Shown piece after piece: positions 1 through 50,941 of a stretch of 50,941 nucleotides of DNA. Source of the stretch: Octopus sinensis (Eukaryota). The stretch lies in assembly GCF_006345805.1 (NCBI RefSeq), contig NW_021834174.1, positions 1-50,941 of the forward strand, written 5' to 3'. A program made the position numbers and the translations under genes. How positions within the stretch are numbered: the stretch's first letter is position 1; every line of letters starts with the position of its first letter. Below the pieces are notes generated by a model. It had not been told where the DNA came from and searched no databases. It worked only from the letters and a program-made list of their open reading frames with translations.

Positions 1-480
1 CCTTAACCAAGAGCAGCACTTCCCTTTGCTCAACATGCAAAGAGAGGCTTTCAGCTGCGAGAAAGGCGATGCCACCTTTATCTTTTCTTCCTTTCTAGTC
101 AGCACCATGACTACCTTACTCTTTCCCTCTCTACAGACAGACAACCTTTTTCTACGTATGAACTACTAACTAGCGAGTCATCCTTGTTGTCACTATCACT
201 AGAATTACTACTGTCTCTGTAACAACCAGTTGGGCAAACGAATAGATATATGTAAATAACATTTCTTCCTTCTTGGACTTAATTCTTCGAACGCATTAAT
301 ACCAGCGATGTGTAACAACATCTGATGGTCTGGTCGGTCACGTGATCACGTGATATATATATATATATATAATAATAAATATTAGGGAATAAATCCAAAT
401 TTACAGGGAAAAAAATCAGATTTAGGATTAAATCCAATTTTATAGTAAAATATATTAATATATATTAATTGTCTCTAATA

Positions 481-518
<38 letters not shown>

Positions 519-1230
519 TGAAATGTATTTCGACCGCTTGGATTGCTTTCAAGGCCACTACATCCTGTCCGATTGACTCCAAAATTTACAGGGACATGTA
601 AAAGGAGGTGTTGATGCCCGTGGGCTACGTTAGAAATCCCTATCTTAAAAAGTGTCGTTGCTAGGGCCAAAAACCCACTTTGACAAGTCCACTCCCATTG
701 TTTAATGTATCTGTCTTCCTCACTCACGCTATTTCCTCCATTCCCCTCTAACTCCCCTTCACTTTCCCTTTATAAGTTCGTCAAACGGCGTTCTTTATCT
801 CGCTGTCTGCATTCATAGAGAGAATTACCATCACCACAAACAACACACAATCATGAGAACAAATATTATGAATCAGATATTTCTTGCGTTCATTTATATA
901 TGTGTGTGTGTGTTCTATATATAAATATGTATATATAATGTATATATACAAAGCGTATATATCTGTATTTATGAATATTAAACTTTTTAATACTTTTTGA
1001 TAGTTATATATATTTTTAAACAAATTATAAATATAATTTAATAATTTTTATTTTAAATTTAAATAATTTAAATTTTTCAATTTTATATTTTATATATTTT
1101 ATATATTATATTTTTATTTTTATGTTTTTGTTTTTGGTTTTTCACTGTTTGATTTGTCTATTAGTGGTTTTATCTCTAATTTAATTTATACATATATATA
1201 TATATATATAATTTGTATATATATTGCGTG

Positions 1231-1262
<32 letters not shown>

Positions 1263-2077
1263 CATATATATATATATAATGTGTGCATTATGTGGTCGGT
1301 CAGTTCAGCTGAAAATATGCACACCTATGTTAAAAGTGCTGGCAAGTTTGCATGACAACTATTTTTTTCCTCAAATGAAAGGCGTCACCTCTAGGACAAA
1401 ATTCCTCATCTTATAAAATGTAGCCCCAGTAGACCCAAATGAAATTGGGTTATATTAACCAAAATGTGAAAAGGGATCTAAATGGGGCTGGAAGAGGATT
1501 AAAATTTAAAGGAGCGAGTGTTTAGGAATTCTCTGTTACATCAAGCTAAAAAATTTGCGCCAGCCTTTTAATCATCAATGTGTTGCCGTCCATGATGAAG
1601 AAGTTTTGAATGCTTGCCATGGTGAGTCTACTGTCGCGAGAAAGAATCACTTCAAAACTTGGTGTTTACAAATTTTCTTTTACATCAAGTTCAAAATTTT
1701 ACGCTAGCCGTTAAACTGTCAATACGTTGCTCTCCGTCGTTAAGAAATGCCAGTCATGGTGACTATACTATCCTCACATTCTATCCCTTCAAACTTTGGT
1801 TTCCAATATTTTATTATTTTTATTCAGCTTGCAAGTTCGTCTGTCCCTTTTAAATGTTAGCGTTTTGCTGTCTGCTTTGAAGCAGACCTTTCCGTTGCCA
1901 CTGCCTGATATTTCTGATTGATCTTTCTAAATATTTTATTTCTCAACTTACTCAAGATCTTTTGTTGTTTATAAATGGGAGAGAGATAGATAAAGATAGA
2001 GAGTAAGAGAAAGCGAGGGAGAGTCTGAGAGAAAGGAAGAGTAACAGAGTGGGAAAGTGAGAGAGAAAGGAGAGAGA

Positions 2078-2390
2078 ATCATCATCATCATCATCGTTTA
2101 ACGTCCGTTTTCCGTGCTAGCACGGGTTGGACAGTTTGACCGGGGTCTGGAAAGTCAGGAGGCTGCACCAGGCTCCAGTCTGATCTGGCAGTGTTTCTAC
2201 AGGTGGATGACCTTCCTAACGCCAACCACCCTGTGAGTGTAGTGGGTGCTTTTTTCGTGCCGCCGGCACAGGTGCCAGCGGGGCTCGCAGCGGCAACGAT
2301 CGGTTGGTGCTTTTTACGTGCTACCGGCACAGAAGCCAGTCAAGGTGGCGCTGCAATCGGCCACGTTCGGATGGTGCTTTTTACGTGCTG
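2078..2390 (-). mobile_element. RTE 3'-UTR/tail fragment (SINE-like)
   Basis: Reverse complement of the 13860-14140 tail including (GAT)n. Confidence 0.85.
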
Positions 2391-2963
2391 AAAGGAAGCA
2401 ACAGAAGGTAACAACGACACTCTTACCCACGCGTAGAGCGGGTCACCTTCAGCTAGTATATATATATATATATATATATGTATCAATGCCTGTGTGATAG
2501 GATGTGCTCCATGCATGACACTGTTCCATCCAAATTTTGACACTTGAGGTTAATCAGTTTAAATTCCTTCCATTTTGAATTCAAACTGGATCCTGTACAA
2601 TCAGCGGAGGGCTGTAATAATATAAAAAGCACATCATTAACGAGAGAAACAAGCAGGGGCTTCAACCTGGCCCTCCTTCATTTCATGTTACACCTGTTTC
2701 AGTATTTGGTAACACATCGTTGTGTCACACAATAGCTGCAATTGGTAGATGCACCGCATAAGGGCAGCATGTATAAAGAAATACATGCAGTAACCAAAAC
2801 GAAATACTTGAGAGGTACACGGCTTGAAGGGAAGGGAGATCAGGAGAAGGTAGAGTGGGAACACAACCCCCAGAAACACAATTGTGGACTAGTGTTGATG
2901 AGAATGGGGGCTAAGAATTGACCAGAGTTTGGGGATATAGGCTGTGCTTACATGCCCCCTTAA

Positions 2964-3432
2964 CCCTTTCGTTACTGTATTTATTTTGAGATGATCTGTG
3001 TTTCTTTCAATTATTTTAAATATAACAAAGAATTTAGTAAAATAACTTAGTTATTATTAAGCTAGTGTTAGGAACATAAATTGTGACCAAGGTTTGATGG
3101 AAGATTTTAATTCAAAACTTATGAAAACAAGACATTTATACTAAAGAGCCAGAGCCAGTTTCAGCTGGGTTGGTATCAAAAGGGTTAAGAATTGTTTCTC
3201 TATTATATTTTTAAAGCCTTTTGTTACCATATTCTGTAGAGATGCTCTGTGTTTCTTTCAATTAATTTTAAATATAACAAAGAATTATTAAAATAATGTA
3301 TTCATCATTAAGCTAGTGTTAGGAACAAATTGTGACTAAGGTTTCGTGGAAGATTTTAATTCAAAACTAATGAAAACAAGACATTTTACCACAGAGCCAG
3401 AGCCGGCTTCAGCCGGGTTAGTATCAAAATGG
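2964..3432. mobile_element. Two adjacent ~220-bp piggyBac-type MITE copies (2964-3184, 3215-3432)
   Basis: TTAA-CCC...GGG-TTAA ends in copy 1; the two copies are colinear and highly similar. Confidence 0.7.
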
Positions 3433-3925
3433 TTAAGAGAGGGGAGATAGGCGGGTAAGTAGATAACATATCAGGTGACCAGTAAGAGATTCTGGGTGCA
3501 ATAATCAAGCACCACTGGGGTTTGTGGTAGCACCATTGATAGATGCGTCCAACTACTTACAAACCTGCGGATACGCATTAACACATTAATATGCTTGCTT
3601 CCCAGCCACTCATGCGCAGAGAGTTGGTGGGTTGGTGGGGGCGGGGAATGAGTAGGAGGATTCCTTGAGCAAGACCTTTATTTCACGTTGGTCCAGTTTA
3701 CTCAGCGAAAATGAGTTGTGCCTGTATTTCAAAGGGTCAACCTTGTCACACTCTGTGTCATGCTGAATCTCCCTGAGAACTACATTAGGGGTACACGCGT
3801 CTGTGGTGTACTCAGCCATTTGCATGTTAATTTCACAAATTAGCTGTTCCGTCTTCTTTAAATTGCTCTTACTTCATTTTATAAGTTTTTAAAAACCATC
3901 TTACTTTCCTTTTCATTCAAAAGAC

Positions 3926-4009
3926 ATGGATGTAAATAAGATTATAAGCAAGATTCTGACTGGGAACTTTGAAGATGTGAAACGATTTATCAAAGAAAAT
4001 CCTGAAACG
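3926..4009 (+). CDS. Exon 1 (first detected coding exon) of ankyrin-RING-death domain gene; MDVNKIISKILTGNFEDVKRFIKENPET
   Basis: Polypyrimidine tract and AG at 3922-3923, ATG at 3926, GTAAGT donor at 4010; phase 0 matches exon 2; N-cap-like ankyrin helix. Further upstream exons cannot be excluded. Confidence 0.7.
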
Positions 4010-4169
4010 GTAAGTTTACTTTATATTGCTTCTTCAATGTTGAATGTTTGTTTATTATTTTATACACAATATTAAATGTTCCTAAATAACCAGATATATT
4101 TGTCCATAATATTTCATATCTTTCTTTACCTCTTTCCTCTAATCCTCATCATTGTCACTTTTTATAAAT

Positions 4170-4500
4170 ATTCAACCAGACAATGAGGTATGCCAGAATT
4201 GATGGAATGTCAGTGAGAGAGAAACCCATCCTCACACACTGCAATGGAATATTCTGGCAGGAAATTCAGTCCAAGAGATGGGGGACAGATGGATCCTATA
4301 GATAAATGGTGACTTTGTCAAGAAATTCTCTTGCCATACACAGTTGAAGGTTTTACCGATGTCAAGGGCTACACTATTTCTTTTGCAGAAGTTGTCAACA
4401 TAACCAAAACATGGGGAGTCACGTAGGAATCAGACCCCTGCTTGAACTGGCTTTATGGAACTGTACTGGTGCTCTTTGAATAGAAAAAGATACCCAAAGG
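4170..4500 (-). mobile_element. Highly decayed LINE RT remnant (CR1/L2/jockey-like)
   Basis: Minus-strand reading ALDIGKTFNCVW...FL...SIAV..DG..S....INSG resembles LDISKAFDRVWH...INSGVPQG; the remnant may extend further. Confidence 0.5.
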
Positions 4501-7027
4501 GACAAAGATAATGGTTGTTTATGACTTTTTACTTCATAATTGAAATATTGGAAGTTAGAATGACTGGCTGGTAGTCAGCAGATAGGACACTATCAGCAAA
4601 AATTATAAAACAGGGCTTCTCTAATAGAGTAGTACTACCATTGGGTAGGGATTGTGGAAAATTTTATAAGGACCAGGGAGCCAAGGCGGCTGTGGTGGTA
4701 CAAATATATGAAACTCAATGTGTAGTTGTGTTTGGATCAGAGAACCATCATGGTTAGGGAGCGGTGGGTGGAATGATTCTGTAAAATCTATAGAGATACT
4801 CTTGGTAAGAGACCAGAAAATGAGGCTTTAATTTGGAAGGGAAGATAGCTGACAAATGGTGAAATGCAGTAAAAAACATCCTTTATTTTCTTGATGACCA
4901 TCATACATGTATTTCAATGGTGGGTGAATGTCTGCCAGTTAGTGAGGGTAGGTGTTTTCCTCAAGGTGGAGTCGATAGTGTTGTTTGTACAGCTGTAATG
5001 CAGTTGTGTATGAACCACTCACACCTTTTTAAATATTGTATGGCTACAAACTAATGTAAGCCCTGATACTGCTGCCACATTTAGGCTCAAAATTCTGATC
5101 ACTACTTTCATAATATTTCTTATTTTCTCCATTGTTTCTTTTCATTTGTGTCTACTTTTCCATAGCTGCTCATATTTAGTTGTGATTGGTGTGTTCCAAA
5201 GATGTCACAGATGTCTAATTACAAGTAATTACTTTGTAATAGATTCAGTGACTAACATAAATAGATTATCAATCTTTTCCTTGAGCTTATGCATGAACTA
5301 AACAATCTTTATTTACCTGTTTACCTGTTACACCTTGATTTACCTGTGCTCTACACCTTTCTTGTAGATTTGCTTTCATTCTTTTCCAAGTAGATCCCAC
5401 ATTGCTGTTTCACCAGACATATGACATCTGAAGATCCATGCTTCATTTCAAACATCCTGTTCTTCTCTCACCATTTCTTAAACCTCTTTCATCATTATAG
5501 CATGAAATGAAAGTGCTACTATGCCAGACATCAGTGATAACAAAGTGTAGAATTTCATGAGCTTTACCAGGGAATACTAAACTAAAATCCAGTCTGATAT
5601 ATTCAGAATCTACACAATTATTTCTGAGGTTTTGACCCTTTATAGCTCTTCCCCTTTTCAGTTACTTTATACACCATCTTATGGCCTAATCCCTACAGTT
5701 GTATTGTTTATATGGTTTCTCTTATTTACCTGTGTGTCTCCTATCAGATACCACGTTTGAAATCTTGTCAGTGTTCTCTTCAATTCATAATTGATATCAT
5801 ACATACCAGTAATAAACTGGGATATTTTCTCAACTGATTTTTTCCCCTTCAGTCGGATAAAAGTAAGGTTGTAACTAAGACAGACATCTTATGTTTCATA
5901 AGAAAGACTCTTCCATCTACCATGAAACGGTATATTTGTACTGATTTCCCTCGATATTGCTCTGTCCACTTCTATGAAAATACAGAAAGTACAAGTCATG
6001 TAAAGAAAGACACCAATGACCATCTAAAGTGCATGCCATCGTACACGGGATAGAACACTAAAAGACAGAAAAGGGAGCAGTAAAAGGACCATAAAAAGGA
6101 AAGGGTGCATAGGAACCAGTGTTTCTGAATTACAGAAAGTGTGGTGTTTTTGAAGGTTACAGTGTTCTGACTGCTAACAACCAGTGTAGATAGTTTATTC
6201 CGTACCCTGACAATTCTGAGCATAAAATATTTGTTTCCGATACCATGGAAACTGGAATGGTTTTGTTTTTTATTTTATAAGCATGTCTGAGAGTGGTAAA
6301 GATATTAAATTCCAGAAGTGGTCAAAGTTGTTGTTGAAAGATGAGGGATAATCTTGTGGGATCAAGTGAGTTGCTAGAAAGGACAAAATTCTGTGTCGAT
6401 GCATGGAGAAGCAATACATTTAAGAAATGATAAGTGATTGAGTGAGGCTAATTTTATGGTTGTACATCTATGGACAGCTTCCAGTAGATTGGCATTCTGG
6501 ACAAAATGAGCATACCAGATTGGAGACACAACCTATACATGATGGCTGCCCCCTCGTTATCGAGTATGGCAATTGCACGAAACTTAACTGTTATTGATGC
6601 TGTGATCGAATGTGACTTTTTAGCCCAGCTAAAGATCTACAATGTCTTGTACAGAATTGGCAACTAAAACCTTTACTGGTAATAGCCGGCTGTAGTTGTA
6701 ACTGGGCTTCATGTACCTTTGCATGTCATTTAAGTCCTCCTGCCGAATTACACTCTCTTCCACATGCCCGACAGATATGATTAGTATGGTGTGTTACACC
6801 ACCACCAGTGGCCAGATTATCACTCATCTGTCTCGCTTTATGATTACAAAGATGACTCGTGAGTCATCCTATACATACATACATGCATACATATCAGTAT
6901 ATATATAACAAAGTATGGATATAGTAATCTAATTAGGTAACAATGTCTAAGTTAAATGTTTGTGAGAATTTGAAGTTGTAGCTTTATTGTACTTAGACCA
7001 GTGGTGGGACTTGAATGACTGGAACTA

Positions 7028-7059
7028 TACATACATACATACATACATACATACATACA

Positions 7060-7092
<33 letters not shown>
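7028..7092. repeat. (ATAC)n microsatellite
   Basis: Direct inspection. Confidence 0.95.
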
Positions 7093-7094
<2 letters not shown>

Positions 7095-7797
7095 GGTGGC
7101 TGCCCCCTCGTTATCGAGTATGGCCATTGTACGAAGCTTAATCAATGTTGTTATCGTGCAATGCCTGTGCAAGAAGATTTTTTTTAAAGTGAGGAAAGGC
7201 TGTGCACTGAGTCAATCCCACTTACTAAGCAACAGCCGACATAATCCGAAAAGAAGAACAAGTCAACATCATCGGTAACCACTGAGCTGCAGGTTTTATG
7301 CCGGAGTTATCCCAGTTACCTGAGTTACCTTCGCCTAGAAGAATGCCCTAACAAAGGCTAGGAGTTCTTCACTCCCAATGGTTTAACCATGCGATCGGGT
7401 ATTCGGTCCGATTATTTCTATGTTCCCGTGCATGATACAGCCTTAAGACATTTATTGGATGGCCATTGACTCTCGAGAGTTCCTCCACCCGTACATACAT
7501 ACATACATGTGTGTGTGTATGTATATGTGTGTATATGTATATGAAGGTGAATGGCTCAATGGTTAGGGCAACAGGTTCACAATCAGGAGATAGTGAGTTT
7601 GATTCCCAGTCTGGGCTGTGTGTTGTATTCTTCAGCAAGACATTTTATTTCATGTTGCACACTGGTGTGTGTGTGTGTGTGTGTGTGTGTATCTTTCTTT
7701 CTTCGTCTTTCATATCCCTTTCTTTCACTCCAGCATCTTCTTTACTCTCTCTCTCTCCTTTGATATATTTTATATATCTTCTCTTTCTTCTCTTCAG

Positions 7798-7949
7798 GTC
7801 AACCAAAGAAACTCACACAGTAAAACTTTCTTAATGGCAGCATGTGCACAGGGCAGCACAAGTCTAATGGACTTCTTGATAGAATCTGGAGCCAATATGG
7901 ACATGAGTGACAAAGCAGGTCTGACAGCTTTACATTATGCTGTGATTAA
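7798..7949 (+). CDS. Exon 2, ankyrin repeats (VNQRNSHSKTFLMAACAQG...GANMDMSDKAGLTALHYAVI)
   Basis: Acceptor ttcag at 7793-7797, donor GTAAGA at 7950; phase 0 to 2; ankyrin consensus in ORF 7618..7953. Confidence 0.9.
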
Positions 7950-9477
7950 GTAAGACTTGAATTAACTAAAATCTTCAGATCTGCTTTTGTTTTGAAGTTT
8001 TTTGCAATTCCAGACTATTTGAATATCCAAAGATACCATAATAGTGGCAGTGTGACACGATAACAGCATGATAGTAGTAACCAAATAACATCTTTTTCTC
8101 ATTTTCTCCATGAATCCTCTTCATTGAATCACAAAAATCTTTTTCGTTATTTGTTGTCAAAACAGATTTTTTTGTTTTGGAGATATTCTTTGAGAGCCAA
8201 CAGTTCTTAGAGAAATTATTTCTCACCTCCATCTGCAACTCACTCAACACATTTTGAGATCTATTATATTTTGAATTGTGCTTCATAAGGTCATCTCTGG
8301 ACAATGAAACATGTTTTGAAGTTCTTGTTAGTTTCTATAGCTTCTGCAGTCACAAATTGTTCCAGAATTTTGCACAAACACACAAACACACACACACCAT
8401 CATCGTCATCGAATGTTCCTTTTCCATGCTGGCATGCGTAGGAGGGTTTGATAGGAACAGACAAGTCAGAAGACCACACCAAACACTACTGTCTGCTTAG
8501 GTTTGGTTTCTATGGCTGGACGACCTTCCTAACACCAACCACTTTGCAGAGTGTACTGGATGCCTTTTACATGCCATCAGAACCAGTGAGGTCACCAATT
8601 AATTGCGAGACAAAGACCTCTCGACTGGTTGAGGTGGTGGTGGGGGGGAGCTAATATTGCTGGAGAGAAAGGTGTCTTGCATTAGAAGAGGGACATGGCT
8701 CCTTCAGATGGAGAAGACAGAGGAGGGAAACACTAGTTAAAATCTTGTGTTTGGCCCAAGCAAAGAAAAAAGGAAAAAATAGTGCAATAGGTGTGAAACA
8801 ACATGTAGTAAACGAATACTCTTACTCTTTTACTTGTTTCAGTCATTTGACTGCGGCCATGCTGGAGCACAGCCTTTAATCGAGCAACTCGACCCCGGGA
8901 CTTATTCTTTGTAAACCCAGTACTTATTCTATCAGTCTCTTTTTCCGAACTGCAAAGTGACGGGGACATAAACACACCAGCATCGGTTGTCAAGCAATGC
9001 TAGGGGGACAAAAACAGACACACACGCACACATATATATATATACGACGAGCTTCTTTCAGTTTCCGTCTACCAAATGGAAAGCGTGTGTATAAAATTAT
9101 AGAATTATTTTGTTTGTTAATGGTTTAAATTATTTTCCATTACTTTCGTTTTAGCCTTCCGTTTTTTACACGCGTAACAATTAATTAATTTAACAATTAA
9201 GAAAAAAAAACTTAGGGTGAGGTTTAGTGACAGGATGTTGTCTCAGTTTTAGACGCAGCAAATGATTTTAGCTCAATTAGAGGCGATTCATTGGTTAAAA
9301 TTCGAAAAATTAAACTACGTTAAACAAACGAATTACAATTTTATCAAGAAAGCCAAAAGAAAAAAATGTTTTATTTTGACACATTCTACCAGTATACGAA
9401 GTTTTAAAATGTTTAGTTAACTAGACATTGTGTTGACATTTGCCGTTCAAAAATAAAAGATCCATATATATATATAT

Positions 9478-9507
<30 letters not shown>

Positions 9508-9513
<6 letters not shown>

Positions 9514-10226
9514 CATACTTACACAACTGGGACCCCCGACGAATTTGTTTCCATATTTATAACTTTTAGATAGATGGATATCTTTTAATGAAATTTCTAT
9601 GACAAAAATGCTTCAGATGATGAAGATTCCAATTATATTGGAATTTGTTGTGAAAACAAATTTTCAAACGTTGAGAAGTTGACTTAAATCCTTATAGAAA
9701 CTTTCAGAAAAATGGATATTTTGTTTGTGTGAAAATTTCTACAAATCCCTTTCAAATGGATTAGATTAGGATTATATCGGAATTTAACATGAAAAAACAT
9801 TAAATATTTGGTGGATACACACACATATATACAGACACACATCACGGTTATTTTTCCAAAGTTCATCTTTTCATTTTCTGATGTGTATTAGTGTATATCT
9901 CTGCAAATCCACCAAGTTTTAAAATTTTCTTCATATTAAATTCCGATATAAGTGGAATCTTCACCATCTGAAACGGTTTTATTGAAAATTTCATTAGAAA
10001 ATATATATTTGGGGGGGGGGGGATAAAGCAGAACTCGGGCGAACTTTCCCAAATTTCTCTCTGCACCCACTAAAAATTTTTTTCTCACAATAAATTCCAA
10101 TATAATTGGAATCTTCGCCTTCTGAAGCATATTTTTGAAAGAAATTTCATTAAAAAATATCCATTTTTCTAGAAGTTGCAGGGAAACAAATTCGTTGGGG
10201 GAGCACACTTGTGTTGTTATGTCTAT
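9508..10226. mobile_element. MITE-like element with ~45-bp imperfect TIRs
   Basis: 9508-9552 (...acccccgacgaatttgtttcc) is inverted at 10182-10226 (ggaaacaaattcgttggggg...); internal subrepeats. Confidence 0.65.
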
Positions 10227-10251
10227 ACAGGCATGCACGCACACAGACATA

Positions 10252-10758
10252 TCTATATATATAAAACTCTAGTTGTGTGATTGTCTGTCCCCTTCGATTT
10301 AGATTCCTAACTACTCCCACATTTTGCGGTGCAGTTTAACCAAATTCGGGTATCTTATAGTCGTGATTCATATCGAGCCCGTCTGACTATTAACGCGCGT
10401 CAACGATGAGTCTATGATTTTAAAAATAATTTAACATAATTTTTTATTCCATTTTAATGCATAAAATGCATCGTATGTCGATGGCGGCGGAGTTGGCGTC
10501 CACGCTCACAGCTGCACCTGTTTGCTTCTCCCCCTTCCCTCCCTCGTGAAGCTGTGGGGAAGGAGTGTAAAGAAATCAACGTCGTAATGCGTTGTGAAGG
10601 AAACCAGCGTTCTTTTAGAACAACGACTTCATGGCTTGAAGACACCAAAACGAAAATGGCTAAGAAAGCCCGAATTTATAAGGGAAGTAACTCTCTAAAA
10701 ATGCTTATATAGTAGTTATTCCCTTACAAACCCGAGCAAAGCCGGGCGATACTGCTAG
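10252..10758 (+). mobile_element. Non-autonomous Helitron-like element
   Basis: 5' TC(TATATATAAAA); subterminal hairpin cccgagcaaagccggg at 10731-10746; 3' CTAG; sits between A and T. Confidence 0.7.
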
Positions 10759-10798
<40 letters not shown>

Positions 10799-10799
10799 T

Positions 10800-13700
10800 T
10801 CACAGGCAAGGAATACAGGTACAAGATTTTCTGGGCAGGGAACACTGACGGGGTAGGGTGCGTGGGTATACTTCTTGCAGAGAAAGGGTTGATAAGGTAG
10901 TCGAGGTAGTCAGAGTATGTGACAGAATCCTTAAGATTAGACTAGTGCTTTATCATAGGTCAGCAACCATTATCTCGGCGTATGCCCCTCGGCCGGGGCT
11001 ACCAGAAGGACAGAAAGACCGATTCTATGACACCCTATTACTGACTACCTCGTTGACAAATGACAGTGACCTTCTCTTTGTGGCAGGTGATTTAAATGGA
11101 CATGTTGGACGGCATGTCGGGGGCTTCCACGGCATACACGGGGGCCATGGTTTTGACTCTCGCAACGAGGAGGGAACCAGGCTGCTGGAGTTCTGCGATG
11201 CAAATGACCTTATGATTTGCAATACCAACTTCAGGAAACCCACCTCTCACCTAGTCACCTACCGTTCTGGCAGACACACTAGCCGGATCGACTACATCCT
11301 CGCCAGAAAGAGGGAAAAAGGGCTGCTTATTAATGCCAAAACCTTCCCAGGTGAGGAATGTACCCCTCAACATAGATTAGTAGTTAGCGACTTCAGAATC
11401 AGGGCCAAATGGATGCCCAGAATAAGACCAGTTCGGAGGAGAAGAGTCTGGAAACTTAAAGATCCTGTAAATGGTCGGAGATTTAGAGAAGTTCTACTCG
11501 AAGCTTTCGACGAAATAGAAGGGGATATAGCATCACAAAATGTGGAAGCCAACTGGAGGTTTCTACGGGACAATCTGCTGAAAGCCACTGACCAGATCTG
11601 TGGATGGAGCAAAGTCCCATCTCGTCCCAGGGTAACGTGGTGGTGGAACAGTGTTGTAGACAGGGCTATTAGAGACAAGAGACAGGCTTGGAAGGACTGG
11701 AAGAAAGGCGGTAGTAGGGAATTGTATCAGACTGCGAAAAGAGAAGCTAGGAGACAGGTATATTTAGCTAGAGGGGAAGCAGATAAGAAAAAGGACCAAA
11801 GACTTGAGGTGTTTCGTGTTGCAAGACAGTGTGTGAAAGAGAATCGTGATGTGGTAGGAGAGAAATGTGTTCGCATGGATGATGGTTCACTTGCGCTGAA
11901 TGAGGATGCAAAGAGAGAGGTTTGGAGATGCCACTATGAAAGGTTGCTCAACAAAGAGAATGAATGGATAAAGAGAGTCTGCCGAATGTCGACCCAAAAG
12001 GGGACCAGCTATCCGAGTTGACAGTTCCATGGTAGTTAAGGTAATTAGTAGCATGAAGAATGGGAAAGCCCCAGGCCCATCAGGAATTACTGCTGAGATG
12101 CTCAAAATATCTGGCAGTGTCGGCTATAGCCTAGTCACCCATATAGTTAACCAGGTGATACACGAAGGAGTCATACCCAATGACTGGTGTAGTAGCATAA
12201 TAGTCAACTGCTACAAAGGTAAGGGTGACGCTCTTGATACAAGTAATTACAGAGGTATCAAGCTGTTGGATCAGGTAATGAAGGTTACGGAAAGCGTCAT
12301 AGCCCAACTGATTAGAGAGAGAGTCAACCTAGACGAGATGCAGTTTGGTTTCGTGCCAGGGAAAAGCACCACTGATGCCATATTTCTGGTGAGACAGCTG
12401 CAGGAGAAATACCTAGCGAAAGATAAAACTCTGTACCTGGCTTTCGTTGACTTGGAGAAAGCCTTTGACAGGGTCCCCCGTTCCCTTATCTGGTGGTCAA
12501 TGAGGAAACTAGGTATAGATGAATGGTTAGTGAGAGCTGTGCGTGCCATGTACAGGGACGCTGTTAGTAAGGTGAGGGTTGGCAACGAGTACAGCAAAGA
12601 ATTCCAGGTGGAGGTTGGGGTCCACCAAGGCTCAGTCCTCAGCCCCCTCCTATTTATCATAGTCCTCCAGGCAATAACGGAGGAATTCAAGACAGGATGC
12701 CCCTGGGAGCTCCTCTATGCTGATGACCTTGCTCTAATTGCTGAATCACTATCGGAACTCGAGGAGAAGTTTCAGGTGTGGAAGCAAGGATTAGAATCGA
12801 AGGGCCTTAGAGTCAATCTAGCTAAAACCAAAGTCCTAATAAGTAGGAAGGTAGACAAATTTCAAACGCCATCAGGTAGATGGCCCTGCTCGATCTGTAG
12901 AAAAGGCGTAGGTAGGAACTCTATAAGATGCACCAAGTGTAAGCTATGGACACATAAGAGGTGCAGCAATGTCAAAGGAAGGCTAACTAGGAAAATAGTT
13001 TTGTATGTGGCAGATGCTCTGGTGCAATAAACACTGAAAATGCGCAGAGACCGTCTTCCGCCACATTCCAGGGAGAAAAACTAGAAATAGTTGATAGTTT
13101 CCGTTACCTAGGTGATCAAGTCAGTAGTGGGGGTGGGTGTGCCGAAAGTGTAACTGCTAGAGTAAGAATAGCCTGGACAAAGTTCAGAGAGCTCTTACCT
13201 CTGCTGGTGACAAAAGGCCTTTCGCTCAGAGTAAAAGGCAGACTGTATGACGCATGTGTGCGAACAGCCATGCTACATGGCAGTGAAACATGGGCTGTGA
13301 CTGCTGAGGATATGCGTAAGCTTGCAAGAAATGAAGCCAGTATGCCCCGTTGGATGTGTAATGTCAGTGTTCATACCAGACAGAGTGTAAGTGCCTTGAG
13401 AGAAAAGTTGGACCTAAGAGGTATCAGATGTGGTGTGCAAGAGAGGCGTCTACGCTGGTATGGACACGTAGTAAGAATGGATGAAGATAGTTGTGTGAAA
13501 AAGTGCCACACCCTGGCAGTTGAGGGAACCTGTGGAAGAGGCAGACCCAGGAAAACCTGGGACGAGGTGGTGAAGAACGACCTTCGCTCTTTAGGTCTCA
13601 CCAGAGATCAAGACCTTTGGAAGTATGCTGTGCGTGAGAAGACCCGGATGGACAAGTGAGGCCATACCCCATGGCCCCTATCTGGAACGTAGTCAGTGCA

Positions 13701-14142
13701 CCTATGCATACCTTCCTTCTTGGGGCACATAACTCTACTTGTGAAGACCTGTTGAGGCAAGTGAAAATGGACAAAATCAAAAGCAAACTCGATGAACACT
13801 AATGGAATTTGTAGTTTTGTGGTACCAGTGCCGGTGGCACATACAAAAACCATCCGAACGTGGCCGTAGCCAGTACCGCATTGACTGGCCTCCATGCCAG
13901 TGGCACATAAAAAAACACCATCCAAGCGTGGCCATTCGCCAGCCTCATCTGGCACCTGTGTCGGTGGCACATAAAATCACCCACTACACTCTCGGAGTGG
14001 TTGGCGTTAGGAAGGGCATCCAGCTGTAGAAACACTGCCAGATCTGACTGGCCTGGTGCAGCCTTCGGGCTTCCCAGACCCCAGTTGAACCGTCCAACCC
14101 ATGCTCGCATGGAAAGCGGACGTTAAACGATGATGATGATAT
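10800..14142 (+). mobile_element. RTE-clade LINE (APE endonuclease + RT + Cys-rich segment), frameshifted, with long 3' UTR and (GAT)n tail
   Basis: ORFs 10858..12021 (AGDLNGHVG, IDYIL), 12029..13030 (FVDLEKAFDRV, QGSVLSP, YADD) and 13207..13659 (LRWYGHV, GRGRPRKTW); tail ...gttaaacgatgatgatgat. Confidence 0.95.
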
Positions 14143-14258
14143 ACACACGCGGCTGTAATAGATATAGGTTTTTAGGCGTTTAATTGAACACGAGTGTATA
14201 TTTAATGTAATTGTTAAGTGAATGTCTCTGATGTTTTATGTTTTTTTCTTCCTTTCAG

Positions 14259-14414
14259 CCGTAAAATTGGTGCTGTGGCCTCCTTAGTCTCCAGGGGAGC
14301 AAATGTTAATAAGCAGAACTCATGGGGCAACACACCTCTACATCGGGCTGCGCAGAACAACTATGATGATGTAGTCAAAGTCTGTTAAGTAGCAAAGGAA
14401 ATAACATTTTACAG
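14259..14414 (+). CDS. Exon 3, ankyrin repeat (RKIGAVASLVSRGANVNKQNSWGNTPLHRAAQNNYDDVVKV/LLSSKGNNILQ) with an apparent 1-nt deletion near 14381
   Basis: Acceptor tttcag at 14253-14258; AA+C completes the codon from exon 2; GNTPLH motif; donor GTTAGC at 14415. Length is 156 nt versus the required 157; TAA at 14386-14388 if uncorrected. Confidence 0.8.
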
Positions 14415-15271
14415 GTTAGCGAATACATTTATATTTGTGTATATAGATATGTATATATATGAATGTGTGTGTGTTATATGTATATGATATACACATACAG
14501 TTTAGTGCCCCAAATTTTGTTTCTTCATAACTGATGATTCATATTTTTATAAATAAAAGTTGCTGCAAGACTTCCTTTTGTACCCCACAAAAAAACCACC
14601 CTTTCTTTAAATTTTTTTCCCCGACACAAATCCCGCTTTTCGGTTAAGGGAAATACGAATCTGCAAAAAAATTGGCAAAAATCGGCATTTTTAAATTACC
14701 CCCACCCCTATTTCCTTCATTCTTTACTTTTTTCACAATTTTTTTTTCAGAATATGAGGGAAAATACGGAGATGATGATTCGGACAAAAATTTCAAAACA
14801 TTTCTGTAGTTGGGTTAGGGTTAGTGTTGGGGAAAAAAGTCAAAGTTGAAGAATTTGGGAGGGGGGTGGAAATTCCACTGCCGATTTTTTTGGCAATTTT
14901 CCGGAAACTCCGTGTCCCAAAAAATTTTTTAAGTAAACAAATTTAGGAGAAACTGGTGGTGGTGGGGGGGGGACTCTTTTGAAAGTTGCTCATTTCCTTG
15001 TGTGTAGATGATGATTATGGTAATAAAATAAATAACTTTGATGAGTTGCAGATCAATACCCCTCCTCCCATGACACTCACTTTTTCACTTTCTTTCCCAC
15101 AATCCAGACATAATTGTTTGCTACAACATGGAAAAGGGTGGATTTCTGTTAAATTTCATTGAAAAATGGGTGGTCGTTTTGGAAATGGTCTCACAAAATG
15201 GAAATTATTTGTTCAGCAGTTTCTCTAAACAGTTTATATTTGTTTAATTTTAAATTTTCTTCACACAGACC

Positions 15272-18050
15272 TATTACTCAAAGCCTTTGACGAAATAGAA
15301 GGGGATATAGCATCATATGATGTTGAAGACAACTGGAGGTTTCTACGGGACAACCTGCTGGGGGCCACTGACCAGATCTGTGGATGGTGCAAAGTCCCCT
15401 CTCGACCTAAGGTAACGGTGGTGGAACAGCATTGTTGACAGGGCTATTAGACAAAAGAAACAGGCTTGGAAGGACTGGAAGAGCGGTGGTAGCAGGGAAT
15501 TGTATCAGACTGCCAGAAGGGAAGCTAGGAGACAGGTTTATTTAGCCAGAGGGGAAGCAGATAAGAAAAAATTTGCCAATGTTCTGTGCCATGAAGACCA
15601 AAGACTTGAGGTATTTTGTGTTGCAAGACAGTGTGTGAGAGAGAATCGTGATGTCGTAGGAGAGAAATGTATCCGCATGAATGATGGTTCACTTGCATTA
15701 AACGAGACTGCAAAGAGAGAGGTTTGGAAATGCCACTATGAAAGGTTGTTCTTTAAAGAGAATGAATGGGAGAAAGAGAGTCTGCTGAATGTCGACCCAA
15801 CAGGGATCAGCTATCCGAGTTGACATACCTTGGTAGATAAAGCAATTAAGAGTATGAAGACAGGGAAAGCACCCAGCCCATCAGGAATCACCACAGAGAT
15901 ACTCAAAATATCTGGCAGTGTTGGCTATAGCCTAGTTACCTGTCTAGTTGACCAGGTGATACATGAAGGACTCATACCTATGACTGGTGTAGTAGCACTA
16001 TAGACAACTGCTACAAAAGTAAAGGTGACGCTTTAGATACAAATAATTATAGAAGTATTAAGTTGTTGGATCAGGTAATAAAGGTCACGGAGAGGGTCAT
16101 AGCCCAACTAATTAGGGAGAGAGTCAGTTTAGATGAGATGCTGCTTAGGTTCATGCTAGGGAAAAGCACCACTGATGCTATATTTCTGGTAAGACAGCTG
16201 CAGGAGAAATACCTAGCCAAAGATAAACCTCTGTACCTGGCTTTCGTTGACATGGAGAAAGCCTTTGACAGGGTCCTCCGATCCCTTATCTGGTGCTCAA
16301 TGAGGAAACTAGAGATAGATGAATGGTTAATGAGAGCTGTGCAAGCCACATACAGGGACACTGTCAGTAAGGTGAGGGTTGGCAACGAGTATAGAGAAGA
16401 ATTCCGAGTAGGGGTAGGGGTCCACCAAATATCTGTCCTTAGCTCCCGCTTATTCATCATAGTCCTCCAATCAATAACAGAGAAATTCAAGACATGATGC
16501 CCCTGGGAGCTCCTCTATGCTGATGACCTTGCTCTAATTAGTGAGTCACTATCAGAACTAGAGGAAAAGTTTCAGGTGTGGAAGCAAAGATTAGAATCGA
16601 AGGTCCTTAGAGTCAACCTAGCTAAAACCAAAGTCTTAATAAGTAGCAAGGCAGACAAATCACAAACACCTTCAGGTAGATGACCCTGCTCAATCTGTAG
16701 AAAAGGTGTAGGTAGAAACTATAAGATGTATCCAGTGTAAGCTATGGACACATAAGAGGTGCAGTAATATCAAAGGAAGGCTAACTGGGAAGATAGTTTT
16801 TGTATGTGGCAGATGCTCAGGTGCAATAACCACGGAAAATGCGCAGAGAACAGCTTCTGTCACATTCCAGGGAAAAAAACTAGAAGTAGTGGATAGCTTC
16901 CATTAACTAGGGGACCAAGTCAATAGCAGGGGTGGATGCTCTGATAGTGTAGCTGCTAGAATAAGAATAGCCTGGGCAAAGTTCAAAGAGCTCCTACTCC
17001 TGCTGGTGACAAAGGGCCTCTCACTCAGAGTAAAAGGTTGACTGTATGACGCATGTGTACAAACAGCCATGCTACATGGCAGTGAAACATGGACTGTGAC
17101 TGCTGAGGACATGGCTAAGCTTGCAAGGAATGAAGCCAGTATGCTCCACAGGATTTGTGATGTCTGTGCATACATGGGAGAAAAGTTGGTGTGCAGGAGA
17201 GATGACTGCGCTGCTATGGTCATGTGTTGCGAATGAATGAGGACAGCTGTGTGAAAAAGTGTTACACCCTAGCAGTTGAGAGAACCTGTGGAAGAGGTAG
17301 ACCCAGGAAAACCTGGGATGAGGTGGTGAAGCATGGCCTTCCAACATTGGATTTTACCGAGGCAATGACTAGTGACCGGGACCTTTACAGATATGCTGTG
17401 CTTGAGAAGACTCGACAAGCCAAGGGAAACCATGGCCTATGCCAGTGGATGTAACCAGCCCACTTAGGAATACTCATTCATTGGAAGATAAACCGAAGAA
17501 CTATTGAGGCAAGTGAAATCAAAATTGCTGATGCGGCCGACGACAGTACCGCCTGATTGGCACTCATGCCAGTGAAACGTTAAAAGCACATCCGAATGTG
17601 GGGTGTAACCAGGACACTTATGGGTACCCCTCATTCATTGGACAATGAACTTTGCTTGTGAAGACTTTTTGAGGCCAGTGAAAACAAACCACAATCGCTG
17701 ACGTGGCCGATGACAGTACCACTGATGCCAGTGGAAAGTTAAAAGCACATCCAAGCGTGATCGTTGCCAGGGCCATGGATTGGCTCCCGTGCCAGTGACA
17801 CATGAAAAACAACATTCAAGCATCATCATTGCCAGTGCCACCGGACTGGCTCCCATGCCGGTGGCACAAAAGAGGACTCAACTAGACTCTCGGAGTGGTT
17901 GGCATTAGGAAGGACATCCAGCTGTAGAAACATTGCCTGACCAGATTGAGCCAGGTGCAGCCTCTGGCTCACCAGTCCTCAGTCAAACCGTCCAACCCAT
18001 GACAGCATGGAAAGCGGACATTCAACGATGATGATGATGATGATGATGAG
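15272..18050 (+). mobile_element. Second, 5'-truncated and more decayed RTE copy with (GAT)n tail
   Basis: Colinear with 11500-14140; ORF fragments 15500..15823, 16063..16497 and 17224..17454; many stops. Confidence 0.92.
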
Positions 18051-18163
18051 ATCTATACATACACAAATATAAACACACATAAACACATATATACACAAAA
18101 ATATATAAACAAGTGATCAGTGAAAATATAAAACACATATGTATATATATGTGCGTGAGAGTG

Positions 18164-18198
<35 letters not shown>

Positions 18199-18368
18199 CT
18201 GTGGGTACAGGTATGATATGAACCTCATTTATTTACTCCTCTCCAACTTCATTCCACCTGTTTATTAATCTGATTCTTTCTTTTTTTCTGAAATATTTCA
18301 TTTTTGCGCTGCCCCACCCCCATCCACTTGACGCCATCTTTAATGTCTTTATTGTTTATCTTTTTTAG

Positions 18369-19033
18369 GTCACTCAGCAAAATAATGATCATTGGACCCC
18401 TCTACATGTTGCCTCTTATCAAGGACACACAGACACAGCTAAACTTCTCCTACAACAAAAGGACACTGATGTGAGGGTGAAGGACAAAGATGGTTGGACA
18501 CCTCTACATCTTGCCTGTCAGAATGGACACACAGACACAGCTAAACTTCTCATACAACAAAAGGGCACTGATGTGAGGGTGGTGGGCAACAATGGTTGTA
18601 CACCTCTACATCTTGCCTCACTTCAAGGACACACAGACACAGCTAAACTTCTCCTACAACAAAATGGCACTGATGTGAGGGTGGTGGACAAAGATCGTTG
18701 GACACCTCTACATCTTGCCTCACTTCATGGACACACAGACACAGCTAAACTTCTCATACAACAAAAGGGCACTGATGTGAGTGTGGTGACCAACGATGGT
18801 TGGACACCTCTACATCTTGCCTCACTTCATGGACACACAGACACAGCTAAACTTCTCCTACAACAAAATGGCACTGATGTGAGGGTGGTGAGCAACGATG
18901 GTTGGACACCTCTACATCATGCCTCTTATAATGGACACACAGACACAGCTGAACTTCTCCTACGACAAAATGGCATCAATGCCAATAAAATGGACAATGA
19001 TGGTGACACTCCTCTCCATGTGGCAGTTCAAAA
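18369..19033 (+). CDS. Exon 4, six near-identical 34-aa ankyrin repeats plus the start of a seventh
   Basis: Acceptor ttttag at 18363-18368; phase 0 start; repeated WTPLHLA...GHTDTAKLL...GTDVRV; donor GTAAGT at 19034; overlaps ORF 18471..19037. Confidence 0.95.
18393..19004 (+). repeat. Intra-exonic tandem repeat, 6 x 102 bp
   Basis: Unit starts at 18393, 18495, 18597, 18699, 18801 and 18903 (exact 102-bp period). Confidence 0.95.
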
Positions 19034-19810
19034 GTAAGTCCCCAATGGATTTGGATTATCCAGATCTTTTTCTTTAATGTTTTCAATAACGTTTGTTTTC
19101 TTGTTTTGAGTCATTCATGTCATAATCCCACCATGGGACGTCGTGCTTCAACTCTCTCTCTCACACTCTAATGACACTGTAACCTACTTCATTAATTAAT
19201 CATCATAATTATTATTGTTGCTGTTGTTACCTGACTAGATTCTTACTTCATCTCATCCTTCGTTACCTCAACGTTACAAGTTCAAATCTTTCCTTTTCTT
19301 CTTTTCATTCCATATAAAACCCTCACCCCCTCTCTCTTATAATTTTCCTCTTTCCTCTGACCTGGGCTAAATGCAGAATCATTCCTTACAGTGTTTAGTT
19401 TGATCTGTTTATGTTCCAAGTTCAAATCCTGCCAGAGTATTTATTAACAGCCTGGAGTGAAAATCTGCACCAGTAATATCCAGGGGTTCATTTAATAAAT
19501 TGTCCTCCCTCTTTTCTCCTGTTTTTGTGTCTGATTGCTGTTGGGCAAAATACCTTGTGGTATTTATTTACCACACTTTATGTTCAGAGTTCAAATCCTG
19601 CTGAGGTCACCTTGTCCTTCCATCTTTGCTAGGCTAATAAAATACAATACCAGTCATGTACTGGGGTCCTTATAATCCACATTAACGCTTCTCCCCATCC
19701 TAAATTTCATGGCTATATAACAGTTGTTCATCATACCATATATAGATTGCTGTGTTTACTCAGGTGTGTATATCTATCGTTGGTCTATAATGTAGAGAGT
19801 ATATCGAATA

Positions 19811-20352
19811 TACGAGGGGGTACCCAAAAGTGGCCGGAAACGTTTCTGTAGGGAAGGCCATTGAAGTTCAGGCTTCTGCTGCTAGAAGCCACTTGATGCG
19901 ATACTCAGGCATCAGCTTGCCAAGTGGCATCTTTGAGGATGGTGCTGTTACCATGTGGTGCATCTTTGTTTTGCAGGGCTTCTCCCCTGTTCGAGTTTTG
20001 CAATGGCTGAAATGAAGGATCAGCTTGCTTCCATGAAATTCTGTTTTCTGCTGGAGAAAACGGCAGCCGAAACAGTTGTCATGCTTCAAACAGTTTACGA
20101 GGACACTGCCATGATGCCACGAGCAAAACACAAAATCACGAGTGGTTTTCATGCTTTTCGAATGGTCACTTGTCACTTGAGGTCCAACCTCATTCAGGGC
20201 AGTTCCAGCACTGCTACAAATAGTGGGAAACATGTCTGGGTCGATGCATTGCTTCAAATGGGGACTACTTTGACGGTGATAATAGTGTTAATACGTAAAA
20301 CTAAGCAAAGAAAATAATATTGCAAAATTCTGGGCCCTTCTAGGTCCCCACC
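19811..20352 (+). mobile_element. Internally deleted mariner relic
   Basis: TACGAGGG-type left end; ASMKFCFLLEKTAAETVVMLQTVY mariner HTH; degenerate right end cacctcata before (TA)n. Confidence 0.7.
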
Positions 20353-20934
20353 TCATATATATATATATATATATATATATTATACACTAACGTGCTTTGC
20401 TTTCCTTTTCTTTCTCCACGAAATTTAATTCTTTAAACCCCTCCGGTATAAAAGTTAATTTCGTTCATTTCTCTATGCTACCCTAAAACATCGCCATTTC
20501 CGCCATTCGTTCGTCTTTAAGGTACCTTCAATCCTTTAATTCGATCTTCGCCATTCGCGGTGCGCCGCCTTTTCCCACCCCCACCACCAATACGGTGAAC
20601 ACTGTTCACACCATCTACACCGGATATGCCCTCCCCCACCAACATTACGTGTGTCTCTCCCTCCTACCCCTCCTCCTCACATGCTTTCAATGGTATTACC
20701 CCTCCCTCCCCACCAAGACAAGCAGCTAGCGCCGCAGCTCATCAACCGCCCCACTTATCTTACGTTTCCTCCTGTTTTGAATCTGTCACTGCCTCAACCA
20801 GCTATCTCCTTCCAGTCCCCTCCCCCACTCGTGATGTCCTACGTTTTATTTCCTACGAACCTGCACCAACCCTGCCTGTCATCGTTCCTCTTACCCCAAC
20901 CCTCCCCACTGGTGCTTCCCTATATTACCTGCAC

Positions 20935-21248
20935 CCCCAAAAAGCACCATCCGAACGTGGCCGATGCCAGCGCCGCCTTGGCTGGCTTCCGTGCCACTGG
21001 TACGTTAAAAGCTCGAACCGATCGTGACCGATGCCGGACCCCCCCCTGGCACCTGTGCAGGTGGCACGTAAAAAGCACCCACAACACTCGCGGAGTGGGT
21101 TGGCGTTAGGAAGCATCCAACCATAGAAACTCTGCTGCAGATCAGACTGGAGCCTGGAGCAGCCCCTGGCTTCCCAGACCCCGGTCAAACCGTCCAACCC
21201 GTGCTAGCGCGGAAAACGGACGTTAAACGATGATGATGATGATGATGA

Positions 21249-21250
<2 letters not shown>
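20935..21250 (+). mobile_element. RTE 3'-UTR/tail fragment
   Basis: Matches 13850-14140 and ends in (GAT)n. Confidence 0.85.
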
Positions 21251-21285
<35 letters not shown>

Positions 21286-21782
21286 GGCTCCATGGATTGA
21301 GATGTAGGAAGGTGAGCTTCAAACAATCCATAGAAAATGTAAGAAACAACTTTCAGGAACAAAAGGGGTTATTGGAGTGCAAGGTTGTTGGTTTATCCCT
21401 TACCGCATCTTCTGTGTTTGAACATGTGCCTCCTATTGATACTGTAAACTGATTTAATCTAGACACCCTTGGTCTGAAGAGTAGCCTGTGGTAAACCCTC
21501 GTTGGATATTTACCAGTTCTGATGTTCCACCTGCTTTGAAACTTATGTAGCAGCCCAGATTTTATCTACTCTTACTTACTTTCTTAAACTCATATATATA
21601 TATATATATAATATATAATATATATATATATATATATATAATATATATACACACATAGTATAATGTGTATTTGTGTGTATGTAATTATTGATGTAATTAG
21701 GTTATAATGACCTAATTACATTTGTTTTCATTGGTTTATCTATTATAATAATTTTTTCCTCTCCTCTTTGTATAACTTTCAG

Positions 21783-21818
21783 GCACACTATGGTGTGGTA
21801 TCGTTGATGCTGGCCCAG
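21783..21818 (+). CDS. Exon 5, short ankyrin second-helix exon (AHYGVVSLMLAQ)
   Basis: Acceptor tttcag at 21777-21782, donor GTAAGT at 21819. It completes the repeat begun in exon 4 and is in phase 0 with exon 6, but the exon 4/5 junction is 1 nt short. Confidence 0.7.
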
Positions 21819-22299
21819 GTAAGTTAACAAATAATATTATATCCTCTCTCTATTATTCAATATTTATATCATCAAAATACCAGCGAAATTCTGGGGGTAA
21901 GATTTAATCACTGCACTGCAGCAGCCTTTAAATGGCGGTCTTGAGTCTGTGAAGAATAATTAATTGTTGGTAATAACAATGATGATTTAGTAGTGGTGAT
22001 GACAGTCCAATAGTACCACCACTGCTGATAGTACTATCTTTTTAATGGTCAGACAAAACAAGGTCATGAATTCAACCCATATATATCAGATCATATATAT
22101 CGTCATCAACCACTCTGCCATATGCCTGTGGCATTGGCATAGTGGTTAATAGTACAGGCCACTAACCCCAAGATTCCGAGTTCAGTTCCAGGCAGTGACT
22201 TGAATAATAACAATAATAATAATAGTAATTAATAATGATGATATAATAATAATAATAATAATAAAATAATAATAATAATAATAATAACTTGAAAAATAC

Positions 22300-23180
22300 C
22301 CTTTGGAGAGAACATGCTGGCGGAGCAAATGCTAATAACAACCTTTTCAGATGCTGATAGCTGCAGCCAATGTAGACACAGCACTGTCGATGGGGCACAT
22401 TAGCCATGCAACAAGTATCTCGTCTTATGCGCACCTCCCCCACACGCCCCTACAGGTCTGTCAAATGAACTGAAGGGCTACTTCTATGACACTCTTCTGC
22501 TGGCCACTTCAAAGATAAATGACCGTGACCTTCATGGCTGGTGATTTCAATGGACATGTTGGGCAGCACCCAGGTATCTTCCAGGGGTACATGGTGGACA
22601 ACAAATTGTGGGAACAAAAACAATAGCCACCATGTCACATGGAAGCCCCCTGCATGTTGTCCAACATGCCCATTGAAGTCGCCAGCCACAAAGAGAAGGT
22701 CCCTGTCATTCATTGACGAGGTAGTCTGCAAGAGGGTGTCATAAAATCAGTCTTTCTGTTCATCAGGTAGCCCTGGCTGAGGGTCATAAGCCGAGATAAT
22801 GGTTGCTAATCCATGTTGCAGCACTAATCTAAACTTAAGTATTCCATCACAGACTCTGACTATCCCGATTACCTTATCAGCCCATTTCTCTGCAAGAAGT
22901 ATACTCATGCCCCCGACTCCATCAGTGTTCCCTACCCAGAAAATCTTATACTTATGTTCTTTGCCTGTGAGGAACCTAGGAGAACTTCCTCTTTACCTTC
23001 TTGGATGCAGCACAAATCTACACGTCTCTGTTCAAGCATGTTAACAATCTCACCAGACCTACCTTTCAGTGTGCCAACGTTGAGAGTACTAACTCTGAGG
23101 GTGTTGAAGGTATGGGTCCATGAGACCCTGGGATGGGGGACAGCAGCACCACGTACCTGAAAAGAAAGCTTGCATTTGGC
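22300..23180 (-). mobile_element. Rearranged RTE endonuclease-region fragment
   Basis: Minus ORFs with DLLFVAGDFNGHVG and TLNVGTLKGRSGEIV. Confidence 0.85.
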
Positions 23181-23295
23181 AGAACCCATAAACATACAAT
23201 AGTCTTCAACCTGCATACACTACACCATCATTTTATGCACTACATAATCACTACATTACATAGGAGAAACCCTATATATATAAATATATGTATTG

Positions 23296-23713
23296 TTTAA
23301 TAATATATTATTAATATAAGTAAATCAATATCGAATTTTTCACAAAGATATACCCATATGAAACACCATTTTACAATTTTAATTCAAATTTTTATATAAA
23401 AATATCATTCGGTACATTATTCAATATTCATATTTTATATCTCTGAAGAGGAGAAGGGTTGTCTATAAGTGCTTTAACAACATAGGACTTTATTATAGGG
23501 TCAACCCTTTTGCGAAACGATTGTAAGATGCTTAAAACTTAATTCAAAACTTTTAAACTTTCAAATTTATTTTATACATCATATTTATATTTTTTAATAT
23601 TTATTTATTTATTTATATGCATTTTTAATACATAAAGTCTTTCATATGGGTATATCTTTGTGAAAAATTCGATATTGATTTCCTTATATTAATAATAATA
23701 ATATATTATTAAA
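23296..23713. repeat. ~70-bp inverted repeat (23296-23363 / 23640-23713) enclosing the solo hammerhead
   Basis: aatcaatatcgaatttttcacaaagatatacccatatgaaa versus tttcatatgggtatatctttgtgaaaaattcgatattgatt. Confidence 0.9.
23438..23530 (+). ncRNA. Solo type I minimal hammerhead ribozyme (Penelope pLTR-like)
   Basis: Helix I tatct/agatg; CTGAAGA at 23443-23449; helix II ggagaagggttg/caacccttttgc; GAAA at 23514-23517; helix III AC/GT with wobble-palindromic ACGATTGT; cleavage triplet GTA at 23523-23525. Confidence 0.75.
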
Positions 23714-24417
23714 ATATATATGTATATATCACTCATATTAAATATATAAATACTTTAATAGTATTAATATTATTTTATACAATGGAGCACTTAATATAAA
23801 TTCAGTATATAATATTATTGAATATATATATATATATATGTATTGTATCACCAATTATTATGACACGATACTGTTTATACTATAACCTTGTAGTAACAAT
23901 AAAACATATTACGGATCAGGGTAACAACAACAATCCATACACAAACCAACAAACAATGAAAACAACACCTTACGACTTCCTGCAATTAACACCTACTCTC
24001 TCTGGTCTCTCACTCAGACTGCTACTATTCATAGTCGTTCAGTCAAGTCTGTTCTTGCACGCGTTCTTGTGACTCTCACCACAACATGTAATCGAGTCCA
24101 GGACTTATTCTTTGTAAGCCTAGTACTTATTCTGTTGATCCTTTTTGCCAAATCATTAGCTTACAGGGATGCAAACATACCAGCATCGATTGTTAAGCAA
24201 TGTTGGGAGGACAAACAAAGACACACAAACACACACACACACATATACGATGGGCTTCTTTCAGTTTTTGTCTACCAAATCCACTCACAAGGCTTTGGTC
24301 AGCCCGAGATAGTACAAGACACTTACTCAAGGTGCCATGCAGCGGGGCTAAACCCGGAATCATGTGGTTGGTAAGCAAGCTATTTACCATAGCCACTCCC
24401 GTATGTGTATATATATA

Positions 24418-24471
<54 letters not shown>

Positions 24472-24783
24472 TTGTGTGTATCTCACTTCCATAACATTCA
24501 TGTATATGTGTGTGTATGTACAGGAATGTTAAGGATGTGGACACTAACCAACTCACCTGTTTTATGAACCCCTTATTAATATAGCAACATCATAATTCTT
24601 CATTACTAGTTTTGATCTGCTAATTATATGTTCACTCTTGTTCTGCTCCCCTAAAACTTACTATAGTGAGAGATAAATATAGATTAGGCTGAAACAATCT
24701 GTTTAAGACCTCTTAATATATTTATCATGTCCCTAACACATATCCCATGTACATTTTCAATTTCTATTTTTACTTCCACAAAG

Positions 24784-24996
24784 GATTCACTGAAACTGGA
24801 TATTGAGAATCATAAGAAAATGACACCATTGCTGAAAGCCGTCTCCGGGGCCCACCTCGGAATAATCCATAAACTTATTATACTTGGTGCAAACATAAAT
24901 GCTGTCGACAATGATGGCAATAATTGTTTGCACCTCGCCATAAAAAAGAAAGAGATGTTCCATTCTGAGGTGGAACCCATTCCCATTTTAGATGAG
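24784..24996 (+). CDS. Exon 6, ankyrin repeats (DSLKLDIENHKKMTPLLKAV...GANINAVDNDGNNCLHLAI...PILDE)
   Basis: AG at 24782-24783, donor GTAAGT at 24997; 213 nt, phase 0-0. Confidence 0.9.
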
Positions 24997-25859
24997 GTAA
25001 GTTTATAAAAATGTTTGTGAATATGTGTGTGTGGTTGGCATTAGGAAGGGCATGCAACCGTAGAAACTATGCCAAAACTGGCAATTGGTGCCTGAGCAGC
25101 TCTGCAGCTGCCCAGCTTCTGCCAAACTATCCAACCCATGCCAGCATAGAAAACGAATGTAAAATGATGAGGAGAAGTTGTGTATGTGTGAGTGAGAGAA
25201 AGAGAGAGAAGTAGAGAAACAGGCAGACATTGTTTGCTATTTTCTTTCACTCCCATCCACTTCTCCTCCTTTAGTATTAAATAATTCAGTTTCTCCTGAT
25301 AGCACCAGTTGTATTATGTAACTAACAATATTCATCTCTTCATTCATCTTCACATTCAAAAGCATGGCCACTCCACTGTAAAAAAGGTAACCCATCTTAA
25401 ATATGTGTCATGTAAACACTGCCATCACTGTATGAAGGAGAGGTGACCAACGACAGAGATAAGTCTTTAAATTTAAGAAAGAGAAATTCACAAACTGTTT
25501 TAAATATCGAATTTCAAGTTAAACGAGTTGAACTGTGTTAATTGCGAGAAAGCATATTTCATTATTCTTTTTCAAAGAAAGGAAAAGGAAAATAAATTCG
25601 TTTATGGACAATTAAATTTAAAGAAAATATATTCATGGACTTCGAAGAAAGTTTCTTTTATCAGTATGATAATGAATATATAACTGAGTTTATTCAAAGT
25701 TGATAATTAGGGTTCCAAATATTGCCAGGGCTTGTACTTTGTGTGTATATTGACTACAGTAATACCCCTTGCAATGATTGTAAAGAAGGGAGATGTGATG
25801 AGAATGAATTTACATTAAGATGTGCATACAAAAGTGTGATGTCACAAGATTGTATGTAT

Positions 25860-26030
25860 GACGATGTAACTAGACAGATAGTCATAGAGGCCCTTTGTTA
25901 CCAACAAAGATAGAAGCTCTCTGAACTTTGCCCTGCTTAATCTTATTCTAGCAGCTATGCTCTTGGCACATCCACCTCCACTACTGACTTGATTACCTAG
26001 ATAACAGTAGCTATCAACTACTTCTAGGTG
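25860..26030 (-). mobile_element. Short RTE RT C-terminal fragment
   Basis: LEVVDSYCYLGNQVSSGGGC...FRELLSLLVTKGL matches 13080-13220. Confidence 0.8.
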
Positions 26031-26031
26031 C

Positions 26032-26063
<32 letters not shown>

Positions 26064-27062
26064 TTGTTTGTTTGAAAGACATCAGCATCTATCCACTGCT
26101 AGATCTGATGGCATTTATTGTCTGTTGTTGCAGAATTTAAGCAACTCTTTGATTCCCAAATATGTAACGGTCACTACAGATGTGTGACTGTAATTCAGAC
26201 AGTTGATGGTCACCTGTGTATTGTTGTAATGTCTTCTTTGGTGAGAAGAAGCTACTCTAGCAGTCAACGACCCATTATTATAGGAATTGTCTATCAGACT
26301 AACAGTTTCAACAATTTCTTGGCTATAATGTGTTGGTGTGTTGCCTCAACCACCACACCAATCTTTACTTCACTTCATCAGCCAAAAATGTTTCTTTATA
26401 AATTTTGGAAACATTATTGATATGCTTGGATATGTCTGTCTGGTGTTGGTTTTGTTGCTGTGTCTGAAGAAATTATTATGTTCTTGGTGTTCTCTGTTCA
26501 TTGTTTGTTGTTATGGAAATGAGTTGCACTTAGTGACCAGTGAAACGTTTCCCAATCAATATTTGGATTATCGAAATTACCAGTAGGAAAATATGGGTGA
26601 CTGCTTTCATAGATGCAGATCTGAAGATGTCAAAAATCTGAGTTTTGATGGCAGTTTTGCAAATTCAAGTAGGAGTATATATGTTGTTAAAAAAATACTT
26701 CTTGTTGCTACCAGTTAAAATCTCCACAAGGAATTACAGAAAACCTTGAGTGACCATAGACCATCAGACGACCCGCATGGTAATTAGAATGGCCTTTGTG
26801 TAACAAAATGTTGCTTGCCATTGTTTGTTGTTATGTTGTTGTGTTATATTTATATATACAATACTCTTCCATAAGTATTTCTTTTGTTATGGCCAGTTGG
26901 CTTTATTAAGCCAGTTGTAAAGATAGGTTCTTGTTGGTTTGTTGTGTTCTGTTATTTGTGATACTTGTTCCATTATATTTCCTACATTTGACATGATTTG
27001 TTTATCTACAATATATATTTGTGTAATATTCTACTCATCGTTTTATATTTCATCATTTGCAG

Positions 27063-27238
27063 TGCTGCAGAGAGCTCCAACTGGACATGGATAGGAGGTT
27101 CTCTGGAATAGTAGTTGGGAGTTATCTTGCCAGCAAAGGAGCCAGCTTATATCATCGTAATGATAAGAAAGTGACCCCATTGGACTACATAAAAAATCAA
27201 CATTTGAAAGAAAAATTAAAAACATTTTTACAATCACT
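27063..27238 (+). CDS. Exon 7, terminal ankyrin (IVVGSYLASKGASLYHRNDKKVTPLDY), similar to the Mind-bomb last repeat
   Basis: Acceptor ttgcag at 27057-27062, donor GTAAGT at 27239; phase 0 to 2. Confidence 0.88.
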
Positions 27239-27369
27239 GTAAGTACTCACTGGCAACGACAAGATAAACCAGGACATTTTCTCCTTTGTATATAATCATG
27301 TTTATATGTTTATTTAGTTTGAATTCTCCCAATGTATTATTCCGTCATTAGTGTCTTGACTCAAGACAA

Positions 27370-27580
27370 CAATAATGATTTCCAATTCTGGCACAAGGCC
27401 AGCAAGGTCAGGGAGGGGATAAGTCAATTACAACATCTCCAGTTTTCAACTGGTACTTATTTTATCAACAGCAAGGTAAAGTCAACTGCACCTGAATTTG
27501 AACTCAGCATGTAAAGGCAGACGAAATGCCAGAAAGCATTTTGCTCCGTGTGCTAATGATTCTGCCAGCTTGCAGCCTTA
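27370..27580 (-). mobile_element. SINE fragment, family C; related pieces at 19380-19680, 31620-31780 and 32000-32060
   Basis: Shared gagttcaaat(t/c)c...gttgact...gtaccagt motif with B-box-like core. Confidence 0.55.
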
Positions 27581-28230
27581 AGACCACACAACAATAATAA
27601 GAACAATAAACAGAAAATACAGTTGTTAGTGGATCAAACGAAAAACACTATTTTGATGACATTCACATGATTGCTTGTGTTGACTGATATACCTCACCAT
27701 CCACCCCTGACTATTTTAGAGTTCGGTGACCTCCATGAAAATGTAGTACTAAATAATAAAGTGAATGAATACATTTTCAAATTGCTATTTAGAAGTAAAT
27801 AGGATTTATCTGTCTACCAACAATTTTTTCTCTCTCTCTTCTCTGACTCAATCAGTTGTCATGTACGCTTTCATGTAAAAATAACATAAAACACACACTA
27901 ACAATGTGTATGTCATCATCATCATCATCATCATTTAACGTATGTTGTCCATGCTGGCATGGATTGGACTGTTTGACTGGGATGGCATGTTGGAAGGCTG
28001 CACCCTAGTCAGCCTTTGATATTTTCAGCCCACCCTTATATGTGTATGTTAATGTGACACTTGTATGCACACAAATCTGCTTGTATGTAATTGTTTACAG
28101 AAGAATTTACGATGTACTCTTGCTGGTTACTGTTGTGCCCCTTAATATTCTGTACTCTAAACATGTCCACAACGAAATATTTTATTATAAATGAATGTTA
28201 ATGGGATGGTGTTTATATTTTGTTCCACAG

Positions 28231-28373
28231 GTGTCGGTGGTGTCAAGAGAAAAAGGCTACTGTCACACTCCATCCATGTCAACATACCGTTACTTGTCAG
28301 AATTGCTGTTCTCAAATGACATTTAAGCAATGCCCCATATGTCGACAACACATACGCAGCAAAAGTGGATTTG
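28231..28373 (+). CDS. Exon 8, RING-HC finger (CRWC...PCQH...CQNC...CPICR), IAP/Mind-bomb type
   Basis: Acceptor ccacag at 28225-28230, donor GTAAGA at 28374; phase 2 to 1; C3HC4 spacing. Not in the ORF track because it is too short. Confidence 0.92.
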
Positions 28374-29213
28374 GTAAGAACATTCTTTCTTGATCTGTCT
28401 GTTGTCTCATCAACTTTCTGGTATGGAATAATGCATTTCATATTGTAGTGGAGACATGCAACTCCTTGTTTGTAACTATATATGATTAACACTTGTTATA
28501 ATGTTTGCCATCCTTTTAGACATTTTATACTCACACTCGTTAGTTTTTAGATGTGATTAATGCTAAAAGAGACATTGTTTTCTGACTCTTTCACCTTTTG
28601 GCTTTACTTTTGAGTTGATTCGTTTTAATTCAAACATGAAGCCTGGTCCAAGGTAGTATCAGAAAGTTCAGACTAGTTCTGTAGCATGCCAACAGATGGC
28701 AGCACACCGTTGCGCGCACAGTGAGAGCTAGCAGTGACTTTCATGAGGCAGTGTGCTGGGTGACACCACTGCGTTTACTTCAAAAGTTGTGAAATTTGTG
28801 CTTTTGTAGTCATTTGTAGGCTGTAGTCTGCAATTTTCTAATGGTTAGGAACAAATAACCAATGTGAAATTTTGCGTTAAACTTGTCCAGCAAAGACATA
28901 AGAAAGAAACAACAAAACTAAGAGAAAAAGAGTGTTATGAAGTGATAACTAAGTGAGAGAATTTCAGAATTGTTAGATTAGTATATAGGATGTCTTAAGA
29001 GAAAGATGAGACTTAGAAAGGTTTGCCTATTTTGTTGTGGTTCTAAATATTGAATTATTATATAGTAACAGCTTAGAAAGTGTTGACCGAAAGCATAGTG
29101 GTCACCAATTGACTATTGATGATATGAATGCCTTACAATAATGGAATATAGATTATTAAACGAGACAAAGAAATTTTACTATGAAGTATAAAACTTTGAA
29201 ATGCTTATTTCAG

Positions 29214-29264
29214 TGTGTCCAAAGTCTGAAGAAGAAGCAGCCCAGGCAGTTGTAGAGCCTGTTG
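29214..29264 (+). CDS. Linker micro-exon 1 (VCPKSEEEAAQAVVEPV)
   Basis: ttatttcag acceptor and gtgagt donor; 51 nt, phase 1-1, open frame. Confidence 0.75.
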
Positions 29265-29379
29265 GTGAGTATAAAATAACTGTAATTGATTTCTATAAAT
29301 TTTACTTCCACCTAAAATATATTATTTGTGTGAATGTCTGAGAACAGGTTCAATTCCTAATTTCCAATTCTTATTTCAG

Positions 29380-29430
29380 TGTGTCCAAAGTCTGAAGACA
29401 AAGCAGTCCAGGCAGTTGTAGAGTCTGTTG
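29380..29430 (+). CDS. Linker micro-exon 2 (VCPKSEDKAVQAVVESV)
   Basis: Same splice signals; 51 nt; 166 bp after copy 1. Confidence 0.7.
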
Positions 29431-29545
29431 GTGAGTATAAAATAACTGTAATTGATTTCTATAAATTTTACTTCCACCTGAAATATATTATTTGTGTGAA
29501 TGTCTGAGAACAGGTTCAATTCCTAATTGCCAATTCTTATTTCAG

Positions 29546-29596
29546 TGTGTCCAAAGTCTGAAGACAAAGCAGTCCAGGCAGTTGTAGAGTCTGTTG
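29546..29596 (+). CDS. Linker micro-exon 3 (identical to copy 2)
   Basis: Same splice signals; 51 nt. Confidence 0.7.
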
Positions 29597-29711
29597 GTGA
29601 GTATAAAATAACTGTAATTGATTTCTATAAATTTTACCTTCACCTGAGATATATTATTTGTGTGAATGTCTGAGAACAGGTTCCATTCTTAATTTCCAAT
29701 TCTTATTTCAG

Positions 29712-29762
29712 TGTGTCCAAAGTCTGAAGAGAAAGCAGTCCAGGCGGTTGTAGAGTCTGTTG
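29712..29762 (+). CDS. Linker micro-exon 4 (VCPKSEEKAVQAVVESV)
   Basis: Same splice signals; 51 nt. Confidence 0.7.
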
Positions 29763-29877
29763 GTGAGTATAAAATAACTGTAATTGATTTCTATAAATTT
29801 TACCTTCACCTGAAATATATTATTTGTGTGAATGTCTGAGAACAGGTTCCATTCTTAATTTCCAATTCTTATTTCAG

Positions 29878-29926
29878 TGTGTCCAAAGTCTGAAGAAAGC
29901 AGCAAGGCGGTTGTAGAGTCTGTTTT
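29878..29926 (+). pseudogene. Linker micro-exon 5, 49 nt and frame-breaking as written (degenerate copy or sequence error)
   Basis: Splice signals are intact but the length is not a multiple of 3; several small indels relative to copy 4. Confidence 0.5.
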
Positions 29927-30039
29927 GTGAGTATAAAATAACTGTACTTGATTTCTATAATTTTACCTTCACCTGAATATATTATTTGTGTGAATGTCTG
30001 AGAACAGGTTCCATTCTTAATTTCCAATCCTTATTTCAG

Positions 30040-30090
30040 TGTGTCCGAGGTGTAGAGAGAAAGCAGTCAAGATGGTTGTAGAGTCTGTTG
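30040..30090 (+). CDS. Linker micro-exon 6 (VCPRCREKAVKMVVESV), diverged copy
   Basis: Same splice signals; 51 nt, phase 1-1. Confidence 0.7.
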
Positions 30091-30470
30091 GTGAGTATAA
30101 AATAACTGTAATTGATTTCTATAAATTTTAATTTCATCTGAAATATATTGTTTGTGTGAATGTCTGAGAACAGGTTGTAGGAAAGAAAAGACACAATGAA
30201 GAGAAAAACAGTTTTATCAAGTGATAATTGAATGAGATATTCGCAGAAATGTTAGATTATGTAGGCTGTCTTAATAGAGAGAGAAAAGGGGAGGAATTTA
30301 GGAAGGTTAGTCTATTTTGTGGTGTCCCTGAATATTGAGCTTTAACATGGTATCACCAGTTGACCATTGATAATAGGAATGCCTGACACTAATAAAATAT
30401 AGACTATTAAGAGAAATAATTTTTTAAAAATTTAACTATATATTGTAAAACTTTTAAATATTTATTTCAG

Positions 30471-30542
30471 AGAGTTTAAATTTGGAGGAAAACCGCGCCC
30501 ATAGCACATCGAAGAAGGTGGCAGTTAAGCAACAGCAAGTTG
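30471..30542 (+). CDS. 72-nt phase 1-1 exon (ESLNLEENRAHSTSKKVAVKQQQV), diverged paralogue of death-domain exon 1
   Basis: tttatttcag acceptor and gtgagt donor; same length, flanks and CAG CAA GTT G end as 34318-34389. Confidence 0.65.
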
Positions 30543-32329
30543 GTGAGTATAAAATAAGTCCGTAAGTGACTTCAAGTTAGTTTTACTTCACTTGAGCATA
30601 TTTTGTTTGTCAGAAGGACTGAGAACAGGTTCCATTCTTAATTTTCAATTGAAAAATTATCTGTTTAATAATTCTTTTGAAGAAATTACTGAAATTTAAG
30701 AGAATACCCACCAAGGTTAGAACAGACAAAAGTTAATGATGTCTTTTGGAATAGAGAACTAAAATATGTTATTTGGTTGGGGGTGAACAAGTGCTTTAAC
30801 GACAAGGCCTTCGTTTTGCATTTATACTGTTTACTAATAAGTTGTTGTTGTTTTAGCAGGAGTCTCTCATAATCTGGCAGACTTACAATGAAATGCATTC
30901 CAATTGTCAACATCCTGTCTTTTTGTCACTGATAGGAAATCTATCATTACATCCATTAAATGCATTGTCTTTATCGAAGTAGAAAACACTGGCTTGCTAC
31001 TGAGATAGCCATTGCTTCTTTGTTGTTTTTCTCTCTCTCTCTCGCATTCTCTTTTTGATAGATACTAGCTGCAAGATACAATAAATGACATTGTCCTCAT
31101 CATTTATCATCTGATTTCCATGTTCCTGTGGAATTGATGGTGGAGGGGTCACTGTCCAAGTCAGTTCTTGTTAGCAGTTACTGTCCACCTTCGTTGGTTG
31201 AGGATCATGTCCCACTAAAATATTCCAGCTTTCCTATGATGGTCTGCCCTTCCTAACACCATCCACTTTATAAAGGATCCTGGGTGCATTTTATTGTGGC
31301 ACAAATACAAGAAAGATTGTTATGTATTCAACAAAATTAAACGTTCCTCTCAAACTTATGCAAAGAAATATCAGACATGTTGAAAGAAGAAAGGAAAGTA
31401 AATGAATTAGAGAGCAGCTCGTTAAGAAACCTTATGAGGTTACTCGGAAGCTGTTTGCAGATGTTAAGAGCGGCAGGATAAAATGTAATAAATGAAATCC
31501 AGCTTAGGTATGGTTAGTGGTCAGTAGGGATAGCTAGAAAAGCATTCTTAGCTATCCCTACTGACCTCAATATATATATATTTAACTTTTTTGTTTTATT
31601 ATTTACTAATTTGAAATTTCACCAGTTACAATCTGCTTTATTTTTGCAGCTATTAATCTTGTCCATTTCTGCCAAGGTGATGAGCAAGTACCAGTTGTGT
31701 ACTGGGATTGATGTAATCAATTAGTCCCCTCCTCTGTAATTGCTGGCCTTGTACCAAAATTTGAAACCAATATTATCCATTCCCGTTCAACTGTTTTCAA
31801 TTTGCACACTGCTACATGAAACCACAACATGCCATTACGGGTTTATTTCTGCTAGTTATAGGCCTGAATGTCCATGTTAGCTAACTGCAGGCTACTCTCA
31901 TTGTCAGATGATTAACCTTGGTCATTACATTGTATCATTTAAAAAGAAACAATGTTTTAGTAGTTGAATTAAGCTTTTATTATTATTATTATTAACATTC
32001 ATTCTCTGAGTTCAGTACCTTCTTGGGTTGACTTTTCATTTCATTCCTCACAGGTCAGTAAAACAATTACAAGTTACATAACATGTCAAACTAATTGACT
32101 TCATACTCTCTCCTACAGATCTATCCACTTGTATTAATCGAAGAATTCATAATTAACATTCATTTTTGATCATATTTCAAAACCCTCGTTACCACACTAT
32201 ATTGCTGTCCAACTGAATCATCTCTTCCAATCATATCAAGTAAAACCTTCCGCTTTTCTGTCTATTTTGGTGAGACTTCAGTTGGCTTTTTAGTGAGACT
32301 GATTGTTTGGTGTTTTAGAACATGACCTT

Positions 32330-32572
32330 TAAGCCAAGTATTGAGAAGACGACCCATCAAGCCAAGTAAAATTGCAGTCATGGCAGATACTGGTGCCGTG
32401 CTGGTGGCATGTAAAAGCACCCATTGCACTCAGGGAATGGTTGGCATTAAGAAGGGCATCCAGCCATAGAAACCATGCCAAATCAGACTGGAGTCTGGTG
32501 CAGCCTTCCAACTTGCCAGCCTCAGTCAAACTGTCCAATCCATGGACAATGGACGTGAAGTGATGATGATGA
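32330..32572 (+). mobile_element. RTE 3'-UTR/tail fragment
   Basis: gaagggcatccagccatagaaac...gatgatgat; more decayed copies at about 8399-8625 (-), 25010-25170 (+), 27914-28010 (-) and 41399-41545 (-). Confidence 0.75.
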
Positions 32573-32579
32573 ACTGGAG

Positions 32580-33780
32580 GGGCACATACAGGAGATCTAC
32601 ACTGATCCTAAGTAAGATAATCCATTCCCACTCATGGACAGTTTGAAATGCCCCCAAAAAACCATGACTCAAATCTCAACTTGGTGGTTTCTAGCAGAAA
32701 CAATTATATAGCTGAGTGAAGAAGGCAAAAGCAAAGAGTGCCCAGGAGGTGATGGCGTATCATAGAAAGTGTACAGGTATTGTGCACAATTATGTTATAA
32801 GCTGTACTTAATAGTTTGTGGCATAAAGGTGAAATGGTTGATGACTAGTACAAGGCAGAAAAAAATTACTTACCAAAGAAAGCTGAAACAGAACTGATTG
32901 AGCAGTTCAGAACCTTTTCAATCTTGAATGTAGATGGCAAGATTTATATGGGTCCAGTTGCCAAGAGATCAGCTACACATCTCCAAAATAATGACTATGA
33001 GACCAAGAGTGTCCAGAATGCTGGAATGTCCAGAACCACTGGATGGGTAGAACATGATTTTTCAATCTGCAATGCAATACAAGACATAAAGAAGAATAAA
33101 AGGGATTTGAACGTTGTATGACCTGATCTGGTTGATGCTTATGGTTCTGTACCATACAAATTAGTGATGGAACCAATGAACTTCTTTTATATATGAGAGA
33201 AGATTAGAGATCTGGCTAGAAGCTGCTGTAATAATTTCAAAATTTGGTTCCCGACAGAAAATTTCACAACAGACATCGTTTTGAAACTGGAATTGCTGTA
33301 GGTTGCACAATATCAGTCATTTGGTTTGTGCTTGTTATGGAGATGTTACTTAGATCAGCAGATTGATCAGAAGAAATGGCTCGAGTGAAATCTCCCAAGA
33401 AGGAATTTTAAAGGATGATATAACAATACTAACAAGAGACCAAAAGGGTATGCAAATAGTTCTGGATGGACTGGATTAACTATTTCTTTGGTCAAGAATG
33501 GGGTTTAAACCAAATAATTAATGCAGTCATTTGTCAAAAGGTTAGCTGAAGCAAGTGAAGTTCAAAACAGCATACACAACCATGCCAAGGGTTAAAGAGA
33601 AACCTCTAAAATCTTTTGGACGATGGTATGCTATCTCATTGTCCAGTAAGAGTAGAAGCATAGAGGTCATGGCACAAACAGAAGATGGGTTAAAGGCAAT
33701 AGCTAAGCCAACATTTCCTAGCAAATAAAAGATTTGATGCTTCCAGTTTGATCTGTATCCCTTCCTTGCTTATAAAATTC
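32580..33780 (+). mobile_element. Decayed R2-group (Hero/NeSL-like) retrotransposon RT remnant
   Basis: Across broken frames: SVQNAG...GWVEH, DLVDAYGSVP, GCTISVI.F.LVME, DDITILT, LISWSRMGFKP, KSFGRWY. Confidence 0.55.
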
Positions 33781-34317
33781 TTGAGTATCAGTTTTTATGC
33801 AACATTTCAGATTTTTTTATTGCTATTATTTATGGATGAACAATTATATATAGTTAATAAGATTTTGTGAAAGCATAAAGTGTTTTTGGATACCTGATAT
33901 GTTTTTGCTCCCCTCTGTAGAATTGATCATTGCCCACCTGGAGAGAAATCTGCTTCATTAAGAAGTCTTCTAACATCTCAAATACATGTGGCACATATAT
34001 AAGGAAAAAAAATGAAAACTAAAAGAAAAACAGTGTTATCAAGTGATAATTAAATGAGATAATTGTAACATTGTTAGATTATTTAAGATGTCTTAATAGA
34101 GAAAGGAAATTGAGGAAGGTCAGTCTATTTTGTTGTAGACCTAAGTATTGAGCTATTTACCTGGTCCCACTGGAGAAAGCATAAAAATGTTGACCAAAAA
34201 CATAGTGGTCACCCGATGACCAGCGATGATGACAGGTATGTCCCACTATAATAAAATATAGATTATTAATAAAGAATTTTTACTCTCAAGTATAACAGTT
34301 GCAAATATTTATTTCAG

Positions 34318-34389
34318 AAACTCCAAAGTTAGAGGAGAGGTGTCTCCAAGATGTTGCAAAACTATTAGGAGCCAACTGGCAGCAAGTTG
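34318..34389 (+). CDS. Death-domain exon 1 (ETPKLEERCLQDVAKLLGANWQQV)
   Basis: atttcag acceptor and gtgagt donor; 72 nt, phase 1-1; L..VA..LG..W motif of death-domain helices 1-2. Confidence 0.85.
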
Positions 34390-35706
34390 GTGAGTATAAA
34401 ATAACAGTACTTAATTGATTTCAATAAGTGTCAGCTTTTGTTTGTCAGCATGACTAAGAGAAGATCCCATTCCTACTTTCCAATTGAAAGGCTAGCTGTA
34501 AAGTGATTCTATTAAAGGTGTTGGTATTACTGAAACATCATAAAATAGCCACCGAGATTAGCGGGGTCAGTAAAATGGCTAAATTAGAGGACACAATCGA
34601 TTTAATATTGTCTTTTGAGAGAGCAGATTAAAATATGTCATTTAAGGGTAAACTGGTGAATTAATGATAATTTTTTTTGTTTGTTTTACATTTTTACTAA
34701 GTTTACGTTTTATTGTTTTTTCTTTGCAAATTGCCTGTTTTAATCAGAAATACGATGGAAAGTATTTCAGGTGGGACATCTCTGTCTTTCAGTTGGTAGT
34801 ACAGGACTACATCATTAAGTGCATCCTTTTTTACATGCTCCTGTGTATAGTGAGTGGCACGTTGCAGTCACTCCACTGTCCAGTGTCCATCTAGTTGTGA
34901 ACCACTCTTCACTGACATGTAATGGTTGATTGTACGTAGGTGGATGGTGTTTATGTTGGTGATTCATGTCTTCTTTCCTGCAAGTTAAAACTCTCCTCTT
35001 TGCTTGGTTTAACTTAACACCTCTCTATTACACTGAGTAACAACGATTTTTGTCCATGGATAACAATTGTTATTTCCAATTTGCTTAATCCTAGAAAATA
35101 CGAGAATGGCTAGTATCTCCTTCAAACTTTGCTTTCGTCACAATATATACCTTGTAGACCTCACACATTTCAGCTGATGTTGTTTCACAGTGATTTTACG
35201 CTGTTGTCTTGATAAATTCACCACAGACACAGCAGAATGTATCTGCCAGATGCTTACAACCTCTTGATGCCATCTGTGATGAATGCAGTTCTTGGATAGT
35301 TAGAAATAAACTGAACTGGTGATCTTGTCATCCCTTTTTTTACACTGGTATATGTTGCCAGAACGTTCTAGAAATTCTTGGAAGTTTTAGTAACTTCTTG
35401 ATGATAGTTCTAGAAAATTCTAGAAAATTCTGCTTCAGTGACTCAGCACTGAATCTGTTTGGAAATAGGTTTCAAAACATTGATGTCCAGGTGACAAAAG
35501 CAACGTTTGAAGGAAACAGATGTCCTTTCCTTTGATTTCTTGATGGAAGTAAATAGGAAATAACACTTAACTTATCAAAGACAAGAAAAAATTAAAAGTT
35601 TGTTCTTCAGTGTTATTGATTTCTCTCTAAATCATGTCCTTGAACCATTCAAAGAGATTATGAGTCATGGACCCATGTTGTCTACCAAAATGTGTTATAT
35701 TTTTGT

Positions 35707-36923
35707 ATTGGGTCATCCCATAAGTAATGCAGTGTTTTCAATTGTATGAACTAAAAGTCAGAGGGGGATGGGATAAACTATCTGCATCAACTTGCTATAA
35801 AAGCAGTACCTGTACTTATTCTTAGTGTGAGTTTTGAAGAGTGCAGTTAATTTTAACAGTTATTTTTTCAAAGCTATAATGGAAGTGACAAAGGCATATT
35901 CGAAATATTTTGCTTTGAGTTCAGTAAAGCAACAATGCAACAGAAGTGCGAGGAATATTAATGCAGTATATGGGGATTGGACAATAAGCGTAAGCCAGTG
36001 TCAATGGTGGTCTCAGAAGTTCCGAGCTGGAAACTACAGCCAAGAAGATCAACTTTGTTCTGGAAGATATGTAGAGCTTGGACGAGGACATCCTACAACC
36101 CTGGTGGAACAAAATCCCATTGTAACTAGCAGAGAAGCTTGGATTCGGTCCATTCAGCAGCCATTCATCGATACTTGCATGGTATTGGAAAAATCAGCAA
36201 TTGGGTCAATGGATTGCACACAGAGTAAATGTGTGCTCTTCTCTGCTGCCATGTCTCATGAATGAACCTCTTTTGAACTGAATAGTGACTGGTGATGAGA
36301 AAAGGGTTCTCTATAAATACGTTATGCACCAAAGACAGTGGGTAGGGAAAGGAGAAATACTGGCACTCCAGAATAAAAAAAGTCTCTACCCACGTAAGGT
36401 GCTGTTATCTGTTTGGTGGGATATGAAAGGTTTGGTCCACTTTGAACTTTTAAACCCTAACCAAACAATAACTAAGGAGATCTACTGCAAGCAGCTTGAG
36501 CGGCTTAAGTCAGTGCTAGAAGAAAAACGACCATCTTCAGTTTCAAGACGAAAGGTGTTCTTCCATCAGGATAATGTTCAATCACATAGAGTGAGGATGA
36601 CATTCCAAAGGCTGGAGCAGTTTGAATGAGAAACAATTCCCCACCCACCATATTCACCAGTCATTGCCCCATCTTCAAACTTATTTGGATGTAAAAAATA
36701 TGTTACCTGTAGATGAGGTCAGAACGGTAGTAGAGAAGTAATTTTTGTCATGGACAAGTCAATTTTGGAAGAGGGGCCTTGCAAGTGCACCAGATAGATG
36801 GAAGAGCATTGTAGAAAATGATAGAGAGTATATTTTAGGTTAAAAAAGAACTTTGTTTATCTTAATTTTGAAGAATAAAAGATGTATAAAACAAATGCAT
36901 TATTATTTATAGGATGACCCAAT
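35707..36923 (+). mobile_element. Decayed mariner (Tc1/mariner, DD34D-like) transposon
   Basis: TIRs attgggtcatcccataagtaatgc / gcattattatttataggatgacccaat; ORF pieces with HTH, TGDEKRVLY, HQDNVQSH and PPYSPVIAPS. Confidence 0.88.
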
Positions 36924-37852
36924 GCTTTGTGTAGTTGAGATCATTCTGGTATCTTGTCTCTTTGTATTTGAATTGGCCCAGATATGCCTAATAGTACTGG
37001 TATTGTCTGATAGTTCAAACCATATCTTCTAGATATTTCTAACTCTTGATATGCTTTAGTTATCAATTATTCAGAAGAGGAGAAGCATCTCAGACAACTA
37101 TTTCAGGCATTGACCATGGAATGTTATCAGACGGCCAAAATGGGATTCCTTTGAAGGGTCCCTGGAGTAATGATACTAAATAGGATGTATAGTCCAGAGA
37201 TCTGGGAATCTCTCCAGGTTGAGCCAGTTCCTTTCCACATCTCTGGTACTATGGACATGTGTTGCAGGAACAAATGACAAGACAGATTCTTCAAGCCAAA
37301 CCAATGGAGCAGGGGTCCTAGGGGTAGATCACGAACTAAATGGTTGGGTGATAGCCATTGTCTTAGCTGTTTATGTTTGGGAACCCAACCAAAAGCTCTA
37401 ATGACGGCTGCTTCTGATAGGACCCTATGGGGGAGATGCCTGAAGACTCTGTCTTTACAATCCTCCCAAGAATATTGATCAGAGACAATGGTTGGGTGGA
37501 TCAAATGGATTGACTGTTGATGGTCTATTTTTATTCTTTAGGTCTTCCATACACTTTTGCCTCCACAAACACTTCTCCTACCATCTGTTTACCATAAATT
37601 TTCACAAGTGTATTTTCAATTATTTTCTTTCTTTAAAATCTCACCATTTTCATCTGTATTTCCACCTCTCTCGTTATTATTTAATTACATTCTAAAAACA
37701 GAGAACAACATCTTTTATTTATTTTTTTAATGTTCTTAACTATTTCTCATTGACATAATTTATTTGTTACATTTATGACAAACTACAGTACACATCTTTT
37801 ATGTAATCGTTAATGATTTTGAAATTATTTCTCATTGTTTTATGTTTTGCAG

Positions 37853-38058
37853 GCAGGAATTTAGGAATCAGAAATGTCCAACTGGGGATTATCAGGCATG
37901 ACAATCCTTTAAACACTAAAGAGCAGAGCTTCCAGATGCTGCACACATGGTACACAAGTTGTGATCCAGAGAGACGAACACTCAAAACACTCAGAAAAGC
38001 TCTTGAGGAAGCTGAATGCTTTGAGGCACTTGAATGTCTACCATCAGAAGAAAATTGA
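37853..38058 (+). CDS. Terminal exon, death domain (GRNLGIRNVQLGIIRHDNPLNTKEQSFQMLHTW...TLKTLRKALEEAEC...*)
   Basis: ttttgcag acceptor; G+GC completes Gly; LG.....I....P....EQ...ML..W......L..AL death-domain pattern; TGA at 38056-38058. Confidence 0.9.
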
Positions 38059-38304
38059 ACTTGTGTGTAAATGCTGCAGTTGTTTAGTCCAAGGTCAACC
38101 TTGACTAAACAGAGACTCATGATCAAATGCCTTCCAGCCAGGACCCTCCTGACTTTATCCTTAGTATAGGGAACCCAACATCACATTGTCCAATGTGATA
38201 ATTGAATTGAGCAGGATTTGGCTACTAATTCTAGCAAATCTATCAACAACATAAGAGACTCCCTTCCTGAATTGGTTATTTTCTTCTTAGAAATTAACTT
38301 TTGA

Positions 38305-38310
38305 AATAAA
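38305..38310 (+). promoter_or_regulatory. Candidate polyadenylation signal AATAAA
   Basis: AATAAA lies about 250 nt after the stop, with T/GT-rich sequence downstream; weak evidence in AT-rich DNA. Confidence 0.25.
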
Positions 38311-38477
38311 GATAAACTTTGAAATGTTTATTTGTTGTTGTTGCTGTGTATCTAACCTCCTCCCCATTATTGTGTAAACAGTTTTAATATCCTCTCATAT
38401 ATTCATAGTTATCTACCTTCATTTAAAGCTGAAAGTGAAATGTCAGGTATATAAATATTGATGTCTTTTGTTTGTGT

Positions 38478-38835
38478 GGTAAGTAGCTTGCTTACCAACC
38501 ACACGGTTCCGGGTTCAGTCCCACGGCGTGGCACCTTGGGAAAGTGTCTTCTACTATAGTCTCAGGCTGACCAAAGCCTTGTGAGTGGATTTGGTAGATG
38601 GAAACTGAAAGAAGCCTGTCGTGTATATATATATATTTGTGTGTCTGTGTTTGTCTCCCCAACATCGCTTGACAACCAATGCTGGTATGTTTACGTCCCC
38701 GTTACTTAGCGGTTCAGCAAAAGAGACTGATAGAATAAGTACTAGGCTTATAAAGAAGTCCTGGGGTCGATTTGCTCGACTAAAAGGTGGTGCTCCAGCA
38801 TGGCCGCAGTCAAAAGACTGAAACAAGTAAAAGAG
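38478..38835 (+). mobile_element. tRNA-headed SINE, family A; other copies at 8815-9075 (-), 24040-24390 (-) and 40985-41310 (+)
   Basis: B-box-like gggttcagtccc; shared body gtggatttggtagacggaaactgaaag...gactgaaacaagtaaaagag in four copies. Confidence 0.8.
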
Positions 38836-38846
38836 TATATCATATG

Positions 38847-39145
38847 TGGAGGCGCAATGGCCGAGTGGTTAGGGCAGCGGACTCGCGGTCGTAGGATCAC
38901 GGTTTCGATTCCCAGACCGGGCGTTGTGAGTGTTTAATGATCAAAAACACCCAAAGTTCCACGAGGCTCCAGCAGGGGGTGGTAGTGATCCTGCTGTACT
39001 CTTTTGCCACATCTTTCTTCTGTTGGCCTGCTCGCTTAGCCAGCAGGCTGTTGTCATTTGAAGGCTAAAACAATGTGAAGTGCATTGTGACCAGTGATGT
39101 GTAGCAACATCAGATAGCCTGGTCGGTCACAGTGATCATGGTGAT
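38847..39145 (+). mobile_element. tRNA-headed SINE, family B
   Basis: A-box tggccgagtgg and B-box ggtttcgattccc; 3' end matches 300-355; a related head lies at 7553-7620. Confidence 0.75.
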
Positions 39146-39806
39146 ATATATATCATATACAGATACTTTTTCTATGTAATATATGATACCTGTGGGTATT
39201 TCACTTTGTCCTGTTGTGGTTTAAGACAGGCTCCCTCTAATGTGGGGGTGTTTGAATAAAACTCAGGGATGGGAGTGCAAGTAAGAGTTATCTCTATTTT
39301 ATATTCTAGCTTTAGGATCATTGTTAGTTACTAATTACTGAAGTTTTTTTTTTTATCAGCAGAAAATAAAACTTTATGATTGCATATATCTATATATATA
39401 AAACTCAACTTGTGTATCTGTGTGTTTAACTTCCCAGCACATCTCCTAGCCAGAAAATCGTAGAACCACCAAAAATGGGTCACTTAAAGTTTAGGCGAAT
39501 GAAAATTGAACTGTGCTATTTCTGTTCCGAAATTCATCTTGCAAGTGCAAAAATCGATAATGTGTTCGTTTAGGCCTTATCCCATGCATTGAATAGTGAA
39601 CTTTACTCAGTCACCTGTTTGACGTGAACTGTGTTCACTACGCGTGCAAGCATGCGTAAATTGCATGAAAAATAAAAAATCAAGATATAAAAACGAATTG
39701 CCGTAAACATTGTAGAAATTCGGCAAAGAAACGAATTTTCGGGATGCAGCCTGGAGGGTTTTTTCGTATTAATCGTTTCTACTTTGTGAACACATACCAG
39801 TTATCT

Positions 39807-40752
39807 TGGGCCCTTATTGTTCTTAGTCTTCATAAGTGACTTGCCTGACGACCTCACGCAACACACCCTTCTATTTGCCGACGATGTCAAACTGGTCGCT
39901 CCTCGCGGTGATATAGAGGATCTTCGTCGATGTCTCCACCAAATTTGGAGGTGGTCTAACGAATGGGACCTGTGTCTGAACGTGTCAAAGTGCTGTCATC
40001 TGCCTGTTGGCTCTACTCCTGCAACTCAACTTGATTTTGAGCCGGGTCGTCTGCTGCTGGAGAGGACCGATCAGGTAAAGGACCTGGGTATCTTGGTGGA
40101 TTCCTCCTTTTCGCCTTTGTCCCAGTGCGTCCATGCTGCCAACAAAGCACGCGGAATTCTGTTCTTGATTCGACGGTCATTCGGAATGCTCACAGCAGCC
40201 ATATTCCTACCACTCTATGTCATGCTGGTGAGACCCATACTGGAGTACAGGATTCAAGACTCTTCTCCTTATCTCCTCAAAGACATACGGCATCTCGAAA
40301 GAGTCCAGAAGCTGGCTACCCGCATGGTTCATGGTCTCAAAAATTTGTCTTATGAAGAAAGGCTGAGGACGCTCGACCTTTATTCTCTAGAAAAACGGCG
40401 CCGCCGTGGTGATCTCATTCTCGCCCACAACATCAGTGTAACCTCTCGAAAAAGCTGTTCTTCACTCCTGCTCCAGAGCGTCGGCTGCGGGGTCATTCAG
40501 AAAAGCTCTACCTGCGACGATTTCATCTCAATCGAAGGAGAGGAGCTTTCTCCGTCCGGGTTGCGGATCCGTGGAACAAGCTGCCAGACGAGATGATGAA
40601 GATGCCGACGACCGCTTTGTTCAAAGTCTCCCTTGACCTCAAGTGGCCTGAACTCTTTACATGAACACCACCCTGTACTTAACTCCATGTCCCCCTACAT
40701 GGCCTTGCTATTTGCTTTTGAGCCAAATTAACTAACTAACTAACTAACTAAC
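39807..40752 (+). mobile_element. 5'-truncated CR1/L2-group LINE (RT C-terminus) with (CTAA)n tail
   Basis: ORF 39817..40596: FADDVKL, KDLGILVD, LVRPILEY, LERVQKLATRMV, YEERL, LEKRRRRGDLI; tail actaactaactaac. Confidence 0.9.
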
Positions 40753-41554
40753 ATATATAAAGGTGAAGTTGTCTGTGTATGCCAGACAACTTGGTAGCCA
40801 TCAACAAACACTATCTCCTCCGAGACCCTGCAGCGCAAGTTGACCAAAATTGAGAGTATGATAGAAGAAGGCTTGCTCTTCCTTCCGTAGAAGAAAAAAA
40901 TTCAAATTGGACCATGTTAACACCAAAAATTATTTACATCAAAAAGGTGCTTTTTTCTATGAAAATCCCTATTTTTTTGCGATTTGGGCAAGTGTCTTCT
41001 ACTCTAGATTTGGGCCGACCAATGCCTTGTGAGTGGATTTGGTAGACGGAAACTGAAAAGAAACCCATTGTATACATGTATATATATATATGTATGTGTG
41101 TGTGTCTGTGTTTGTCCCCCTAGCATTGCTTGACAACCAATGCTGGTGTTTATATCCTCCGTAACTTAGCGGTTCGGCAAAAGAGACCGATAGAATAAGT
41201 ACCAGGCTTATAAAGAATAAGTCCTGGGGGTCAATCTGCTCGACTAAAGGCGGTGCTCCAGCATAGCCGCAGTCAAATAACTGAAACAAGTAAAAGAGTA
41301 AAGAGTATCTCAGAGATATAAGCAGTGGTGGAACGATAGAGCATGGGAATAATGAATAAAAAATTAAATTGACATTGATGTTGTCTGTGTTGTGTTTTCA
41401 TCATCATCATCTTTTAGCGGAAATTTTACTGGCATGAGTGGCACAGTGTGACATGAGCTGGCTAACCATAATGCTGCACTGGGTTCCAATCTGATTTTTT
41501 GGGGTTTCTTTGGGTGTATTCTCCTAATGCTAACCAGTTTACAGTTCCTGCCAT

Positions 41555-41668
41555 GTGCTGTACATATATATATGTATGTATGTGTGTGTGTGTGTTGGTG
41601 TATGCAAATACATACATACATATATATATTATATATATATATATATATGTAATGATGTATGTATTTGC

Positions 41669-41700
<32 letters not shown>

Positions 41701-41802
41701 TATATTATATATTATGTATATAATATATATATGTATATATATATATATGTATACTATATATGTATATTATATATATGTATATATATATATACATATATAT
41801 AT

Positions 41803-41881
<79 letters not shown>

Positions 41882-41918
41882 ATATATTATACATATATAT
41901 ATACATATATATATATAC

Positions 41919-41953
<35 letters not shown>

Positions 41954-41966
41954 ATATATATATACC

Positions 41967-41997
<31 letters not shown>

Positions 41998-42277
41998 CTA
42001 TATATAATATTATACATATATATAATATATATATACATATATATACACATATATATATCATACATATTAATATATACATATACATATATATACATATATA
42101 TATATACATATACATATATATACATATACATTATATACATATATCATATATATACATATACATATATATACATATACATATATATATATACATATATATA
42201 TATACATATACATATATATATACATATATATATATATACATATACAATATATATATATATATATATATATACATAAC

Positions 42278-42325
<48 letters not shown>
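41555..42325. repeat. Long interrupted (TA)n/(TACA)n microsatellite, left flank of the hammerhead array
   Basis: Direct inspection; the Y/I-rich ORFs here are artefacts. Confidence 0.98.
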
Positions 42326-42327
<2 letters not shown>

Positions 42328-42519
42328 AAGCAATAGGGTTTAGCAACGAGTTGCCTTACCACATATCGAATTTAGAAATAGCAGTCAAAGGGTTATAGCT
42401 ATTTCTTCTACTAAAAAGGGAGATCTCAGTAAAAACAGCATTTGGAAGGCAGACACAAACAGGTAAGAGGGAATGAATCGACTGCAATCTATCATACATT
42501 TTTTTAGTTATCCACGGAC
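42326..42519 (-). repeat. Inverted partial copy of the array unit at the 5' end of the array
   Basis: Reverse complement of gtccgtggataac...gttgctaaaccct(t)attgct, with 4 substitutions and 1 indel versus the array consensus. Confidence 0.95.
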
Positions 42520-45500
42520 AAACCCTTATTGCTTAGTATTACTTAAATTTTCCTCGAATGAGGCTTTTACATGCCGAAGACTACTTGGTGTAATTGATAA
42601 TTTTTCCAAATTAATTAATTTCACCCTTCATTATTACGGATAACCATATTTTATCTCAGTAGATGACCACAGCATCTTGTTTTGGCTACACGCGGGTGGG
42701 AAGGGGCTGTTGACACAATCGTTTCATTCACAAATTGAATTCGGTGATACCAGTTGCGGATTCTAGCTCGCTCTGATACTGAGTTGAGTTGGTGCCTTCT
42801 GGTATCTCAAAATTCAATATATAATCATTTATGATTATAGTATTCTACGCTGAAGAGAAAAGAAGTTTCGGTAAGATAGAATTATTTATTATTTAATATT
42901 TAATATTAGTTCTTATGCTTTCCTAAAAACTTGATTTCGAAACGTACGTCCGTGGATAACTAAAAAAATGTATGATAGATTGCAGTCAATTCATTCTCTC
43001 TTACCTGTTTGTGTCTGCCTTCCAAATGCTGTTTTTACTGAGATCTCCCTTTTTAGTAGAAGAAAGAGCTATAACCCTTTGACTGCTATTTCTAAATTCG
43101 GTATGTGGTAAGGCAACTCGTTGCTAAACCCTTATTGCTTAGTATTACTTAAATTTTCCTCGAATGAGGCTTTTACATGCCGAAGACTACTTGGTGTAAT
43201 TGATAATTTTTCCAAATTAATTAATTTCACCCTTCATTATTACGGATAACCATATTTTATCTCAGTAGATGACCACAGCATCTTGTTTTGGCTACACGCG
43301 GGTGGGAAGGGGCTGTTGACACAATCGTTTCATTCACAAATTGAATTCGGTGATACCAGTTGCGGATTCTAGCTCGCTCTGATACTGAGTTGAGTTGGTG
43401 CCTTCTGGTATCTCAAAATTCAATATATAATCATTTATGATTATAGTATTCTACGCTGAAGAGAAAAGAAGTTTCGGTAAGATAGATTATTTATTATTTA
43501 ATATTTAATATTTAGTTCTTATGCTTTCCTAAAAACTTGATTTCGAAATGTACGTCCGTGGATAACTAAAAAAATGTATGATAGATTGCAGTCAATTCAT
43601 TCTCTCTTACCTGTTTGTGTCTGCCTTCCAAATGCTGTTTTTACTGAGATCTCCCTTTTTAGTAGAAGAAATAGCTATAAAACCTTTGACTGCTATTTCT
43701 AAATTCGGTATGTGGTAAGGCAACTCGTTGCTAAACCCTTATTGCTTAGTATTACTTAAATTTTCCTCGAATGAGGCTTTTACATGCCGAAGACTACTTG
43801 GTGTAATTGATAATTTTCCAAATTAATTAATTTCACCCTTCATTATTACGGATAACCATATTTTATCTCAGTAGATGACCACAGCATCTTGTTTTGGCTA
43901 CACGCGGGTGGGAAGGGGCTGTTGACACAATCGTTTCATTCACAAATTGAATTCGGTGATACCAGTTGCGGATTCTAGCTCGCTCTGATACTGAGTTGAG
44001 TTGGTGCCTTCTGGTATCTCAAAATTCAATATATAATCATTTATGATTATAGTATTCTACGCTGAAGAGAAAAGAAGTTTCGGTAAGATAGAATTATTTA
44101 TTATTTAATATTTATATTCGTCTTATGCTTTCCTAAAAACTTGATTTCGAAACGTACGTCCGTGGATAACTAAAAAAATGTATGATAGATTGCAGTCAAT
44201 TCATTCTCTCTTACCTGTTTGTGTCTGCCTTCCAAATGCTGTTTTTACTGAGATCTCCCTTTTAGTAGAAGAAATAGCTATAACCCTTTGACTGCTATTT
44301 CTAAATTCGGTATGTGGTAAGGCAACTCGTTGCTAAACCCTTATTGCTTAGTATTACTTAAATTTTCCTCGAATGAGGCTTTTACATGCCGAAGACTACT
44401 TGGTGTAATTGATAATTTTTCCAAATTAATTAATTTCACCCTTCATTATTACGGATAACCATATTTTATCTCAGTAGATGACCACAGCATCTTGTTTTGG
44501 CTACACGCGGGTGGGAAGGGGCTGTTGACACAATCGTTTCATTCACAAATTGAATTCGGTGATACCAGTTGCGGATTCTAGCTCGCTCTGATACTGAGTT
44601 GAGTTGGTGCCTTCTGGTATCTCAAAATTCAATATCTAATCATTTATGATTATAGTATTCTAGCTCTGAGAGAAAAAAAGTTTCGGTAAGATAGAATTAT
44701 TTATTATTAATATTTAATATTTAGTTCTTATGCTTTCCTAAAAACTTGATTTCGAAACGTACGTCCGTGGATAACTAAAAAAATGTATGATAGATTGCAG
44801 TCAATTCATTCTCTCTTACCTGTTTGTGTCTGCCTTCCAAATGCTGTTTTTACTGAGATCTCCCTTTTTAGTAGAAGAAATAGCTCTAAACCTTTGACTG
44901 CTATTTCTAAATTCGGTATGTGGTAAGGCAACTCGTTGCTAAACCCTTATTGCTTAGTATTACTTAAATTTTCCTCGAATGAGGCTTTTACATGCCGAAG
45001 ACTACTTGGTGTAATTGATAATTTTTCCAAATTAATTAATTTCACCCTTCATTATTACGGATAACCATATTTTATCTCAGTAGATGACCACAGCATCTTG
45101 TTGGGCTACACGCGGTGGGAAGGGGCTGTTGACACAATCGTTCATTCACAAATTGAATTCGGTGATACCAGTTGCGGATTCTAGCTCGCTCTGATACTGA
45201 GTTGAGTTGGTGCCTTCTGGTATCTCAAAATCAATATATAATCATTTATGATTATAGTATTCTACGCTGAAGAGAAAAGAAGTTTCGGTAAGATAGAATT
45301 ATTTATTATTTAATATTTAATATTTAGTTCTTATGCTTCTTCCTAAAAAACTTGATTCGAAACGTACGTCCGTGGATAACTAAAAAATTGTATGATAGAT
45401 TGCAGTCAATTCATTCTCTCTTACCTGTTTGTGTCTGCCTTCCAAATGCTGTTTTTACTGAGATCTCCCTTTTTAGTAGAAGAAATAGCTATAACCCTTT

Positions 45501-48500
45501 GACTGCTATTTCTAAATTCGGTATGTGGTAAGGCAACTCGTTGCTAAACCCTTATTGCTTAGTATTACTTAATTTTCCTCGAATGAGGCTTTTACATGCC
45601 GAAGACTACTTGGTGTAATTGATAATTTTTCCAAATTAATTAATTTCACCCTTCATTACTACTACGGATAACCATATTATCTCAATAGATGACCACAGCA
45701 TCTTGTTTTGGCTACACGCGGGTGGAAGGGCTGTTGACACAATCGTTTCATTCACAAATTGAATTCGGTGATACCAGTTGCGGATTGCTAGCTCGCTCTG
45801 ATACTGAGTTGAGTTGGTGCCTTCTGGTATCTCAAAATTCAATATATAATCATTTATGATTATAGTATTCTACGCTGAAGAGAAAAGAAGTTTCGGTAAG
45901 ATAGAATTATTTATTATTTTTAATATTTAATATTTAGTTCTTATGCTTTCCTAAAAAACTTGATTTCGAAACGTACGTCCGTGGATAACTAAAAAAATGT
46001 ATGATAGATTGCAGTCAATTCATTCTCTCTTACCTGTTTGTGTCTGCCTTCCAATGCTGTTTTTACTGAGATCTCCCTTTTAGTAGAAGAAATAGCTATA
46101 ACCCTTTGACTGCTATTTCTAAATTCGGTATGTGGTAAGGCAACTCGTTGCTAAACCCTTATTGCTTATATTACTTAATTTTCCTCGAATGAGGCTTTTA
46201 CATGCCGAAGACTACTTGGTGTAATTGATAATTTTTCCAAATTAATTAATTTCACCCTTCATTATTACGGATAACCATATTTTATCTCAGTAGATGACCA
46301 CAGCATCTTGTTTTGGCTACACGCGGGTGGGAAGGGGCTGTTGACACAATCGTTTCATTCACAAATTGAATTCGGTGATACCAGTTGCGGATTCTAGCTC
46401 GCTCTGATACTGAGTTGAGTTGGTGCCTTCTGGTATCTCTCAAAATCCATATATAATCATTTATGATTATAGTTTCTACGCTGAAAGAAAAGAAGTTTCG
46501 GTAAGATAGAATTATTTATTATTTAATATTTAATATTTAGTTCTTATGCTTTCCTAAAAAACTTGATTTCGAATGTACGTCCGTGGATAACTAAAAAAAT
46601 GTATGATAGATTGCAGTCAATTCATTCTCTCTTACCTGTTTGTGTCTGCCTTCCAAATGCTGTTTTTACTGAGATCTCCCTTTTAGTAGAAGAATAGCTA
46701 TAACCCTTTGACTGCTATTTCTAAATTCGGTATGTGGTAAGGCAACTCGTTGCTAAACCCTTATTGCTTAGTATTACTTAAATTCCTCGAATGAGGCTTT
46801 TACATGCCGAAGACTACTTGGTGTAATTGATAATTTTTCCAAATTAATTAATTCACCCTTCATTATTACGGATAACCATATTTTATCTCAGTAGATGACC
46901 ACAGCATCTTGTTTTGGCTACACGCGGGTGGAAGGGGCTGTTGACACAATCGTTTCATTCACAAATTGAATTCGGTGATACCAGTTGCGGATTCTAGCTC
47001 GCTCTGATACTGAGTTGAGTTGGTGCCTTCTTGGTATCTGTCAAAATTCAATATATAATCATTTATGATTATAGTATTCTACGCTGAAGAGAAAAGAAGT
47101 TTCGGTAAGATAGAATTATTTATTATTTAATATTTAATATTTAGTTCTATGCTTTCCTAAAAAACTTGATTTCGAAACGTACGTCCGTGGATAACTAAAA
47201 AAATGTATGATAGATTGCAGTCAATTCATTCTCTCTTACCTGTTTGTGTCTGCCTTCCAAATGCTGTTTTTACTGAGATCTCCCTTTTTAGTAAAGAAAT
47301 AGCTATAACCACTTTGACTGCTATTTCTAAATTCGGTATGTGGTAAGGCAACTCGTTGCTAAACCCTTATTGCTTAGTATTACTTAAATTTTCCTCGAAT
47401 GAGGCTTTTACATGCCGAAGACTACTTGGTGTAATTGATAATTTTTCCAATTAATTAATTTCACCCTTCATTTTACGGATAACCATATTTTATCTCAGTA
47501 GATGACCACAGCATCTTGTTTTGGCTACACGCGGGTGGGAAGGGGCTGTTGACACAACATCGTTTCATTCACAATTGAATTCGGTGATACCAGTTGCGGA
47601 TTCTAGCTCGCTCTGATACTGAGTTGAGTTGGTGCCTTCTGGTATCTCACAATTCAATATATAATCATTTATGATTATAGTATTCTACGCTGAAGAGAAA
47701 AGAAGTTCGGTAAGATAGAATTATTTATTATTAATATTTAATATTTAGTTCTTATGCTTTCCTAAAAAACTTGATTTCGAAACGTACGTCCGTGGATAAC
47801 TAAAAAAATGTATGATAGATTGCAGTCAATTCATTCTCTCTTACCTGTTTTGTCTGCCTTCCAAATGCTGTTTTTACTGAGATCTCCCTTTTTAGTAGAA
47901 GAAATAGCTATAACCCTTTGACTGCTATTTCTAAATTCGGTATGTGGTAAAACTCGTTGCTAAACCCTTATTGCTTAGTATTACTTAATTTTCCTCGAAT
48001 GAGGCTTTTACATGCCGAAGACTACTTGGTGTAATTGATAATTTTCCAAATTAATAATTTCACCCTTCATTAACGGATAACCATATTTTATCTCAGTAGA
48101 TGACCACAAGCATCTTGTTTTGGCTACACGCGGGTGGGAGGGGCTGTTGACACAATCGTTTCATTCACAAATTGAATTCGGTGATACCAGTTGCGGATTC
48201 TAGCTCGCTCTGATACTGAGTTGATTGGTGCCTTCTGGTATCTCAAAATTCAATATAAATCATTTATGATTATAGTATTCTACGCTGAAGAGAAAAGAAG
48301 TTTCGGTAAGATAGAATTATTTATTATTTAATATTTAATATTTAGTTCTTATGCTTTCCTAAAAAACTTGATTTCGAAACGTACGTCCGTGGATAACTAA
48401 AAAAATGTATGATAGATTGCAGTCAATTCATTCTCTCTTACCTGTTTGTGTCTGCCTTCCAAATGCTGTTTTTACTGAGATCTCCCTTTTTAGTAGAAGA

Positions 48501-49895
48501 AATAGCTATAACCCTTTGACTGCTATTTCTAAATTCGGTATGTGGTAAGGCAACTCGTTGCTAAACCCTTATTGCTTAGTATTACTTAAATTTTCCTCGA
48601 ATGAGGCTTTTACATGCCGAAGACTACTTGTGTAATTGATAATTTTTCCAAATTAATTAATTTCACCCTTCATTATTACGGATAACCATATTTTATCTCA
48701 GTAGATGACCACAGCATCTTGTTTTGGCTACACGCGGGTGGGAAGGGGCTGTTGACACAATGTTTCATTCACAAATAATTCGGTGATACCAGTTGCGGAT
48801 TCTAGCTCGCTCTGATACTGAGTTGAGTTGGTGCCTTCTGGTATCTCAAAATTCAATATATAATCATTTATGATTATAGTATTCTACGCTGAAGAGAAAA
48901 GAAGTTTCGGTAAGATAGAATTATTTATTATTTAATATTAATATTTAGTTCTTATGCTTTCCTAAAAAACTTGATTTCGAAATGTACGTCCGTGATAACT
49001 AAAAAAATGTATGATAGATTGCAGTCAATTCATTCTCTCTTACCTGTTTGTGTCTGCCTTCCAAATGCTGTTTTTACTGAGATCTCCCTTTTTAGTAGAA
49101 GAAATAGCTATAACCCTTTGACTGCTATTTCTAAATTCGGTATGTGGTAAGGCAACTCGTTGCTAAATCCTTATTGCTTAGTATTACTTAAATTTTCCTC
49201 GAATGAGGCTTTTACATGCCGAAGACTACTTGGTGTAATTGATATTTTTCCAAATTAATTAATTTCACCCTTCATTATTACGGATAACCATATTTTATCT
49301 CAGTAGATGACCACAGCATCTTGTTTTGGCTACACGCGGGTGGGAAGGGGCTGTTGACACAATCGTTTCATTCACAAATTGAATTCGGTGATACCAGTTG
49401 CGGATTCTAGCTCGCTCTGATACTGAGTTGAGTTGGTGCCTTCTGGTATCTCAAAATTCAATATATAATCATTTATGATTATAGTATTCTACGCTGAAGA
49501 GAAAAGAAGTTTCGGTAAGATAGAATTATTTATTATTTAATATTTAATATTTAGTTCTTATGCTTTCCTAAAAAACTTGATTTCGAAATGTACGTCCGTG
49601 GATAACTAAAAAAATGTATGATAGATTGCAGTCAATTCATTCTCTCTTACCTGTTTGTGTCTGCCTTCCAAATGCTGTTTTTACTGAGATCTCCCTTTTT
49701 AGTAGAAGAAATAGCTATAACCCTTTGACTGCTATTTCTAAATTCGGTATGTGGTAAGGCAACTCGTTGCTAAACCCTTATTGCTTAGTATTACTTAAAT
49801 TTTCCTCGAATGAGGCTTTTACATGCCGAAGACTACTTGGTGTAATTGATAATTTTTCCAATTAATTAATTTCACCCTTCATTATTACGGATAAC
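42520..49895 (+). repeat. Tandem array of ~605-bp units (~12.2 copies), each with a hammerhead ribozyme motif; retrozyme/Penelope-like satellite
   Basis: aaacccttatt at 42520 and 43126 (606 bp). GTC cleavage triplets end at 42950, 43556, 44160, 44765, 45370, 45979, 46581, 47185, 47790, 48387, 48990 and 49596. Confidence 0.97.
42844..42956 (+). ncRNA. Type I minimal hammerhead ribozyme (first of 12 array copies)
   Basis: Helix I tctacg/cgtgga; core CTGAAGA at 42850-42856; helix II gaaaagaagttt/aaacttgatttc (10 of 12 pairs) extended by an AT-rich hairpin; GAAA at 42939-42942; helix III AC/GT with palindromic ACGTACGT; cleavage triplet GTC at 42948-42950. Confidence 0.85.
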
Positions 49896-50090
49896 TATAT
49901 ATATATACATATATATATAATATATATATATATATAATACACATATATACATATATAGATACATATATATACATATATATACATATTATATACAATATAT
50001 ATATTATATATATATATATATATAATGTCTATATAATATATATATGAATAATATATACATATATATTACATATATATATATATATATATA
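49896..50090. repeat. (TA)n microsatellite, right flank of the hammerhead array
   Basis: Direct inspection. Confidence 0.97.
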
Positions 50091-50941
50091 TTTTCACTGT
50101 TCAAGAACAGCAACAGCTAGAAAATCAGCAGCCACAACACAACACAGAATGAGCCACTCCTGGTTCCCAGCACAATGGCTGACCCTAACATCGGTCAAGC
50201 ACAACACCACAACAGCCACTCCTCAACTCTAGCATACTAGACGATTCACTAAATGCCAGTATCTTTTCACCGCTCTCACGGCAACCCCACAATTATCATC
50301 ATCATCATCACCACCGCTGCACCATCGTCTTCTATCACCAAAAAACAAAAAGGAAACCACTGCTCTCTTCCCCCACATCACCACCTCAATACCACTGCAG
50401 TAACAAAAACTTAAAGAAACATAGAAGCAGAATGCGCCCCCCACGGCACAAACAAGAAACCCAGAATATGCCGCTATTCACTGCGCCAGAGACTCTGCAC
50501 AAATAGTGACTGCATCTTCACGCATCTACCCGGCACTAGACGCACTACCGCCAAGGCCAAAGCACGCATCCCACAATAACATCAACACCCCACCAAATAG
50601 TAAATCGAAATTCAAAACACACACAACTTGGAGTCCCAAAATCTGCCGGTATTCCCAACGTGAGAGAACATGTCTGCTGAGTGACTGTCCCTTCACTCAT
50701 CTTCCAGGGACCCGACGCACAAACAGAAACGGGGCTTCAAGCCACACACAACCTGAATAAAAATAAAAATAGAAACACACCATGCTGCAGTAATGCTGGT
50801 CCAGTATTTCAGGAAGACACAAAAAACAACAACAACAAAAGTGGAAACTACAAACCTATCCACAGTGCAACCACACCTCCAGCCAAAAACTGCACCCTAA
50901 GCAGGAAAAATTCTTTTTTGGCCATGTTGAACATGGCAAAA

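What the first reader, a model, noticed from the sequence alone, without database searches (positions are those of the whole stretch)
29200..30178. Six tandem 51-nt symmetric phase-1 micro-exons form an expandable linker between RING and death domain
Seen: a 166-bp unit made of a 51-nt exon and a 115-nt intron with intact ttatttcAG/GTgagt sites, encoding VCPKSE(E/D)KAVQAVVESV-like peptides that the ORF track misses. Established: symmetric exons with length divisible by 3 can be skipped or duplicated without a frameshift. Inference: alternative inclusion or copy-number variation could tune the distance between the ubiquitin-ligase RING and the death domain.
Basis: partly seen in the sequence, partly recalled or inferred. 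Interest (0 to 1): 0.75.

Follow-up and report, generated by a model that had tools for sequence, protein, structure and literature searches.

The report
Duplicated mini-exons lengthen an octopus protein linker
An octopus gene for an ankyrin–RING–death-domain protein carries a tandem array of a 166-bp exon-plus-intron unit, copied from the first death-domain exon. Each good copy adds 17 amino acids to the linker, which is a clean but not surprising case of protein lengthening by tandem exon duplication.

Summary
The repeat is real: window 29200-30176, period 166 bp, 5.9 copies, 94% matches. The claim of six symmetric exons needs one correction. Copies 1-4 and 6 are 51-nt phase-1/1 exons with AG/GTGAGT sites. 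Copy 5 is 49 nt, and including it gives a stop codon in copy 6.

The window is a 50.9-kb Octopus sinensis scaffold. My splice model (RING exon, copies 1-4 and 6, a 72-nt exon, two death-domain exons) matches the RefSeq protein "MIB2-like isoform X2" (XP_029656683.1) at 100% identity. These exons are therefore already annotated as coding.

New here: the micro-exon, the 72-nt exon and death-domain exon 1 share about 330 nt of upstream and 110 nt of downstream intron. They are serial duplicates of death-domain exon 1.

Copy number differs between loci:
- window: 6 units
- its O. vulgaris counterpart: 2
- a paralogue pair: 4 and 5
- O. bimaculoides: one degenerate 46-nt copy

RefSeq isoforms of two paralogues include different subsets of micro-exons. 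Both isoforms of this gene carry the same five.

The exons show no purifying selection and vary more than the introns. AlphaFold2 gives the linker low confidence.

Verdict: a new member of a known kind (cassette exons from tandem exon duplication). The "tunable linker" idea is only partly supported. Interest is modest.

The parts
24778..24996 (+). Ankyrin-repeat coding exon of the annotated protein (approximate borders)
   Evidence: tblastn of P0001 residues 3-75, 97% identity. Precomputed Pfam Ank hits on P0001.
27060..27239 (+). Coding exon just upstream of the RING (approximate borders)
   Evidence: tblastn of P0001 residues 75-134, 98% identity.
28231..28373 (+). RING exon (IAP-type C3HC4, 143 nt). 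It ends in phase 1 with ...SKSGF.
   Evidence: Pfam zf-C3HC4_3 E=1.7e-9. Closest solved structures are the cIAP1/2, MYLIP and XIAP RINGs. Sequence read.
28890..29213 (+). Intron segment before the array. It is homologous to the segments before the 72-nt exon (30180-30470) and before death-domain exon 1 (34010-34317).
   Evidence: Seven-sequence alignment, mean column identity 73%.
29200..30176 (+). Tandem array of the 166-bp exon-plus-intron unit, 5.9 copies
   Evidence: TRF: period 166, 94% matches, score 1651. Unit alignment.
29214..29264 (+). Micro-exon 1, 51 nt, phase 1/1, VCPKSEEEAAQAVVEPV
   Evidence: Present in P0001 and P0019.
29380..29430 (+). Micro-exon 2, 51 nt, VCPKSEDKAVQAVVESV
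29546..29596 (+). Micro-exon 3, 51 nt, identical to micro-exon 2
29712..29762 (+). Micro-exon 4, 51 nt, VCPKSEEKAVQAVVESV
29878..29926 (+). Unit-5 exon copy, 49 nt, frame-breaking. The acceptor is intact and the donor lacks the -1 G. It is a pseudo-exon, a possible poison exon, or an assembly indel error.
   Evidence: Absent from P0001 and P0019.
30040..30090 (+). Micro-exon 6, 51 nt, VCPRCREKAVKMVVESV (CPxC variant)
30471..30542 (+). 72-nt phase-1/1 exon (ESLNLEENRAHSTSKKVAVKQQQV). It is an older duplicate of death-domain exon 1.
   Evidence: Present in P0001. Equivalent exons exist in O. vulgaris L002 and in O. bimaculoides L003 and L004.
34318..34389 (+). Death-domain exon 1, 72 nt, phase 1/1 (ETPKLEERCLQDVAKLLGANWQQV; start of the Pfam Death match). 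It is the source of the duplicated units.
37853..38058 (+). Death-domain exon 2, with the stop codon at 38056-38058

Best explanation
**What it is.** The region is a tandem array, made by repeated duplication of a 166-bp segment. That segment runs from about 10 nt before a 51-nt exon to about 105 nt into the next intron. The array sits in the intron between the RING exon and the death-domain exons of an Octopus sinensis ankyrin–RING–death-domain gene (RefSeq "E3 ubiquitin-protein ligase MIB2-like").

**Origin.** The founder 51-nt exon is itself a shortened copy (21 nt missing) of the 72-nt first death-domain exon. It was duplicated together with about 330 nt of upstream and 110 nt of downstream intron. 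A second, older copy is the 72-nt exon at 30471.

**How it works.** Every exon from the RING exon onward is bounded by phase-1 introns. Each intact copy can therefore be spliced in or skipped without changing the frame. Each one adds a 17-residue module (V-C-P-[KR]-x-[ER]-[ED]-[KE]-A-[VA]-[QK]-x-V-[VA]-E-[SP]-[VF]) that begins directly after the C-terminal tail of the IAP-type RING. Five copies are used in the annotated protein. Together with the 72-nt exon they give a 109-residue, poorly ordered and partly helical linker.

**Sources of length variation.** Linker length varies in two ways:
- Units are gained and lost, presumably by unequal recombination or replication slippage (inferred). Copy number differs between paralogues and between the sister species O. 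sinensis and O. vulgaris.
- Exon skipping is annotated in two paralogues, but not in this gene.

**Constraint.** The modules are weakly constrained. Some copies have already decayed into frame-breaking pseudo-exons. I read the array as a fast-turnover spacer, not a finely tuned device.

**Shown versus inferred.**
- Shown: the anatomy, the origin, the annotation and the copy-number differences.
- Inferred: actual splicing in vivo, the duplication mechanism, and any effect on ubiquitin-ligase or death-domain function.
For: - **Array and exon anatomy:**
- **Frame logic:**
- **Domains:**
- **Annotation:** my model equals the RefSeq protein at 100% identity and 100% coverage, on a contig of exactly 50,941 bp.
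- **Common origin:** the flanks of the three exon types are homologous, and the micro-exon aligns to death-domain exon 1 with a 21-nt gap. The duplication junction CCAATT|CTTATTTCAG contrasts with the ancestral CCAATT|GAAAG.
- **Arrays in other loci:**
  - L001: 5 units, one of them 49 nt.
  - L002: 2 units, with the same right-hand junction as the window. It is collinear with the window at about 95% identity on both sides.
  - L005: 4 units.
  - O. bimaculoides L004: one 46-nt copy and no array.
- **Isoforms differing by whole 17-residue modules:** P0002, P0004-P0008 and P0020-P0023.
- **Hints that the models rest on transcripts:** an intron-retention model that reads into the unit's intron (P0018/P0025, ...VESVGEYKITVIDFYKF...) and RING-to-death-domain-exon-2 models (P0010, P0028).
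- **Weak constraint:** 21/52 exon columns vary against 10/86 intron columns (Fisher p=1.3e-4). Pairwise dN is about equal to dS.
- **AlphaFold2:** the linker has pLDDT 24-51 with scattered helices, while the death domain reaches 82-93.
Against: - I could not inspect any RNA reads. Inclusion rests on RefSeq and ENA gene models.
- Both annotated isoforms of this gene carry the same five micro-exons, so alternative inclusion at this locus is not shown.
- The window is an unplaced long-read scaffold. Unit 5 here, and units 2-3 of L005 from the same assembly, are rich in 1-nt indels. Copy number and the frame break could therefore be partly assembly error.
- With copies 94-100% identical, intact splice sites and open frames are expected even without function.
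- The AlphaFold2 model rests on only 17 closely related sequences. The RING itself is also poorly modelled, so low confidence in the linker is weak evidence of disorder.
Confidence: 0.72

Rival explanations
1. Prediction-only exons. The 51-nt units keep splice-site-like motifs and an open frame only because they are young copies. The gene-prediction pipeline strung them together, but real transcripts skip the whole array.
For: Copies are 94-100% identical, so intact signals carry little weight. There is no purifying selection on the exons. No reads were available to me.
Against: Many paralogue isoforms differ by exactly one module in different combinations, and one model retains an intron. To my knowledge, pipelines produce such models only from transcript alignments. 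Independent annotations of O. vulgaris also include the modules (P0003, P0013).
Confidence: 0.1
2. Assembly artefact in the details. The array exists, but its copy number in this scaffold and the 49-nt state of unit 5 are long-read assembly errors. In that case there could be six good exons, or a different number.
For: The window is an unplaced 50.9-kb scaffold. Unit 5 has five indels in 166 bp, while the other units have none. Units 2-3 of L005, from the same assembly, show the same scatter of 1-nt deletions, including in homopolymer runs.
Against: The separate O. vulgaris assembly also holds a 49-nt copy with intact splice sites. Its indels are different ones, and its intron is clean (L001 unit 4). 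Decaying copies are therefore real in at least one array. Arrays of 2 to 5 units occur in three other loci.
Confidence: 0.2
3. Regulated unproductive splicing. The frame-breaking unit keeps working splice sites and acts as a poison exon. Its inclusion sends the mRNA to nonsense-mediated decay and so sets protein dosage, while the good copies are incidental.
For: Unit 5 has the same acceptor as its neighbours and a GT donor, and including it gives a stop in unit 6. A second array (L001) also keeps one 49-nt copy next to last in the array.
Against: The two broken copies arose through different indels, so nothing is conserved. The L005 broken copies have also lost the acceptor. Random decay explains these facts more simply.
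Confidence: 0.05
4. Mutually exclusive exon cluster (Dscam-like). One of the duplicated exons is chosen per transcript, through competing RNA pairings in the conserved introns.
For: The exons are tandem and homologous, and the introns are more conserved than the exons.
Against: Annotated proteins contain 2 to 5 copies at once. The unit intron folds no better than shuffled sequence (z=+1.03). There is no Rfam match.
Confidence: 0.02

Closest known systems
Cassette or alternative exons created by tandem exon duplication (general class; Kondrashov & Koonin 2001 and Letunic, Copley & Bork 2002, cited from my own knowledge; see also PMC8373072, listed)
   Same: Adjacent homologous exons have the same length and phase and inherited splice sites. 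Isoforms differ by whole exons.
   Different: Most described cases are pairs used in a mutually exclusive way to substitute part of a fold. Here up to five copies are used additively in a linker. The source exon encodes the start of a death domain, and the copies no longer belong to that domain.
Titin PEVK and nebulin repeat exons (from my own knowledge)
   Same: Runs of short, frame-preserving duplicated exons set the length of an extensible or spacer segment through their number and differential inclusion.
   Different: Those arrays are old, conserved across vertebrates, and have measured mechanical roles. This array is confined to the O. vulgaris/O. sinensis lineage among the three Octopus species with hits, turns over between sister species, and has no known role.
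LPA kringle IV-2 copy-number repeat and NBPF Olduvai exon doublets (from my own knowledge)
   Same: An exon-plus-intron unit is amplified in tandem inside a gene, so protein length follows genomic copy number.
   Different: Those units are kilobases long and encode whole folded domains. This unit is 166 bp and encodes 17 residues.
Neuronal micro-exons (3-27 nt, SRRM4-dependent; from my own knowledge)
   Same: Short, frame-preserving cassette exons that insert a few residues next to a domain.
   Different: At 51 nt these exons lie at the upper limit of the loosest definition. They arose by recent duplication, and there is no evidence of a neural programme.
MIB2 / Mind bomb E3 ligases (the name RefSeq gives this gene)
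   Same: Ankyrin repeats followed by a C-terminal-type C3HC4_3 RING.
   Different: Neither this protein nor its longest relative has MIB/HERC2 or ZZ domains. There is one RING, not two, and a death domain follows it. The RING is closest to the IAP and MYLIP RINGs, and the death domain to that of RIPK1 and the ankyrins.

Membership tests
Cassette exons derived from tandem exon duplication | Neighbouring exons are homologous to one another | tested here: met
   Units are 94% alike. Their exons and introns align. Homology extends to the 72-nt exon and to death-domain exon 1 through shared flanks.
Cassette exons derived from tandem exon duplication | Length divisible by 3 and the same intron phase on both sides | tested here: met
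   Five of six copies are 51 nt and phase 1/1. Unit 5 is 49 nt and fails.
Cassette exons derived from tandem exon duplication | Usable splice sites on every copy | tested here: met
   All units have ttatttcAG. All have GTGAGT after the exon, and unit 5 lacks the -1 G. Only the consensus was inspected; no scoring model was run.
Cassette exons derived from tandem exon duplication | Transcripts that include or skip individual copies | tested here: inconclusive
   Annotated isoforms of two paralogues differ by single modules. Both isoforms of this gene carry the same five. No reads could be examined.
Mutually exclusive exon cluster (Dscam type) | Exactly one exon of the cluster per transcript | tested here: not met
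   P0001 has five copies, P0020 has four and P0002 has three.
Mutually exclusive exon cluster (Dscam type) | Conserved intronic RNA pairing (docking and selector sites) | tested here: not met
   The unit intron has an MFE of -11.1 kcal/mol against a shuffle mean of -14.2 (z=+1.03). Long-range pairings were not searched.
MIB2 / Mind bomb E3 ligases | MIB/HERC2 and ZZ domains N-terminal to the ankyrin repeats | tested here: not met
   Pfam lists for all 18 hits and a scan of the full-length relative P0025 show only Ank families, zf-C3HC4_3 and Death.
MIB2 / Mind bomb E3 ligases | Two or more C-terminal RINGs at the end of the protein | tested here: not met
   There is one RING match, followed by the linker and a death domain.
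Death domain (Pfam PF00531) | Profile match above the curated cut-off | tested here: met
   38.0 bits against a cut-off of 22.6, E=1.8e-9. The best solved match is the RIPK1 death domain, E=4.4e-5. AlphaFold2 models an all-helical C-terminal domain with pLDDT 82-93.
IAP-type RING (Pfam zf-C3HC4_3, PF13920) | Profile match above the curated cut-off | tested here: met
   37.8 bits against a cut-off of 27. The best solved matches are the cIAP1 and cIAP2 RINGs, E=1e-8 to 1e-7.
Micro-exons in the strict sense | Length of at most 27-30 nt | tested here: not met
   The exons are 51 nt. That fits only the loosest published limit of 51 nt or less (from my own knowledge).

The most novel reading that the evidence does not exclude
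The array is not just young junk. It would be a selected, fast-evolving module of an expanding octopus ankyrin–RING–death-domain family. Three strands make up this reading:
- The modules keep the first-helix-like pattern of the death-domain exon they came from. They begin right at the C-terminal tail of an IAP-type RING, so their number and variants (including CPxC forms that could pair into a CxxC-x13-CxxC metal site) would set ligase dimerisation or reach.
- Frame-breaking copies would act as poison exons.
- The excess of exon over intron divergence, seen both in the array and across the gene, would reflect diversifying selection like that described for venom and immune genes.
Probability: 0.1. 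Interest if true: 0.6.

Novelty: new member of a known kind. Interest (0 to 1): 0.35.

Why it matters
This locus shows several stages of exon birth and death side by side. A domain-coding exon was copied with its splice sites. One copy was shortened and then amplified as a 166-bp unit. Copy number now differs between sister species and between paralogues, some copies are already broken, and annotated isoforms mix the copies.

That makes it a convenient natural system for two questions: how new coding sequence enters a protein as a linker, and how the splicing machinery handles near-identical neighbouring exons.

It also shows that the RefSeq name "MIB2-like" is misleading. The protein is an ankyrin–IAP-type-RING–death-domain protein from a family of several closely related genes, at least two of them on one O. 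vulgaris chromosome. That architecture suggests death-domain signalling, not Notch-ligand ubiquitination.

None of this overturns current ideas, and the exons are already in the public annotation.

Tried and rejected
- **RNA structure in the conserved intron.** The 115-nt unit intron folds no better than shuffles (z=+1.03). Rfam finds nothing in 28000-31000 at E≤1. I rejected structure as the cause of intron conservation.
- **A gene on the other strand.** Only short, repeat-derived ORFs overlap the array.
- **A mobile element.** The intron motif occurs only in the array and after the 72-nt exon, and more weakly after death-domain exon 1. It occupies the same positions in the other Octopus loci. 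This points to local duplication, but no genome-wide search was possible.
- **Selection test on the exons.** Pairwise dN and dS for 11 intact copies are noisy (dN/dS roughly 0.2 to more than 2). There are too few sites to decide.
- **Fetching the LOC115225502 locus.** This failed because only the longest product of a gene is indexed. The same happened for P0001 and P0011. The genomic array of that paralogue is therefore known only from its proteins.
- **Literature.** Searches for octopus with death domain, ankyrin and RING, and for MIB2 with octopus, found nothing on this family.
- **Stray cluster members.** Three 43-aa JGI proteins clustered with P0018 are unrelated.
- **AlphaFold2.** It gave a usable ankyrin region and death domain but low confidence for the RING and linker. 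I did not run a fold search on the model.
Full report

Tandem Repeats Finder reports a single strong array at 29200-30176, with period 166, 5.9 copies, 94% matches and score 1651. Reading the sequence and extracting every ttatttcAG…GTGAGT interval gives six exon-like segments.
- Five of them (29214-29264, 29380-29430, 29546-29596, 29712-29762, 30040-30090) are 51 nt.
- In phase 1 they translate to VCPKSEEEAAQAVVEPV, VCPKSEDKAVQAVVESV (twice, identical DNA), VCPKSEEKAVQAVVESV and VCPRCREKAVKMVVESV.
- The other two phases mostly carry stops.

The fifth unit differs. Its exon is 49 nt (29878-29926) and the unit is 162 bp. It carries several small indels, and its donor context is TTTT|GTGAGT. Joining all six exons shifts the frame and gives a stop inside the sixth. 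The observation therefore holds for five copies, not six.

**2. What gene is this?**

The exon at 28231-28373 matches Pfam zf-C3HC4_3 (E=1.7e-9). The exons 34318-34389 plus 37853-38058 match Pfam Death (E=1.8e-9). The long exon at 18369-19034 is six ankyrin repeats.

A splice model made of the RING exon, micro-exons 1-4 and 6, a 72-nt exon at 30471-30542 and the two death-domain exons was searched against the protein collection. The top hit is 100% identical over 100% of the query and sits on a contig of exactly 50,941 bp. It is XP_029656683.1, [quoted passage not shown]. Isoform X1 (XP_036355658.1) has the same linker and differs only at the C-terminus.

The window is therefore an unplaced O. 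sinensis scaffold, and the micro-exons are already annotated as coding, with unit 5 skipped.

The name is misleading. Neither this protein nor a full-length relative has MIB/HERC2 or ZZ domains or a second RING. The RING is closest to the cIAP, MYLIP and XIAP RINGs. The death domain is closest to those of RIPK1, the ankyrins, Fas and PIDD.

**3. Where did the units come from?**

Three exon types are each followed by GTGAGTATAAAATAA…: the micro-exons, the 72-nt exon at 30471 and death-domain exon 1 at 34318. Aligning about 500 bp around each, together with the equivalent pieces from O. vulgaris and O. bimaculoides, shows clear homology.
- It covers about 330 nt upstream and about 110 nt downstream of the exon, with mean column identity 73%.
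- The micro-exon aligns to death-domain exon 1 with one 21-nt gap.
- At the peptide level, xxPKxE[ED][KR]xxQxV is still shared.
- The array unit ends at …TTTCCAATT and restarts with CTTATTTCAG, whereas single-copy versions continue …CCAATTGAAAG. The amplified segment therefore ran from about 10 nt before the exon to about 105 nt after it.

The history is serial. Death-domain exon 1 was copied twice with its flanks, one copy lost 21 nt, and that copy was then amplified in tandem.

The 72-nt copy already exists in O. bimaculoides (L003, L004). At the position of the array, O. bimaculoides L004 has a single 46-nt exon-like copy that is closed in phase 1. Among the three Octopus species with hits, the array is thus seen only in O. 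vulgaris and O. sinensis.

**4. Copy number and isoforms elsewhere.**

| Locus | Species and position | Units | Notes |
|---|---|---|---|
| Window | O. sinensis scaffold | 6 | Five intact, unit 5 is 49 nt |
| L002 | O. vulgaris OX597842.1, 29.71 Mb | 2 | Plus a 58-bp sub-repeat in the last intron |
| L001 | O. vulgaris OX597842.1, 29.43 Mb | 5 | One is 49 nt with intact splice sites and is skipped in P0013 |
| L005 | O. sinensis counterpart of L001 | about 4 | The two middle units are indel-ridden |
| L004 | O. bimaculoides | 1 | Degenerate 46-nt copy, no array |

L002 is collinear with the window at about 95% identity on both sides of the array and shares the same right-hand junction.

At the protein level, LOC115225502 of O. 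sinensis has isoforms with one, two, three or four modules in different combinations, with or without the 72-nt exon (P0002, P0004-P0008, P0020, P0021). The L005 gene has isoforms with both modules, only the first, or only the second (P0011, P0022, P0023).

Other models splice the RING straight to death-domain exon 2 (P0010, P0028), or read on into the unit's intron (P0018 and P0025 end in …VESVGEYKITVIDFYKFYLHLKYIICVND). To my knowledge, alternative models of these kinds are built only from transcript alignments, so they suggest real and variable splicing. I could not see the reads.

For the window's own gene, both annotated isoforms carry the same five modules.

**5. Constraint and structure.**

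Within the array the exon columns vary more than the intron columns: 21/52 against 10/86 (Fisher p=1.3e-4). Using only the five annotated exons the counts are 13/52 against 7/86 (p=0.011). Pairwise dN and dS among 11 intact copies from three loci are of similar size. Only V1, C2, P3 and V13 are invariant at the protein level.

The same excess of exon over intron divergence holds for the upstream coding exons when the window is compared with L001, L002 and L005.
- Exons differ at 5.3-5.7% of positions and introns at 2.6-2.8% (p=0.001-0.006).
- The split is 20-22 non-synonymous to 6-7 synonymous differences.

I cannot tell whether this reflects diversifying selection, higher mutability of the exons, or homogenisation of the introns.

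The unit intron has no unusual RNA fold and there is no Rfam match. AlphaFold2 on an alignment of 17 relatives models the ankyrin region and death domain well (pLDDT about 80-93). It gives the linker, residues 182-293, a pLDDT of 24-51 with scattered helices. This is compatible with a flexible, helix-prone spacer, but the evidence is weak because the RING was also poorly modelled.

**6. Most likely mechanism.**

The intact units are frame-neutral cassette exons. Each adds a 17-residue module directly after the C-terminal tail of the RING (…CPICRQHIRSKSGF|V…).

Linker length changes through gain and loss of 166-bp units, presumably by unequal recombination or slippage between near-identical units (inferred). 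In paralogues at least, it also changes through exon skipping.

From established knowledge of IAP-type RINGs, the residues just after the last zinc ligands contribute to dimerisation and E2~ubiquitin engagement. What is spliced there could therefore matter, but nothing here tests that. Given the lack of constraint, the decaying copies and the rapid turnover, I think a weakly constrained spacer is more likely than a tuned device.

**7. Caveats.**
- The scaffold comes from a long-read assembly. Unit 5, and L005 units 2-3 from the same assembly, have scattered 1-nt indels that look like consensus errors. The copy number and the frame break need checking.
- The separate O. vulgaris assembly also contains a 49-nt copy, produced by different indels. 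Broken copies are therefore not purely artefacts.

**8. Comparison and verdict.**

This is a new example of a well-known process: tandem exon duplication giving additive cassette exons, as in the titin PEVK region and, at the genomic level, LPA KIV-2. It is not a mutually exclusive cluster, not a strict micro-exon programme and not a MIB2 orthologue.

The points I found no paper describing are the derivation from a death-domain exon, the species-level turnover and the exon-over-intron divergence. Interest is modest (0.35).

Noticed in passing
window 24790-28372 compared with L001, L002 and L005: Coding exons differ about twice as much as the introns between this gene and its closest counterparts: 5.3-5.7% against 2.6-2.8% (Fisher p=0.001-0.006). 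The split is about 3:1 non-synonymous to synonymous. Exons evolving faster than introns is unusual, and I have no explanation for it.
   Followed up: partly
window 18392-18975: A 102-nt (34-residue) ankyrin repeat is tandemly repeated 5.7 times at 90% identity within one exon. The same array has 13.8 copies in O. vulgaris L002 and 6.7 in O. sinensis L005. The ankyrin domain therefore also varies in repeat number.
   Followed up: partly
window 30040-30090; paralogue proteins P0002 and P0020: Some micro-exon variants carry CPxC (VCPRCRE here; VCPRCRE and VCPKCEE in LOC115225502). Adjacent modules then give CxxC-x13-CxxC, a spacing typical of small zinc sites. In other copies the S/F/C alternation at residue 5 is a single-base change (TCT/TTT/TGT).
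   Followed up: no
L001 10512-10560; L005 13712-13920: Other arrays also hold frame-breaking copies. L001 has a 49-nt copy with intact splice sites. L005 has two indel-rich copies, one with a damaged acceptor.
   Followed up: partly
window about 42400-49800: A satellite with a period of about 605 bp, roughly 12-13 copies. It shows up as evenly spaced TATTACTTAG and TATTTAA hits and as repeated ORFs. It is flanked by a 718-bp (AT)n tract at 41608-42325.
   Followed up: no
window 10849-13027, 15229-17451, 39790-40593: Fragments of non-LTR retrotransposons: an endonuclease-reverse-transcriptase domain plus RVT_1 at E=6.5e-33, and two weaker RVT_1 pieces. The first two lie in introns of the ankyrin part of the gene and the third lies downstream of its stop codon.
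   Followed up: partly
window 35831-36626: A remnant of a mariner/Mos1-type transposase (HTH_48 and Transposase_1 domains) lies in the intron between the two death-domain exons. It is absent from the collinear O. vulgaris locus L002, where the alignment has a gap at window 35565-36421.
   Followed up: partly
window 3926-4072: An ORF starting MDVNKIISKILTGNFEDVKRFIKENPETVS resembles the N-terminus of the full-length O. vulgaris relative P0025 (MDVNKIISKIQNGDFEDVKRLIKENPDQV). The RefSeq models for this gene start far downstream at MLAQ, so they may be truncated at the N-terminus.
   Followed up: no
L004 1774-18131 (O. bimaculoides, protein P0012): The annotated 147-residue protein reads the end of the RING exon in the wrong frame (…NAPYVNNTYSAKVDL), apparently to accommodate the 46-nt exon copy. 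It looks like a mis-modelled or decaying gene.
   Followed up: no

What the first reader, a model, noticed from the sequence alone, without database searches (positions are those of the whole stretch)
42520..49895. 7.4-kb tandem array of ~605-bp units, each carrying a minimal type I hammerhead ribozyme (candidate retrozyme)
Seen: each unit has tctacg-CTGAAGA-[gaaaagaagttt...aaacttgatttc]-GAAA-c-gtac-GTC-cgtgga, giving a full hammerhead core, a 6-bp helix I, a long helix II and a 2-bp helix III whose loop makes the palindrome ACGTACGT. There are 12 copies and no long ORF. Established: minimal type I hammerheads with a short palindromic helix III occur in Penelope-like elements, newt satellite 2 and metazoan non-LTR retrozymes. 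They cleave as dimers, and tandem transcripts are processed into monomeric linear or circular RNAs. Inference: transcription of this array would give ~605-nt monomers or circles, longer than the few-hundred-nt metazoan retrozymes I know, possibly an undescribed cephalopod family.
Basis: partly seen in the sequence, partly recalled or inferred. Interest (0 to 1): 0.92.

Follow-up and report, generated by a model that had tools for sequence, protein, structure and literature searches.

The report
Hammerhead-ribozyme tandem repeat (animal retrozyme array)
A 7.4-kb block of twelve near-identical ~605-bp repeats, each carrying a self-cutting hammerhead RNA motif, looks like a known type of parasitic "retrozyme" element, and its insertion scars suggest that Penelope-type retrotransposon enzymes put it there.

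Summary
Window 42520-49895 is a head-to-tail array of 12.2 units of 597-609 bp, 98-99.8% identical. Each unit carries a type I hammerhead: helix I 6 bp, CUGAAGA, helix II 4 bp plus a long extension, GAAA, helix III 2 bp with a GUAC loop, and GUC. Ten of 12 cores are intact. Shuffled sequence gave no match to the motif. Rfam Hammerhead_1 aligns over its full length but scores below threshold (16.2 vs 34 bits) because of an 80-nt insertion in helix II.

- A 194-bp inverted partial copy (42326-42519) lies head-to-head with the array. Its inner end is 3 nt from the predicted cleavage site.
- (TA)n microsatellite flanks both sides.
- The + strand monomer RNA is unusually stable (z -4.9 to -6.6, against -1.5 to -1.9 for the - strand), and a natural two-ribozyme transcript folds unconstrained into the double hammerhead.

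An inverted truncated copy, a tandem array and a (TA)n target together are the published signature of Penelope-like element insertion.

Verdict: a new member of a known kind, the metazoan non-LTR retrozyme. The 605-nt size is not exceptional, since published consensus lengths run 51-972 bp. The host taxon, expression, cleavage and circles remain untested.

The parts
41608..42325 (.). Upstream (AT)n microsatellite, 718 bp, imperfect. This is the left half of the presumed target site.
   Evidence: TRF period 2, 364 copies. It abuts the outer end of the inverted copy with ATA/GTAT microhomology.
42326..42519 (-). Inverted, ribozyme-less partial copy of the unit, covering unit offsets -2 to about +192/195 relative to the cleavage site. 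It lies head-to-head with the direct array. Its inner end is the G of the GUC triplet.
   Evidence: Inverted repeats I1-I6, 185 nt at 97-98% to units; junction reading. It has 4 private substitutions against a mean of 0.5 per direct unit over the same stretch, P about 0.002.
42520..49895 (+). Direct head-to-tail array of 12.2 units of about 605 bp. It starts at unit offset +176 (AAACCCTTATTGC...) and ends at offset +299 (...CGGATAAC).
   Evidence: GC 34.5%. No ORF above 68 aa.
42844..42956 (+). Hammerhead 1, intact; predicted cleavage between 42950 and 42951.
   Evidence: fold recovers helices I and II.
43450..43562 (+). Hammerhead 2, intact; helix III has U-G (GAAAUGUACGUC).
44056..44166 (+). 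Hammerhead 3, intact.
44660..44771 (+). Hammerhead 4, defective as assembled: core reads CUGAGAG and the helix I 5' strand is altered.
   Evidence: fails both descriptors.
45261..45376 (+). Hammerhead 5, core intact; the base of helix II is shortened to 3 bp by a 1-nt deletion.
   Evidence: (relaxed only).
45869..45985 (+). Hammerhead 6, intact.
46475..46587 (+). Hammerhead 7, defective as assembled: CUGAAAG and GAA instead of GAAA.
   Evidence: fails both descriptors.
47078..47191 (+). Hammerhead 8, intact. It pairs with hammerhead 9 in the predicted double hammerhead.
47684..47796 (+). Hammerhead 9, intact.
48279..48393 (+). Hammerhead 10, intact. This is the copy that Rfam Hammerhead_1 aligns to over its full length.
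   Evidence: RF00163, 16.2 bits, E=0.18.
48883..48996 (+). Hammerhead 11, core intact; the helix I 3' strand has a 1-nt deletion (4 bp left); U-G in helix III.
   Evidence: (relaxed only).
49488..49602 (+). Hammerhead 12, intact; U-G in helix III.
49896..50091 (.). Downstream (TA)n microsatellite, 196 bp. This is the right half of the presumed target site.
   Evidence: TRF period 2, 102 copies. Junction GGATAAC|TATATA where the unit continues CATAT.

Best explanation
This is a non-coding, non-autonomous retroelement of the metazoan 'non-LTR retrozyme' kind: a tandem array of ~605-bp units, each encoding a type I hammerhead on the + strand.

Proposed life cycle (inferred):
1. The array is transcribed on the + strand into a multimer. 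The promoter is unknown; it could be internal or read-through.
2. Neighbouring ribozymes pair through the self-complementary ACGUACGU to make an 8-bp shared helix III, with helix I strands swapped (a double hammerhead).
3. Each core cuts after GUC, releasing ~605-nt monomers with 5'-OH and 2',3'-cyclic phosphate ends.
4. The monomers fold into a compact, highly paired structure. By analogy with other retrozymes, a host tRNA ligase may circularise them.
5. Such RNA is copied into DNA by a Penelope-like element (PLE) reverse transcriptase/GIY-YIG endonuclease at a (TA)n microsatellite.

Proposed origin of this locus (inferred): both target strands primed on UAU-type microhomology. One cDNA gave the direct copies. 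The other primed about 195 nt into the RNA, ran to within 3 nt of the ribozyme-cut 5' end and gave the inverted piece. This is a twin-priming-like geometry. The direct part probably expanded or was homogenised in place afterwards.

Shown here: array, motif, chance level, folds, junction anatomy. Inferred: transcription, cleavage, circularisation, PLE dependence, order of events.
For: Motif:
- A full core, the G10.1-C11.1 and A15.1-U16.1 pairs, and the 6/4/2-bp helix layout are present in 10 of 12 units.
- There were no strict matches in 300 shuffles of 44 kb on both strands.
- Rfam Hammerhead_1 aligns end to end in the same register. Only an 80-nt helix II insertion keeps it under threshold.
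- The layout equals the 'canonical metazoan type I' of PMC4209133.

Dimer: cofolding two ribozyme domains gives -54.2 kcal/mol against 2 x -20.9. The unconstrained MFE of the natural 743-nt stretch 47070-47812 pairs the two palindromes with each other and swaps the helix I strands.

RNA-level signal: the + strand monomer has MFE -156 to -160 kcal/mol and z -4.9 to -6.6, with 0 of 60 or 20 shuffles as stable. The - strand has z -1.5 to -1.9. The global fold keeps helices I and II.

Retrozyme criteria met: tandem, non-coding, GC 34.5%, self-paired RNA (PMC7229834).

Insertion anatomy:
- An inverted truncated copy abuts the array head-to-head, and (TA)n lies on both sides.
- Craig et al. 2021 describe exactly this for PLEs: partial tandems, an inverted 5'-truncated copy upstream, and (TA)n targets.
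- The inner end of the inverted copy is 3 nt from the cleavage site. The chance of lying within +/-3 nt is about 7/605, or 1%.
- Its outer end (offset +192/195) overlaps the start of the direct array (offset +176) by 17-20 nt, as in twin priming.
- The inverted copy is about 8 times more diverged than the direct units, which points to later in-place expansion or homogenisation.
Against: - There is no experimental or transcript evidence of any kind.
- Rfam is below gathering score.
- The base of helix II is weak: one G-C, three A-U, then A.A and G.G mismatches.
- The isolated 125-nt ribozyme domain is not more stable than shuffles (z -1.05).
- There is no covariation: 18 pairs, 0 compensatory changes, because the copies are nearly identical.
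- No other family member was found in the window or in the metagenome and prokaryote-genome scans. Mobility therefore rests on one locus.
- No PLE RT/GIY-YIG gene is in the window.
- The inverted copy runs 3 nt past the cleavage site, so its template was not simply a cleaved 5' end.
- Target-site duplications cannot be read in a microsatellite.
Confidence: 0.75

Rival explanations
1. The whole 12-unit array was made in one retrotransposition event. Either the reverse transcriptase ran round a ~605-nt circular RNA (rolling circle), or it copied a long uncleaved multimeric transcript. Under this reading there was no later expansion in place.
For: The units are 98-99.8% identical, and almost all variants are singletons in a star-like pattern. 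Rolling-circle or more-than-unit reverse transcription has been proposed for PLEs and retrozymes (PMC4209133 discussion; abstract of 10.64898/2026.07.22.740005). The overlap between the outer end of the inverted copy and the start of the direct array fits a single template.
Against: The inverted copy has 4 substitutions in 192 nt against a mean of 0.5 in the direct units (P about 0.002). That is unexpected if all the DNA is the same age and came from one template. A block-wise shared variant suggests local duplication: the A-run length at alignment column 602 differs between the first four units and the rest. A circle has no 5' end that would stop the inverted cDNA near the cleavage site.
Confidence: 0.3
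2. This is an ordinary satellite repeat that happens to contain a hammerhead-like string. The RNA, if any is made, does not self-cleave, and the array grew only by unequal crossing-over.
For: Rfam is below threshold. Helix II has a weak AU-rich base and is unusually long at about 85 nt. There is no covariation and there are no relatives. Two of 12 cores are damaged. In a Gb-sized genome a few chance descriptor matches are expected, and a satellite would multiply one of them.
Against: Shuffles gave 0 strict and 0.02 relaxed matches per 88 kb. The motif also has features that were not in the descriptor: the G10.1-C11.1 pair, the palindromic loop 3, internal loops exactly 6 bp (helix I) and 4 bp (helix II) from the core, and an MFE double hammerhead. 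RNA stability is strand-specific to the ribozyme strand. The insertion anatomy is PLE-like, with a breakpoint 3 nt from the cleavage site.
Confidence: 0.08
3. The repeat is not an independent non-autonomous family. It is the amplified terminal repeat (pLTR) of a 5'-truncated autonomous Penelope-like element that inserted here and then became a local satellite.
For: PLE insertions are usually heavily 5'-truncated and carry the HHR in the pLTR. The 2026 preprint proposes this exact route for the birth of retrozyme arrays.
Against: There is no RT or GIY-YIG coding remnant in the array, in the inverted piece or anywhere in the window. The hammerhead has the canonical retrozyme-type layout, not the PLE min-HHR layout. 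The two readings differ mainly in history, not in mechanism.
Confidence: 0.12
4. Copy number, and some of the 'mutations', are artefacts of assembling a long tandem repeat from noisy long reads.
For: Most inter-unit differences are singleton 1-nt indels, many of them in homopolymers, plus a few scrambled 5-7-nt patches.
Against: The junctions with unique inverted sequence and with the microsatellites are clean. An artefact would change the copy number, not the existence of the unit or its ribozyme.
Confidence: 0.1

Closest known systems
Metazoan non-LTR retrozymes (Acropora, Mytilus and axolotl families; Cervera & de la Pena 2020, PMC7229834)
   Same: Both are head-to-tail tandem repeats, each with a type I hammerhead. 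Both are non-coding and AT-rich, with no LTR, PBS or PPT. The monomer RNA is predicted to be highly self-paired. A short palindromic helix III implies dimeric cleavage, as in the amphibian families.
   Different: The unit is 605 bp, against 170-400 nt in that paper, although it is inside the 51-972 bp range of the 2026 vertebrate survey. Helix II does not end in a small loop 2; it continues for about 70 more nt. Expression and circles have not been shown. The host taxon is unknown.
Hammerhead motifs in the pseudo-LTRs of Penelope-like elements, and PLE insertion architecture (Cervera & de la Pena 2014, PMC4209133; Craig et al. 2021, PMC8557442)
   Same: The locus has an inverted truncated copy head-to-head with direct tandem copies, insertion into (TA)n, and a hammerhead close to the unit boundary.
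   Different: There is no RT/GIY-YIG ORF. The ribozyme has the canonical 6/4/2-bp layout rather than the PLE 'min-HHR' (helix II 7-8 bp, helix I 4-5 bp, no helix III). There are twelve full repeats rather than a partial tandem.
Classical hammerhead satellites: newt satellite 2, Schistosoma Sm-alpha, cave-cricket pDo500 (recalled from my own knowledge; not fetched here)
   Same: These are tandem genomic repeats a few hundred bp long that are transcribed and self-cleave into monomers through type I hammerheads. The newt ribozyme works as a double hammerhead through a weak helix III.
   Different: There is no detectable sequence relationship. The unit is longer and helix II is much larger. No tRNA-like part was found. 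snRNA-type promoter elements were not searched for.
Plant LTR retrozymes (Cervera et al. 2016, PMC4918200)
   Same: They are non-autonomous, ribozyme-processed elements giving 600-1000-nt circular RNAs, similar in size to this monomer.
   Different: The plant elements have type III hammerheads inside LTRs, with PBS, PPT and 4-bp TSDs, and depend on Gypsy-type elements. None of those features is present here.

Membership tests
Hammerhead ribozyme, type I (Rfam RF00163) | Conserved core CUGANGA ... GAAA ... cleavage triplet NUH | tested here: met
   CUGAAGA, GAAA and GUC are present in 10 of 12 units. Units 4 and 7 are damaged.
Hammerhead ribozyme, type I (Rfam RF00163) | Three helices around the core with helix I open, plus the G10.1-C11.1 and A15.1-U16.1 pairs | tested here: met
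   Helix I 6 bp, helix II 4 bp + internal loop + 6 bp + extension, helix III 2 bp. 98% of cells are paired, against 13-55% when the partners are slid by 1-3 columns.
Hammerhead ribozyme, type I (Rfam RF00163) | Score at or above Rfam's gathering threshold (34 bits) | tested here: not met
   16.2 bits, E=0.18 in a 136-nt search. The alignment is full length with an 80-nt insertion in helix II. There was no hit in the wider searches.
Hammerhead ribozyme, type I (Rfam RF00163) | Compensatory changes in the helices among family members | tested here: inconclusive
   There are 0 compensatory pairs in 12 near-identical copies and only one one-sided change, C-G to U-G in 4 units. No outside relatives were found.
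Hammerhead ribozyme, type I (Rfam RF00163) | Site-specific self-cleavage | not testable with these tools
   This needs in vitro transcription of 1- and 2-unit constructs.
Metazoan non-LTR retrozyme | Head-to-tail tandem repeats of up to a few hundred bp, each with a type I HHR | tested here: met
   12.2 units of 597-609 bp. This is above the 150-450 bp of PMC7229834 but within the 51-972 bp of the 2026 survey.
Metazoan non-LTR retrozyme | Non-coding, no LTRs, GC below 50% | tested here: met
   The largest ORF is 68 aa. The flanks are microsatellite, not LTRs. GC is 34.5%. PBS and PPT were not specifically searched for.
Metazoan non-LTR retrozyme | Monomer RNA predicted to be stable and highly self-paired | tested here: met
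   The + strand has z -4.9 to -6.6; the - strand has z -1.5 to -1.9.
Metazoan non-LTR retrozyme | Expressed as linear and circular monomer RNAs | not testable with these tools
   No transcriptome of the unknown source organism is available here.
Metazoan non-LTR retrozyme | Dispersed at several genomic loci (mobile) | not testable with these tools
   Only one locus lies in the 51-kb window. The public collections on hand gave no copy.
PLE-mobilised (Penelope-like) insertion | Direct tandem copies with an adjacent inverted 5'-truncated copy | tested here: met
   The inverted 194-bp piece 42326-42519 lies head-to-head with the array. The feature is as described in PMC8557442.
PLE-mobilised (Penelope-like) insertion | Microsatellite, especially (TA)n, target | tested here: met
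   (AT)n at 41608-42325 and (TA)n at 49896-50091. That bias is documented mainly for Naiad and suggested for Neptune.
PLE-mobilised (Penelope-like) insertion | Sequence similarity of the unit to the pLTR of an autonomous PLE in the same genome | not testable with these tools
   The source genome is not available, and there is no PLE in the window.
Autonomous Penelope-like element | ORF with telomerase-like RT and GIY-YIG endonuclease | tested here: not met
   The array has no ORF above 68 aa. The RTs in the window are LINE-type, with an APE endonuclease.
PLE 'min-HHR' (Cervera & de la Pena 2014) | Helix II 7-8 bp, helix I 4-5 bp, no helix III or loop 3 | tested here: not met
   Here helix I is 6 bp, helix II is 4 bp before the first internal loop, and helix III is 2 bp with a 4-nt loop. 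That is the 'canonical metazoan' layout.

The most novel reading that the evidence does not exclude
The locus may be a fossil of the retrozyme integration reaction itself. In this reading one ribozyme-processed + strand RNA was copied from both nicked strands of a (TA)n target (twin priming). The inverted piece then records the RNA's 5' end at the hammerhead site, and the 17-20-nt overlap records the second priming site. That would be direct structural evidence, outside vertebrates, that hammerhead cleavage defines the 5' end of the transposition intermediate and that retrozymes use the PLE integration pathway. A secondary point is that a hammerhead with an ~85-nt helix II escapes Rfam, so this class may be under-counted in genome surveys.
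Probability: 0.3. Interest if true: 0.6.

Novelty: new member of a known kind. Interest (0 to 1): 0.4.

Why it matters
Hammerhead retrozymes are abundant producers of circular RNA in animals. How they are mobilised is still argued mostly from co-occurrence and phylogeny with Penelope-like elements; the 2026 preprint states that it covers vertebrates only and offers limited life-cycle evidence.

This locus adds three things:
- A clean example whose ends can be read: a (TA)n target, microhomology at both 3' ends, and an inverted piece ending 3 nt from the ribozyme cut. This makes the 'PLE machinery acting on ribozyme-processed RNA' model testable genome-wide in the source species.
- An example showing that standard covariance-model screens miss hammerheads with a long helix II.
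- No paper in the searchable library reports hammerhead repeats in cephalopods. If the host is a cephalopod, the family would be a first record for that group.

None of this changes the known picture of what retrozymes are.

Tried and rejected
- Rfam at gathering threshold on the whole window and at E<=10 on 2.7 kb gave no hammerhead. Only the 136-nt search showed the sub-threshold full-length match. The MH_s25, mir-4875 and HYMAI matches are noise (E 1.6-4.2, far below their gathering scores).
- TRF missed the array because its longest period is 500.
- The source organism was not identified. There was no exact-protein look-up for the LINE RT. The best LINE RT relatives are 58-81% identical, with named hits from a hydrozoan and a clam. 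Ankyrin ORF relatives are <=59% identical. The contigs behind two hits carry only sample codes.
- A 25-nt pattern from the ribozyme/unit junction found nothing in JGI metagenomes or GTDB genomes. A gapped core pattern found one contig, L003. That hit is a chance match in a stretch that reads as an open coding frame (my own reading of the sequence; no protein search was run), with no helix I and no tandem repeat.
- ARAGORN found no tRNA-like (SINE-type) part. The bacterial promoter scanner was not used because it does not apply to an animal genome.
- The covariation count inside the array is uninformative.
- The 166-bp repeat at 29200-30176 also contains CTGAAGA in every unit. It was rejected as a second ribozyme repeat because it has no matching GAAA/helix context. 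It looks like a duplicated mini-exon instead.
- A circular-fold shuffle run exceeded the time limit. It was replaced by linear folds.

Full report

Yes. Direct-repeat families with start-to-start spacings of 595-609 bp tile window 42520-49895. TRF missed the array only because its longest period is 500.

Anchoring on the string GAAAYGTACGTC and its one degenerate copy gives twelve predicted cleavage sites. The first base after GUC lies at 42951, 43557, 44161, 44766, 45371, 45980, 46582, 47186, 47791, 48388, 48991 and 49597. Site-to-site units measure 606, 604, 605, 605, 609, 602, 604, 605, 597, 603 and 606 bp. They are 97.8-99.8% identical over aligned columns. The array is therefore 12.2 units long.

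Nearly all differences are singletons, mostly 1-nt indels. Only five alignment columns have a variant shared by two or more units. The largest ORF is 68 aa and GC is 34.5%.

**2. The hammerhead**

Each unit reads UCUACG-CUGAAGA-G[...85 nt...]C-GAAA-C-GUAC-G-UC|CGUGGA.
- Helix I is 6 bp (U-A, C-G, U-G, A-U, C-G, G-C). The fold extends it by a 2x2 internal loop and 4 more pairs.
- Helix II starts with G10.1-C11.1 and three A-U pairs. An A.A/G.G internal loop follows, then 6 more pairs and an AU-rich imperfect hairpin.
- Helix III is A15.1-U16.1 plus C-G, with loop GUAC. Together these make the DNA palindrome ACGTACGT in 8 units and ATGTACGT (U-G) in 4.

A descriptor scan that I wrote finds the motif in 8 of 12 units under strict settings and 10 of 12 under relaxed settings. 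It finds nothing else in the window on either strand. Units 4 and 7 have damaged cores, and units 5 and 11 have weakened helices. Given the indel-type noise between units, some of this damage may be assembly error.

The motif is very unlikely to be a chance match. Across 300 dinucleotide shuffles of a 44-kb non-redundant window, both strands, the strict descriptor gave 0 hits and the relaxed one 0.02 per shuffle. It gave 0 hits in 3000 shuffles of a unit.

Rfam reports nothing at gathering threshold or in a 2.7-kb E<=10 search. On 136 nt its best hit is RF00163 Hammerhead_1. It places 80 nt where the model expects 10 in helix II. The shortfall therefore comes from the insertion, not from the core.

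The 6 bp / 4 bp / 1-2 bp plus palindromic-loop layout is what Cervera & de la Pena 2014 describe as the canonical metazoan type I hammerhead, which works as a dimer (PMC4209133). It is not their PLE 'min-HHR'. In this copy the internal loops sit 6 bp (helix I) and 4 bp (helix II) from the core, which is where loops 1 and 2 make tertiary contacts in canonical ribozymes. That these loops play that role is my inference.

**3. Folding**

Two copies of the 123-nt ribozyme domain cofold at -54.2 kcal/mol, against 2 x -20.9 for the monomers. The two copies share an 8-bp intermolecular helix III, and the helix I strands are swapped.

More tellingly, the unconstrained MFE of the natural 743-nt stretch 47070-47812, which holds two successive ribozymes, is exactly this double hammerhead. 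Enforcing the palindrome pairing does not change the energy.

The monomer cut out at the predicted sites is far more stable than shuffles on the + strand:
- MFE -155.9, z -6.6, 0 of 20 shuffles as stable
- MFE -159.4 and -160.5, z -4.9 and -5.3, 0 of 60 shuffles as stable

The - strand is not (z -1.5, -1.9 and -1.9). A difference of about 33 kcal/mol between strands points to G-U pairs, and so to constraint at the RNA level on the ribozyme strand.

The isolated 125-nt domain alone is not significantly stable (z -1.05). A covariation count inside the array is uninformative: 18 pairs, none compensatory.

**4.

Immediately left of the array, 42326-42519 is an inverted copy of part of the unit, 185 nt at 97-98% identity.

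Read in the unit's own sense, this piece starts at the G of the GUC triplet, 2 nt before the scissile bond. Three nucleotides, GUC, precede the cleaved 5' end. It runs to offset +192, or +195 if a GTAT shared with the microsatellite is counted. It contains no ribozyme.

The direct array starts at offset +176. The two parts are therefore head-to-head and share 17-20 nt of unit sequence. The direct array ends at offset +299, as GGATAAC|TATATA where the unit continues CATAT.

Both outer ends therefore lie at UAU/AUAU-type microhomology to the flanks. The flanks are (AT)n, 718 bp, on the left and (TA)n, 196 bp, on the right.

Craig et al. 2021 describe this architecture as typical of Penelope-like elements: partial tandems, an inverted 5'-truncated copy immediately upstream, and a strong microsatellite, notably (TA)n, target bias (PMC8557442).

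The geometry is also what twin priming gives for LINE-1. In twin priming the outer end of the inverted segment roughly matches the inner start of the direct segment, and the inner end of the inverted segment marks the 5' end of the template. This comparison rests on my own knowledge of Ostertag & Kazazian 2001, which I did not fetch.

The chance that an arbitrary breakpoint falls within +/-3 nt of the cleavage site is about 7/605, or 1%. The 3 extra nucleotides mean the template was not simply a cleaved 5' end. I have no firm explanation for them.

**5. History of the array**

Over the shared 192 nt, the inverted piece has 4 private substitutions, against a mean of 0.5 per direct unit (Poisson P about 0.002). 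The first four units also share an A-run length that differs from the other eight.

I therefore favour a smaller original insertion followed by expansion or homogenisation in place. A single rolling-circle or long-multimer event is the main rival (confidence about 0.3).

**6. Context**

The window comes from an animal genome rich in repeats.
- A LINE with APE endonuclease, RT and a PHD-like finger lies at 10858-13659, with a degraded copy at 16063-16497.
- Mariner remnants lie at 35834-36629.
- A LINE-type RT fragment lies at 39817-40596.
- An ankyrin-repeat ORF lies at 18471-19037.

There is no PLE gene and no other copy of the unit in the window. The source taxon could not be established. 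No relatives of the unit turned up in the collections available. The one gapped-pattern hit is a chance match.

**7. Comparison with what is known**

The locus meets every sequence-level criterion of metazoan non-LTR retrozymes (PMC7229834): tandem type I hammerheads, no coding capacity, no LTRs, low GC and a self-paired monomer.

Its size is above the 170-400 nt of that paper. It lies inside the 51-972 bp range (mean 650 bp in ray-finned fishes) reported by Li, Clavereau & Pollet 2026, who also argue that retrozymes are non-autonomous PLE derivatives.

The features that could not be tested are expression, circles, cleavage, dispersal and a matching PLE.

Two details are unusual: the ~85-nt helix II, which hides the ribozyme from Rfam, and the legible insertion scars.

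No paper in the searchable library reports hammerhead repeats in cephalopods or squid. The host here is unverified.

**8. Verdict**

This is a new member of a known kind. It is not trivial, because the junction anatomy offers a concrete, testable picture of how such arrays are seeded.

Noticed in passing
window 29200-30176: A 166-bp tandem repeat of 5.9 copies. Each unit has tttcag | 51 nt | gtgagt, and the 51 nt are open in one frame (CPKSEDKAVQAVVESV, with amino-acid-changing differences between copies). It looks like a tandemly duplicated mini-exon plus intron of a + strand gene. It also carries CTGAAGA in each unit but is not a hammerhead.
   Followed up: partly
window 18392-19037: A 102-bp repeat of 5.7 copies at 90% identity encodes ankyrin repeats in ORF 18471-19037 (Pfam Ank, E 1e-55). 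The closest proteins in the 5.8-billion-sequence collection are only <=59% identical.
   Followed up: partly
window 10858-13659 and 16063-16497: A LINE with APE-type endonuclease, RT and a PHD-like finger is split into three ORFs, and a degraded second copy lies 3 kb downstream. RT relatives are 58-81% identical. Named hits include Hydractinia and Mercenaria, and one hit is mislabelled as a Herbaspirillum MAG protein.
   Followed up: partly
window 35834-36629: Mariner/Mos1-type transposase remnants (HTH_48 and Transposase_1 domains) lie in two adjacent ORFs.
   Followed up: no
window 39817-40596: A 259-aa ORF holds the C-terminal part of a LINE-type reverse transcriptase (FADD motif), 2 kb upstream of the (AT)n tract. 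It is not a Penelope-type RT.
   Followed up: no
window 42520-49895: Differences between units are mostly singleton 1-nt indels, often in homopolymers, plus a few scrambled 5-7-nt patches. This pattern suggests long-read assembly noise, so the 'dead' ribozymes of units 4 and 7 may not be real.
   Followed up: partly
window 42968-43111 and the same offset in six other units: A 47-aa ATG ORF recurs at unit offset 18-161 in 7 of 12 units. There is nothing to suggest it is coding.
   Followed up: no
window 18471-49895, + strand: The ankyrin ORF, the mini-exon repeat and the ribozyme strand of the array are all on the + strand. If the array sits in an intron of that gene, host read-through could supply the multimeric transcript. 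No gene model was built.
   Followed up: no
L003 6001-6113 (JGI contig Ga0307516_10007748): This is the only metagenome match to the gapped core pattern. It lies in a stretch that I read by eye as an open coding frame resembling an adenosine deaminase; no protein search was run. It has no helix I and no tandem repeat, so it is a chance hit.
   Followed up: yes
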